64,000 nt of DNA from Thermoplasmata archaeon. Lineage in GTDB: Archaea; Thermoplasmatota; Thermoplasmata; GCA-020350865. How positions within the stretch are numbered: position 1 is the stretch's first letter; every line of letters begins with the position of its first letter. The notes below the pieces were generated by a model. The model was not told where the DNA came from and did no database searches. It saw only the letters and a list, made by a program, of their open reading frames with translations. The stretch is from NCBI GenBank assembly GCA_020348445.1, contig CP070751.1:4569709-4633708 (forward strand), read 5' to 3'. A program made the translations under genes and the position numbers. Shown here piece after piece: positions 1-64,000 of this stretch.

Positions 1-1
1 T

Positions 2-964
2 ATGAGGAACCCTACACTTGATATAATTTACTCCATATTGGTTCTTGGCAATGTTGTAGTATTCTTCAAATCCCTTGCCATAGGTTCGCATATCCATGTA
101 GAAGATTGTGCAGTCTGTTCCTTTTGTATGTTCCTTAGCAATGATGGCCTCCTTAGTGGCATAGGTACAGCACACAGCAGAGCAGTATCCCTTGTCAACC
201 TGCTCGTCCCTGGAACCTACGCATTGTATCCAGGCGATCTTCATGGGATGTTTACCGTCAGAAGGACGAAGAACATGACCTGCGTACGGTCCAGATGCAG
301 AAAGAATTCTCTCGAATTGTATGCTTGTTACCACATTTGGGAATCTTCCGTATCCGTATTCGGATTTCACAGTGGGATCAAATGTTTCAAAACCTGGTGA
401 GAGGACTATAGAGCCGACATTTAAATTCACAGTCTCGTCCTCTTGAGCATAGTTTACTGCATTTGCCTTGCAGTACTGCTCGCACAGTCCGCAGCCTATA
501 CACTTTGTTCTGTCTATCCTGTATACCAGAGGTACAGCCTGGGGGAAGGGGACAAATGTCGCATTTCTTACTGAAACTCCCCTTTCGAACTCACTTATTG
601 CCTCGATGGGGCAGTACTGGGAGCACAACCCGCATCCTGTACATTTCTCCTCATCAATATATCTCGGATGTTTTACAACTGAGACTGTAAAATCGCCTGC
701 TTCGCCCTCCACCTTCTCAATGTCACTTACCGTTAAGATTTCGATGTTGTGATGCCTTCCAGTTCCCACGAGTGTGGGTGCAATGGTGCACATGGCACAG
801 TCATTTGTTGGGAAGGTCTTGTCCAATGAGGCCATGACACCTCCAATGCTGCTTCTCTTTTCCACGAGATAAACTTTAAATCCTGATTCTGCCAAATCGA
901 GGGCCGTTTGCATACCGGTGATACCTGCACCCAGGACCATAACCGCGCCAACTTTTTTTTCCAA
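2..964 (-). CDS. hdrA: Heterodisulfide reductase subunit A-like flavoprotein, 5' part only (runs off left edge)
   Basis: Absent from the ORF track; translated manually. TTG at 964 directly follows the mvhD TGA. Reads LEKKVGAVMVLGAGITGMQTALDLAESG...DKTFPTNDCAMC...CTGCGLCSQYCP...CIGCGLCEQYC...YGYGRFPNVVTSIQFERILSASGP...QCVGSRD...CSAVCC, all HdrA motifs; open to position 2. Confidence 0.92.
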   Translation of the reverse strand, partial: MEKKVGAVMVLGAGITGMQTALDLAESGFKVYLVEKRSSIGGVMASLDKTFPTNDCAMCTIAPTLVGTGRHHNIEILTVSDIEKVEGEAGDFTVSVVKHPRYIDEEKCTGCGLCSQYCPIEAISEFERGVSVRNATFVPFPQAVPLVYRIDRTKCIGCGLCEQYCKANAVNYAQEDETVNLNVGSIVLSPGFETFDPTVKSEYGYGRFPNVVTSIQFERILSASGPYAGHVLRPSDGKHPMKIAWIQCVGSRDEQVDKGYCSAVCCTYATKEAIIAKEHTKGTDCTIFYMDMRTYGKGFEEYYNIAKNQYGVNYIKCRVPH

Positions 965-1777
965 TCACACACCCCCTGCCTTTATGTATGTTGGCGACAG
1001 CTCTTTATGGCCGAATGGTAAGATGATCTGTTTTTTCCACAACCTTGCAACATGTTTAAAAATAGTCTCAGTGGGAATCCCTGTATCACCTGCCATCTCC
1101 TCAACTGTTTTTGGCTCTGACTCCACCCTCAATATGATGTTGCTTCTTATGTATTCTTCCTCGATTATCTCATCCTCGATTTTTTCCATCTCTTCCTGTG
1201 ATAGTTTCTCACCGTAAGCATTTCCAAGCTCCATTATCTTCTTTTCTCTGCCGAAAAGTGATCTCAACCTGAACTGCTGGGAGGCATGTATTGCAGCATC
1301 AAGCTGCCTGATAATTATCTTAGCTTTCTCATCCTTTTTGCGAATGGGATTGGGACCCAGTTTCTTTATCTTTGATGTAAATTCTGTGACAACCTCCTGA
1401 AAGCGTGCACCTTCTGAAGCCGAGATCCATTCAAGCTGCAGTCTTTCATTCTCCAAATCCACAAAATCAATTATTTTCTTGAGCATCCTGTACTTTCTTT
1501 TAGCCTCATAGTTACCTGAAATATAATGGCAATCTCCTGGATGGCACCCCATTATCAGAACTCCGTCCACCCCTGATTTCAAGGCTGAAAGAGGGAACTT
1601 GGGATCCAAACTTCCGCTGCACATCACCCTAATCACTCTAAGTGTGGTGGGCATTTGCATGCGGGACACACCTGCCAAATCAGCTCCAGCATAACTGCAC
1701 CAGTTGCAAAGAAAACCCACGATCTTTGGTTTGAATCCGCTGGTATTTTCATCTGTCTTCAGCCCTTCACCCTCCAT
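965..1777 (-). CDS. mvhD: MvhD/FlpD [2Fe-2S] subunit with ~125-aa C-terminal extension
   Basis: KIVGFLCNWCSYAGAD, RVMCSGS, GCHPGDCHY, WISASEG motifs; the canonical domain ends near LGPNP and is followed by a helical, wHTH-like tail. Confidence 0.92.
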   Translation of the reverse strand: MEGEGLKTDENTSGFKPKIVGFLCNWCSYAGADLAGVSRMQMPTTLRVIRVMCSGSLDPKFPLSALKSGVDGVLIMGCHPGDCHYISGNYEAKRKYRMLKKIIDFVDLENERLQLEWISASEGARFQEVVTEFTSKIKKLGPNPIRKKDEKAKIIIRQLDAAIHASQQFRLRSLFGREKKIMELGNAYGEKLSQEEMEKIEDEIIEEEYIRSNIILRVESEPKTVEEMAGDTGIPTETIFKHVARLWKKQIILPFGHKELSPTYIKAGGV

Positions 1778-4700
1778 CTAATCCACCCCCTCCTCAGAAA
1801 CAGCCTGTATCTCGGCAAGCAACTGATCCATTGTAAAATGCGGAAGAGTTATTGCAAGCTCTGGGCAGCTCGCTCTGCATACACCACAGCCTTTACAAAG
1901 GGCAGGAGTTACCTCGGCCTTTCCATCCTCCTTTTTCGTTATTGCTCCAAAGGCACACAGAAGCTCACAAGTTCCGCATCCTGTGCATTTATCCTTGTCC
2001 ACTACGGATACTATGCCCTCGGCCCTAACCTTTCCAATGGCCATGGGTATTGCAGCCTTTGCAGCTGTCCCTGACGCCTGGGATATTGAATCAGCCACAT
2101 CTTTTGGATACTGTGCGCAGCCAGCCACATAAATCCCGTCTGTATTTGTTTCAATTGGGCCGAGTTTTGGATGCTTTTCCAATATGAAGCCGTCGGCACC
2201 CCTTGGAATCCTTAACATCTCCTGGATTCTCTTTGTTTCCTTTTCCTTTGGTCTCATACCAACTGTCAAAACAATGGCGTCAAATGAGAGCTCAACAATC
2301 TGCCCGAACAAGGTGTCAATTGCCCTGATCTTCAACTTACCGTCTTCATGAAGGACCTCGGGTTTTTGTTCAGGTGTGTATCTGAAGTAGATAACTCCCT
2401 TTAATCGGGTGTCCTGATACAGTTTCTCAGCACCCTTGCTGAAGGCTCTTATATCCCTGTAATAATCAGCCACCTCCACACCCAAGTCCCGAAGTTCGTT
2501 TGCCTGTTTTAATGCAACCTGGCAGCAGTATCTCGAGCATCCGGTAAAGCCTTCTGGCTCTCTGGAGCCGACACAGTGGATTATGGCCACCTTTTTCAGC
2601 TCCTTACCATTTAACTCTAGCGGCTCTTTCTCCCTTCGCTCGGTAAGAAGCTGCTCTAAATCTGCATTTGTGATCACGTTTGGATATTGATTATATCCAA
2701 ATTCCCCTTCATTTGGCTCATATAAATCCGAGCCTATTGCTAAAATGATTGTTCCTATGTCCAAATGATGTCCAGTAATTTTATCCTTATCTTCAAGGTG
2801 AATGCATTTTGGTTCGCAGACTTTTATACACTCACCACACTCAGTACAATAATCAAAGTCAACAGCATATGATTTGGGCCACCCGTTCTCCTTGCGCCAT
2901 ATGGCCTTTCGGATCCTCTTTCCCTGGCCTTCATTGTACTCCACTTCCACTCCTACAGGGCAGACCTTTTCACATTCCCCGCATAAATTGCATTTATCTG
3001 GATCAACTCCCATACCTCTCTGCGTTACGTCCACCTTGAAGTTACCTATAAAACCATCGATGTCATCTATATTGGCATTGTTTAGAACCTCAATTTCGCT
3101 CTCCTCTATGTCCCTATAATGCTGGTAAAGTATTTCTGAAACAGGTGTGTACTCAGGAGCAAGAAGCTCACGATCGGCAAGACCGCCACCCAAAAACGGT
3201 TTTTCTTCGATAAGAAAAACTTTGAATCCTAGGTAATTTAAATCCAAAGAAGCGGTCATACCTGATATCCCACCCCCTACAACGAGGGCGGTTTTAGTTA
3301 TCTCCAATTCTGATGATTGAAGTGGTTGAAGAAGACAGGCCCTTGCAACTGCCATACGAACGAGATCCTTTGCCTTTTCTGTTGCGTTTTCTGGTTCATG
3401 CATGTGTATCCAGGAACACTGGTCTCGTATATTTGCCATGGTGAAAAGATAGGGATTAAGCCCCGCCTTTTCACATGTATCCCTGAATATGGGTTCATGG
3501 GTTCTTGGTGAGCAAGATGCTACGATCACCCTGTTTAGATTGTGCTCCGCTATTGCATCCTGTATTGCTTTCTGGGTGCTGTCCGAGCATGTATAAAGAT
3601 TGTTGGTGGAATATACAACATTTGGAAGATTCCCTGTATATTCACTTACGGCCTCAACATCCACAACACCTGCAATATTGCTTCCGCAATGGCACACGAA
3701 CACCCCCACACGAGGAGCGCCAGACACATCGATTTGGGGAATCTCCTTTGTTTCCTCCTCAACTCGATAATCGGAAAGCCACATTTCAGCCTTGGAGGCC
3801 GCGGCACTGGCCTGGGCCACGCTGTCTGGAATATCCTTAGGTCCCTGGGCACATCCACAAACATATACACCTTCTTTGTCTGTTTCAACTATGGATGTGT
3901 TGCTCTGCTTCTCCTTGATAAATCCGCTTTCGTCCAGAGATATTCCCAACACCTTTGCCAACTCATCGGTGCCCTTTGAAGGAATAACAGCTGATGATAA
4001 CACCACAAGATCTGCACCTTTTTCCTCCTGCACGCCAGTTTCGGTGTTCTCTGCCCTTATGATCAGATCCTTTGTTTCGGCATTCTCGAACAATCGGGCA
4101 GGCCTGCCCCTGTAAAACTTGATTCCTCCTTCTTCCTTTGAACGATTAAAATAATCCTCAAATCCCTTTCCATATGCACGAATATCCATGTAATATATGG
4201 TGATGTCCTCTAATGATTCCTCGTGCTCCTTGGCGAGCATGGCTTCCTTCATTGCGTACATGCAGCATACACGGGAGCAGTATTTGCAGCCCTTGAGCTG
4301 ATCCCGGGAGCCGTAACACTGGATAAAAGCTATGCTTTTTGGAATCTTACCATCTGAGGGTCTTGTTACTTTACCACCAGTGGGGCCAGATGCACTCAAC
4401 ATCCTTTCAAATTCCAATGAGGTGATCACATTATCGTAAACACCGTAGCCGTATTCTGTTCTGTGAGCCGGATCGATCATATCGAACCCGGTTGCCACGA
4501 TAATAGAACCTGCAGGAATCTCGATTTCCTCCTCTGTCATATCATGATCAATTGCCTCAGCCTCGCAGGCCTTTACACATTCCAGACATTCGGAACATAT
4601 GCCGCAGCTTAGGCAACGTTCTGCTTCAGTTCTTGCCTCCTGTTCGGTGAATCCCATCTCCACCTCATCGAAGCTGGCAAGTCTTTTCTCCAATTCGATT

Positions 4701-6475
4701 GTCTTTGCCTTTCTTCTTCTTTCCTTTATCACTTCTGTTACATCCACTAAATCACTTATATCGGGAAGTTCCTCTTCCTTCATGCTCTCCTCTAGGTTTT
4801 CCACACCTTGGATGTACTTGTCTATGGCAATTGCCGCCCGCTCTCCAGCTGCTATTGCCTGAATTACAGATGAGGGCCCTGTTACAAAATCCCCCCCTGC
4901 AAATATTCCTTTTTGATTTGTCATAAGGGTTATGGGATTCACAGCCAATCTGTCCCACTTTGTCATTTCAAACTGAACTTCCTTGGGCAAGAATGTAATA
5001 TCGGGTGCCTGGCTTATTGCCGGAATCACCATGTCCACATCTATTTTGAACTCAGAACCTGAAATTGGTTGGGGCCTTCTTCTTCCACTCTCATCAGGCT
5101 CCCCAAGCTCCATTTTAATGCATTCTATCTTTGATACATTTTCATTATCATCGCTCAATATCCTTGTAGGGCTTGTCAAAAATCTGAACTTCACACCTTC
5201 CTCTTCTGCTTCCTCGACTTCTTTTTGATCAACTGGCATTTCATTTCTGGATCGTCTGTATAATACGTAAACCTCCTTTGCACCCAATCTAATTGAGCTT
5301 CTTGCACAATCCATTGCAGTATTGCCCCCACCAATTACCGCCACCCTTTCCTTAACCTCCAGAGGCTCCTTTAAATTCAGCTTTCTCATGAATGCGACAC
5401 CGTGATGAACTCCCTGTAAATCCTCCCCCGAGATTTCCAATTTAAATGGTTTATGCGCACCTGCTGCAATGAAAATTGCATCGTATTGCTTTTGAAGATC
5501 CTCTAGTTTTATGGTCTCTCCTATGGGTGTGTTCAGCTTAATCTCAACTCCAAGACTGATTATATCGTCGATCTCCCTTTGTATGACCTCTCTGGGCAAA
5601 CGATATGGCGGGATGCCAACCCACAGCATCCCACCAAGAACAGGAAGTGCCTCAAAAACAGTTGTGTGATAACCTTCAAGTGAGAGATTGAATGCTGCTG
5701 TAAGGCCAGCAGGACCGCTTCCAATGATGGCAATCCTCTGGGATTTCTTTTCTTTTGGAGTGGGCAGAATGGGAGCATCCTCGTATGTGACTTCCAAATC
5801 TGCAATGAAACGTTTTAATGCACTTATGGCCAACGGATCATCCACTTCCCCTCTTTTGCAGTTCTGCTCGCAGGGATGTGTGCATATCCTCCCGCATATA
5901 CCCGGGAAGGGATGCGCCTTTTTTACGAGCTCTAGGGCCTCTCTGAACTTACCTTCCCTGATTAATGCCACATATCCTTGCACATTTGTCTTGGTGGGAC
6001 AGGCCAGTTTACAAGGGGATTTTCCCCTTTTATGAACTGTATATTTCAAGGGTACAGCCTGAGGAAAAGGGATATAAACTGCCTTTCTCTTGCTCATACC
6101 TTCATCAAATTCATTATCTACCTGGACAGTGCAAGCCTTTGCACAATCACCACAGCCCACACATTTTGCTTCATCCACATATCTCGGATGCCTGGATACT
6201 GTGACAGAAAAATCTCCTGCCTTTCCTTTGATCTTCTTGACTTCCGATAACGTCAATAGCTTAATATTGGGATGCCTTGCAGCTCCAACGAGCTTTGGTG
6301 AAAGAATACACATTGCACAGTCGTTTGTGGGGAACGTCTTGTCCAATTGGGCCATCCTTCCCCCCAGAGAGGGTGTCCTTTCCACCAAATACACCTTTAC
6401 CCCTGACTCAGCAAGATCCAATGCAGCCTGAATTCCTGCTATGCCTCCACCTATTACTACCACACCTTTTTTCAT
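1778..6475 (-). CDS. hdrA: Large HdrA/HdrL-type protein: HdrA with inserted GltD-like NAD(P)H oxidoreductase, fused to a second HdrA module
   Basis: GGGIAG and DKTFPTNDC; GltD-like insert (CKLACP, ICGRICTHPCEQNC, GSGPAG, GGGNTAMD); first core QCYGSRD/CSRVCC/GCAQGPKD; second module VGVFVCHCG, ASCSPRTHE, GGGISG, HCVGSRE/CSRYCC and C-terminal ferredoxin CTGCGTC/CKGCGVC. Confidence 0.92.
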   Translation of the reverse strand: MKKGVVVIGGGIAGIQAALDLAESGVKVYLVERTPSLGGRMAQLDKTFPTNDCAMCILSPKLVGAARHPNIKLLTLSEVKKIKGKAGDFSVTVSRHPRYVDEAKCVGCGDCAKACTVQVDNEFDEGMSKRKAVYIPFPQAVPLKYTVHKRGKSPCKLACPTKTNVQGYVALIREGKFREALELVKKAHPFPGICGRICTHPCEQNCKRGEVDDPLAISALKRFIADLEVTYEDAPILPTPKEKKSQRIAIIGSGPAGLTAAFNLSLEGYHTTVFEALPVLGGMLWVGIPPYRLPREVIQREIDDIISLGVEIKLNTPIGETIKLEDLQKQYDAIFIAAGAHKPFKLEISGEDLQGVHHGVAFMRKLNLKEPLEVKERVAVIGGGNTAMDCARSSIRLGAKEVYVLYRRSRNEMPVDQKEVEEAEEEGVKFRFLTSPTRILSDDNENVSKIECIKMELGEPDESGRRRPQPISGSEFKIDVDMVIPAISQAPDITFLPKEVQFEMTKWDRLAVNPITLMTNQKGIFAGGDFVTGPSSVIQAIAAGERAAIAIDKYIQGVENLEESMKEEELPDISDLVDVTEVIKERRRKAKTIELEKRLASFDEVEMGFTEQEARTEAERCLSCGICSECLECVKACEAEAIDHDMTEEEIEIPAGSIIVATGFDMIDPAHRTEYGYGVYDNVITSLEFERMLSASGPTGGKVTRPSDGKIPKSIAFIQCYGSRDQLKGCKYCSRVCCMYAMKEAMLAKEHEESLEDITIYYMDIRAYGKGFEDYFNRSKEEGGIKFYRGRPARLFENAETKDLIIRAENTETGVQEEKGADLVVLSSAVIPSKGTDELAKVLGISLDESGFIKEKQSNTSIVETDKEGVYVCGCAQGPKDIPDSVAQASAAASKAEMWLSDYRVEEETKEIPQIDVSGAPRVGVFVCHCGSNIAGVVDVEAVSEYTGNLPNVVYSTNNLYTCSDSTQKAIQDAIAEHNLNRVIVASCSPRTHEPIFRDTCEKAGLNPYLFTMANIRDQCSWIHMHEPENATEKAKDLVRMAVARACLLQPLQSSELEITKTALVVGGGISGMTASLDLNYLGFKVFLIEEKPFLGGGLADRELLAPEYTPVSEILYQHYRDIEESEIEVLNNANIDDIDGFIGNFKVDVTQRGMGVDPDKCNLCGECEKVCPVGVEVEYNEGQGKRIRKAIWRKENGWPKSYAVDFDYCTECGECIKVCEPKCIHLEDKDKITGHHLDIGTIILAIGSDLYEPNEGEFGYNQYPNVITNADLEQLLTERREKEPLELNGKELKKVAIIHCVGSREPEGFTGCSRYCCQVALKQANELRDLGVEVADYYRDIRAFSKGAEKLYQDTRLKGVIYFRYTPEQKPEVLHEDGKLKIRAIDTLFGQIVELSFDAIVLTVGMRPKEKETKRIQEMLRIPRGADGFILEKHPKLGPIETNTDGIYVAGCAQYPKDVADSISQASGTAAKAAIPMAIGKVRAEGIVSVVDKDKCTGCGTCELLCAFGAITKKEDGKAEVTPALCKGCGVCRASCPELAITLPHFTMDQLLAEIQAVSEEGVD

Positions 6476-7356
6476 TGCTCCCCTCCCATTATCTTCTTTA
6501 CAAGATTCTTGGTTCTTACTGCATTGAATTTCAGACCCAGTTCCTTAGCCTCATGGCCAAAGGCCAAACCCAAAAGCTGGGAAAAGAACAATGAAGGAAT
6601 ATTGTAATCCTTACCATATTTATTCCCGATGGTGGCCTGATACTCATCGTACATAAGATGGCAAAAGGGACAAATGGTGGCCATGGCATCTGCCTCCAGT
6701 GATTTTACAGAATCCAATACAATATGGGTCATTCCCATAGAGGCGTTCTCATCAATTGCTAATATGGCCCCTCCACAGCACAAAATCTTCTCAGGAAAAT
6801 CCAGTGAAGTGGCACCAGTTGCAGAAATTATGCTATCTAAGGATTTCGGCATCTCAGGGTCGTCGAACTTGTTGTAAATCGAGGAAGGCTTTAGATAATG
6901 GCAACCATAAATCGGGGCGACTTTTATACCGTCTAAACTCCGTTTGACTGTCTTTTCGATTTTGACGGTCCCTATATCCTCGTACAACAGTCTCGAAATA
7001 TGTTTGACATCGATTGTACCTTTGAATTCGAGGTCATTTGCCTTGAGAACCTCGTTCACCTTCTCAAAGGTTTCTTTGTTATTTTTCAGAATCATGTTTA
7101 CTTTTGTCAAATACGCTGTGCAAGAATTGCATAAAGTAATTATGTTTAAATTCCGCTCCTCAGCCAAACATAGATTGATTGCAGCCAAGGCCAGTGAGGT
7201 CTCTCTATGAATGGAAGCTGTTGGAAAGCCGCAGCAGGAAAATCCTTCGACATCTATTAGATTTATATCCAGGTCCTTTGCAACCTTTCGAACCGAGATA
7301 TCGTAGCCCAGACTTCTTGCAGGAACTGTGCATCCTAAAAAGAGCGCATAATCCAT
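6472..7356 (-). CDS. hdrB: Heterodisulfide reductase subunit B (copy 2)
   Basis: Two CCG motifs: FLGC..CCG..CNSC and YGC..CCGG..CPFC. Confidence 0.93.
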   Translation of the reverse strand: MDYALFLGCTVPARSLGYDISVRKVAKDLDINLIDVEGFSCCGFPTASIHRETSLALAAINLCLAEERNLNIITLCNSCTAYLTKVNMILKNNKETFEKVNEVLKANDLEFKGTIDVKHISRLLYEDIGTVKIEKTVKRSLDGIKVAPIYGCHYLKPSSIYNKFDDPEMPKSLDSIISATGATSLDFPEKILCCGGAILAIDENASMGMTHIVLDSVKSLEADAMATICPFCHLMYDEYQATIGNKYGKDYNIPSLFFSQLLGLAFGHEAKELGLKFNAVRTKNLVKKIMGGEQ

Positions 7357-7913
7357 CAGCTATCCCCCTCGATTACATCTTTGATTTTTTCTTTCTCAAG
7401 GACCTTTTTAACCTTTTCGGGGGACTGATTTATTTTCGGTAATCCGTACTTCTCACGCATCCTGTTCTCGAATTCTGATATCTCCAGAAGAGCTCCGAAC
7501 TTCTCAAGAAGATCAAGCTGGGCCTTGATGCTGGGGTGTATGTATCCATATTTAACAGCGATATTCTTCAAGGCGAACATAAGTTCAGTGATTTTAACAT
7601 CCTGGGGACATCGCTCGTAGCATGAGTAACAAGTGGAGCACATCCAAATGAATTTGCTTTTTAGAACACTTTCCTTGTCCCCAATCAAAGCCATTCTTAT
7701 GATCCTCCTGCAGTTATAATCAGGATCGATTGCTTTTACGGGACAGCTTGCTGTACATGTTCCGCACTGCATACATCGCAGAAAATTCTCGCCCCCTGGC
7801 TCCTTTATAATCTCATATTTGAACTGGGGATCTAATTGATCCTCTGTAATCACTTGAAATTCACCTGATTTCTTTTTACCCTTCTCCTGCTCCCTCTCTT
7901 CACCCATGCGCAC
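7356..7913 (-). CDS. hdrC: Heterodisulfide reductase subunit C (copy 2)
   Basis: CMQCGTCTASCP and WMCSTCYSCYERCP 2x[4Fe-4S] motifs; overlaps hdrB genes on both sides. Confidence 0.93.
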   Translation of the reverse strand: MRMGEEREQEKGKKKSGEFQVITEDQLDPQFKYEIIKEPGGENFLRCMQCGTCTASCPVKAIDPDYNCRRIIRMALIGDKESVLKSKFIWMCSTCYSCYERCPQDVKITELMFALKNIAVKYGYIHPSIKAQLDLLEKFGALLEISEFENRMREKYGLPKINQSPEKVKKVLEKEKIKDVIEGDS

Positions 7914-8805
7914 CCACCTCTTCCGATTTGGATTCAGGGGCTTCCTGGGGTTCTAAAAACAGCTTTGCTACCTTCTTCTTCATGCCCAATTGCTTTGCAT
8001 CAAATCCCAAAGCAAGGCCCAAAATCTGGGGTGTGAAGATCACTGGTACCTTGAAATCTATATCGATTCTCGGGTCCTTCTGATACTCGCCGTACATGAC
8101 ATTACAAAATGGACAGTGAACTGCAAGAACGTCGGCTTGTGCTTCATGAACGTGTATTAGTTTTTCCCTGACCATTGAAATTGATGTATCTTCATCAACA
8201 GCTAGTATTGCACCGCCGCAGCACTGCTTCATATTTTCATATTTTACAGGAACTACTCCGGTGAGAGCCATCAAGTCATCTGCCGTATGTGGCACTATAG
8301 GATCCTCGAAGAAATCAAAAACCTCGGGTGGTTTGAGATAATGGCAGCCATAATGGGGTGCCACCCTCACGGGATTTAACTTATTGGTAATGGCTTTTTT
8401 AATCTCATCTAGGCCGACTTCTTCATAAATGAATCTCAAAAAGTGTCTAACCTCCAAGGTACCCTTAAATTCCTTCCCTATGGAATTTTTCAGTATCTTG
8501 TTTATATGCTCCCTCTCTTTCTCATTTTCTTTTAACAACTTATTCACTTTCGAAAGGGTTGCTGTGCATGAATTGCACACGCTAACGATGTAATCTACCC
8601 CCATCTCCTCCGCAGCTACCAGATTCTGGGCTGCAAGGGCCAAGAAGGTTGAGTGATCCTGAGGGGCTGCTGGATATCCACAGCACACAAAATCTTTGGA
8701 GTCCATAAGTTCGATTCCAAACTTCTCGGCGATGCGCCTAACTGCAGCATCGTATTCGTAGGTTCTCAATGCGACGTTGCATCCCAAGAAATATGCGACC
8801 TTCAT
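7900..8805 (-). CDS. hdrB: Heterodisulfide reductase subunit B (copy 1)
   Basis: YFLGC..CCG..CNSC and HYGCH..CCGG..CPFC CCG motifs. Confidence 0.93.
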   Translation of the reverse strand: MKVAYFLGCNVALRTYEYDAAVRRIAEKFGIELMDSKDFVCCGYPAAPQDHSTFLALAAQNLVAAEEMGVDYIVSVCNSCTATLSKVNKLLKENEKEREHINKILKNSIGKEFKGTLEVRHFLRFIYEEVGLDEIKKAITNKLNPVRVAPHYGCHYLKPPEVFDFFEDPIVPHTADDLMALTGVVPVKYENMKQCCGGAILAVDEDTSISMVREKLIHVHEAQADVLAVHCPFCNVMYGEYQKDPRIDIDFKVPVIFTPQILGLALGFDAKQLGMKKKVAKLFLEPQEAPESKSEEVGAHG

Positions 8806-9353
8806 CCCTCTTCCCCTTTTTTCTTGTTCTTTTCCTTTTTCTTCAAAATCCCAGTTTCATCGAGAATCTTTATGGTGGCCAGTGCATTTTCCTCTATTGG
8901 GGGGCAATTCAATTTCTCCCTTTTCTGGTTCTCAAACTCAGACAACTCAACCGTCCTTCCAGTCTTCTTTAGCATTTCGAGCCCGGCCTCATAGGAAGGG
9001 TGCACGTGACCCTCCCTTGATGCAATATTTTGAATAGCGCTCATAACACTGGTGATCTTGACGTTCTGTGGACATCTTACATAGCAGCTATAACATGTGG
9101 AGCAAAGCCATATTGCCTTTGAAGAGAGAACCTCATCCCTGAGTCCAAGTAGTGCCATCCAGATTATCTTTCTTGGATCGTACTCAGGGTTCTTTGCAGC
9201 AACAGGACATACAGCAACACATGTTCCGCACTGAAAACAAGATGTTATGTTCTCTCCGCCAGATTCTTTGGATATCTCAAACTTGAAATTAGGATCCAAT
9301 TCGACGGCTTCAATATGTGCCTTCTTCTCGTCGGTGGTCTGGGAACTCTCCAT
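8802..9353 (-). CDS. hdrC: Heterodisulfide reductase subunit C (copy 1), first gene of the hdr operon
   Basis: CFQCGTCVAVCP and WLCSTCYSCYVRCP. Confidence 0.93.
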   Translation of the reverse strand: MESSQTTDEKKAHIEAVELDPNFKFEISKESGGENITSCFQCGTCVAVCPVAAKNPEYDPRKIIWMALLGLRDEVLSSKAIWLCSTCYSCYVRCPQNVKITSVMSAIQNIASREGHVHPSYEAGLEMLKKTGRTVELSEFENQKREKLNCPPIEENALATIKILDETGILKKKEKNKKKGEEG

Positions 9354-9600
9354 GATAATCCATCCAGAAGCCCCGTTTAGCTACAATATCATCTGTATTT
9401 TATCGAGGCATCGCTCGGAAATGGGATTTTAGCTTTTAAGCATTTCGGCATATATATTGCGATATCGTTTGTTATGTTCACGATTGTAATGTATTGCATA
9501 TATATATTTCGTTGTTACCCCGTGCGGTAAATAAGTCCCATCGGATGCCTAAATTGTCAGAAAAAATTAAATTTTAAAACATACAACCATTGCTGCTGTC

Positions 9601-10242
9601 TTAGGCCGAGGCCGCAAATTCATCCTTTGTATAAGTGGGTTCTTTGAGCTTTTTTGTCTCCATCGTCGATAACAATTCTTTTGTCTTGGTGATCCAAACG
9701 ATATCGGTTTCGTAAACGCCATCCAATATATCGATATGCTCTTGAACACCTTTTTTCGCAGAGGACAAACCATTTGCCAATACTGATGTGACTATATCAC
9801 TTCCATGATCTGAGAATATATAAGCAACGTAATGCACCACAAAGTTATTTGTTGGCTTAATCTTGCATATTGCATCATAAATATCTTTATAGTTTGCTGG
9901 CCTAGCATTAATTGTAACTGTAAATCTCTTTAAATCGAGACACATGCCCTGGGGAACTGGAAAAAATGTGGGTTTCATTAAATTGAATATATGAACGCTG
10001 TTTACACATTCAAGGGGAAAAAGATGCTTTTTTAAAAAAGCAAGGAAGTAATCAGCATCAGTTACATCAGCAATTAGGCTGTTTTCACCTAAAATGAAGC
10101 GCTTTGACAGATACAATAAGGTGATGTTCTTATCGTTCATCCAATCTCTATAATTAGAGCATATATATTGCCAAACTTCGTCATCCTTGGCCTCAACATA
10201 TCCTTGTGTTTTACCACATTTTATTCTCGCGATCAGCAGCAT
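9601..10242 (-). CDS. Hypothetical protein, possibly two Lrp/AsnC C-terminal (RAM)-like domains without HTH; paralog of 10274..10966
   Basis: ATG at 10242 preferred over TTG at 10260 (GGGGATTGAT upstream). Shares W..I..NY..W, NLMxPxFFxxP, KRFT and VVxYxAY with its neighbour. The fold call is an inference from the beta-alpha pattern. Confidence 0.6.
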   Translation of the reverse strand: MLLIARIKCGKTQGYVEAKDDEVWQYICSNYRDWMNDKNITLLYLSKRFILGENSLIADVTDADYFLAFLKKHLFPLECVNSVHIFNLMKPTFFPVPQGMCLDLKRFTVTINARPANYKDIYDAICKIKPTNNFVVHYVAYIFSDHGSDIVTSVLANGLSSAKKGVQEHIDILDGVYETDIVWITKTKELLSTMETKKLKEPTYTKDEFAASA

Positions 10243-10273
10243 TCTATCAATCCCCAACAAACGATCTTTTTAT

Positions 10274-10966
10274 TTATTCGAAGCCCAGATTTGACCAGCT
10301 CTCATAGGTCTCAAGATCCTCAATTTCCCTTCCACCATCTTCAACAAAATATTTCCCAACATGATCCTTCCATATCTTTGGAGTAGCAAGATTTTTCGAT
10401 TTGATTATGGGTACTATCTCCGTTTTAATCACACCTTTTTTTCTATCGAGGTATTTACTTGTGAACTCCTCAACATATGCCCGGTCCCCTGATAGTAATG
10501 ATAAAAGTATGCTGCCGCCTTGATGGTATGTATATGCAATGTACGTTACCACAATATTAGATTGTGTTTTGATATTTGTGATATAATCAAAAATAAAAGA
10601 TGACTCTTTAGGTGCTACATCCAGACTAATGGTAAAGCGTTTTATATTTTGAGAGAGGTTTTTTGGAATCGAAAAGAACCTAGGCTCCATTAGATTGACC
10701 ATCGAAATATCATTGATAGATTCATTACTAGTGATATTGTTTATTATAAATTCTGTAAAATCATCTGCTGATTTTGACCAAACCACCAGGCTTATTTCTC
10801 TATAAATTCCCCTTTTTGTCAAATATAATGGGACTACATAGTCACTTTCCCAGTTCTGATAATTTACCGATATAAAATCCCATATCTGATCCGCAGGTTT
10901 AGAGACTTCATTAGCTTCTTTACCAAAACTTTCATATTCACCTCGAAACCTCGCTATCTGCATCAT
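10274..10966 (-). CDS. Hypothetical protein, possibly tandem RAM-like domains; paralog of 9601..10242
   Basis: SD GAGGTGAT-ATT-ATG; colinear similarity with the neighbour over about 200 aa. Confidence 0.6.
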   Translation of the reverse strand: MMQIARFRGEYESFGKEANEVSKPADQIWDFISVNYQNWESDYVVPLYLTKRGIYREISLVVWSKSADDFTEFIINNITSNESINDISMVNLMEPRFFSIPKNLSQNIKRFTISLDVAPKESSFIFDYITNIKTQSNIVVTYIAYTYHQGGSILLSLLSGDRAYVEEFTSKYLDRKKGVIKTEIVPIIKSKNLATPKIWKDHVGKYFVEDGGREIEDLETYESWSNLGFE

Positions 10967-11150
10967 AATATCACCTCTTTATGATATTTTCGCAGCCGCA
11001 ATATCATGTTAATAATGGTTTTGTCGGTATATAAGTGTATCTTTTTCGTCATAATTATTGATGTTTTTCGTCATATCGTTGAAAATATGGCGGTTTAAGA
11101 GATATATAATGACAAAGGCCATTATTTCAAAACATTGAAAATGATGGAGA

Positions 11151-12707
11151 TTACTGGCAGACTTTTTTTAGGACCCTCTCTATCAAATCTGTTCGAAGCT
11201 CTGTTTTACTATCAAACTCCCCCACCAATGCCTCATTCTCCTTTCCCAGTTCGTAGCAGGTCTGATTGTCCACATCCACGAGAACACCGGGAAGACCTAT
11301 CCTCTCAAAATCCTCCAGGTGTTTCACATAAAAAGCCTCGCAGCAACTTCCCACAAATGCCTTTACCCCGTCATCTTTTGACCGCTTAAGGGTGGAAAGG
11401 AGGTCCTCAAAATCAAGTATCGTGACAACATCGATCCCATTTTCCTCGGCAAACTCGTAACACTCACCAACATTACAGTCTCCGCATTTTATGCAATCCT
11501 TTTTCTGCCTGTATTCACATTCTGGGAGCTTTGAGCAGTAAGGAAGTAAGAGAATGGAACATTTGGGTATGTCCGAAAAGGAGCTGTTCACAGTGAATAT
11601 GCGGTTTACATCCTTAAAATCGATTCCTAATTCAGAATACTTCATCTTCTCCAAGGCTGATTCTATCACGCTCACAAAATCATCGGGTTCAACTCCAGGA
11701 ATTTGAGATTCTTTCTCAGAAAAGAAGTCATGTATTTGTTTTTGTAGTTCATCATGTGCGGCAGAAGTATCCTTGAGCCTGGCCTCCAGGTCCATAATCA
11801 TCCTCTTTGGATAGGCAAAGAAATCCCCAGTGAGCAATATGTAGTGTATTCGATTCGATTTTGCATCTGCCACCAGTGAAGCCCTTATCAGTCCCCCTGG
11901 AGTTTTGTGCACAGCACGTAATTCATGTCTGTGTTTCAAGGGCCTTCTTAATCCATATATCCATTCCATTGAATTGAAGTAAGGTAATCTCTCTTTGAAT
12001 ATATCTTGTTCCTTTTTTGTGAGCTCACCTCTTTCAAATTCAACAGAGAAAACCTCTTCAAAACCTTTTATGATAGCATCCTTGATTAGGTCTAGTTTTG
12101 GAACCTCCCCCAGTTCCCAAGCAAGGCATGTCACCCTTTCTTTTACTGACTCGATTTCCTTGTCTTTTAACTTCTCAATGGGTATGCGAAGTGCCCTAAG
12201 CATGGTGTCAACATCAAAATCGGTAAGCAATGTACCCTGGAAAAGGAAGGCATTCCCCTCCAGTGCACCCCCTGTTCCCGATATCTTTCTTCCCGCTACC
12301 TCTATATCATTTTTAGGTCTAAATGCGGCATTTACTCCAAGATTTTTCAAACCAAGTATGGCTCCTTTGCAGAGAGTTTCATAGAGGTCCTCCACCCGAC
12401 CTGGAATCTTTGGGTGATTCTTGGAGGCAATTATCTCCCAGCCCAATTGAGGTTCATCAAAATATAGGGCTCCCCCTCCTGTGATGCGCCTTTGGATATC
12501 GATTCCATTTCTTTTGCAAAAGTCCTCCCTTATCTCCTGCTCTACACTCTGATGATATCCCACCAATACTGCATTGGGAGAAAATTGAAGTAATCTGAGT
12601 GTGTTTGGGATGTCGTCTTTGCTTTTAACAGCCAATAATGATTGATCTAATGCCATGTTCTCGGCTGCATTGCGAATTCCAGAATCTACCAATCTCCATT
12701 TTTCTAT
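11151..12707 (-). CDS. lplA: Lipoate-protein ligase A fused to Cys-rich DUF116-like domain; probable ATA start
   Basis: WRLVDSG..ENMALD, RRITGGGALY, KPKN-like RPKND, RKISGTG; C-terminal PYCSK..C..CIKCGDC..GSCC. ATA at 12707 sits 3 nt after GGTGAT, with an in-frame TAA further upstream. Confidence 0.85.
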   Translation of the reverse strand: MEKWRLVDSGIRNAAENMALDQSLLAVKSKDDIPNTLRLLQFSPNAVLVGYHQSVEQEIREDFCKRNGIDIQRRITGGGALYFDEPQLGWEIIASKNHPKIPGRVEDLYETLCKGAILGLKNLGVNAAFRPKNDIEVAGRKISGTGGALEGNAFLFQGTLLTDFDVDTMLRALRIPIEKLKDKEIESVKERVTCLAWELGEVPKLDLIKDAIIKGFEEVFSVEFERGELTKKEQDIFKERLPYFNSMEWIYGLRRPLKHRHELRAVHKTPGGLIRASLVADAKSNRIHYILLTGDFFAYPKRMIMDLEARLKDTSAAHDELQKQIHDFFSEKESQIPGVEPDDFVSVIESALEKMKYSELGIDFKDVNRIFTVNSSFSDIPKCSILLLPYCSKLPECEYRQKKDCIKCGDCNVGECYEFAEENGIDVVTILDFEDLLSTLKRSKDDGVKAFVGSCCEAFYVKHLEDFERIGLPGVLVDVDNQTCYELGKENEALVGEFDSKTELRTDLIERVLKKVCQ

Positions 12708-12781
12708 GTAATCACCAGCTATTTATTTTGTAGGTAAGAAATTAAGGCATCATAAGAAATATTGGAATTGTATCCTCCCAC

Positions 12782-13813
12782 TCATAGAGAATAGTCTGCA
12801 AGCTGCTCTTTAATCAGCTTGATGTCTTGTTCATCTGGAAGGAAGGGAAAGTTCCTTATGGGGCGTGAAGGTCTTTCATTGCCAAATGGGCGGTTGCATG
12901 CTACTTTACCATTCTTTCCTGCGCAGCCAGAGGTCATGAACGCCTCACCGTCTTGGATTATTTTATTTAAGTCCACACCAAATTCTATTACCTGGCCCTT
13001 CTCATTGAATTTCATATTATTTAAAGAACCCAGGCCCCCATTGATTATGTACCTGGCCAATTGTACTCGCCTGTACCTTCCATATGATGGCTGTACATGT
13101 TTCTCCAATTTGCTTCCTCCTTCTGGAAAGAATGAGAACAAATGGGTTTTTGCTCCTAGATCCTCGGCCCTTTGGATGCTTTCGATCATCTCCCTTTCCG
13201 TCTCTCCCAAGCCCACGATAAGATGGACTCCCACATTACCTCTTCCAAATACCTCCACACACCATTTTACAACTTCCCAATAATGATCCCATTTATGAGG
13301 GCCTTTGACACCTTTGCCCCTATGTTCTTCAAATAACTCAGGGGTGACAGTATCTATTGCAATACCAACCATATCCGCACCTGAAATTCTGATTCTCTCT
13401 ATTGATTTCTTATCCTTTATCATGGTGGGAGAAATAAGGCCGCTTATGAGGAGGTCTGTTTCATCCTTGAACTTTTTCATGACCCAACACATGTCCTCAA
13501 AGGCCCTAGGATGCGTGATCATGGACACACATAACCTCTGTAAATGTTTTCCGTGCTCATTTGTTCGTTTTATAATTTCATCTATCTGATATGAAGGCCA
13601 GTCTACCCTGATGAATGTTCTGTCTTCTTCATCCACATCTCTTGCTTTTGATAAACCACAATAGCTACAGTTCGCCTTACAGCCGTCTTCATATGTTAAT
13701 AGTAGATTTAACGCATTGAGTCTTGCTCCTCTGAAGAATCTTCCTGGCAAGAGTTTCATTGTCATTGCAGCAGCTGTGCTTGTTTGCAGATATTCAGGAC
13801 TGTTTTGGGGCAT
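12782..13813 (-). CDS. lipS1: Radical SAM sulfur insertase, LipS1 type
   Basis: SPEYLQTSTAAAMT N-terminus, LLLTYEDGCKANCSYCGL, GVHLIVGLGE, SGC..ACNRPFGNERP; adjacent to GcvH-like and ligase genes. Confidence 0.8.
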   Translation of the reverse strand: MPQNSPEYLQTSTAAAMTMKLLPGRFFRGARLNALNLLLTYEDGCKANCSYCGLSKARDVDEEDRTFIRVDWPSYQIDEIIKRTNEHGKHLQRLCVSMITHPRAFEDMCWVMKKFKDETDLLISGLISPTMIKDKKSIERIRISGADMVGIAIDTVTPELFEEHRGKGVKGPHKWDHYWEVVKWCVEVFGRGNVGVHLIVGLGETEREMIESIQRAEDLGAKTHLFSFFPEGGSKLEKHVQPSYGRYRRVQLARYIINGGLGSLNNMKFNEKGQVIEFGVDLNKIIQDGEAFMTSGCAGKNGKVACNRPFGNERPSRPIRNFPFLPDEQDIKLIKEQLADYSL

Positions 13814-14243
13814 CGCAATCCAACCTTATAATTTCGCTTTCGATCCATATTTTAATGCCTTCCTCCCCTTCAACTATATCGTCTGATTGAAGATCTTTAT
13901 CCAGGTTTTCAGGCTCAATTTCCACTATCCAGGCATTGTAAGGATCCTTGTTCACTTTGATGGGATCATTTAACACATCCTCGTTTACTGAAACGACTTT
14001 TCCACTTATGGGAGAGTAAAATTTGGATACGAACTTCGCTGACTCGAAACTGCCTATTGCTTCGCCCTGAGACAGCTTCCGATTGTCTATGGTGATATAA
14101 CTCAAATATCCTGCATTCTCAGTTAGAAATGAGTCCATCCCAATCCTCAGGATGCCTCCTTCTTCCTTTAGCCATATATGATTCCCATGTTTTTTGTAGT
14201 ACTTTCTATCCAAGGGAAATTTCATGTTATTTATCTCGATCAA
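13794..14243 (-). CDS. gcvH: GcvH/LbpA-like lipoyl carrier protein (copy 1)
   Basis: HIW..EEG..RIGMD, GSFESAKFVSKFYSPISGKVVSVNE..DPY.AWI with the lipoyl Lys. Start placed at TTG 14243 after GGAGGG (ORF track starts at 14297). Confidence 0.85.
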   Translation of the reverse strand: MIEINNMKFPLDRKYYKKHGNHIWLKEEGGILRIGMDSFLTENAGYLSYITIDNRKLSQGEAIGSFESAKFVSKFYSPISGKVVSVNEDVLNDPIKVNKDPYNAWIVEIEPENLDKDLQSDDIVEGEEGIKIWIESEIIRLDCDAPKQS

Positions 14244-14305
14244 GGTTCTCCCTCCAATCCGACGAAAAACATTCTTAGGATTTAGGTTTTTCGTCATAGG
14301 TCATT

Positions 14306-15295
14306 TTATTTATCCTGTTTTCTGTGCAACTCGTTAATAATATTTAAAACTTCTTTTTCCTCGAAAACAATGCCTATTAAAGAGTTCATTAGGGCTTTGT
14401 TTGGTAAAGTAGTTCCAGATGTACTAACCACATCAATATCCCTTATCTTTTCATCCTCAAGTTCGAAGATAATGTCATACCTTCTGTTATGAGATTCGAA
14501 GCTACGATATATTATCATGATGCCTTCCCTGATCTTTATGTCTCTTCCACTTCTTTTCGGAACCTTTTGAAAAAGCCACTTTTTGGTAGAGAATTTTCTG
14601 TCAAGTTCATCCATAGCAGACCAAATGTCGTCCGTAATTTTTGCTGGAGTCAAAGGACCCAGTGATTTCTCATATTCGGAAATCAGCGCATCCTTAATCT
14701 CTCTTTGGGAAGGAATGAGTCCCAGTTCATTCTTTATTGTCGTCATATTTTTCCGCATGCTTTCAAGAACCCTATTTCTGAACTCTTTGTTTGGAACATT
14801 CAATATGTTTGCTATTTTTGTAAAATTAAAATCCAAAAGGAGATTTCCAACCAGAACCTTGCAGTCACCGATTTCCCCGCCTCCATTTCCCGATATCTTC
14901 TTTTGTCCCACAATTATATCATTTATTGGAACGAAATTGCCCTGCAATCCAAATCCACTTAGAACTCTAACAACAGGCTTCAAAAATTTTTCGAAAAATG
15001 CCTGATTATTTCGTGGTGTAAGTGGATTGTCCCTTCGGATGATCACCTGATAAAAAATCTGATATTTATCAAGGAAAACTGTACCTCCCCCTGTTTCCCT
15101 CCGAAAATATCCGATTTTATGTTTTTTGCAGTAATCTAAATCTAGCTCTTGTTCCAAATCCTGGGCAAAACCAATGCAAGCGTACGGTTCCTTTGTTCCT
15201 GTAAGAATAAGACATTCCTCATTTCTACGGGCAAGAACATGATAGATCAGTTGGGAATCGCTCCATTTTAAATGAGGGAGATTGTATAATCTTAT
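14306..15295 (-). CDS. Second lipoate/octanoate-protein ligase (Lpl(AB)-like); probable ATA start
   Basis: The frame extends 46 codons beyond the track's TTG: IRLYNLPHLKWSDSQLIYHVLAR..EPYACIGFAQDLEQE; RRETGGGTVFLD, KKISGNG motifs. AGGAGG lies 7 nt before ATA 15295. Confidence 0.82.
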   Translation of the reverse strand: MRLYNLPHLKWSDSQLIYHVLARRNEECLILTGTKEPYACIGFAQDLEQELDLDYCKKHKIGYFRRETGGGTVFLDKYQIFYQVIIRRDNPLTPRNNQAFFEKFLKPVVRVLSGFGLQGNFVPINDIIVGQKKISGNGGGEIGDCKVLVGNLLLDFNFTKIANILNVPNKEFRNRVLESMRKNMTTIKNELGLIPSQREIKDALISEYEKSLGPLTPAKITDDIWSAMDELDRKFSTKKWLFQKVPKRSGRDIKIREGIMIIYRSFESHNRRYDIIFELEDEKIRDIDVVSTSGTTLPNKALMNSLIGIVFEEKEVLNIINELHRKQDK

Positions 15296-15417
15296 ATTAT
15301 TGCCTCCTTTTATTAATAATATATTTCTGTCATGGATATTACAATATGTTCATTTTCTTTCAACCTGAAAACGGTTTTTAGCAACTTGTCCAATTCACTT
15401 TGCCAATTAAAGCTTCG

Positions 15418-17118
15418 TCATAACCTTCTATATATTATGATTACAGCAATCAACCAAATAATCACAATCGAGAGTACTGAAAGTGTAATTGGAAGAAATT
15501 CAATGTTTATGACCTGTCCAGTCCAAGCGATATAGATCACAAGTGCTGCAGCCATGATGCTGATGGAAACTATAACTCCGATTTTTCTAATGTAGGATTT
15601 AAGATCATCAAATATGGCATGATCGACTTTAATCATCAGCTGATCACTTTCCAGTTTTCGAAGGATTTTATCTGCCCGCTTGGGAAGTGAATGTGCAAAT
15701 TTCCTGTATTCTCTTGCTGTTTCCAGGGCCTGGATTGGATCGGGTCTCAATTTATATCTATCCTGTAAAAGAGGTATTATGTTGGCCTGGGCAACTTCGA
15801 CTATATCGAATTTTGGATTAAGATCCCTGCAGACGCCCTCTACCTGCATAAGCGCCCTCTCAAAGAGGAAGAATGACGAAGGGAGCATTAACTTGTGCCT
15901 GATTGCGATATCAGCCATTCTCTGGTTCATTCCCTCAGCAATTGGAACATCCTCCTTTTTTAGGAGGCTGAAATCAATGAAATCCCGAAGGTCCCACTCC
16001 AATCTTTGGAAATTAATTTCACTTTCACGACCTTGGCTCATCTCTACAAAAGTGGAAGCAGCCTTGCTAACATTTTTCTGAATAAGGGAAATATAAAACG
16101 TCCCCACCTGCTCCCTTGTTTCATCATTCATGTACCCTATGGCCCCAAAGTCCAAAAAGCACACCCTGTTTCCCTTCATTACAAATATATTATCTTGATG
16201 AGGATCTGCATGGAAAAAACCGTCGATAAATATCTGTTTAATATAGGCTCTTCCCAGAGTGTCGGTGATGGCCTTAAAATCAGTGTTCATTTCTCTGAGT
16301 TTATTTTGAGAATCTAAAGAAGCTCCTTCTATGAATTCCATGCAAAGAACCTTTTTGGTGGAGAATTTCCAGTACACCTTGGGGATGACCACACTCTCCA
16401 GGGAGCTCATGTTATCCTTGAACCTCTCTATGTTCCTGGCCTCCAATGTGTAATCTATCTCCCTTAATATCATGTGCCCGAACTCATCTATTATTCCCTG
16501 AGGGTCGAAGTTCTCAATATTTTTAAAAGCCCTTTTTAGGAGTTCGGAGATGTTATTCAATATCTCGATATCAGCCTTTATGATCTCCTTGATATCGGGT
16601 CTTTGAACCTTTACCGCAACCTTCTCTTTTGTTCCTTTCAGTATACCGACATGAACCTGGCCAATGGAAGCTGCGGCTATGGGTGATTTATCAAAGAATT
16701 CGAAAACCGCATTAATTTTCTTTCCCAACTCTTCTTCCACAATCTCCTTCACCTTCTCAATCGGGATTGGTGGAACATCATCTCTTAGGCTTCCCAACTC
16801 CTCTGCATAATCTTTTGGAATAAGATCGGACCTTGTACTCAACATCTGACCCAGTTTGATAAACGTTGGACCAAGGCTTTCTAAAAGAAGCCGGAACCTA
16901 ACAGAACTTCTTTGGCTTGCGATATCTTTTTTTTCCTCGCTATCCAGCTTGGTATCTTTCAAGAGACTTGTTGCGTCCCATAGCCTGCCAAATCCATATC
17001 TCGATAGAGCAGACAGAATCTCACCCACACGTTTATAATGGACATACTTCTGGCTCAAAAGGCGTCTTACGGGCTCTCTTGGACCCTCCGAATCATCAAG
17101 AACATCCCTGTTAAGCAT
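15418..17118 (-). CDS. ubiB: UbiB/ABC1 (AarF) family atypical kinase with two C-terminal TM helices
   Basis: LGPTFIKLGQMLSTR, AAASIGQVH, VAVKVQRP, FFHADPH, LDFG. Confidence 0.92.
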   Translation of the reverse strand: MLNRDVLDDSEGPREPVRRLLSQKYVHYKRVGEILSALSRYGFGRLWDATSLLKDTKLDSEEKKDIASQRSSVRFRLLLESLGPTFIKLGQMLSTRSDLIPKDYAEELGSLRDDVPPIPIEKVKEIVEEELGKKINAVFEFFDKSPIAAASIGQVHVGILKGTKEKVAVKVQRPDIKEIIKADIEILNNISELLKRAFKNIENFDPQGIIDEFGHMILREIDYTLEARNIERFKDNMSSLESVVIPKVYWKFSTKKVLCMEFIEGASLDSQNKLREMNTDFKAITDTLGRAYIKQIFIDGFFHADPHQDNIFVMKGNRVCFLDFGAIGYMNDETREQVGTFYISLIQKNVSKAASTFVEMSQGRESEINFQRLEWDLRDFIDFSLLKKEDVPIAEGMNQRMADIAIRHKLMLPSSFFLFERALMQVEGVCRDLNPKFDIVEVAQANIIPLLQDRYKLRPDPIQALETAREYRKFAHSLPKRADKILRKLESDQLMIKVDHAIFDDLKSYIRKIGVIVSISIMAAALVIYIAWTGQVINIEFLPITLSVLSIVIIWLIAVIIIYRRL

Positions 17119-17223
17119 GGTGTACTTCCTCTTACGCCCAGTTCTTTTGACACACTACTATAATGTGTTATTATTTATAACTTCCTGAGATCTGAAATAG
17201 TTAGTTGACTTTGTTACTGATGT

Positions 17224-18144
17224 TCACCCCAGCGCATTAAATTTAAAAATAACAACATTCGCCATCCTCAAAGCTATATCGATTATCATGGAAAAACTGA
17301 AGAGCCAGAACCATTCTGCAGAACGAATAAAGGTCTTGGCCCCGACATCGGGCCTTGGAATTTTTACGAGATTGTCGGCAAAAATTATTAAAAGAATACC
17401 TGAAAAAACAGAGCCTATGAGAAATACGACCCCTAGATTAGTAAATAAGAACAACACAATGGACATGAAAAGAACAAATGTCCAGCACACGAATATGAAC
17501 TTTGCAGTTGCTTTTATTCCGTACTTGACAGGCAATGTTGGAACCCCTCTTTTCTTATCATACTCATAATCCCTGCAAACACCACTCCAAGTAAATCCCG
17601 GTTCAAAGAAAAAGAAGATAACAAAAAGCAATATAGCTTCAATGGTGATGGCATTTGTGTACACAAAGAACACACCAAAGGGCATCAATGCAGTTGGAAT
17701 AACAACGAACAAATTTGAATAAGGGGCATTACCCTTCATATATTTGGAATAAGCAAATATCGATATCATCTGGATTATCCCGATCATACCTGTAAGTGGA
17801 TTGAGGTAGAATAGGATGACAATTGAGGGAATTCCAAGGACTGCAGCATATACTAAAAGGGTCCTTTTTGGAATCCCAAGTTTAATTGCTTTTGGTATGG
17901 GCGCGTAAACATCCAGGTTAGCATCATAATAGTCATTTACCGCATAACCTGATGTTACTCCCAAGTATGATGCAAGGATAATGAGAAGCAACTTATTGTA
18001 GAACATGGAATCAGACGTAATTGAGGAGGCAAAGTCTCCGTATTCTATGGAGGCAAAAAGCGCCATTGCAGCAACCCAGGGTAGGGTCACGATTCCGATT
18101 ATCGGCCTCATTGTGATAACAAGTCCCTTGACAGCACCCGCCAT
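17224..18144 (-). CDS. UbiA-family prenyltransferase
   Basis: MRP start, NDYYD and RDYEYD Asp-rich motifs, multiple TM helices. Start at ATG 18144 after GGTGAG. Confidence 0.85.
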   Translation of the reverse strand: MAGAVKGLVITMRPIIGIVTLPWVAAMALFASIEYGDFASSITSDSMFYNKLLLIILASYLGVTSGYAVNDYYDANLDVYAPIPKAIKLGIPKRTLLVYAAVLGIPSIVILFYLNPLTGMIGIIQMISIFAYSKYMKGNAPYSNLFVVIPTALMPFGVFFVYTNAITIEAILLFVIFFFFEPGFTWSGVCRDYEYDKKRGVPTLPVKYGIKATAKFIFVCWTFVLFMSIVLFLFTNLGVVFLIGSVFSGILLIIFADNLVKIPRPDVGAKTFIRSAEWFWLFSFSMIIDIALRMANVVIFKFNALG

Positions 18145-18237
18145 CTTCTCACCTTTGGCATTATTTTGGGGTGAATGAAATAACTGATTATATTTTTTAC
18201 CCCAATTCATAAGAACCAATATTTCATTGACCAAAGT

Positions 18238-19224
18238 ATGATACCAGTTGCCAAGGCCCATGAAGTTACAATTCATTCCCCTTCCCTGGCTATAGTTGCC
18301 TTCCACTCAAGCCCCTATCCTTCACATGTCCAGGGCGGGGCAGTAGACATATTTGGGGGGAAGGAATTCGGAACTCCTGTGATAAGCCCCGTATCTGGAG
18401 AAGTAATACTCATTGACAGGAGCAAAGTAGGAAAATCCAGATATTTTGATTCTGAGCCTTTTGATTACATAATTGCATTAAAATCCAAAGGGGTATGCGT
18501 GCGTATCCTCCATGTGGAGCCTGAAGTCGAAGTGGGAGATTCAATTGAAGTTTCTGAGAGACTTGGAAGCTACATAAGAACCCCTCTTCTTCCCTTCTGG
18601 TCCTATCCTCATTCTCATGTGGAGATCAAGGACTGTAAGGATACCGCATCTCCCCTATATGCATATCCCTTGGATTTGATGGGAAGTGGAGAATTCCAAG
18701 GTTCCCCCGAAATAGATTTTGATACCATCAATGCAGAGGTAATCCTGTCCACTGAAAATTATATCATAGTAACACCAGCAATCGATGTCCATGCAGTAAT
18801 TGGTTATTATTGGGGTGTGGCTGTAAAAGTGGATGATGAGTTCGCTCTTCTTGATGCACAATGCCCCTGGAACTGCTATGGTGGTCTTGTTCTTAAGGAT
18901 GGTTCAGAGGTGAGAGAGGGACATTTGGTAAAAATTGGGAACGTCACTCTTGGCTCGGTTATAAGAAGGCGGGGATCTTTGGCCACATATGCACTAGGAG
19001 GTGAACTAGGAGATGGAATCGACAGGTATTCTAAAGGATTATTGTTCAAGGATGTGAACAGATTCAATGTCCCCAACAAGCGAATCAAGGTGAATGGCGA
19101 GATATTTCTTGGGATATCAACGGGATTATCCCTTCAGGAGAACAGGACCATAAAACTTGTTCCCACAAAGCCCCTAGAGGAAAGATATGAAGAGGGGGAA
19201 GAGGTAACAATCGAATTTATTTAG
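18238..19224 (+). CDS. Conserved archaeal hypothetical protein with M23-peptidase-like/hybrid-motif features
   Basis: SPYPSHVQGGAVD (H..D), SPVSGEV and HSH motifs resemble the M23 Zn site. No signal peptide is evident. Confidence 0.55.
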   Translation: MIPVAKAHEVTIHSPSLAIVAFHSSPYPSHVQGGAVDIFGGKEFGTPVISPVSGEVILIDRSKVGKSRYFDSEPFDYIIALKSKGVCVRILHVEPEVEVGDSIEVSERLGSYIRTPLLPFWSYPHSHVEIKDCKDTASPLYAYPLDLMGSGEFQGSPEIDFDTINAEVILSTENYIIVTPAIDVHAVIGYYWGVAVKVDDEFALLDAQCPWNCYGGLVLKDGSEVREGHLVKIGNVTLGSVIRRRGSLATYALGGELGDGIDRYSKGLLFKDVNRFNVPNKRIKVNGEIFLGISTGLSLQENRTIKLVPTKPLEERYEEGEEVTIEFI

Positions 19225-19258
19225 CGAGGATAAAACAAATTCAAAAAAGGGATAAAAC

Positions 19259-28875: not shown

Positions 28876-29679
28876 TTGATAATGAGTTCAGAATCCGAAA
28901 TCAGAAGGTACGGAAAAGTCGTTGTACTTGAGCACTGGCTGGGTATCCTTATAATATTCTCTCTAATAATCACAGGATTGTTTCTGGTTAGGGATTGGTT
29001 TGTTCATGAATTTCACATATATGGTGCAGAAAATTATGTTCCCACCCCTGGTTTTGCAGATTCACTTCATCTCTATGCCGCTTTGGGAATTCTAATTCTA
29101 GGAGCAATACATCTGATAGCACACGGGGGCCAGAAGGAGAAACCGATTCTACCGAAAAATAGTATGAAGGAACTCAAAGCGGGATTGTATTCTTTGATGT
29201 ATCTTGTCTTCTTGACAAAAAAGCAGGAGAGAGGTAGCGGAGAGAAATATCTAAAGAGCCAAAGAATTATCTATGCATTTACAATTTATGTCCTGGGGCT
29301 TGCCGCGATTACTGGTTTTTTATACTCAATGGGCCTTCTTGGTGACCATATGCAAATTGCACATGTCACGGCCGGTGTTCTTGTGATTCTTATCGCGGTG
29401 CATCGTACTGCTCTGATCATTAGAAAAAGGGATAAGATTGCCTTACGAAGCGTACTTGCCACAGGAACCATGCCTGAATGGTACGTCAAGAAGAATCATA
29501 GGGCATGGTACGAGGAGATTGTAGGAAGAAAAGCCTCTGACTTTAAAGATATTGAAAAAACCAAACCCAAGGGCCAAAAACCTATTGAAGCTAAAGAAAT
29601 AAAAGAAGCCCAGTGTGTATTTGAGGATGGACAAGACAAACAGGAGGTTAATGATAAAAAACCTGCACCTCAGTCCTGA
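28876..29679 (+). CDS. Cytochrome b subunit (formate dehydrogenase gamma/Ni-hydrogenase cyt b family)
   Basis: Four TM helices with conserved His (EHW..ITGL, LHLY, AHV, VH), KY..SQR motif; 20 nt downstream of the multiheme gene. Confidence 0.8.
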   Translation: MIMSSESEIRRYGKVVVLEHWLGILIIFSLIITGLFLVRDWFVHEFHIYGAENYVPTPGFADSLHLYAALGILILGAIHLIAHGGQKEKPILPKNSMKELKAGLYSLMYLVFLTKKQERGSGEKYLKSQRIIYAFTIYVLGLAAITGFLYSMGLLGDHMQIAHVTAGVLVILIAVHRTALIIRKRDKIALRSVLATGTMPEWYVKKNHRAWYEEIVGRKASDFKDIEKTKPKGQKPIEAKEIKEAQCVFEDGQDKQEVNDKKPAPQS

Positions 29680-29688
29680 ATATAATTC

Positions 29689-30828
29689 TTAGCTTCCACT
29701 ACCATGTGGCTGCACTTCAAATATTACAAAGGTCATTATCCCAAGTAGGCAATAGCATAATGCCAGTATTCCATTTGACAATTTAGGATCAGGAGCTTTT
29801 TCTGCCCTTTTCATTGCGAACTTGCTCCAGCCGAACAGCTTTTTAAAATATTTGCTTCTCATAATTTGTGCTCTATTTATATACATTGGAGCTGCCCAGA
29901 ACAATAGGACTATGAATGAGACATTATCTGCATTGGTCATCTCAAAGGCCTCGGGATTCCAAAGAGCGGGGAATCCTGTCCAGGCCTTATTCCAACCGTA
30001 GAACATACCAGCAACCCACATACCTATAGGAACTGAGGCAATGAAGAACACCAGGAACGTCAATATTACCAGGAATATAAGCAAATCGGGTTTTGAAAAC
30101 AATTTCTGATATAACGTTGTCTGTTCCCATGTATTTTTTTGCTTCAATATCCTGTATCCGAAGACCCCTGCTACTAATCCGGTTCCAAGGAAGAGAAATA
30201 CTGACATAACCATGAGGGCGATATGAATCTTGAATATGGGAGATTCCAAAACTGCCTGAACGTTTGCTGGTGGACCACCGCCCATTCCCCCCTCAAAATA
30301 ATGAAAAGTTATCACCAATTCCCAGCTGTTGCCGGGATCATTCTCAGTGGTTAATCCCATGGGACCTTGTACTGGTAATAAGGAAGAATCTCCAGCTTCA
30401 ATACATGTCACAACCACATCCCAGGTGTCGTTTACAGGTGGTCCTTCCATTGTCCCTTCCTTCATGATGGATATCTCACCACCACTACCACTGTCGCTTT
30501 GCGGCTCACCCATTCCATCGGCTGCCATAATGCTAAATTCATCAGGGTCTGAATCCGCTTCCTCATCGGTCCACGTTAAAACAAACACGATATCAAGAAC
30601 CATGATACTGTCAAGCTCCAATTCTTGCTGTTCCACCAATTCGTCCAAGAGGTTTAGGGTTTTCTCCCATGATGACCCTTCATTTGTATCACCCGAATAC
30701 TCAAGAACTCCTGTTTCAGATTCCGGCTCTCCCCCAGGGTGCCCTGGCTGGGCAACCGCACCAAAATTACCGATGGTGATCATGATTATTATGATGAATA
30801 TCGTAATATAATTGATTACTTTCGCCAT
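29689..30828 (-). CDS. Membrane protein: signal/TM, acidic beta-domain, about 4 C-terminal TM helices
   Basis: Hydrophobic N-terminus; LTWTDE..PDEF.I domain shared with 55288..56961. Confidence 0.6.
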   Translation of the reverse strand: MAKVINYITIFIIIIMITIGNFGAVAQPGHPGGEPESETGVLEYSGDTNEGSSWEKTLNLLDELVEQQELELDSIMVLDIVFVLTWTDEEADSDPDEFSIMAADGMGEPQSDSGSGGEISIMKEGTMEGPPVNDTWDVVVTCIEAGDSSLLPVQGPMGLTTENDPGNSWELVITFHYFEGGMGGGPPANVQAVLESPIFKIHIALMVMSVFLFLGTGLVAGVFGYRILKQKNTWEQTTLYQKLFSKPDLLIFLVILTFLVFFIASVPIGMWVAGMFYGWNKAWTGFPALWNPEAFEMTNADNVSFIVLLFWAAPMYINRAQIMRSKYFKKLFGWSKFAMKRAEKAPDPKLSNGILALCYCLLGIMTFVIFEVQPHGSGS

Positions 30829-30954
30829 CCTATCATCGTAATTTGGAGTAAAGACAATATCTTATAAAAAACTTTCATTGCATTGAGCCTAAAAAACATA
30901 AAATATAAGTAAACATAGGGTATACTTTTGCAGTAACTTACAGGGGGGCCCACA

Positions 30955-32370
30955 ATGAACTCTGAGTTGTATAATAAGATAATAGAGATTGTTGGTGAAG
31001 AATACGTCACTGATAGCGAATTTGAAAAGATATTCTACAGCAGGGATGTATTTCCAATTTCACCTAAAATGCAGGAAGAACTAGGTGCTGCACCCGATAT
31101 TATCGCAAGACCCACCACATCGGAACACGTGTCCCGGATTGTGAAGCTGGCTGCAGAATACATGATCCCCATCGTACCAAGGGGTGGCGCTAGCTGGTGG
31201 TTAGGAGGTTCGGTTCCATATAAGGGGGGCATTGTACTAGATCTCACAAGTATGAACAATATAATCGAGGTGGATGAAGATAACATGACTGTGACAGCGG
31301 AGTGCGGAGTTACATGGAAGGAGGTGGAGGATATTCTAAAAAGGAAATCCTTTTTCCTTGGAACCCGGCCCGGAAGCGCAGCCTCAGCTACAGTTGGTGG
31401 ATGGATCTCAACAGGAGGAGTGGGAATAGGCTCCTACAAATACGGCTCAGTAGGTGATCTTGTCAGGTCATTGGAGGTTGTTCTTCCAAATGGCGAGATA
31501 ATAGAAACAGGTAATAAAAATCTGGCAAACAACGGCTCCGGGTACAACCTCAACTGGTTGTTTGTAGGGGCTGAAGGTACCCTGGGTATAATTACTAAAG
31601 CAACCCTCAAAATGATTCCAAAACCCGAAGAAGGCCCATTTCATGTTTCCTATGCATTCCCTGACATTCATAGCTGTAGCGAAGCCATAAAAAAGATCGT
31701 AACAAGTAGGATCCTTCCCTATCATTTCGCTTTTGGTGACAAAAAGCATTTCGAACTTCTTGCGTCCATGGGCAGGCCCATGCCAAAAGGCGATATCGTT
31801 CTTTGCGTCGCACTTGAAGGTGAGAAAGGGATCATAGATTTCGGCATGCGTAAGCTTGATGAGTTGTTAATTTCAGCAGGTGGAGGAATCAAGTCCTGCG
31901 ACGGTAAATCCCACGATGAATGCGAGGATTGCACAATAGAGTTTCGGGGAAGGGAGGTTGCCGTCTACCCGGTACCAGGTGAGATATTTGTTGGGTTAGA
32001 AAAGTTTTCTGAGGCAATGTTCAAGGTTTACAAGCTTATGGATGACATGAAACTTAAAGCAGGTATCATAGGCAGCATGGTGGACAGAAGAACAGTGATG
32101 ATCATGCCGTATTACCTTCAGGAAAAGGAGGAGGAATATGATTTCATGGAATTTCACAAACAGCTAGGTGAGTTGGCTCTCTCAGTTGGCGGAAGAAGGG
32201 TGGGACTGGGATTGTACTTTTCATCAAATCTTTTACAGATTCATGATGAGGGGAGCGTTGCCATGATGCGTGCCATAAAAACTGGATTGGATCCTAAAAA
32301 TATCCTCAATCCCGGAAAGACTGTTGGAGGTGTCGAACCTATAAAAAGTGAAAACAGTAAGAAAGGTTGA
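30955..32370 (+). CDS. FAD-binding oxidoreductase, GlcD-like (copy 2)
   Basis: PDIIARP, VPRGGASWWLGG, ATVGGW, GAEGTLGIIT, DPKNILNPGK. Confidence 0.88.
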   Translation: MNSELYNKIIEIVGEEYVTDSEFEKIFYSRDVFPISPKMQEELGAAPDIIARPTTSEHVSRIVKLAAEYMIPIVPRGGASWWLGGSVPYKGGIVLDLTSMNNIIEVDEDNMTVTAECGVTWKEVEDILKRKSFFLGTRPGSAASATVGGWISTGGVGIGSYKYGSVGDLVRSLEVVLPNGEIIETGNKNLANNGSGYNLNWLFVGAEGTLGIITKATLKMIPKPEEGPFHVSYAFPDIHSCSEAIKKIVTSRILPYHFAFGDKKHFELLASMGRPMPKGDIVLCVALEGEKGIIDFGMRKLDELLISAGGGIKSCDGKSHDECEDCTIEFRGREVAVYPVPGEIFVGLEKFSEAMFKVYKLMDDMKLKAGIIGSMVDRRTVMIMPYYLQEKEEEYDFMEFHKQLGELALSVGGRRVGLGLYFSSNLLQIHDEGSVAMMRAIKTGLDPKNILNPGKTVGGVEPIKSENSKKG

Positions 32371-32384
32371 GGGGGTGATGTTCT

Positions 32385-33539
32385 ATGGCAAAGATCCCCG
32401 ATATGGAAGAGGATGTTTTGGCATGCATCCAATGCGGGTACTGCAACGCAGTCTGCCCCACTTACGAGGAATTCAAATGGGAATCAGCTTCTCCCAGGGG
32501 TAAGATTTATTTTCTAAAAAGATTCCTTTCATTGAACTTTCTTGAAAAACTAATAAAGAATGAGGAATACAAACGCGGATTCGTTAAAAGCCTGTACATC
32601 TGTGCTGGCTGCGGTGCCTGCAATAAGATATGTCCCGTGAGAATCGAATTGTCCCATCGATGGGAAGAGCTCAAAGAGTGGCTATATATAGAGGGATATG
32701 CCCCCATGGAAAAGCACAGACCATTAAGGGAAAGGATCGCAGCACACAGGAATCCGTACAACGAACCTCTAGAAAAAAGGGCTCATTGGCTGCCTTCGGA
32801 GGTAAAGCTGGCAGATGATCCGAATATACTTTATTTCGTTGGCTGCACCGAATCCTACAGGAGGCAGGAAATAGCCAAGGCCACTGCAAAAATATTAAAA
32901 AAGGCAGATGTTAGGTTCACGATATTGGGAACAAAGGAGCAGTGCTGCGGCTCCCCACTTCTTAGAACCGGACAATCCGATATCGTAAAAGAGGAACTCG
33001 TTCCTCAGAATATCGAGAATATAAAAAAGTCTGAGTGTGAAATCGTTGTCACAGCATGTTCGGGTTGCTTTCAAACAATAACAAATGATTATCCTAGAAT
33101 CCACGGCCCATTACCCTTTGAACTTCTTCACATCTCTCAATATTTAAAACGCCTACTTGATGAAGGTAAGATCGAATTCAAAAACAGTGTTAATAGAATC
33201 CTTACATACCACGATCCTTGCCATCTTGGGCGTCACGTTGGTGTTTTTGAGGAGCCCAGGAGGGTACTTGAGTCCATACCGGGTGTACACTTCGTCGAGA
33301 TGCCAAGAAACAACATGAACTCACGATGCTGCGGAGCAGGTGGAGGATTTAAAATCGCATTTAATGATAAAGCGACGAGAATAGGATCAAAAAGGGTAAA
33401 AGAAGCCACTGAAACAGGTGCCGAGGGGATAATAACAACATGCCCTTTCTGCAAAACCAACCTGTTGCACGGATCAGAGGAGGTGGAAGGTGGGATAAAA
33501 ACCATGGATCTGATGGAATTGGCACTTGAGGCTATATGA
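32385..33539 (+). CDS. HdrD/GlcF-like (Fe-S)-binding CCG protein (copy 2)
   Basis: CIQCGYCNAVCP, CAGCGACNKICP, YFVGC..CCG..CSGC, YHDPCHLGR..CCGAGGG..TCPFC. Confidence 0.88.
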   Translation: MAKIPDMEEDVLACIQCGYCNAVCPTYEEFKWESASPRGKIYFLKRFLSLNFLEKLIKNEEYKRGFVKSLYICAGCGACNKICPVRIELSHRWEELKEWLYIEGYAPMEKHRPLRERIAAHRNPYNEPLEKRAHWLPSEVKLADDPNILYFVGCTESYRRQEIAKATAKILKKADVRFTILGTKEQCCGSPLLRTGQSDIVKEELVPQNIENIKKSECEIVVTACSGCFQTITNDYPRIHGPLPFELLHISQYLKRLLDEGKIEFKNSVNRILTYHDPCHLGRHVGVFEEPRRVLESIPGVHFVEMPRNNMNSRCCGAGGGFKIAFNDKATRIGSKRVKEATETGAEGIITTCPFCKTNLLHGSEEVEGGIKTMDLMELALEAI

Positions 33540-33682
33540 TCCTGTACAATAATCCCGCCCAAAATTAAAAGATATGGGACACTACACATTATCTCCTATT
33601 AATAGAAGTTCACACCGTTAACTTTAAACATATCGATATCAATCCCCTCAATATATCCATTAATTTGACGAGAGCTGTTAAT

Positions 33683-34996
33683 ATGACCAAAGAAAACGCA
33701 GATTATAATGCGGTTTTCAAAAAACTGACAAAGATCCTGGGCAATGAAAATGTTAAAAAGCAACCAAAATCGCAGCAAGAAATATTGGTTAAACCAAAAA
33801 CTACCGACGATGTCAGCAGGATAGTAAAGCTTGCAGTAAAGGGAAATATACCTATATTCTCTAAAACCAAAACACGCAAAGCTCGTGAAAAAAGCAAAAA
33901 TCTTTCAATAGTACTTAGCATAGAAGAAATGAACGGGGTTTTCGACATCGATGATGAAAATCTGGCAGTTACCGTGGGTCCTGGTGTTAAGTGGATGGAC
34001 CTGATTAAAATCCTGTCCAACAGGGAATTCTCAATAGGTGTCTATCCCTCAGTTGGAAAACCCACAGTGGGAGAGTGGGTCAATATCGGGGGCGCTGGCA
34101 CTGGTTCATACAAGTTCGGACCGGCTGAGGATCAGGTAAGAACCATGGAGGTGGTTCTACCCGATGGTAAGATGATAAACACGGGATTTAAAAATGTCCT
34201 CGCCAATAGTTCAGGTTACAACCTAAATGGACTTTTCATTGGGGCAGATGGAACCCTGGGAGTAATAACCAAGGTCACATTGAAGATGTATCCAAAGCCC
34301 GAGGATGTTCGTTATTTATCCTATATATTCATTGGTATAAAGGATTTCGCAGATGCTATGAATGAATTGAAGAAATTGAAAACCACTCCTCTTAATATCT
34401 CATTCTTTGATCAAAACCATCCAAAATCCCTTTCTCTGGTAGGAAAAAAAATCCCAGACCTTAATGGCACTGTAATTAATATCACACTTGCAGGTTTTAA
34501 ATCCATCTTGGGACATGAGGAGAAAAACATCGAGGGGGTAATGCAAAAATTTAATGCAAAAAAAGTGGCGAGCAAAATCGCGCAGAAGCTGTGGGATGAA
34601 CGATTCTTTGATGTTATTCCAAAGCCTAAAAAAATTGTACCAACCTTCTGCGAGACATTAATTCCCATATCAAGCCTACATGATATGATAAATGAAACGC
34701 ATGCACTTCTTGTTAAAATGAATTTGAAAGGAGCCATAATTGGTACACTTGCTGATCGAAGTACCATCTCTTTTACACCATATTTTGTCACCGAAACAGT
34801 TTCCAAAAGTTCAAAGCTTAAAGCCACATTTATGGAGAAGATCGGGGATTTAGCACTAAACAAAGGTGGAAGACCTGTAAATTCAAGTATTTTCTTACTA
34901 TCCGATTTCAAACGTGTCTACGGTGAGGGAATCAACACTATATTGGATATTAAATCAGCTATCGATCCACATGATATCATGAATCCTTATGGATAA
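33683..34996 (+). CDS. GlcD-like FAD-oxidoreductase (copy 3) with degenerate FAD-binding loop
   Basis: VTVGPG, TVGEW, SSGYNLNGLFIGADGTLGVIT, DPHDIMNP. The PRGG loop is replaced by SKTKTRKAREKSK. ATG 33683 preferred over TTG 33665. Confidence 0.75.
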   Translation: MTKENADYNAVFKKLTKILGNENVKKQPKSQQEILVKPKTTDDVSRIVKLAVKGNIPIFSKTKTRKAREKSKNLSIVLSIEEMNGVFDIDDENLAVTVGPGVKWMDLIKILSNREFSIGVYPSVGKPTVGEWVNIGGAGTGSYKFGPAEDQVRTMEVVLPDGKMINTGFKNVLANSSGYNLNGLFIGADGTLGVITKVTLKMYPKPEDVRYLSYIFIGIKDFADAMNELKKLKTTPLNISFFDQNHPKSLSLVGKKIPDLNGTVINITLAGFKSILGHEEKNIEGVMQKFNAKKVASKIAQKLWDERFFDVIPKPKKIVPTFCETLIPISSLHDMINETHALLVKMNLKGAIIGTLADRSTISFTPYFVTETVSKSSKLKATFMEKIGDLALNKGGRPVNSSIFLLSDFKRVYGEGINTILDIKSAIDPHDIMNPYG

Positions 34997-35069
34997 TCAT
35001 AAGGGGATTGCTCTAAGGCTTCTATCTTCTTGGGGGAAAAAGTAGGCACAAATTATTTGACGACGGTGT

Positions 35070-36779
35070 GTGGATATGAATAATCGTAGAATAGGATTTT
35101 TAAGTATTCAAAATAAACGCGGTATGAACCTTGGAAACTCAAATAAGAAAAGTTGCTTCAAAATATCGAAAAAAATCGTATCAATTTGGATTGTTTTTCT
35201 CTTGATTCTGATCATCGCAAACAGTGTAAATGCAAGATCCATAATCTTCTTTCATCATATCACCATGGTACAGGGCGATGATCCTTCAACCGAAGAAATC
35301 GAGCTCGAGTCAGAAATCTCTGTCTTGGAGAGATATGGTGTATACATTCCATGGAATGAATCCATTGTTGAGGTTGCCCTCCCTTTCGGTGCAAAATCCT
35401 GGGACATAGATCATGTGGTATACCTATCTCCTGTGGATTATATTCCCGGAGAGTACAGCACCTTTTATAATCCCGAAAATCCTCCCTATAAACAATTTAT
35501 CGACATGTCGGATATGGATTGTTGTTATGCGCACCGAGTTACATGGGGATTTCCTGAAGGGGCCGATAGGAGCAAAACAGAATCCATTTATGTGGGAACC
35601 GAAACAGAGTTTTCTCAGCATTTCAATGATACAAGATCAGATAACGTATGGAACTTTTCCGCATCTGGCTTGAAATTGAGGCCCGGAAATGCCTCTGGAA
35701 AGTACATTTCATTACCTCTATTAGTTCCTCAAGCAATGGGGATAAACATCACAGGGATAAAGATGTCGTGGAATATAGCGATGTACGAGGAAAATGTCTC
35801 AATTTCCGTCTCAAACAATAATGGGACCGATTGGTTTGATATAAATGGACAAGAGGGAAAATTAGTGAATTTCTCAACCCAGGGAAAAGAACTTGTATGG
35901 AGAATCAACATGTCCCAGAACATCTACCAGAACAACACCCCTATTTTGGAGGATTTATGGGTAAATGCTACATATATTCCTATAATCACAAATATATACC
36001 TAAATCTCGCTTATAAACTCGAGCGCAATCCCGATACCAACAAATTTGATTTTACATTGGATTTGTATGATGATCATATAGATTATGTAAATCCCCATAT
36101 CCTGATATTTATAAACGACGATCATATCCTAGAATCAAAAAATATTACCATGGTATTTACAGAGGATATCGAGAATATGCCTGATAAGAACCGTTACAGC
36201 TTCGTTTCTGGAAGTTATATGCCCATAGTAGATATTTCTGTTCAAAAGGTGGAGAAGGAAGAGGAAAATGAGATTTCTAGGTCCATTTTACTGATATTGT
36301 TATTAATCGTTATTTTAATTGCAATGATTCTTTTGAGCAGGGCAAGATTGAAGGAATCAAAGAAACCATCAGAAGCTGAGGATGAGGAGCCTGCAGATTC
36401 TGAAGAGGAGTTGGAGGAACTCGAAAAGAAAAAAGCAAAATTGCTTAAGGCTATTAAGAAACTCGATAAAGATTTCGAAGAAGGCCTGATAGATGAGGAT
36501 GTTTACAACGAACTTAGAAATGGCTACAAGTCAAAGGCAGCTGAGGTTATGAAACAGATTGATGTTGTGGCGGTGAGTGCACCTGGTGTCACGAAAACCC
36601 CCAAAATATCACCTGAGAGAGCATCACTTATGGAAAAAAAGGAAAAGATACTCAAGAGCATTAAAAAGCTTGATAGCGATTATGAAGAGGGATTGCTCGA
36701 TGAGGATGTTTATCAAGATCTGAGAAAAAGTTACAAAGAAAAAGCTGTAAAGTTGTTAAAGGAACTCGATGAGGAATAA
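35070..36779 (+). CDS. Single-pass membrane protein with extracellular domain and duplicated CcmI/CycH-like C-terminal motif
   Basis: Two copies of KxKLLKxIKKLDxDxEEGLxDEDVYxxLRxxYKxKA; directly upstream of ccmF. Start position uncertain. Confidence 0.6.
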   Translation: MDMNNRRIGFLSIQNKRGMNLGNSNKKSCFKISKKIVSIWIVFLLILIIANSVNARSIIFFHHITMVQGDDPSTEEIELESEISVLERYGVYIPWNESIVEVALPFGAKSWDIDHVVYLSPVDYIPGEYSTFYNPENPPYKQFIDMSDMDCCYAHRVTWGFPEGADRSKTESIYVGTETEFSQHFNDTRSDNVWNFSASGLKLRPGNASGKYISLPLLVPQAMGINITGIKMSWNIAMYEENVSISVSNNNGTDWFDINGQEGKLVNFSTQGKELVWRINMSQNIYQNNTPILEDLWVNATYIPIITNIYLNLAYKLERNPDTNKFDFTLDLYDDHIDYVNPHILIFINDDHILESKNITMVFTEDIENMPDKNRYSFVSGSYMPIVDISVQKVEKEEENEISRSILLILLLIVILIAMILLSRARLKESKKPSEAEDEEPADSEEELEELEKKKAKLLKAIKKLDKDFEEGLIDEDVYNELRNGYKSKAAEVMKQIDVVAVSAPGVTKTPKISPERASLMEKKEKILKSIKKLDSDYEEGLLDEDVYQDLRKSYKEKAVKLLKELDEE

Positions 36780-36916
36780 AAAGTTTTACTTTTTAGTTTT
36801 GATAGGATTTGAATTTTAACATTTTTCCTATAATCTATTTTCGTTATTTTTATTGCGAAAAATGTTGAAATCTAACAAATATTAATAAGGGTGATTTTGT
36901 TATACCCCCGTTTCGA

Positions 36917-39325
36917 ATGAATACGGGAACTTTAATCATCTATCTTGCATTTGCGTTTGCTATCTTCACATTGATACTGTGCCTAGTCGACCTAATATTC
37001 AAATGGCTGGAAAAAAAGCTCCCAGAAAAACTCCCTCTTTTCACCAAAATCTCATCAATTATTTCCTTTGCTTTCCTTACCATAGCGCTATTGCTCCTAT
37101 ACATATATTTCATCACTTCCAACATGGATATCAAGTATGTATGGGAATACTCTTCCACGCAGGCTCCATTGGAGTACAAGATAGCGGGTGTTTTAGCGGG
37201 TATGAAGGGCTCATTATTGTTCTGGATATGGTGTATGGGTTTTAGCCTGTTTGTCGAGGAGATAATCGATCTTAGGAAACCCAAGAACAAGGTGTTGATG
37301 AATTTAACCAGGGCCATTATGATGATAATAATTGCCATATTCCTTTACTTTTTAATTACCAGGGATCTATTTGCTGAGACACCAAAGAATTTTCTCGATG
37401 CCAGACCAGGCGGATATGGATTGAGTCCCCTTCTTCAAACCCCTCTTATGATAGCCCATCCCCCCATCGTTTTTATTGCCTATGGCTTTATCGTCATTGC
37501 ATTGGCCTCCTCCATGGCTTACCTCATTTGCAACGAAAAGGATTGGGTCAAACTTTCCATGCCCTGGAGCAGATGGGCTTGGTTCTTTTTGACCCTTGGA
37601 ATCGGAGTAGGCGGGTTGTGGGCCTATGTGGTTCTAGGTTGGGGAGGTTACTGGGCCTGGGATCCTGTCGAGACATCATCGTTTCTACCTTGGATATTAC
37701 TAACCGCGTTCTTGCATGCCCAAATCATGTTTAAAAGAAAAGGGGAATATAAATTTGCAGCACCGGCATTAGGGATATATACCTTTGTTTTGGTTATTTT
37801 TGCCACCTTCACCACAAGGGCAGGGGGAATATGGCAATCTGTCCATGCCTTTGGTCAGGCAGATGTTCAGGTGGGTGCCTATGATAGGTTCATCTCGGTT
37901 TTAAATGACGATACCGTGATCCTGGGATATTTCGTTCTTATGGTAGGCGTCGCGATTTTAGGAGCAATCCTTCTGATATGGGCTCTTGTGAAAAGAGGAG
38001 GAGACGAAGAACATTCTGAAGCCCCAGAGCGGGGATTTCTTGAGGAGGTCATCAACGATAGAAGCCTTATGTTCATCACCCTTATCGTATTCACGATTAG
38101 TACTATCGTGACCCTGTTTCTTCTAATCATGGCAGTGGATGGATTGGATAGAACTGTATTTGACACGAGAGTGGGTTTCTTTGCCATGGTTGGGATCGTC
38201 GTTTTGGTAGTATGCCTTATCTGGAAGTACATCGGGATTTGGGCCACTGTCCTTTCAATCTTACTTACTTTGTGCATTACTGTGATTCTGTGGTTTCTAT
38301 TCCCAGATTATGAAAATGTTGTTCTCACCGCACCTTTTCTTGCCCTTGCCCTGGGGGTCTCGGTATATAAGATCATCAAATCTATCAACAAAAAAAGCCT
38401 AAGGGGAAGTATTAACGGCATAGCCCCTCACCTGGTTCATCTAGGCGTGGTTCTTATACTCATAGGTTTCGTTGCCAGCAATTTCTCATCCACCGAGGAG
38501 AAGGTAACGCTTGATTTAAATGGATCTTCTCAGAAGGTTGGAAATTATGAAGTAAAATTGGTTGATGGGGAATATATTCAATATGACTCCATCTTCGCCA
38601 CCATCGAGATATCGCAGGATGGTAATGTTATTGGGACTGCAAAGCCTGGTGGAGTGTATATTTACAAGTATCTGTTTAGCCTTGACTCAGAATATGAACA
38701 ATATTTATCTGATGGTTATTTGGATTTCAACATGCATATGGCATTTCAAGATCACAATCAATTTCTGTCCATGTTTGCATTTATTTACAACGTAGATACC
38801 AACAAATGGATAATTGAAGATTACATAAGTGAAAATAATCTTCGATTATATCAGATAATAAATACAGGATCAGATATAGAAATATATACCAACCCGCAGT
38901 GGCGCAATGAGATAAGTGTCCATAGTACCCCTTTTGAGGATGTTTACCTTATTTTCAATGGAGATCCCATTTCGAGCAGCACATTTACTCAGGTCGAATT
39001 TGAGGTGAAAGTTCTTCCCTTAATGAACTTCCTATGGATGGGAATGTGGCTTATGGCCATTGGAATATTCATGAGATTGATAGTCGATTATACAAGACCA
39101 AAAGTAAAAACCGAGTCCCGAGCCAAAAGAAGGGCAAGGATGCGGGGCGAAGAGGCAAGCGAAGAAGAGGGTGAGGAAGAGGAGGAAGAGAAGGACGAAG
39201 AAGAGGAGGGTGAAGAGGAGGAGGGTGAAGAGGATGAAGGCGAAGGAGAGGAGGGTGAAGAGGAGGAAAAAGGCATTGATTACTATGAGGACCTGATAGA
39301 AAAGGAACTTGAGGAGCTGGATTAG
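36917..39325 (+). CDS. ccmF: Cytochrome c biogenesis protein CcmF with acidic tail
   Basis: LAGMKGSLLFW, MIAHPP, WAYVVLGWGGYWAWDPVETSSFLPW, LHAQ, SVHAF, HLGV, PLMNFLW. Confidence 0.93.
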   Translation: MNTGTLIIYLAFAFAIFTLILCLVDLIFKWLEKKLPEKLPLFTKISSIISFAFLTIALLLLYIYFITSNMDIKYVWEYSSTQAPLEYKIAGVLAGMKGSLLFWIWCMGFSLFVEEIIDLRKPKNKVLMNLTRAIMMIIIAIFLYFLITRDLFAETPKNFLDARPGGYGLSPLLQTPLMIAHPPIVFIAYGFIVIALASSMAYLICNEKDWVKLSMPWSRWAWFFLTLGIGVGGLWAYVVLGWGGYWAWDPVETSSFLPWILLTAFLHAQIMFKRKGEYKFAAPALGIYTFVLVIFATFTTRAGGIWQSVHAFGQADVQVGAYDRFISVLNDDTVILGYFVLMVGVAILGAILLIWALVKRGGDEEHSEAPERGFLEEVINDRSLMFITLIVFTISTIVTLFLLIMAVDGLDRTVFDTRVGFFAMVGIVVLVVCLIWKYIGIWATVLSILLTLCITVILWFLFPDYENVVLTAPFLALALGVSVYKIIKSINKKSLRGSINGIAPHLVHLGVVLILIGFVASNFSSTEEKVTLDLNGSSQKVGNYEVKLVDGEYIQYDSIFATIEISQDGNVIGTAKPGGVYIYKYLFSLDSEYEQYLSDGYLDFNMHMAFQDHNQFLSMFAFIYNVDTNKWIIEDYISENNLRLYQIINTGSDIEIYTNPQWRNEISVHSTPFEDVYLIFNGDPISSSTFTQVEFEVKVLPLMNFLWMGMWLMAIGIFMRLIVDYTRPKVKTESRAKRRARMRGEEASEEEGEEEEEEKDEEEEGEEEEGEEDEGEGEEGEEEEKGIDYYEDLIEKELEELD

Positions 39326-39506
39326 ATCCAAGACTTTTTCAATGAGGAAGAACTTGTAAAATGTTTACAGATTGAACTGTTCTCGCCAATGAGAACCATT
39401 AAATTTCTCGATTATGTAAATATCGATGTGTTATATAACGAACCTCGACAATAGTTTTAATAGGGTGCAGTGTATTAAGGGGCTTTAATTCAAATGGTGA
39501 GCGATT

Positions 39507-40025
39507 ATGTTTAAAAATCCATCAAGAAGGGAAAAATGTGACCTGGCAAGGAGGTGGGAGGGTCTTGATTTGGATCTTCTCCCTATTGATTCACTTGATG
39601 TTAGTATCCTTTGTATTCTGAGGGATAATTCAAGGGCCAGCAATGCAGAGATAGCAAGGTTGTTGGATACAAGTGAGGCCACCATAAGGCGAAGGATCAA
39701 GGGCATGATAGACAAGGGTATAATCGCTGGTTTTTCTACCTACATCAACTATGCTCTCATCGAGAATCCAGTAAAGGCGTATATCCATCTAAAGGTTAGG
39801 ACTGAGCAGATGGAATCTGTTATTGAGAGCATTAAATCACATAACATGATGCTTGCATTATATCGCGTGACAGGTGAATACGACCTCTTATGCGTGACTC
39901 TCTTTTCATCCATGAATGGATTGCATGAATTTCTCGATTACTTCCTTGGAATCGATGGGATAATCGAAACGAATGCCCAGATTGTCATGAAAGCCCACAA
40001 GGGTGTTCCATGGACAGGAATATGA
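39507..40025 (+). CDS. Lrp/AsnC family transcriptional regulator
   Basis: DSLDVSILCILRDNSRASNAEIARLL..SEATIRRRIK HTH; VTGEYDL ligand-binding domain. Confidence 0.9.
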   Translation: MFKNPSRREKCDLARRWEGLDLDLLPIDSLDVSILCILRDNSRASNAEIARLLDTSEATIRRRIKGMIDKGIIAGFSTYINYALIENPVKAYIHLKVRTEQMESVIESIKSHNMMLALYRVTGEYDLLCVTLFSSMNGLHEFLDYFLGIDGIIETNAQIVMKAHKGVPWTGI

Positions 40026-40096
40026 GCCCAATGGCTGCCCAAGATCGGATCTACTAAATAGTTATAAAGAAATAAAAAAAGGAGAAAGAAAGAAGT

Positions 40097-42343
40097 TTAT
40101 ACTTCTTCTTCTAATTCTTCTTCCATTGGTGGTTCTGCTGGTGGCTCCTCTGGTGGAAGTGATGGTTTACTCCCGCCTTTTTTAAGCATCATAACAAAGA
40201 GAAGCACTATCACTACAATCAAGACGATAATTATTATAAGATACATGGTTGTTTCTGCTTCTTCTTTGACTTCTTTTTCTACTGTTTGTGGTTCTTTTAC
40301 TGTTGAGTCCCACGGAGCAGGATCCTCGGTGTCCGCGACTCCGTCTCCATCGTCATCTGTGTCCTTGTTGTCACCTGTGTTATCCCCATCAGTGTCCACC
40401 CACTCTGAGGGATTAGTTGGGAATGCATCGTCGGTATCAAGGACTCCGTCGTTGTCGTCATCTGTATCTGTTGAGTCGGGCTTATAATCCTTATCAGTGT
40501 CAAGGGGTGTGTCGTCTGGATCCTTTGGGTCTGCTCCTTCAGTTCCCTCGACTGTATCGTTGTAGCCATCATTGTCATCATCATCATCAGAGGTATCTGC
40601 TGTTCCATCACCGTCGAAATCTGGTGCCAGTGTGAAGTCCTGAGTGGTTACAGCCGCTGCAGAAATGACTACACCTGTAGTTTCCTTTTCAATTGTCCCC
40701 AGTTTAAATGCTGATACTGTATAGGTCCCAGGTTCCATAATCAGTGTGTAATTTCCATCAGAATCAGTCTTTGTTCCATGTCCATTTATGGAAATGAAAA
40801 CATCTGCAATACCAACATCAGATTCATCTGTTACTTTTCCTTTGAGTATCCCTACGCTTAGTTCCTCAATTATCTCCGTAAAATTGCCTTTTGCAGCATT
40901 TAATAGGGCAATGCCGTAGGCAGGGTTATGAGCTCCATGGGAGGCATGTTCTGCAAGCTCCATATCATATTCAGCCTGCTCGAATAGTTCGTCTAGGTGA
41001 TCGGTCCAGGTTCCATTTCCCTCTGCAATATCCTTTATACCTCTTTGTATTACAACATCATCCTCTTCAATACCGTCAATAATGTGATAAAGAGCCTCGA
41101 CCTCTTCAGTTAGCGTTTCATGTCTTTCCTGAGCCGCTTCTACTACATGCTCCCATTCCTCATAAAGTTCAAGATATTCAGTTTCCCATTTGGTCCAGTT
41201 TACTGTGTCGTCTACATCTGGGATGGCATATACAACCTCACCGTCCTCAACTACAACCTGGCCGTTGTCGAATTCCGGATATCCTTTAAATATCTCTGAG
41301 TGGCATTGTAAACAGGCTTGAATTGATGCTGTGAAGCTGTGGCCTTGCCGCTCATATATCGTGCCTCGTAAACCGCGGGGTGAGCTCCACATATGGCATT
41401 CAACACAGGATACTTCATCCATATATGGGTAGTCATCGCGATCAACAGACGGAGTATCAGCTAGATCCTCGGTTCTCATTGTCTCATGATGACCGCCGTT
41501 ATGACATGCGTCACAAGAGTCTTCTACTTCCCATCTCAATTGATATTCATGAGTGTTTGCGGGATCGGGGTGAGGATCATGGCAGTCTCCGCATGTTATG
41601 CCTCTGAAATCTTCTTTTGAAATCTGATTTTCAGGCTTAGATTGATCGGCACGATCAATTGAACTGTCATATTGAGATGGTGATTTACACCTTGCACAGC
41701 GTTTGTTCATTCCATCATCCCAGGATGGATCATTTTCGTAAGGGGCATGCATGGATTGGGTCCAACCCCCAATTGTTTCATTTCCCCACTGGCGGTATCC
41801 AGAATGGCATCCTGCTTCATCTGTTCCGGCGCATGCCTCGGCATATCTATCGGGGCCGAGATTGATATCGCTTGCCGATGCAGAACTCTTGTGGGCACTT
41901 CCAGGCCCATGGCAATTCTCGCAGCCTATTTTAAGTAGTGGAAGATTGTAGGGATCATCCCAGGGCAATTCTGGATCAAAACCCCCGATATCTGTCTGGT
42001 TGAAACCAACAACGTGACATTCTCCACAATCACCAATTAAATCGGTGGTACCATTTTCATAATGACCTCCTACCCTAATCATAGTATATTTGTTCAAATA
42101 TTCGCCATGGTAGGTCCAGTCTTTAGCAAAATCGATTCCGTGCAAAGTTGCAGACCAGTTTTGATATTCTTGTGTAGAGGATCCATGTCTGCAGCTATTG
42201 CATTCCTCAGAGCCAACGTACGTTTCTCCTGCTCTCGTGCCATGGTCGCCAGGTCCTTCTGTTTCGTCTGCTGTGGCAACCAATGCGATCACCACAACTA
42301 GTACAAAAAATCCGAATATTAACAAGGCGTTTCGTGTGTTCAT
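40097..42343 (-). CDS. Surface-anchored multiheme cytochrome c: c554-like N-domain, NrfA-like pentaheme core (CxxCK), carboxypeptidase-regulatory-like domain, TSP3-like acidic repeats, C-terminal TM
   Basis: CNSCRH, CGECH, CENCH, CAGTDEAGCH, then CARCKSP (DNA checked: TGT GCA AGG TGT AAA), CGDCH, CDACH, CVECH, CLQCH; ELAEHASHGAHNP tail; DxDxDG repeats. Confidence 0.85.
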   Translation of the reverse strand: MNTRNALLIFGFFVLVVVIALVATADETEGPGDHGTRAGETYVGSEECNSCRHGSSTQEYQNWSATLHGIDFAKDWTYHGEYLNKYTMIRVGGHYENGTTDLIGDCGECHVVGFNQTDIGGFDPELPWDDPYNLPLLKIGCENCHGPGSAHKSSASASDINLGPDRYAEACAGTDEAGCHSGYRQWGNETIGGWTQSMHAPYENDPSWDDGMNKRCARCKSPSQYDSSIDRADQSKPENQISKEDFRGITCGDCHDPHPDPANTHEYQLRWEVEDSCDACHNGGHHETMRTEDLADTPSVDRDDYPYMDEVSCVECHMWSSPRGLRGTIYERQGHSFTASIQACLQCHSEIFKGYPEFDNGQVVVEDGEVVYAIPDVDDTVNWTKWETEYLELYEEWEHVVEAAQERHETLTEEVEALYHIIDGIEEDDVVIQRGIKDIAEGNGTWTDHLDELFEQAEYDMELAEHASHGAHNPAYGIALLNAAKGNFTEIIEELSVGILKGKVTDESDVGIADVFISINGHGTKTDSDGNYTLIMEPGTYTVSAFKLGTIEKETTGVVISAAAVTTQDFTLAPDFDGDGTADTSDDDDDNDGYNDTVEGTEGADPKDPDDTPLDTDKDYKPDSTDTDDDNDGVLDTDDAFPTNPSEWVDTDGDNTGDNKDTDDDGDGVADTEDPAPWDSTVKEPQTVEKEVKEEAETTMYLIIIIVLIVVIVLLFVMMLKKGGSKPSLPPEEPPAEPPMEEELEEEV

Positions 42344-42430
42344 GATGATTCCCCATCTTTACCCATGAATGTTTGGAAAGAGGTATCAAGGTGACGATAT
42401 ATAAACGTTATTGTTATGTTTTTGAATATG

Positions 42431-42446
42431 TATAAAAAGTTTTTCG
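42431..42446 (-). promoter_or_regulatory. Candidate archaeal BRE/TATA promoter for the cytochrome gene
   Basis: Minus strand reads CGAAAAAC-TTTTTATA about 90 nt upstream of ATG 42343. Confidence 0.35.
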
Positions 42447-42667
42447 TAATAATAGAATCTATATTTGACTTGATTATAATGTTTTTCGCAAATATATTTA
42501 CGATATTTTATAATTTACTATGAATTCATTATTTAACGCGCTTGATATTCAGAGATAAAGAATATATAACTTATTCGTCGAGAACCTGATTGATTTCGGG
42601 TTAGAAAACTATAAATCTGACGAATCCTATACACGACTCTGGACGTAATCGATAAGGGGGAAAAAAG

Positions 42668-43153
42668 ATGACAAAAGATAAGGATTTAAGACCCATGACA
42701 TACCCAGAATTAGGAGCCTTGCTCCATGGGATTCTTTTTGCGTACGAGAAGGTTGTTGCGGAATTGTATGAAGGGAAACATAAGATATTGTTTCCATATA
42801 TTATGGAAGATCTCACAAAGGTTCTGAGCACACAAGATATGAAAATAGTGGACCCCAATTTCTCTTTTGAAGAGAACGTTAAAGGCATTACAGCATATCT
42901 TTCGAATGATGAGCTGCTAAAAGGAGTGTCCTTAAAAAAGGACGATCAGGATAAATATACCTTTGAAATTGAGGAGTGCTCACTTGCCGTGTCCGGCGTT
43001 CATGATATCCTTAAATTACACGGAGGCACTTGCCCCTTTGCCTTGGCTGTGGCAGCAGCTCTTACCAGTGTCCTTTCCGGGGGCCGTTATGTAGATTTAG
43101 CTGAATCTGAATATTCAGATAAGGGATCCAAGACCGTGTTAATGATAAAATGA
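42668..43153 (+). CDS. Hypothetical protein, V4R-like small-ligand-binding domain
   Basis: FEIEEC..H...TCPF..A pattern resembles V4R domains; identification is by eye only. Confidence 0.5.
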   Translation: MTKDKDLRPMTYPELGALLHGILFAYEKVVAELYEGKHKILFPYIMEDLTKVLSTQDMKIVDPNFSFEENVKGITAYLSNDELLKGVSLKKDDQDKYTFEIEECSLAVSGVHDILKLHGGTCPFALAVAAALTSVLSGGRYVDLAESEYSDKGSKTVLMIK

Positions 43154-43175
43154 GATTAACCAGGGGTAGATTGAG

Positions 43176-43739
43176 ATGAAAAAGAAGAACATAAAAAACA
43201 AAGGAAAGAAAAAGAAATCAGAGAAAAAAGCCACTGAAGCACCGAGGACTGAAAAAAATGTTCAAGAATTGTTCTCGGAACTACTATATCAACCCCCAAT
43301 TGACAATACTGATATGAAATTATTACAGCTTCTTCAAAAGAACGCGAGAATGACAAACATAGAACTTGCAGAAAAATTGAATATGAGCGAAGCAACTGTA
43401 AGAAGGAGAATCAACAACCTTTTTGACAGGGGATTCATCAGGGGATTCTCAGCTCTTCTTGATTATAAGAAGATGGGAAATGCCGTGAAAGCCAATGTAC
43501 TTGCCAAGGTTGATAAGGATAAATTAGAAGAGGTGGCAAATTCTCTAAAGAAACATAGAAATGCACACATGATATGTCAGGTTATTGGAAGCTATAATCT
43601 CTATTGCGAGCTGATTTTTAACAACATGATAGAGCTGCAGGATTTCACTGACAAGTTAGCCAATAACGAATATGTGAATAGCATGGAATACTATATTATA
43701 ACAAAATCGTTTAAAGCATGTCCGTGGTCTGGAATTTAA
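43176..43739 (+). CDS. Lrp/AsnC family transcriptional regulator (paralog of 39507..40025)
   Basis: DNTDMKLLQLLQKNARMTNIELAEKL..SEATVRRRI; both paralogs end in PW(T/S)GI. Confidence 0.9.
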   Translation: MKKKNIKNKGKKKKSEKKATEAPRTEKNVQELFSELLYQPPIDNTDMKLLQLLQKNARMTNIELAEKLNMSEATVRRRINNLFDRGFIRGFSALLDYKKMGNAVKANVLAKVDKDKLEEVANSLKKHRNAHMICQVIGSYNLYCELIFNNMIELQDFTDKLANNEYVNSMEYYIITKSFKACPWSGI

Positions 43740-43848
43740 GGACTAATATTAGAGCTAGTATAATACTATCAGAAATTTATATTTGATTAATTATTATTGG
43801 ATCAATTCTCTATTCCTCGAATTGGAGGTTTCAATGGGAGCAGTATCC

Positions 43849-44848
43849 TGTAAAGTAAACAGACATCGGTAACATTCTTTTTCATTTTAACCCGTTAGGG
43901 TCTGAGGAATCGGGATGGGATGCTTAGACCCCGAAACGAGGCGATTAATGGTAAACGCAGTCAGAAATGGACATAAGGTAGGAGAAGTTGCAGAGATATT
44001 CGATGTTAGTAGGAAAACCGTATGGAAATGGTGTAAACGGACTATGAAGGTGGGTAGACCAGTCTACAAGGATCTACCAAAACGTCCGCATACAATTCAT
44101 AAAAGGGTAACAGAAGCCGCAGAAGTAGCTATAATAGTTCTACGGGAGGCGTTCAACTGGGGTACACAGCGAATTAAGCTCAATCTTGAACGCCCTCCCT
44201 CATATATTCGTACCCTGCTGGAAAGTACTACAGGGAAAGAATGGAAACCTATTATATTGAGCAGACAGGCCATTAACAATGTCTTGAAGAAGCATGATAT
44301 AAACGGTAGTCCTTACAAGAGCAAGAGGGACTGGAACTATTTTAGAGCTTCGAGACCTGACGAACTCTGGCAGATCGATATCAGGGGACCGATAAGGATA
44401 GGTAAAATAAGAGGTTATGTCCTTGTCATACTGGATGACTATTCCAGATATCTGATCTGGTGTAAATTCTATGAGAGGATTACCACCAAGGTGGTTCTCT
44501 CTGCGTTGTCTTACCTGGCTGTAACAAGGAAGAGAAAGCCACAAAAGATACTTGTGGATAATGGAACCCAATTTAAGATATCTTTTGAGAATGGCTGTAA
44601 AGATATGGAAATCGAGGTCGAACACACCCCTCCCTATTACCCCCAATGCAAGGGTAAGGTAGAACGGGTAATTCGGACCTTTAATGAGGAATTCCTCAGG
44701 GTTTGCAGTGTATTTGATAACTCCCATGCCCTGATGCCTGAGTTCCAGGCATGGTATAATGATTCTCGTTACCATATGGGCATATCTGATTTTCCAAATG
44801 AACTATATAACAACCATTTCGATGTTACCTATGTCCCTTGACATTACA
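43849..44848 (+). mobile_element. IS481-family insertion sequence, 1000 bp, 27-bp imperfect terminal inverted repeats
   Basis: Left end TGTAAAGTAAACAGACATCGGTAACAT versus reverse complement of right end TGTAATGTCAAGGGACATAGGTAACAT (22/27 identical); TGT...ACA termini. Confidence 0.88.
43915..44841 (+). CDS. IS481-family DDE transposase (HTH + integrase core)
   Basis: HTH (VAEIFDVSRKTVWKW), WQIDIRG, LDDYSR, VDNGTQF, KVERVIRT; the DDE triad appears intact. Confidence 0.9.
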   Translation: MGCLDPETRRLMVNAVRNGHKVGEVAEIFDVSRKTVWKWCKRTMKVGRPVYKDLPKRPHTIHKRVTEAAEVAIIVLREAFNWGTQRIKLNLERPPSYIRTLLESTTGKEWKPIILSRQAINNVLKKHDINGSPYKSKRDWNYFRASRPDELWQIDIRGPIRIGKIRGYVLVILDDYSRYLIWCKFYERITTKVVLSALSYLAVTRKRKPQKILVDNGTQFKISFENGCKDMEIEVEHTPPYYPQCKGKVERVIRTFNEEFLRVCSVFDNSHALMPEFQAWYNDSRYHMGISDFPNELYNNHFDVTYVP

Positions 44849-44918
44849 GAATGCAAAAGGTTAAATACTTGTCCAAAAAAAATCCAATATTCTTAATTAT
44901 GGCCCACTACATTATATA

Positions 44919-46628
44919 TTGGGTACTATGGTAAAAGAAATTGATTGCCGCATGATGTTACTATGGGCATTCTGCTTTCTTATTCTTCTTTCCAACATAG
45001 ATTTTGATGATGCAGCTATCCATATATGTGATGATAAGATCGAGGCAGATGGCCTTCGGGAATCTTACCCCCCTCTTTTGGTCCGTACCACCCGCTCTCC
45101 AGGTCCTGATCTCACACTGGACCCCCCAGTTGTAATAACAGATGATAGCGAGAACATCACATTTTCAATCCAGGAACCCAATGAGGGGGAAACAGTTTTG
45201 ATAAATTCCACTGTTACAAATAATGGTGATGAAAATGCCACGGCATTAGTTGAGTTCTACGACGGACATCCTGATGAAGAGGATCTCATAGGCTCGGATA
45301 CGGTCTTCGTAGAGCCTGGATTGTCCATTCCCGTTTCAACACAATGGAACACCTCCGGTGAGGACGAGGATCATATCATCTATGTCGTGGTGGACCCTGA
45401 AGATGTGGTAAACGAAACCGATGAGAGCAACAACATCGTCCAAAAGGGTATCATAGTGAATCAGGTGCCTCTTGCAGACGCTGGGGACGACCTTTTAGCC
45501 TTTGTTGATCATCCGGTATTGTTGGATGGAAGCGGCTCGTGGGACTCATCCTCGGACATTGATGTTCTGAATTACACCTGGGAATTCGGTGACGGGACAA
45601 CAGGATACGGAGAGATCGTTGAGCACACATACCTTGAAGACGGTACGTTCACTGTCACATTAGCGGTTAGGGATAACGGCCTGGCCCTAGGTTTGGATAT
45701 GATAACCATCGAGGTTCGTCATCTCCCCATCCAAATCACACTGGCTGAGAACCTGAAGCCTTTAAGTTGCCGCCCAGGACAGGAGGTGGAGATTTCTGGC
45801 AGCATTGAAATCGAATTCTCTCCTGCAATCCCAGATATCGAAATACCCCTCCTGACGGTGAAGATAGAAATACCGGAAACCGGAAGCAACTGGTCCACGC
45901 AATCGGATGTGAATGGAAATTATAGGGTCTATATAACGGCTCCAAATAGCACAGGGACCTACACCGTGGAAGCTTCCATCACCTATGGACCGATTTATAG
46001 GTCAACTTCAAAAGTTCTTGCGGTCTCGGAGGGAAAAAGTGCTTCCTTCTTCACAGTGGAATCTGGTTTTATAGTCATAGTCCTGGCCGCAATGGCCGTT
46101 TTAGGAATCATATATGGCGGATCTGAGCTGGGAAGGTATAGTATTCTCCTTATCATATTCGTTCCACTCTACACACGGATTAAAAAGGACAAGGTTCTGG
46201 ATCATTTTCACAGAGGCAGGCTCTTCAATTACATAGAACTTCATCCCGGTGTCACGTTCACGGAACTGAAGAAGAAATTCTCCTTTAAAAACGGCAATCT
46301 GGTGTATCATTTAAATTTCCTGGAGAAAACGGAATTCATAAAATCCTTTAAAGAGGGAAGGCACAGGCGGTTCTATCTCAAGGGTGATTTCTCGAGGACT
46401 GAGGATTTCTCAATATATGTCAATGATATCCAAAAAAAGATCATTTCCGTGATAGAGCAGAATCCGGGCGTCACCCAAAGCAGGATCGCGGCTATCCTAG
46501 GAACCTCCCGGCAGAAGATAAGCTATAATATCAATACTCTGGATTATGCAGGCCTTATCCACAGCGTCAGGGAGGGAAGCCGCAAGATAAGGTATTACCC
46601 GGTGGAGGCCGAGGGGAAAGCAACGTGA
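44919..46628 (+). CDS. Membrane-anchored regulator: CARDB + PKD extracellular domains, TM, cytoplasmic tandem winged-HTH
   Basis: VVVDPEDVVNETDESNN (CARDB), LDGSGSWD..YTWEFGDG..HTY..G.FTVTL.V.D (PKD), TM, then PLYTRIKKDKVLDHFHRGRLFNYIELHPG..L.YHL..LE and a second wHTH (IEQNPGVTQSRIA). Confidence 0.82.
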   Translation: MGTMVKEIDCRMMLLWAFCFLILLSNIDFDDAAIHICDDKIEADGLRESYPPLLVRTTRSPGPDLTLDPPVVITDDSENITFSIQEPNEGETVLINSTVTNNGDENATALVEFYDGHPDEEDLIGSDTVFVEPGLSIPVSTQWNTSGEDEDHIIYVVVDPEDVVNETDESNNIVQKGIIVNQVPLADAGDDLLAFVDHPVLLDGSGSWDSSSDIDVLNYTWEFGDGTTGYGEIVEHTYLEDGTFTVTLAVRDNGLALGLDMITIEVRHLPIQITLAENLKPLSCRPGQEVEISGSIEIEFSPAIPDIEIPLLTVKIEIPETGSNWSTQSDVNGNYRVYITAPNSTGTYTVEASITYGPIYRSTSKVLAVSEGKSASFFTVESGFIVIVLAAMAVLGIIYGGSELGRYSILLIIFVPLYTRIKKDKVLDHFHRGRLFNYIELHPGVTFTELKKKFSFKNGNLVYHLNFLEKTEFIKSFKEGRHRRFYLKGDFSRTEDFSIYVNDIQKKIISVIEQNPGVTQSRIAAILGTSRQKISYNINTLDYAGLIHSVREGSRKIRYYPVEAEGKAT

Positions 46629-46890
46629 GGAACTTGAGATTGAGATTAAAGATCAATGGAAATAATGATCATTCTCCCCCTAAGGATTTGAATATGTCTT
46701 GGCCATGCAGCGGGATTGGTATTGTAATTTCTTATTATCGAGCTCATATTCAATTCACAATATACTGACGAAAAATTTTAAATAGTTGTCAAAGTGAGTT
46801 CCAATATTCTTATTAATGTACCTAACCAATGAAATATGCGTACAACACAGATAGATCTAATCCGAATTAGAAGGTAGGAGATGATATAAT

Positions 46891-47556
46891 ATGAATGAAA
46901 ACAAAAGGAAAATTAAGCCAGGCCTAAAAAGTCTGGGTAGTGGGCACAGGACACTGGGAAAAACCATTGGAATAATTGTTTTGATTACCGCTGCTCTGCT
47001 GATGGTATCCGGAAGTTCCATTGCCATGTTTATCGAAGTGCAGAGCTGGGAGACCGACATGGGTGAGTGGACAAAGGATTACGACCTGCCGGAGGATCCG
47101 AATCTTATGGGAGAAGCAAGTGCAGGTAAACTCGTTTACTGGCACATTGAAAGGACAGACAAAATTGCCTATAAGGGCAAGTGGTGCCTGGAGCTTGCAA
47201 TAGACGGCAGGCAGGACGACGGCACCGTGTGGATGGAGAAAATTGTCCCAGCAAATCCAAAGGCACCAGTCACCGTTGTATTCATCGATTTCTATGTGTA
47301 CAGCAAATGGAAATCGGCCGCTAACCAATGGAAGGTCCTAGCCTACGCGGGTGTAGAGGATCCCGATAGGGAGAACGACTTCACAATAGTGGGCTATACC
47401 GAACCAGGAGTGGGCTGGTTCCGATACAGGCTTGTTGAAAGAATCTGGACCCACGGAAGTGATGATATCTACGTGGCCTTCGGCATTTCAGTGCTCTGGG
47501 AAAGCTACCGCGAATATCATTTCGACCACGTGATTGTGCGCACAACAGGAATTTAG
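46891..47556 (+). CDS. Secreted/membrane-anchored hypothetical protein, probably beta-sandwich
   Basis: Basic N-terminus plus hydrophobic helix; Trp-rich mature part; SD AGGTAGGAG. Confidence 0.6.
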   Translation: MNENKRKIKPGLKSLGSGHRTLGKTIGIIVLITAALLMVSGSSIAMFIEVQSWETDMGEWTKDYDLPEDPNLMGEASAGKLVYWHIERTDKIAYKGKWCLELAIDGRQDDGTVWMEKIVPANPKAPVTVVFIDFYVYSKWKSAANQWKVLAYAGVEDPDRENDFTIVGYTEPGVGWFRYRLVERIWTHGSDDIYVAFGISVLWESYREYHFDHVIVRTTGI

Positions 47557-47597
47557 AGAGGATTAACGCCCTAAAAAAACCTTAAGGAGGGATAAAA

Positions 47598-50411
47598 ATC
47601 GTAGAAGATGAAGAAGAACTATCTGAAGATCTAGAATCTGAGGAGGAAGAGGTGGAATGGGGAGAGAACGAAGAGGATCTTGGGGAGGAGCCTGAAGAAA
47701 TTGAGGAATGGGAAGGCTCTGAAGAAGAAATTGAGGAGGAACCAAGACGAATGGAAATGGAAGAAAAGGAAAAAGGTTCCAAATTCCCAACAATGCTGGT
47801 GCTCGCCATTCTACTAGGCGCGATTGCCGGTGCAATAGCAGGCCTTGCAGCTTCTTCCCTATTTCAGGACGAGGACGAAGACACCCCATTTACCTATGCA
47901 GATGATAAGGTGGGTATCGGGACAGATGATCCTGTTACTGCGCTGGATGTGGATGGAGTGATCACTGCCGAAGGAGGGAATTCTGATGAGTGGAACACCG
48001 CCTACAGCTGGGGGGATCATTCCACAGCAGGATACCTTACGGACTACACAGAGACTGATCCTGTGTATGGAGGAAGTGCAGCTTCGGAAATCTCAAGCGG
48101 AGATATCACCAACTGGGACACAGCATATGCTTGGGGTAATCATTCCACAGCAGGATACATGACTGATTATACAGAAACTGACCCATTGTACGGAGGAAGT
48201 GTAGCATCGGGGATCTCAACAGGAGATATCACCAAATGGGATATGGCCTATGGATGGGGTGATCATTCAGATGAGGGATATCTTACAAGCTATTCAGAGA
48301 CCGATCCAGTTTATGCTTGGAGTGTAGCAGCAGGGATCACAAACGGCGATATCACCGACTGGGATACAGCTTATGGTTGGGGTGACCACTCATCAGTAGG
48401 ATATCTTACGAGCTATACAGAGTCAGATCCAGTATATGGTGTGAGTGTGGCTTCGGGAATCACAAGCGGGAACATTATCAACTGGGATACGGCCTATGGC
48501 TGGGGGGATCATTCTTTAGCTGGTTACTTGGTTAGCGAAAGTGACCCGCAAGTTGGGGTGAACGCACTCAATTATACATCCAAATGGAACGGCAATGAGC
48601 TTGTAACCGGTACGATATACGATAACGGCAATATAGGAATCGGGACAACTAATCCAGAGGCAAAATTGGATGTGGAAGTCAGTTCTCTTGGAGCCGCAAC
48701 CATAGGTTCCAGCGGTAATTCAGCTACCGGGGATTATGCAATCGCCATGGGATACAATACAAGTGCCAGCGGGGATTATTCAACTGCAGTGGGGCGGTTC
48801 TCGACCGCAAGTGGGAGTACTTCAACCTCGATAGGATATGAATCAACCGCTAGCGGAGGAGGTTCAACTGCGATTGGTATGTGGGCAACCGCCAGCGGGG
48901 AGTATTCAACCGCGATTGGATTGAGGGCAACTGCCTATGGGTGGTATTCAACCTCCATCGGGAGAGGAACAAACGCCAGCGGATTATATTCTACCGCCAG
49001 AGGTTACAATACCATTGCCGGCGGATGGGGCTCAACCGCCATGGGGTGGGAAACGACCGCCTTCGGTGATTATTCAACCACCATGGGACATAATACAAAT
49101 GCCAGTGGAATTGGATCAACTGCCATGGGGAATGGTACAACTGCCAGCGGAGATTCTTCAACCGCCATGGGTTACAATACAAACGCCAGCGGGGTTAGAT
49201 CAACTGCGATGGGGCAGAAAACGACCGCTATAGGCTGGTATTCTACCTCGATGGGGGCTGTTACAACCGCCAGTGGTTTAACCTCAACCGCCATGGGATA
49301 TGGAACAACCGCCAGTGCACCCTATTCAATTGCTATGGGATTAAGCACAATTGCTAGTGGATACGCCTCAACCTCCATGGGAAGAGATACAATAGCCTTT
49401 GGGAGTTATTCAACCGCCATCGGGAAAGGGACGAATGCCAGTGGGTATGCCTCAGCTGCAATGGGGCGTGATACAACCGCCTTTGGGGATTCTTCGATTG
49501 CAATGGGTTACAATACAAATGCCATAGAAGATTTTTCAACTGCAATGGGATGGGGGACAACCGCCAGTGAACAAGCCTCAACTGCAATGGGTGATGGAAC
49601 AAACGCCAGTGGATTTGCTTCAACCGCAATGGGGAGTGGGACACTAGCCAGCGGATGGATTTCAACTGCAATGGGTGCTGGTGCAGTCGCCAGCGGGGAA
49701 TCTTCAACTGCTATGGGGTATTATACAAATGCCAGTGGAATCAGATCAACGGCCATGGGGATAATAACAACCGCCAGCGGTGGGGGCTCAACCGCAATGG
49801 GAGGTGGTACAATTGCCAGCGGATTATATTCAACAGCCATGGGGGTATCTACAATCGCCAGCGGGGATTATTCAACTGCCATGGGTGATGGAACAACCGC
49901 TATCGGGAATTGGTCAACAGCCATGGGGTGGGGAACGACGGCCAGCGGGCGTTACTCAACCGCAATGGGGCGATGGACAACAGCCAGCGGAAATTGGTCA
50001 ACCGCCATGGGAGAATTATCAACCGCAAGCGGGAGTATTTCAACAGCCATGGGCTCGTTTTCAACCGCCAGCGGAATGAGTTCAACTGCTATGGGGCGGT
50101 TTACAACAGCCAGTGGGAATTACTCAACAGCAATGGGCCACTCGATAAATGCCAGTGGAAATTACAGTTTCGGAATTGGTTTGGATTCCACTCAAAGTAC
50201 AATAACCCAGGACAACACAATGGCCATCATGGGCGGCAATATCGGCATCGGAACTCTAACCCCACAAAGAAGCCTTCATGTCAATGACACAATGCGACTC
50301 GAACCAAGAACCTCGGCACCATCAAACCCAATGGAAGGGGATATATATTACGATGGAGTCTTACACTCGCTCATGGTCTATGATGGAACAGTATGGCAGG
50401 CTTGCTTCTAA
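47598..50411 (+). CDS. N-terminally anchored fibre/adhesin with 41-aa ETDP repeats and 34 YadA/Hep_Hag-like 14-aa repeats
   Basis: Acidic N-tail, single TM, repeats, short C-terminal domain. The frame is open back to ATC 47598 (7 nt after AGGAGG); the track's start is GTG 47652. Confidence 0.8.
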   Translation: MVEDEEELSEDLESEEEEVEWGENEEDLGEEPEEIEEWEGSEEEIEEEPRRMEMEEKEKGSKFPTMLVLAILLGAIAGAIAGLAASSLFQDEDEDTPFTYADDKVGIGTDDPVTALDVDGVITAEGGNSDEWNTAYSWGDHSTAGYLTDYTETDPVYGGSAASEISSGDITNWDTAYAWGNHSTAGYMTDYTETDPLYGGSVASGISTGDITKWDMAYGWGDHSDEGYLTSYSETDPVYAWSVAAGITNGDITDWDTAYGWGDHSSVGYLTSYTESDPVYGVSVASGITSGNIINWDTAYGWGDHSLAGYLVSESDPQVGVNALNYTSKWNGNELVTGTIYDNGNIGIGTTNPEAKLDVEVSSLGAATIGSSGNSATGDYAIAMGYNTSASGDYSTAVGRFSTASGSTSTSIGYESTASGGGSTAIGMWATASGEYSTAIGLRATAYGWYSTSIGRGTNASGLYSTARGYNTIAGGWGSTAMGWETTAFGDYSTTMGHNTNASGIGSTAMGNGTTASGDSSTAMGYNTNASGVRSTAMGQKTTAIGWYSTSMGAVTTASGLTSTAMGYGTTASAPYSIAMGLSTIASGYASTSMGRDTIAFGSYSTAIGKGTNASGYASAAMGRDTTAFGDSSIAMGYNTNAIEDFSTAMGWGTTASEQASTAMGDGTNASGFASTAMGSGTLASGWISTAMGAGAVASGESSTAMGYYTNASGIRSTAMGIITTASGGGSTAMGGGTIASGLYSTAMGVSTIASGDYSTAMGDGTTAIGNWSTAMGWGTTASGRYSTAMGRWTTASGNWSTAMGELSTASGSISTAMGSFSTASGMSSTAMGRFTTASGNYSTAMGHSINASGNYSFGIGLDSTQSTITQDNTMAIMGGNIGIGTLTPQRSLHVNDTMRLEPRTSAPSNPMEGDIYYDGVLHSLMVYDGTVWQACF
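48051..48542 (+). repeat. Four tandem 123-bp (41-aa) coding repeats
   Basis: E(T/S)DP starts at 48051, 48174, 48297, 48420 (then 48537); consensus ETDPVYGxSxASxIxxGDITxWDTAYGWGDHSxxGYLTxYT. Confidence 0.9.
48735..50162 (+). repeat. 34 tandem 42-bp (14-aa) YadA-head-like repeats
   Basis: Consensus xSTAMGxxTxASGx; counted manually. Confidence 0.9.
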
Positions 50412-50420
50412 ATAAATCTC

Positions 50421-50447
50421 CCCCTTTCTCTCTTTTTTTTATTTTTA
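50421..50447 (+). terminator. Candidate archaeal oligo-T terminator
   Basis: CCCCTTTTCTCTCTTTTTTTTATTTTT immediately after the fibre gene stop. Confidence 0.35.
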
Positions 50448-50480
50448 TAATTAACATATTTTGTAGGCTGATTATTTAAT

Positions 50481-50764
50481 AACGCTCATAATTCGTATAC
50501 AATCTGCGGGAGTTAACGCTCACATTTCGTATACGAAGTAACGCTCACAGTTCGTAAAGGATTTGGGGGTCAACTCTCATATTTCGTAAATGGTTTTTCA
50601 GTTATAACGCTCATATTTTGTATACGAACTGTGGGAGTTGGTGAATCTGAACATGGTGAAGATTTTTGGTGCACTGGCTCCGCCCTTGAAAATCCCGGAA
50701 AATTAGTGCTTTGTGGCCGCGCAGGGGGGGTATTACGATCCGTGGGAGGTGGGGGTGGTTTTGG
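50481..50764 (+). repeat. Intergenic repeat family, copy A (five AACGCTC-type units plus conserved G-rich block)
   Basis: Units start at 50481, 50515, 50540, 50572, 50606; then GCACTGGCT (50671)..AATCCCGG..CCGCGCAGGGG..GTGGGGGTGGTTTT. Confidence 0.85.
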
Positions 50765-50924
50765 TTGCAGAGGCAGAGCGGTCACCTCATAAAAGTAATA
50801 CGAATACGCATTAATAATTTTGGGGGATTAAACGGGTGGAAATCCTTTGTAAAGAACTGGACCTTTTAAACTAAAAGATTCTTAATTATATATGAGAAAA
50901 AAAACAAAATATATTTTCTTATCT

Positions 50925-52169
50925 CTATGATTTAGATATCATTTCTATAAGATCTTTTGGAGTTAAAACCTCAACTTCTTCAGTTTGTACAGGAACCCGG
51001 GAGATCAATGCTTTTTTACAAATGAACTTTTCAGTATTTGTAATGAATTTACTAACATCGCTTTTTTTTACCTTTTTTCTCCATTTGACCTCTCCAATAA
51101 ATATCGGTTTTCTTCGCTTTGTAATAATGATGTCTATATCAAAATCTTTTGTCATATGGTATCTGAATGTACCATCAAGAAGTTCAGCCATAAGTTCGCC
51201 TAAGAAAAATTGAATGTGAATCGGTGCGCGCTCATCAAACACTTCTTTGATTAAGGATGGTTTGTCAGCTTCTATATCATATTTCTCATCAAGGTAATAA
51301 TAGAGCTCCATGATCTTCGATTTAACTGAATAATAATTTCCCCGCTTTTCATAAAGCGGTATTCTTTCTATGAGATCCATATTCTCCATAATCCTTACAT
51401 ATGGCCTCACCAAAGAGGGATTATTAGCTTTTATTAGCTTCTTTGAAAATAGCTGGTCGCTAACCTTTTTCAATGTGTTTTTTCCATTGGCAATTGATCT
51501 TAGAACACCCTCATATACCTCAGATAAAAACCTGTCTTCTGCTAGGAATGTTTCCCCAATAAGAGCGGGAATCGCGTTTTTTGAAAATTCCATAACGTTC
51601 AATATTGTTTTTTCAGGAGTTTTATCTATATAACGTAATGCCCAAGGATCTCGGAGGTATGGCGATAGTGCAAGAGCATCCTCATGGCTAATTTCTTTTG
51701 AAAGAGAAGTAAAAATGTCACTGGGCGAAAGCACTGAAAGCTTAATCTCAGATAAAAGTCCCAGAAGAGGGGACTTTTTTGAGGTAATTTCCTTTGCAAC
51801 ATGCATGGATGAACCAAGGAGTATGAGTTTTCCGTTAGGATAGCACATTTGAAGAGAATCAACAAAATCGTCAGGAAGTCTTTGGAACTCGTCTACTACG
51901 ACTACCTTATCATTCTTTAGTTCATTGATCACCATTTCAGTAACCTGACTGTAATCGTCTGTTCTTTTTAGGGGTTCACCTGTAATAAGTGCACCGCCCC
52001 CTCTTTTCACAAGTATATAAACATCATGTTTGATGAAGTTCCTAACAAGATATGTCTTTCCAACTTTTCTCCTGCCGTATATCAACATCCAGCCCTTCGA
52101 TTTCTTTACATTCTTCACTTCCTTACGAGGAACCGTGATTAGGGTAACCATGGTTACGGGAATGGCCAT
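50925..52169 (-). CDS. Archaeal AAA ATPase with C-terminal DUF234/PD-(D/E)xK nuclease-like domain
   Basis: IYGRRKVGKT Walker A, VVDEFQ Walker B, LLGS, DIDII...FIGEVKW. Confidence 0.88.
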   Translation of the reverse strand: MAIPVTMVTLITVPRKEVKNVKKSKGWMLIYGRRKVGKTYLVRNFIKHDVYILVKRGGGALITGEPLKRTDDYSQVTEMVINELKNDKVVVVDEFQRLPDDFVDSLQMCYPNGKLILLGSSMHVAKEITSKKSPLLGLLSEIKLSVLSPSDIFTSLSKEISHEDALALSPYLRDPWALRYIDKTPEKTILNVMEFSKNAIPALIGETFLAEDRFLSEVYEGVLRSIANGKNTLKKVSDQLFSKKLIKANNPSLVRPYVRIMENMDLIERIPLYEKRGNYYSVKSKIMELYYYLDEKYDIEADKPSLIKEVFDERAPIHIQFFLGELMAELLDGTFRYHMTKDFDIDIIITKRRKPIFIGEVKWRKKVKKSDVSKFITNTEKFICKKALISRVPVQTEEVEVLTPKDLIEMISKS

Positions 52170-52214
52170 TCCCCTATAAATAGGTTACTGTATCAAATCA
52201 TGATTTTAGTGGTC

Positions 52215-52650
52215 TAGCACTCGTATTTCGTATGCCATTTTCGTGCGATATCTCACGGATTTGGCACATGGAATTCATAATCCAACGCTCATATCTCGTA
52301 TACCATCTGTGCGAGTTAACGCTCGTAATTGGTATACAATGTAACGCTCGCAGTTGGTAAAGGATTTGGGTGTCAACGCTCATATTTGGTATACCATTTG
52401 CGGGAGTTGGGAGGGGAAGTGAAATTAGTGGGCTTTGAGGTACTGGCTATCTTCATATTAAGTCAGGAAAAAGGCGGTTTTGGTGGCACACAGATGGGGT
52501 ATGTGAGTTGATTTTGAAGGGAGTTACTGCCAATCGTGGGAAGTGGATTCGGTTGAGCGACCCAGAAAGGGGTATGTGTGTCGGAAATCTGGGGATTAGT
52601 GCCAGATTCGTGAGATGGGGGTGGTTTTTGGGCCCGGGAAAGGGGGGTGA
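52215..52650 (+). repeat. Intergenic repeat family, copy B
   Basis: AACGCTC at 52284, 52318, 52343, 52375; GGGAGTTG..TACTGGCT; GGGGTATGTGTG..GCCAGATTCGTGAG..GGGGGTGGTTTTTG. Confidence 0.85.
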
Positions 52651-52814
52651 GGGAACTGCGTGGAAGAGTTGACAGTGTACAAGGTGGGTTGGTTAAGTTA
52701 AAAAAGGTGGAGGAAAAAGGTATAGGCTCTGAGAAAAAAATAGGTTCAGACCCCCGATTAAATCTAAATATTCCCATCCAATTTCTAATAAAATAGAAAA
52801 AAAAGATAAAGGTT

Positions 52815-53759
52815 TTAGGTCGGGTCTATCACTCTTATGGTATCGCTTCCCTCGAAGGGCATCCCGCAGAATAACTCTCCCGAAATTGTCACTGTATGTT
52901 CTCCTGGCCCATAGAGAATCTCGATATCAGAGCGGTCGAACTTAAGGAGTCGCTCCAATACACCATTACCGTTTTCATCGACACAGTAGGAATCCTCTGA
53001 CTTCGCCCAGCCGTACTTCGGATCCCGCACAGGTGAGATGGCTCCATCCCATAGGATTGTGTTCGCGTTAATCTGGTTGCACTGGTACTCCTCCGGCAGC
53101 TCAACCGTCGCGATAATCCACCGGCCCTTGCTCTTCATGTTGATTGTGTTCGGATCGCTGCCAGGCTTGATGTCCACAATTGCCTCCAAGGGACAAGGTA
53201 TGTCGTACTCAACGATATATCCCGGAATCCCATACATATTGTTGTAGCTTGGAACATCGTTCCATGCGCCCAGAGGTGAACCGCCGATTTGGCGTCCATC
53301 CAGGTGAATAGCATCTTCTCCTGGAGGTGCATTGTTTGGCTCATTTGTCATCCAGTTGGTATAAACAAAAGGCTCACCAGTCACCCATTCCCACCCACCA
53401 TCAGGCTCGGGACTCCCAGGAGGTTGAAATCCACCTATCCAATAGCCAAGTCCACCCGGGATAATTGCTTGCGGAAATGTGGTCACGATAAAGTCTTGTT
53501 CTTGTTGTGATGTGATGGTGACAAGATGTCCTTGGTAACCCATGAAGATTAGACTTTCTGCAGCAACTTTGGCATCTTGCCAGATTATACCCCCTGGTAC
53601 AGATACCGCCTCGTAGTAGTGACAGTTTGCAGGATTCTGGACTGGACTAGATATGGGAGAGGCCTGACTACTTGCCGCAACCACAGTAAATAAGCCCATG
53701 CCAATGAGTATTGCCACAACAATTATTACACTGTTTTTATGTATTCTCTTCATTTCCAT
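52815..53759 (-). CDS. Secreted C-type lectin domain protein with C-terminal DIKPGS domain
   Basis: Signal peptide; HYYEAV..W.DAK.AA..GHLVTITS..EQDF..YWIGG..W.WVTGE...YTNW...EPNN..WND. Confidence 0.8.
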   Translation of the reverse strand: MEMKRIHKNSVIIVVAILIGMGLFTVVAASSQASPISSPVQNPANCHYYEAVSVPGGIIWQDAKVAAESLIFMGYQGHLVTITSQQEQDFIVTTFPQAIIPGGLGYWIGGFQPPGSPEPDGGWEWVTGEPFVYTNWMTNEPNNAPPGEDAIHLDGRQIGGSPLGAWNDVPSYNNMYGIPGYIVEYDIPCPLEAIVDIKPGSDPNTINMKSKGRWIIATVELPEEYQCNQINANTILWDGAISPVRDPKYGWAKSEDSYCVDENGNGVLERLLKFDRSDIEILYGPGEHTVTISGELFCGMPFEGSDTIRVIDPT

Positions 53760-53967
53760 TCACCTCCTCCCTTTCTTAGGGTCTATCGGTATTTCTATCA
53801 TCGCGCCCCACCTCGGTGCTATCCTCCCCATTTTTGTTTCATAAAGCCCCCTCGCCGCTCTTCCCTCTGTTTTTTCCTCTGAGGGATAGTAGTTGATGTA
53901 CTTATAATCATTTATAATTTTGGTTTAATCAATTTAAAGTTTCAATTTTTCCGCGCTTGGTTTTTGA

Positions 53968-54023
53968 GCGCGCAAAAAGGGGCGTGTCGGTGGAGGAATG
54001 GGCAGTCAGGGAAACGGTGGAGG
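53968..54023 (+). repeat. 56-bp direct repeat, left of hicBA
   Basis: GCGCGCAAAAAGGGGCGTGTCGGTGGAGGAATGGGCAGTCAGGGAAACGGTGGAGG, identical to 54652..54707; a diverged third copy starts at 60571. Confidence 0.92.
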
Positions 54024-54107
54024 TGGGGGTTGAGGTGAGATGGGTCCGGATTTTGAAAAAATAAGGAAAAAGTATAAAAGCAAGGATACTCCTTAATATC
54101 TCTGGAA

Positions 54108-54341
54108 GTGACCGTTATGGAAGGCAAGTTTACTGCTGTGTTTGAAAAGGATGGGGAATGGTGGATTGGATACGTTGAAGAATTACCTGGAGCAAATACC
54201 CAGGGCAAGACATTAGATGAGGCTCGTGAGAATCTAAAGGAAGCCGTAGCTTTAGTTATAGAAGCAAATATAGAACTAACAAAACAAGAAATTGAGGGAA
54301 AGGAAGTCATTAGAGAGGAGCTATCGGTGGCTACTCAATGA
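54108..54341 (+). CDS. hicB: HicB-family antitoxin
   Basis: FTAVFEKDGEWWIGYVEELPGANTQGKTLDEARENLKEA. Confidence 0.9.
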   Translation: MTVMEGKFTAVFEKDGEWWIGYVEELPGANTQGKTLDEARENLKEAVALVIEANIELTKQEIEGKEVIREELSVATQ

Positions 54342-54523
54342 AGCGGCGAGTCTTAATAAAGCATCTTAAAAAAAATAGGTGCAAATTTTTGCGTGAAGGT
54401 AAAAAACATACAATATATTTTAATCCAAAATTGAGAAAGGTATCAACGATTCCGCGGCATACAGAAATATCTGATAAACTTGCCAGAAAGATTTGTAAGG
54501 ATCTTGGTGTGCCTCCTCTGTAA
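54338..54523 (+). CDS. hicA: HicA-family mRNA interferase toxin
   Basis: LIKHLKKN.C.FLREG.KHTIY.NP....TIPRHTEI; ATGA overlap with hicB. Confidence 0.9.
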   Translation: MKRRVLIKHLKKNRCKFLREGKKHTIYFNPKLRKVSTIPRHTEISDKLARKICKDLGVPPL

Positions 54524-54651
54524 TTTTTATTATAGCAATGTCCCAAGATACTAAAAAAAATCCTTTATGGATATATATCATATTTTTTAAGAGGAAAATT
54601 CCATCTGCCACATATTCAATTTATTTTACGGTGGAAGGAGCGGTTTTTCGG

Positions 54652-55063
54652 GCGCGCAAAAAGGGGCGTGTCGGTGGAGGAATGGGCAGTCAGGGAAACG
54701 GTGGAGGAGGGTTACGAGTAGGGTTGGATTTTTGGGTAATAGATCAGGCAATAACGCTCGTATTTGGTATACCATCTGTGCGAGTTAACGCTCACGATTG
54801 GTATACAATGTAACGCTCGCAGTTGGGAAAGGATTTGGGGGTCAACTCCCGTATTTGGGAAATGGTTTTCGGGATCTAGCGCTCATATTTGGTATACCAT
54901 ATGCAGGAGTTGTGGGATCAGGACCTGAAGATGGATTTTGGTGCACTGGCTCTGCCCCTGAAAATCCCGGAAAATTGTGCATTTTAAACCGCGCAGAGGG
55001 GGTATGTGCGTTGGAAATTGGAAGGATTTTACCAATCGTGAGAGGTGGGGGTGGTTTTTGGGG
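54652..55063 (+). repeat. Intergenic repeat family, copy C (56-bp repeat, five units, conserved block)
   Basis: 56-bp repeat at 54652..54707; units at 54753, 54787, 54812, 54844, 54878; GCACTGGCT at 54943. Confidence 0.88.
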
Positions 55064-55287
55064 TTAGAGGCCAGAACCTATGTGAAGACATAAAAGGTAT
55101 TAATAAAATCTTGTGTTAAAAAAAATGTGAAAATCACAAAACACATTAACAATAGAGATATTTTTTACCTTTACCATGAAATTGTTTATATATGTCATTT
55201 TGAATCCTGGTTATTAATATATAGAATTGAATCTGAATTAATATTAAACATACAATAATTACCACAGTCAAAATTATTGGTATTGTT

Positions 55288-56961
55288 ATGGAATCAGAAA
55301 ACATAATAGCTCAAGAGAAACCCGAACAATTAGTAGTGGTTGAACCGGGTGTGGGCACTCAAGAACAGATGATGAAGGACCCAAAATGGAATGGTATTCC
55401 ACCGGTAGGTAACCGACCAATTGATGATAAATGGAAATTTCTATTGATGATATTAGCCATATTTATCGTAAAGATAATAATTTGGGGTATCTATAGATAT
55501 TCTACCGGTACACTGGACATCTTTACCAATCCAGATTCCGGTCGGGAGAATACATATTGGGCCGGAATTGTTGCAAAGCCAGTTTTGCAACTGGCACCGG
55601 TCTTTGTTCTATGGATATATCTTTTTGGTGAGAAAGGCTTACCGTTTCGGCTAACTAGAAAACACTTGTTTTCCTCAATCATATTCGGTTGTATTCTCGG
55701 TTTTGTATATTACTTTGTGGCAACAGGTGTCATGATCGGAGTTTTCGAAACAACTGGTCAGGGAACGGACTTTCATTTTGTTGCCGGTTGGGACGATGCA
55801 GGTTGGATGCTGATTATCGCCATGATGTTCTCATATATGATCGCAACAGGTCCCACGGAAGAGATATTTTCCAGAGGTGTACTCCAAGACCAGACTGCAC
55901 GGGCATTTTCGTTGAAATTTGCCATCATGTTTTCAGCCGTACTATTCGCGGCCGGACATCTACCTATCTCAATTTTGGTCTATCATTTAAGCTTCATGAC
56001 AATTGTCTGGTACATGATCATCTTGTTTGTAATGGGTTGTTTCTTTTCAATTTTATACCAATGGTCACGTAATATCGTATTTCCAGCGATCATTCACGGC
56101 CTTTGGGACTGGTACTTATCATTATATGCATTACGTGGTGCATACTCACCAACATTTCTGGAAGATTATAATGTAAATTTTGGTATAGTTGATTTTGTCA
56201 GTACATTAATCACTTTATCGATCATGCTGCCATTATTCTATATTGTATATCTAGTCTGGTGGAAACATGATGAGCCATTAAAGGAGGGACCACTAGCAAG
56301 TATCGTAAAACGTATCGAGAAGATCAAGTATACACACCAGATTCGAAATTATGACAGGGGTTGGTGGCCCAAGGGCAATCCGATTTTAGTCACTGCAGCA
56401 ATTGTAGGTCTCTTTTGTCTAGCAAGTATACCCGTTGCAGCTTTGATCGGAACTGATGATCCTTCTAAGTTTGCAGATAGAGTAATGGGTGGAGAGGAAA
56501 AAACTGTGATTGTATATGATAATGGAACATTATCTGATTCTGGAACACTTGATGAGAACAGTGGAACTGAAGTTCCCATTGAGTTTTATGATAAATATAT
56601 TATAAGCATAAATCTAAGTCTAACCTGGACAGACGAATCTTCATCGTTCTTTCAAGGTACCAATGAACCCGATCATTTTACGATCCAGTTAATTGACCCT
56701 GAAGGTGAAGTTCTGGGAGAAGATGAGGGTGATTCGGGGACTTTGGCGATATTATGGTCACAATCCGATTCTGAGGAAATATTGTATAATGGGACTTTTA
56801 CTGTTAATGTTGAATTGGGCACAGCTGGAGACGATTTTGGGCCGTTTGGTTTACGCTCGAATGAAGACACTTCTAATGATTATTCTTTGAATATAGAATT
56901 TAATAGTTATTCCCTCCAGAAAGGCTCAGGCGATGAGGCCGATGTCCGCTGGCGCTCATAA
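55288..56961 (+). CDS. CPBP/Abi (CAAX protease-like) intramembrane metalloprotease with C-terminal extracellular domain
   Basis: TEEIFSRG (EExxxR), FAAGH (FxxxH), IIHGLWD (HxxxD). Confidence 0.88.
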   Translation: MESENIIAQEKPEQLVVVEPGVGTQEQMMKDPKWNGIPPVGNRPIDDKWKFLLMILAIFIVKIIIWGIYRYSTGTLDIFTNPDSGRENTYWAGIVAKPVLQLAPVFVLWIYLFGEKGLPFRLTRKHLFSSIIFGCILGFVYYFVATGVMIGVFETTGQGTDFHFVAGWDDAGWMLIIAMMFSYMIATGPTEEIFSRGVLQDQTARAFSLKFAIMFSAVLFAAGHLPISILVYHLSFMTIVWYMIILFVMGCFFSILYQWSRNIVFPAIIHGLWDWYLSLYALRGAYSPTFLEDYNVNFGIVDFVSTLITLSIMLPLFYIVYLVWWKHDEPLKEGPLASIVKRIEKIKYTHQIRNYDRGWWPKGNPILVTAAIVGLFCLASIPVAALIGTDDPSKFADRVMGGEEKTVIVYDNGTLSDSGTLDENSGTEVPIEFYDKYIISINLSLTWTDESSSFFQGTNEPDHFTIQLIDPEGEVLGEDEGDSGTLAILWSQSDSEEILYNGTFTVNVELGTAGDDFGPFGLRSNEDTSNDYSLNIEFNSYSLQKGSGDEADVRWRS

Positions 56962-57005
56962 CCCGAACCCACAACACAAAACTTGGGGTGGTGTATGTTT
57001 CAATC

Positions 57006-57236
57006 TATCTCACGGATTTGACACGCCATCTGCGGGGGTTAACGCTCGGATTTGGCATGCCAACTGCGGGAGTTGAGAGTATTTGAAGTTTGAGACATTT
57101 TAGTACACTGGCTAGGTCCCTTTAATCCCGGGAAATATGCTGTTTTTCAGCCGCGCAGAGGGGGTGGGTGTGGTTGAAAACTGTTGGGTTTTACCAATCG
57201 TGAGTGGTGGGGGGGGTTTTGCTTGGCAAAAGGGGC
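57006..57236 (+). repeat. Intergenic repeat family, copy D
   Basis: TATCTCACGGATTTG..GCCATCTGCGGGGGTT-AACGCTCGGATTTGG..CTGCGGGAGTTG; ACACTGGCT..AATCCCGG..CCGCGCAGAGGGGG..TTTTACCAATCGTGAG. Confidence 0.82.
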
Positions 57237-57655
57237 AGGTAGCGAATCTAGGGAAGATCTGGTAGGTGATGTTGGGGTGGGGGTGGATTTGACAGCCTTA
57301 CAGGCGGTAAAAGGGGTGGAAGCTTTGTGAAATAAAAGGTAAGAATTGAAGTGAGGTGAGAAAATATACATGTCGGTCTTGGTACTCCTCCAGTTTTAAA
57401 TCAAGATAAAAAAAATATAATTAAAAGTTAAAAATATATTCAATTTATTACATTAAAATATTACCATTTCGAAAGAAATAAATATCCAGAACTCATTTGC
57501 GATTTCGATTGGAGGGAGACTAAGGAGTAGGTGGAATAAGATAAGCGAGGACTTGAATTTATGAAAGTCATGAACTAGGGTTGACGGTCTCTTTATCTTT
57601 TTTCACAGTTCCTTTGATCCAATCTGTAGAAGGAATAGACGGGGGGAGATAGAAT

Positions 57656-60142
57656 ATGAGGAAGAAAATAACAATAGGAGTAGTATTGGCACTGGTTGCC
57701 ATGGTTTTTGCAACTGTGCCTAAGTGTGCTAGCGGAGAATTTATCGGAAATGTAAAAATAAATGCGGATGGTACTATAACACCAGCCGAGGCACCAATAT
57801 CCCGAAACGGAGAAATATATACAGTGACCGGTGATATTACCGACGGGACAATATTTATCTATAGGGCCGGAATAACATTGGATGGTAACGGTTTTACTGT
57901 CTCCGGTCCTCCGTCCGGGTCTTATCCTGTGTGTATCTATGTGTTCGGCTCCCTTGGTGCAAACGATGTTACTATTACGAATTTCAACCTCGTGGGGGGC
58001 CACCAGGGTGTATTTTTAGCCGGATCAAGTGGCAGTACAATAGTGGACAACACAATTAACTCGGTAAGCCACTATGGAGTATATATAGCCGGATCTGACA
58101 GCAATACGGTATCAGGAAATACTATCCAGGCTAGTGCTGTGATCGGTATCCATATGGATACTGGTGCGGGGAATACCATAACCGGTAACACGGTTTCAAC
58201 AAGCGGGAGTTATGGCATTTCGTTATATGGCGGTACAAACAACCAAGTAACCCAAAATTCGGTTACATTGAGCGGTTGGGCCGGCATATACGTCGGGGAA
58301 CAGTCCAGCGGCAATACAATCAATGGGAATACTGTTACGGACAATACTGGGAGAGGAATCTTCATAGGATCCACCGGAGGTAATACGGTGAGCGGGAACA
58401 CGGTTTCGGGCAGCCATTTCGGTATCTACTTGTCCTGGTCCAGCGGCAACACAGTAAGTGGTAACACAATTACAAACAGTGGAACTGGTATCTTTCTAGG
58501 CGCCTCCAGTAATAATAATATTAACGGAAATATTATTTCCAGTATTATTGCCAGTGGTAAATATGCTATCACTTTGGACGGGGGTAGCAATAGTAATATA
58601 GTTAGCGGCAACACAATAACGAACCAATTCTGGGGTATCACGATCGGTCATTCCATAAATAATGTTGTCAATTATAATCCAATTTCAATTTGTGCTCGAG
58701 GCATTATACTAAGTTATGCTGATAACAATGAAATCAGTGAAAACACCCTTTCGAATTGTGGAGAGAGTATTTACTTAGGGACGTCCAGCATTAATGATGT
58801 TAGCAGAAATATTATTTGCGGCGGTAATTATGCCATCAAAGTGGAATGGTTCAGTAATAATAACATAGTTAGTGATAACTCAGTAACGGCTAACTTAGGA
58901 GGTATTTCAGTCGGTCATTCCGTAAATAATGTTGTCAATTATAACACAGTTTCAAATTGTGGAACTGGTATTGGTCTAGGAAATGCTGAAAACAATGAAA
59001 TCAGTGAGAACACCCTTTCGGATTGTGGAAAGGGAATCTACGCAGGCTCCTCCCCTAATAATTATGTCAGCGGAAATGTTATTTCCAGCGGTAATTATGC
59101 TCTCACTTTGGACTGGGGCAGCAATAGCAACATAGTTAGTGGCAACTTGATAACAGCCTATCTCTTCGGTATCGGGGTCGGCCGTTCCACAAATAATGTT
59201 GTCAATGACAACCAAGTATCAAATTGTGGATGGGGTATTTCACTTGGCAATGCTGAAAATAATGAAATCAGCGAGAACTCGGTTTCGAGTTGCTCGAATG
59301 GAATCCACGTAAGTTCCTCAGTTGACAATATTATCTGTTGGAACATGGTCTCGGGGGGAACTTATGGAATTGTTCTAGTTGGGAATAGTAACAGCAACAA
59401 ACTTTTTGAAAACACCGTCTCGAGTAATAATTACGGTGTACATCTGCATCTGTCCAATGTCAACTTGATTTTCCATAATAGTTTTATCGAAAACGCAATA
59501 CAGTTTAACAACATTGAATCGACAAATACTTGGGATAATGGCTATCCATCTGGTGGCAACTATTGGAGCGATTACACAGGTATCGATGAGATGAGCGGCC
59601 CAAACCAAGACATCCCGGGGAGTGACGAAATAGGAGATACACCATATATCATCGACCCCGATAATCAAGACAACTATCCTCTCATAGATCCTTGGGGACC
59701 TAAATATATGATAATAGAAGTTATCTACGAAATTGAAGAAATCATAGAAGAAAATCCAAACACACCCCTCGCAGATAAGATGGAGGATGCGCTGGCCAAG
59801 GTGTACACCGCCCTTGAGGAGCTCACGAAATCACCACCCGACAATCAGGCGGCAATGGGAAATATCGAAGGCGCAGTGGGAGATATAGAAGCAGCAGTGA
59901 ATGACGGACTTCTCGATAAAGATAAGGGTATAGAACTCATGGATAAGCTCATAGAAGTTGCAAGACAGTTGGCAGTGGAAGCAATCGAAGAGGCTATTGA
60001 GCAGGGAGGAGATCCAGATAAGATTCAGGAGGCGCAACAGTTACTGGCTGAAGGTGACCTGCTAAGAGAGGCAGGACAATACAAAGATGCTGTTGCCAAA
60101 TATAAGGATGCACTTGCAAAGGCAGAAGGCGCTATATCCTGA
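57656..60142 (+). CDS. Secreted parallel beta-helix (NosD/CASH) protein with helical C-terminal domain
   Basis: Signal peptide, many 22-23-aa GIxLxxSxxNxIxxN rungs, NTWDNGYPSGGNYWSDYTG..IGDTPY..DNYPL. Confidence 0.88.
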   Translation: MRKKITIGVVLALVAMVFATVPKCASGEFIGNVKINADGTITPAEAPISRNGEIYTVTGDITDGTIFIYRAGITLDGNGFTVSGPPSGSYPVCIYVFGSLGANDVTITNFNLVGGHQGVFLAGSSGSTIVDNTINSVSHYGVYIAGSDSNTVSGNTIQASAVIGIHMDTGAGNTITGNTVSTSGSYGISLYGGTNNQVTQNSVTLSGWAGIYVGEQSSGNTINGNTVTDNTGRGIFIGSTGGNTVSGNTVSGSHFGIYLSWSSGNTVSGNTITNSGTGIFLGASSNNNINGNIISSIIASGKYAITLDGGSNSNIVSGNTITNQFWGITIGHSINNVVNYNPISICARGIILSYADNNEISENTLSNCGESIYLGTSSINDVSRNIICGGNYAIKVEWFSNNNIVSDNSVTANLGGISVGHSVNNVVNYNTVSNCGTGIGLGNAENNEISENTLSDCGKGIYAGSSPNNYVSGNVISSGNYALTLDWGSNSNIVSGNLITAYLFGIGVGRSTNNVVNDNQVSNCGWGISLGNAENNEISENSVSSCSNGIHVSSSVDNIICWNMVSGGTYGIVLVGNSNSNKLFENTVSSNNYGVHLHLSNVNLIFHNSFIENAIQFNNIESTNTWDNGYPSGGNYWSDYTGIDEMSGPNQDIPGSDEIGDTPYIIDPDNQDNYPLIDPWGPKYMIIEVIYEIEEIIEENPNTPLADKMEDALAKVYTALEELTKSPPDNQAAMGNIEGAVGDIEAAVNDGLLDKDKGIELMDKLIEVARQLAVEAIEEAIEQGGDPDKIQEAQQLLAEGDLLREAGQYKDAVAKYKDALAKAEGAIS
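58529..59341 (+). repeat. Three higher-order 267-bp (89-aa) repeats inside the beta-helix
   Basis: Units start at 58529, 58808, 59075 and end at 59341; the first unit has an extra 12-bp duplication (ATTATTTCCAGT ATTATTGCCAGT). Confidence 0.8.
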
Positions 60143-60283
60143 AAATTGTAATTGATTTGGTCGGAAACATTGGCACCTTAATTGTGGAATAAAAGACCAA
60201 GTGATTAAGAACATCACTTCAATCCTCTCTTTTATTTATTTTTCTATTTTTATACTATTAAGATTTAAATCTAATTTTCTTTC

Positions 60284-60945
60284 TATCTCACGGATTTAGC
60301 ATGCCAATGCACATCAGTTGAATCATCAATTAGAAGCTGTGCATCTATATGTAAATCATCTAAGTATAGTGTCATATCAATACAATAATTCACATGCCAT
60401 CTGCGGGAGTTGTTGGATTATGCTTTGGAGCTAGATTCTGATGCACTGGCTGAGCCCTTTTAATCCCGGGATTTGGGGACTTTTCTGGATGCGCAGGTGG
60501 GGTATGTGTGATGGAATTTGATGGGTTTTTGCCAGATTCGTGAGGTGGGGTGGATTTTGGGGTTTGTTGGGCGCGCAAAAAGGGGCGTGTCGGTGGATTG
60601 GGAGGTCAGGGGAAACGGTGGATGTGGGTTACGGGAATGGTTGGATTCTCAGATAGTTGAGCAGGCTTTATCTCACGGATTTGAATTCCGTTTTCCTGGG
60701 GTTACCCCTCGGATTCCGGATCCACAGTGCACGTTAGTTCAGGTAACAATTACATTCGTGCACGTGAGTTTAAATTACCTGTGGATTTTCGGGCTTACCC
60801 CCCGGATTTCGGATCCGGTTTGAGGGGGTTAGCACTCGAATTTCGGATAGGGCCAGTGGATTTAGCTGTGTGTTTTCTTGGAGGATTTTTACGGGATTCG
60901 TGAGGTGGGTGGGGTTTTGCTTGGCAAAAGGGGTGGAAGAAGTGC
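60284..60945 (+). repeat. Intergenic repeat family, copy E (composite, most diverged)
   Basis: TATCTCACGGATTT at ~60284 and ~60669; CTGCGGGAGTTG..GCACTGGCT (60443); GCGCGCAAAAAGGGGCGTGTCGGTGGA at 60571; GGGTTACCCCTCGGATTCCGG-type units; second GATTCGTGAGGTGGG..TTTTGCTTGGCAAAAGGGG. Confidence 0.8.
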
Positions 60946-61169
60946 TTCCCCAATTAAAAAGTGAAAATCAGGAGAATGAAATTGTTTTTTAAAATGGGAT
61001 AAAAAGGGCAAAGCTTTTTGGGAAATATGGAATGGTTTTGTCAGACCTCAATTATCAATAAATCAGTAACCAAAAATCTTTAAAATAACAAATAGTATAA
61101 TGTTGGAAGGTATCCTGATAATATTGTGTAACGAAGAATCATAACAATCTAAAGAGGGAGTTTGATAAA

Positions 61170-63998
61170 ATGATAAAGTTTACATCCACTATTATTGCCA
61201 TGACACTCATTGTCACTGGAGTAGTAATAATAACTCCAAAGTTGACTCAACAAACAACTGCATATACACCCCATGGCCCTATCTCCATTGATGGTGATAC
61301 AGATTTCGCTACCCAAGCTTCAAACGAGGGATGGCCAGGAGATGGAACCGCGGGAAATCCATATATCATTGAGAACTATGAAATCAATTCAACATTTATA
61401 GGAATACATATAGTAAATGTGAATGTTCATTTTAAAATTAGAAATTGCTATTTTCATGAATGTGATCCAGATGCCATCGCGTTTAGAAATACACTCAACG
61501 GGGTCATTGAAAATAATTTGTTAGTAAATAATAACGAAGGAATGCAAATCTGGCAGAGTGGGTATATCACCATCTCAAATAACAGTATATCACAACACTC
61601 ATCGGTGGGTATATGGGTTCCTGATTGCAGTAGTGTTATAATATACAACAACAGTGTGAATACCTCCCACTGGGGAATTGCAGTGGCAACCAGTGATCTT
61701 TGCACCATATCATACAATAAAATTTATTCAAATAGACAATATGGTATATGTCTAATTGGTAGTGCAAATCAAAATACGATCATGTATAATTATATCTCAA
61801 ATAACACCGAGTATGGTATCATTTTAGAGGATTCCGATATTAACATCGTTCATCATAATGATTTAATTGATAACAATGGGGCTAATGATTCTTATGATCC
61901 TGCCCATATACAAGCTTATGACAATCGTTCTACCAATGAGTGGGATGATGGCTATCCCTCAGGAGGAAATTACTGGTCTGATTACGATGGAACCGATCTT
62001 AACAGCTCACCAACCCAGGATGTCCCACCACCCGATGGTATGGGGGATACTCCCTATATAATTGATGGCAACAGCAGGGATAACTACCCATTGATGGAAC
62101 CTGTTTTTCAATCAACACCATCGAAACCACAGAATCTCCAAGCATTAACTGGTAATTCCTTTGTAAATCTAACTTGGGAAGATCCGATCCTGGATGGTGG
62201 TTCATCAATCATCGGATACAATATCTATAAAAACGACACAACAGGTGTTCATGCATTTGTCCCCTATGATCAAATGTGGTTCAATGATACGGGTTTGGCA
62301 AACGGAATAACCTATACTTACAATATTTCTGCAGTAAACATTAATGGTGAAGGGGCAAATGCAACAATAAGTGCGACTCCAAGCACAATACCCTCAGCTG
62401 TGGTAAACCTCCAGGTTGATGAGGGGTACGGCTATGTGAATCTCTCATGGAATCCTCCAGGATCTGATGGCGGTTCTGCAATAATTGAGTATAGGATCTA
62501 TCGAAACGGAACAACTGGACCTTATGATATAGTATCTGCGGATCAACCATGGTATAATGATACAAGTGTAAGTGAGGGAGTTAGTTACATATATAATGTA
62601 ACTGCCAAAAACAATAATGGTGAAGGATCTAATTCAACAATTGTGGGAGCACCTCTGGTTCCCACAATTCCATCAACGCCATTGAATCCCCAGACAGATT
62701 CAGGTAATGGCTATGTAAACCTCACCTGGGAAAAACCTTCATCAGACGGCGGTTCAGCCATAACGGGATACAATATATATAGGAACGGTACAACTGGAGT
62801 ATATGTTTCTGTCCCGATAGGCAATTTGTGGTATAATGATACAAATGTCACCAATAATGTGACTTACGCATACAATGTTTCTGCAGTAAATGGAGTCGGG
62901 GAAGGACCTCATACAACAGATATCCCTGGGACACCATTTGTTCCCACTATTCCCACTGCTCCGGTTAATGTCCAAGCAGATATAGGAAATGGATATGTAA
63001 ATCTCACTTGGGATATTCCTTTGAATGATGGCAATTCCACCATCACTGGATACTACATTTATCGAAATGGTACAATAGGACCTTTTTCTTTTGTTCCTGC
63101 AAGCCATCGATGGTATGAAGACACTGATGTGACAAATGAAATCACCTACACCTACAATGTTTCTGCGGTCAATGGAATAGGCGAAGGACCGAAGTCTCCT
63201 AATATTTTGGCTACTCCGCTCAACTTAACAGTTCCTTCGGAACCCAAAAATCCATATGTAGATTTTGGCAATGGTTTTGTGAACCTTACTTGGGTTATTC
63301 CTGATGATGATGGGAACTCTCCAATTACAATTTACAATATTTATCGGCATGATATCTCGGGCATCTATGAAACTGTTTCAGGTGATCAGTTATGGTTCAA
63401 TGATTCCAATGTCATCAATGGGATAACCTACTCTTACCAGGTTTCTGCTGTAAACAGCATTGACGAGGGGGATAAATCAACTGGAATTGATGCCACGCCC
63501 AGAACCACTGTATCTCCACCTCAAAACTTTCAGATCGAAATTCATGATGACTTTTTGAATTTCTCATGGGATGTTCCTTTGGACGATGGGGGCTCACCGA
63601 TAACAGGTTATAATATATACCGCAACGACACCTCAGAAGTCTATGGTTCTGTTGCAGCTAATCAGTTGTGGTTCATTGATGATGTCGTTGTTCCTGGTAT
63701 CAATTATACTTATTATGTTTCTGTTATCAATGATGTCGGGGAGGGCCCTCTTTCTACTGGAAAAAAAGCAAAAGCTGGTGCAGCTCCTTCAGCACCTACT
63801 GATCTTGCGGTAACATATGGAGATTTGTACGTTAATCTTACCTGGACTGCACCGGAATTTGAAGGTGGTTATCCAATCACGAATTATGTTATATACAGAG
63901 GTGAAACCAAAGGGGAAGAAACATACCTTATAGACATTGAGAATATTCTCTTCTATAATGACACAACTGTGCTTAATGGAGTTACATATTATTACAGT
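61170..63998 (+). CDS. Secreted NosD beta-helix protein with at least 7 fibronectin type III repeats (runs off right edge)
   Basis: Absent from the ORF track; translated manually from ATG 61170 (SD GAGGGAG). MIKFTST signal, YTPHGPISIDG..GWPGDGT..PYIIE, WDDGYPSGGNYW, then FN3 units (VNLTW..P..DGG..I..YNIYRN..YxYxVSAVN..GEG). Confidence 0.88.
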   Translation, partial: MIKFTSTIIAMTLIVTGVVIITPKLTQQTTAYTPHGPISIDGDTDFATQASNEGWPGDGTAGNPYIIENYEINSTFIGIHIVNVNVHFKIRNCYFHECDPDAIAFRNTLNGVIENNLLVNNNEGMQIWQSGYITISNNSISQHSSVGIWVPDCSSVIIYNNSVNTSHWGIAVATSDLCTISYNKIYSNRQYGICLIGSANQNTIMYNYISNNTEYGIILEDSDINIVHHNDLIDNNGANDSYDPAHIQAYDNRSTNEWDDGYPSGGNYWSDYDGTDLNSSPTQDVPPPDGMGDTPYIIDGNSRDNYPLMEPVFQSTPSKPQNLQALTGNSFVNLTWEDPILDGGSSIIGYNIYKNDTTGVHAFVPYDQMWFNDTGLANGITYTYNISAVNINGEGANATISATPSTIPSAVVNLQVDEGYGYVNLSWNPPGSDGGSAIIEYRIYRNGTTGPYDIVSADQPWYNDTSVSEGVSYIYNVTAKNNNGEGSNSTIVGAPLVPTIPSTPLNPQTDSGNGYVNLTWEKPSSDGGSAITGYNIYRNGTTGVYVSVPIGNLWYNDTNVTNNVTYAYNVSAVNGVGEGPHTTDIPGTPFVPTIPTAPVNVQADIGNGYVNLTWDIPLNDGNSTITGYYIYRNGTIGPFSFVPASHRWYEDTDVTNEITYTYNVSAVNGIGEGPKSPNILATPLNLTVPSEPKNPYVDFGNGFVNLTWVIPDDDGNSPITIYNIYRHDISGIYETVSGDQLWFNDSNVINGITYSYQVSAVNSIDEGDKSTGIDATPRTTVSPPQNFQIEIHDDFLNFSWDVPLDDGGSPITGYNIYRNDTSEVYGSVAANQLWFIDDVVVPGINYTYYVSVINDVGEGPLSTGKKAKAGAAPSAPTDLAVTYGDLYVNLTWTAPEFEGGYPITNYVIYRGETKGEETYLIDIENILFYNDTTVLNGVTYYYS

Positions 63999-64000
63999 GT

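What the first reader, a model, noticed from the sequence alone, without database searches (positions are those of the whole stretch)
50481..60945. Six consecutive accessory loci are each delimited by one co-oriented modular intergenic repeat family (cassette-array-like)
Seen: every intergenic region from the fibre gene to the FN3 gene carries family members (50481, 52215, 53968, 54652, 57006, 60284). All read in the same direction on the + strand although the genes between them point both ways. Shared blocks: AACGCTC/GTATAC units, GGGAGTTG, CACTGGCT, AATCCCGG, CCGCGCAG-GGGG, (ACCAAT/CAGATT)CGTGAG-GTGGGG. I saw no copy in the first 50 kb. The delimited genes (ATPase-DUF234, C-type lectin, HicBA, CPBP protease, NosD proteins) are typical accessory cargo. 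Established: integron arrays alternate cargo with recombination sites and often carry TA cassettes. Inference: an undescribed gene-capture or shuffling array, or a locally amplified MITE/ncRNA. No recombinase lies in the window, and the elements (about 250-650 bp) are longer than typical attC sites.
Basis: partly seen in the sequence, partly recalled or inferred. Interest (0 to 1): 0.85.

Follow-up and report, generated by a model that had tools for sequence, protein, structure and literature searches.

The report
Nuclease-linked junction repeats between archaeal gene cassettes
In an uncultured sediment archaeon, a same-direction mosaic DNA repeat fills every gap between unrelated accessory genes; it is not an integron site, but its core is the conserved flank of a many-copy transposase-like nuclease gene, which gives this integron-like layout its first candidate enzyme.

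Summary
All six intergenic gaps from 50480 to 60935 carry members of one repeat family, all on the + strand, with none in the first 50 kb. The array runs on past the window for six more gaps.

The family has two units built from shared pieces. "ABCD" is about 300 nt: tandem 36-nt imperfect palindromes followed by three oriented motifs. "E" is about 100 nt, G-rich and not palindromic.

It is confined to one Thermoplasmata genus and sits on only 12 of 354 contigs. The "genome" is a MAG joined with N spacers. Every contig with two or more copies is internally co-oriented.

It is not an integron. There is no IntI, E does not fold, and no single crossover point exists.

New here: ABCD is the conserved 5' flank of a multi-copy gene of about 322 aa. 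The gene combines an IS1/IS1595-type zinc-ribbon N-terminus with an intact Cas4/RecB-family nuclease. The repeat's A end lies 32-48 nt before the ATG at every readable upstream of an intact gene copy that I checked.

In the sister array, cassettes are 83-92% identical between species whose core genes are 66-77% identical. Their order and flanking modules differ.

Best reading (about 45%): these are recombination seams served by this nuclease. A REP/RAYT-like selfish repeat is the main rival.

This scan had already noted the same family elsewhere in this genome.

The parts
50480..50765 (+). Junction element W1 (ABCD). A palindromic units at 50480-50640, motifs B-C-D at 50664-50762. It starts 70 nt after the fibre gene stop.
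52215..52640 (+). Junction element W2 (ABCD plus an extra C/D copy). A units at 52215-52409, BCD at 52434-52554, second D at 52554-52628. The A end lies 46 nt from the start of the divergent ATPase gene.
53946..54055 (+). Junction element W3. E core at 53968-54023 with a short D-like tail, directly upstream of hicB.
54108..54523 (+). hicB-hicA toxin-antitoxin cassette, bracketed by a perfect 56-bp direct repeat of the E core (53968-54023 and 54652-54707).
54630..55066 (+). Junction element W4, the fullest copy (E-A-B-C-D). E at 54652-54745, A units at 54752-54912, BCD at 54934-55058.
56975..57245 (+). Junction element W5. It begins with a remnant of the nuclease-gene promoter flank (GATTGAAACAT on the minus strand, 56985-57005). 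A units follow at 57006-57075 and BCD at 57097-57220.
60284..60935 (+). Junction element W6 (split A unit, then B-C-D-E-A-D). The A unit at 60284-60412 is interrupted by about 95 nt. BCD at 60434-60558, E at 60571-60665, variant A units at 60669-60857, D at 60878-60919.
47652..50411 (+). YadA-head-repeat fibre gene, the last gene before the first element.
50925..52169 (-). Cargo: AAA_14-type ATPase.
52815..53759 (-). Cargo: C-type-lectin-domain protein.
55288..56961 (+). Cargo: Rce1/CPBP-family membrane protease.
57656..60142 (+). Cargo: NosD/beta-helix surface protein.
61170..64000 (+). Cargo: NosD/beta-helix protein with fn3 repeats. It runs off the window and ends at about window 64619, followed by the next E.
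43849..44848 (+). IS481-like insertion sequence (rve transposase, 25-bp TGT...ACA inverted ends). It sits exactly where synteny with the congener G001 ends and so marks the start of the species-specific island. Its ends do not resemble the repeat.

Best explanation
The six elements are gene-less copies of a genus-specific mosaic repeat. They mark the seams between independently acquired accessory-gene units in a species-specific island.

The ABCD core is the conserved 5' flank of a multi-copy gene. It consists of tandem 36-nt imperfect palindromes next to the promoter, followed by three oriented G-rich motifs. The gene encodes a transposase-type zinc-ribbon/HTH DNA-binding head fused to an intact Cas4/RecB-family nuclease.

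Inferred mechanism: the nuclease binds the palindromic A units and breaks DNA at or near the repeats. Repair by recombination between co-oriented repeat copies then inserts, deletes or swaps the genes lying between them. Copies may be in the same array, in another array, or on incoming DNA. Direct orientation is what such events both produce and tolerate.

Shown: the repeat, its polarity, its restriction to one genus, its fixed linkage to the nuclease gene, the intact catalytic motifs, and cassette sharing and reordering between species.

Inferred: that the nuclease acts on the repeats, and that this is what moves the cassettes.
For: Repeat and polarity:
- The repeat is real and oriented.
- All 8 G000 contigs with two or more sites are internally co-oriented, as is every such locus examined from four congeners and four further metagenome contigs.

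Linkage to the nuclease gene:
- The A end lies 32-48 nt before the ATG of the ~322-aa gene at every readable upstream of an intact copy that I checked. I checked 10 across G000, G001, G003 and JGI/NCBI contigs. The one exception (L052) has a Fic gene between repeat and nuclease.
- Homology among copies spans repeat plus gene and stops at the stop codon.

The protein:
- IS1/IS1595 zinc-binding N-terminus (NCBIfam).
- Invariant CxxC..CxxC, E243, GHID264, D277-x-K279 and Q289..Y293.
- AF2 model pLDDT 90.7, nearest folds Cas4 SSO0001, AddAB, ACE1, Exo5, RecE.
- Multi-copy, with truncated and stop-bearing copies, mostly on 1-10 kb contigs, and labelled 'transposase-like' by JGI.
- A 42%-identical paralogue carries its own variant of the unit upstream.

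Window-specific traces:
- Element W5 still carries the nuclease promoter remnant.
- hicBA is bracketed by a perfect 56-bp repeat of the E core.

Cassette exchange:
- Sister-array cassettes are 83-92% identical in congeners, against 66-77% for core genes.
- They end within about 15-65 nt of the repeats, lie in another order in G003:C337, and are flanked by other modules.
- The island begins where synteny with G001 ends.
Against: - No nuclease gene lies on the window's contig or on the sister-array contig.
- The E unit has no gene partner.
- No binding or cleavage has been shown.
- Shared cassettes break just outside the repeats, not inside them, and cargo abuts different modules at different seams. 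A precise site-specific reaction is therefore unlikely.
- In G001 and G003 some shared genes lie with no repeat nearby.
- Only one seam (hicBA) shows a recent duplication.
- A single A unit is a weak hairpin, and its pairing is almost equal on both strands.
- Everything rests on fragmented MAGs. Repeats break the assemblies, so copy numbers and array ends are uncertain.
Confidence: 0.45

Rival explanations
1. Selfish repeat of REP/BIME-RAYT or MITE type. The nuclease gene with its flank is an IS-like selfish unit. The gene-less ABCD and E copies are non-autonomous or decayed copies that pile up in dispensable intergenic gaps of accessory islands. They mark seams only because insertion is tolerated there, and they play no part in moving the cargo.
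For: - Palindromic units with a half-unit (D) at the far end give the element inverted-repeat-like termini.
- The gene is multi-copy with many broken copies, and assemblies break at it.
- Sub-families of the repeat are shared between species.
- Similarity among copies is not higher between neighbours than between arrays.
- Some shared genes occur without repeats in congeners.
Against: - Plain MITE insertion predicts mixed orientation, yet every multi-copy contig is co-oriented.
- No target-site duplications were seen, and the nuclease gene has no defined second end.
- Copies are few (about 40 sites) and clustered rather than genome-wide.
- The IS481-like IS ends and the Y1 transposase loci do not match the units.
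Confidence: 0.28
2. Expression module. ABCD is a portable promoter/operator block, possibly with a divergently transcribed non-coding RNA that ends in the T-runs of D. It was carried along when genes were duplicated or captured. The A palindromes are operators for the nuclease's own DNA-binding head or for another regulator.
For: - A TATA-like box (GATTGAAATA) lies between the A units and the ATG of the nuclease gene.
- In the window array the ATPase gene and the HEPN-MNT pair start 36-46 nt from an A end in the same divergent layout.
- Each module ends in a T4-T6 run.
- The central dyad changes while staying palindromic.
Against: - No conserved RNA fold was found in BCD.
- Whole-element fold energy equals that of shuffles.
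- Rfam gave nothing.
- Many copies sit after gene 3' ends, where a promoter would fire antisense.
- This reading does not explain array-wide co-orientation or the E unit.
Confidence: 0.17
3. Atypical integron or CALIN. The repeats are divergent attC sites recombined by an integron integrase encoded elsewhere.
For: - Co-oriented sites alternate with TA-rich cargo.
- A units begin with AAC and end with GTT.
- Integrons and CALINs are reported in Archaea (PMC9668308).
Against: - No intact tyrosine recombinase was found in the MAG.
- E does not fold on either strand (z about 0).
- A units are 36 nt and tandem.
- Elements are 110-650 nt and modular.
- Cargo includes proteins over 1000 aa, multi-gene units and genes with their own promoters.
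Confidence: 0.03
4. Relics of old tandem segmental duplications of one gene-plus-spacer unit, followed by gene replacement. The repeat itself would have no present activity.
For: Direct orientation and the cyclic module order are what tandem duplication leaves behind.
Against: - Cargo units are unrelated apart from the surface-protein paralogues.
- The repeats are conserved across species at or above core-gene identity, up to 91%.
- The 56-bp perfect repeat at hicBA is recent.
Confidence: 0.05

Closest known systems
Sedentary chromosomal integrons and CALINs (e.g. Vibrio VCR arrays; archaeal examples in Ghaly et al. 2022, PMC9668308)
   Same: Long rows of unrelated accessory genes, rich in toxin-antitoxin pairs, separated by one co-oriented, lineage-specific repeat. 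Cassettes are shared and reordered between related species.
   Different: No IntI, no attC fold and no single crossover point. The repeats are mosaic and reach 650 nt. Cargo has its own promoters, points either way, and includes surface proteins over 1000 aa. The candidate enzyme is a nuclease, not a tyrosine recombinase.
REP/BIME elements with their RAYT gene (REPtrons) in Enterobacteria and Pseudomonas; also the pneumococcal BOX mosaic repeats
   Same: Short imperfect palindromes combine with linking motifs into mosaic extragenic elements. Many gene-less copies exist, plus a transposase-derived gene flanked by its own cognate palindromes. The element type is specific to the lineage.
   Different: - The enzyme is a Cas4/RecB-family PD-(D/E)XK nuclease with an IS1-type zinc ribbon, not an HUH Y1 protein.
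- Units are tandem and direct rather than alternating.
- There are tens of copies, confined to accessory islands and strictly co-oriented, not hundreds spread over the genome.
- The host is an archaeon.
Rpn (YhgA-like, Transposase_31) recombination-promoting nucleases of E. coli (PMC5350276)
   Same: Multi-copy proteins labelled transposase-like whose catalytic domain is a PD-(D/E)XK nuclease. They are proposed to promote recombination without being classical transposases.
   Different: Rpn proteins have no reported cognate repeat or cassette array. No sequence relationship was detected here (Pfam hit PDDEXK_1, not PF04754). The domain order differs.
Yeast mating-type cassettes (HO endonuclease with HML/HMR/MAT flanked by shared homology blocks)
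   Same: As a working analogy only: a site-specific nuclease cuts beside a variable cassette lying between co-oriented shared blocks, and repair copies in another cassette.
   Different: There is no homology of any part, and the analogy is untested here.

Membership tests
Integron / CALIN | IntI-type tyrosine recombinase next to the array, or at least in the genome | tested here: not met
   PF00589 gives only two fragments (51 and 37 of 172 positions), both on other contigs. None occurs among ORFs from window 36.9 kb to the contig end. The MAG is 82% complete, so absence is not proven.
Integron / CALIN | attC: 57-141 nt imperfect inverted repeat that folds as single-stranded DNA (R''-L''/L'-R') | tested here: not met
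   E copies fold no better than shuffles on either strand (z from -0.8 to +0.5). The whole element gives z about -0.4. A units are only 36 nt. The attC covariance model of IntegronFinder was not available.
Integron / CALIN | Mostly promoterless, single-ORF, co-oriented cassettes joined at one fixed crossover point | tested here: not met
   Genes point both ways. There are 100-400 nt AT-rich upstream regions, multi-gene units and ORFs over 1000 aa. Cargo abuts D, E or A modules at different seams.
REP/BIME with RAYT | Short imperfect palindromic units forming mosaic extragenic elements | tested here: met
   36-nt unit model: 75 hits (both strands counted, about 58 distinct units), 86% of cells paired, covariation above all 500 shuffles and above slid controls. 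The element has a mosaic of modules.
REP/BIME with RAYT | Cognate HUH Y1 (RAYT) gene flanked by the units | tested here: not met
   Five Y1_Tnp loci were found, none near any unit. The gene that is flanked by the units is a Cas4/RecB-family nuclease.
REP/BIME with RAYT | Hundreds of copies dispersed genome-wide, with units in alternating orientation | tested here: not met
   About 40 sites on 12 of 354 contigs. Units are tandem and direct with a 34-36 nt period, and every multi-copy contig is co-oriented.
MITE (non-autonomous DDE transposon) | Terminal inverted repeats matching an autonomous IS, plus target-site duplications | tested here: inconclusive
   The A left arm and the D right arm are inverted copies of one motif. 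However, the IS481-like IS ends do not match them. No duplications were recognised, and no filled/empty orthologous pair was found.
IS200/IS605-derived palindrome-associated elements | Subterminal hairpins shared with a resident TnpA/TnpB element | tested here: not met
   No A units lie near the Y1_Tnp loci. No credible TnpB was found.
Known RNA families (Rfam 15) | Match to a curated covariance model | tested here: not met
   No match at E <= 1 over 46000-64000.

The most novel reading that the evidence does not exclude
An integrase-free cassette-exchange platform in Archaea. A family of nucleases with a transposase-type DNA-binding head and a Cas4/RecB-type catalytic domain would recognise their own matched palindromic units. 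They would make breaks at co-oriented junction repeats, and repair of those breaks would capture, excise and shuffle accessory genes between arrays and between species. Each nuclease sub-family would have its own unit variant and hence its own set of arrays.
Probability: 0.3. Interest if true: 0.9.

Novelty: new variant of a known kind. Interest (0 to 1): 0.72.

Why it matters
Integrons are the only well-understood machines that stack unrelated genes into ordered, exchangeable rows, and they rely on one enzyme family.

Here the same genome architecture appears in an archaeal genus with none of the integron parts. For the first time it comes with a concrete candidate enzyme, and that enzyme belongs to a different class.

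If the nuclease acts on these repeats, this would be a second, independent solution to gene capture. It would help explain how these large-genome sediment Thermoplasmata build their stock of defence, toxin-antitoxin and cell-surface genes.

If it does not, the system is still the first archaeal counterpart of the REP/RAYT arrangement, built around a nuclease.

Either way the claim is now testable with one protein and one 36-nt DNA site.

Tried and rejected
- **Rfam at E <= 1:** nothing.
- **attC-like folding** of E and of a single A unit as single-stranded DNA on both strands: no better than shuffles.
- **Whole-element RNA fold:** z about -0.4 and -0.6.
- **RNAalifold on 27 BCD copies from five species:** no consensus pairs.
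- **G-quadruplex motifs:** only 3-4 per array, too few to be a feature of every element.
- **GC-skew/replichore test of orientation:** void, because the 'genome' is concatenated contigs.
- **Strand preference of A-unit pairing:** 10.4 versus 9.9 pairs of 12, not decisive.
- **E-core pattern scans** of the GTDB genome collection and the JGI metagenome collection: only chance hits. Records of the window's own genome, or of one very near it, may be left out of these scans.
- **IS481-like IS as the autonomous partner:** its ends do not match.
- **Y1 transposases, TnpB, tyrosine and serine recombinases as neighbours of the arrays:** none.
- **Paralogous cargo between the two E-bearing arrays:** only the surface proteins.
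- **Nucleotide matches of the window's cargo in four congeners:** essentially none. Reordering could therefore be shown only for the sister array.
- **A loose regex module map:** too noisy and discarded.
- **The 133-aa gene beside the element on contig 169:** 86-89% identical in congeners but lies there without repeats, so it does not count as evidence for repeat-bounded transfer.
Full report
**1. What is in the window**

The region 47.6-64 kb encodes, in order:
- a YadA-head-repeat fibre (+)
- an AAA_14 ATPase (-)
- a C-type-lectin protein (-)
- HicB and HicA (+)
- an Rce1/CPBP protease (+)
- a NosD/beta-helix protein (+)
- a NosD/fn3 protein (+)

Every gap between them carries members of one repeat family, all reading on the + strand (sequences). 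Iterated nhmmer models of three sub-regions recover the window copies at E 1e-8 to 1e-38. They give no hit in the first 50 kb of the window.

**2. Anatomy**

The family is a mosaic of modules.
- **A** is a run of one to five 34-36-nt imperfect palindromes with consensus TAACGCTCGTATTTGGTATACCATCTGCGGGAGTTA. The central dyad changes while staying palindromic: GGTATACC, GGCATGCC, GGATCC, GAATTC.
- **B, C and D** are oriented motifs: GCACTGGCT; GCAGAGGGGGTATGTG; and CCAATCGTGAG followed by a G-run and a T-run.
- **E** is a sharply bounded, G-rich, non-palindromic unit of about 100 nt. It starts GGGCGCGCAAAAAGGGGCGTGTCGGTGGA (alignment of 20 copies).

The modules share primitives. D is the right arm of an A unit plus a G-tail. 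The tail of E is D-like. The start of E resembles the small hairpin that follows D in other copies.

Modules always appear in the cyclic order E-A-B-C-D, and each gap holds a contiguous part of that cycle.

A covariance model of the 36-nt unit finds 75 hits (both strands counted, about 58 distinct units). In these, 86% of cells are paired, and covariation exceeds all 500 shuffles and all slid controls. Even so, a single unit is a weak hairpin, and pairing is nearly equal on both strands. A double-stranded palindromic binding site is therefore as likely as a hairpin.

BCD has no consensus RNA fold. Whole elements fold no better than shuffles. Rfam gives nothing.

**3. A caveat about the genome**

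The 'single 5.16-Mb contig' is 354 MAG contigs joined by 100-N spacers. Comparisons of strand or position between contigs are meaningless, and my GC-skew test is void.

- The window lies on a 115-kb contig. The array runs on to 4.2 kb from that contig's end, with six more sites past the window.
- Several copies sit at contig ends or on contigs of 1.4-1.7 kb. Repeats break the assembly, so copy numbers are lower bounds.

**4. Distribution**

- ABCD occurs in all four congeneric species genomes searched and in none of 36 other genomes of the class.
- E occurs only in G000 and on one contig of G004. In G000 there are 20 copies on two contigs: this one and a sister array at 2.31-2.36 Mb.
- Within G000 the family lies on 12 of 354 contigs. 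All eight contigs with two or more sites are internally co-oriented.
- The same holds for every multi-copy locus fetched from the congeners and for the four further metagenome contigs that carry two or more copies.
- Element orientation is independent of flanking gene orientation: 22 co-directional against 16 opposite upstream genes.

**5. Not an integron**

- The MAG has only two tyrosine-recombinase fragments, on other contigs. Its one serine recombinase lies on another contig, far from any array.
- No recombinase lies between window 36.9 kb and the contig end.
- E does not fold as single-stranded DNA.
- Cargo abuts D, E or A at different seams, so there is no common crossover point.
- Cargo genes have their own upstream regions, point either way, and reach 1149 aa.

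The Y1 transposase loci, the weak TnpB-like hits and the IS481-like IS at 43849-44848 show no relation to the units.

**6. The new link: a nuclease gene**

Following isolated copies, I found that a gene of about 322 aa always starts 32-48 nt from the A end of an ABCD element, on the opposite strand.

- This holds at every readable upstream of an intact copy that I checked: 10 copies. They are three in G000, two in G001, three in G003, and two on JGI/NCBI contigs L054 and L053. On a further JGI contig (L047) the called start overlaps the A units, so the true distance is uncertain.
- In one further contig (L052) a Fic gene sits between the two.
- Homology among copies covers element plus gene and stops at the stop codon, at 70-82% nucleotide identity.
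- A TATA-like box lies between the last A unit and the ATG.

The protein has these features:
- an IS1/IS1595-type zinc-binding N-terminus followed by a helical region (NCBIfam)
- a C-terminal domain with invariant E243, GHID264, D277-x-K279 and Q289..Y293, the RecB/Cas4 nuclease motifs
- an AF2 model at pLDDT 90.7, whose best fold matches are Cas4 SSO0001, the AddAB nuclease domains, ACE1, Exo5 and RecE

The family comprises more than 100 clusters, mostly on contigs of 1-10 kb, and JGI labels them 'transposase-like protein'. Each genome holds several copies, including truncated and stop-bearing ones.

A 42%-identical paralogue in G000 has its own variant of the unit upstream (ACACCGGATTTCGTATA) and also sits at contig ends.

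In the window, element W5 still carries the promoter remnant of this gene (GATTGAAACAT). The ATPase gene starts 46 nt from the A end of W2 in the same divergent layout.

No copy of the nuclease gene lies on the window's contig or on the sister-array contig.

**7. Cassette behaviour**

- Synteny with G001 holds up to window 43739 and ends at the IS. Nothing from there to the contig end has a counterpart in the next 18 kb of G001.
- The window's cargo is essentially absent from the four congeners at the DNA level.
- Core genes of these species are 66-77% identical. Several cassettes of the sister array recur in congeners at 83-92%.
- One is a MazE-like pair, 91% identical over 753 bp. It is bounded by E in G000 but by A units in G003.
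- Another, a 167-aa gene, is flanked by E on both sides in G000. In G003 it is flanked by D-type and C-D modules, and in G001 no repeat lies on the one flank that can be read. The left break point is the same in all three.
- In G003:C337 two of these cassettes lie in the reverse order relative to G000.
- In the window, hicBA is bracketed by a perfect 56-bp repeat of the E core, while other E copies differ by 5-20%.

**8. Reading**

The repeat is real, polar and lineage-specific, and it is tied to a selfish-looking nuclease gene. The genes between copies are exchanged between species as discrete units.

I think it most likely (about 45%) that the nuclease recognises the A units and that break repair between co-oriented repeats moves the cargo. 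This is an integron-like outcome reached by a different route.

The main rival (about 28%) is that the repeats are REP/RAYT-like or MITE-like passengers that simply accumulate in tolerant gaps. A regulatory or RNA role (about 17%) is also open. Integron membership is rejected on three tested features.

**9. Relation to earlier notes of this scan**

The same family was already flagged in other windows of this genome (e1-5775373, e1-5722298, e1-5722326) and in this window (e1-5775813, e1-5775939). Those notes called it an integron-like array with an unknown enzyme.

I re-derived the layout, the reordering, the hicBA repeat and the palindromes independently. I add three things: the MAG caveat, the shared-primitive anatomy, and the nuclease linkage.

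Noticed in passing
G000 whole 'genome' (353 runs of 100 N; window contig = G000:C1:4537709-4652959): The assembly offered as one contig is 354 MAG contigs concatenated with 100-N spacers. The first 254 are sorted by length and the last 100 are not. Any analysis that uses long-range position, strand or GC skew on this record is invalid.
   Followed up: yes
L022:6880-8535; L054:5463-7115; L053:10001-12007: The nuclease gene is often followed by a conserved 72-aa gene (68-96% identical across loci). A ~128-aa gene follows; it is 84% identical between L022 and L054, and the L054 copy has retropepsin-like aspartyl-protease Pfam hits. The L053 copy is unrelated to those two. This may be a two- or three-gene module.
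   Followed up: partly
G000:C1:2110913-2111947, 2135994-2136467, 3681010-3681230: A second sub-family of the nuclease (42% identity) has its own upstream run of ACACCGGATTTCGTATA-type units. Copies sit at contig ends, and one is a pseudogene with three stops. It could serve another of the repeat families this scan noted in the genome.
   Followed up: partly
window 43849-44848; G000:C1:2361308-2361405 and 2549252-2549350: IS481-like IS (rve transposase, 25-bp TGT..ACA inverted ends). One complete copy lies 5.6 kb before the window array, at the synteny break. Its left end closes the sister-array contig 2.4 kb after that array's last repeat, and its right end opens another contig.
   Followed up: partly
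window 57351-57615: The ~265-nt region upstream of the NosD gene recurs at 85-87% identity upstream of two other genes in the sister array (G000 2338978-2339241 and 2326913-2327132). It is a shared leader or promoter block distinct from the junction repeat.
   Followed up: no
window 53759-53949: The lectin gene has a leader that is G-rich on its own strand and ends in a strong GGAGGTGA ribosome-binding site. Part of it (62 nt) is 94% identical in G002:C82, and similar pieces recur in G001 and G003.
   Followed up: no
window 60284-60412: One A unit is split by a ~95-nt insert between its two arms. The same split unit is 85-93% identical at three places in G001.
   Followed up: no
window 50157-50440: The last 284 nt of the fibre gene are 85% identical to G003:C13, against 71% for the rest of the gene. 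This suggests a separately exchanged C-terminal module.
   Followed up: no
G000 genome-wide (e.g. 4640228-4640483, L001:7520-7775): A ~250-nt 3' coding block of the NosD-type surface proteins recurs about 60 times in the MAG at 68-90% identity. It looks like a shared C-terminal anchor domain of a very large surface-protein family.
   Followed up: no
G000 whole MAG: No intact tyrosine recombinase (XerA-type included) was detected with PF00589, although all 14 control genomes matched. The MAG is 82% complete, so this may be a gap in the assembly.
   Followed up: no
window 44919-46628: This 569-aa protein combines CARDB/PKD surface domains with C-terminal tandem winged-helix DNA-binding domains. 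It sits just before the fibre gene and is of the type another note of this scan (e1-5775311) described elsewhere in this genome.
   Followed up: no
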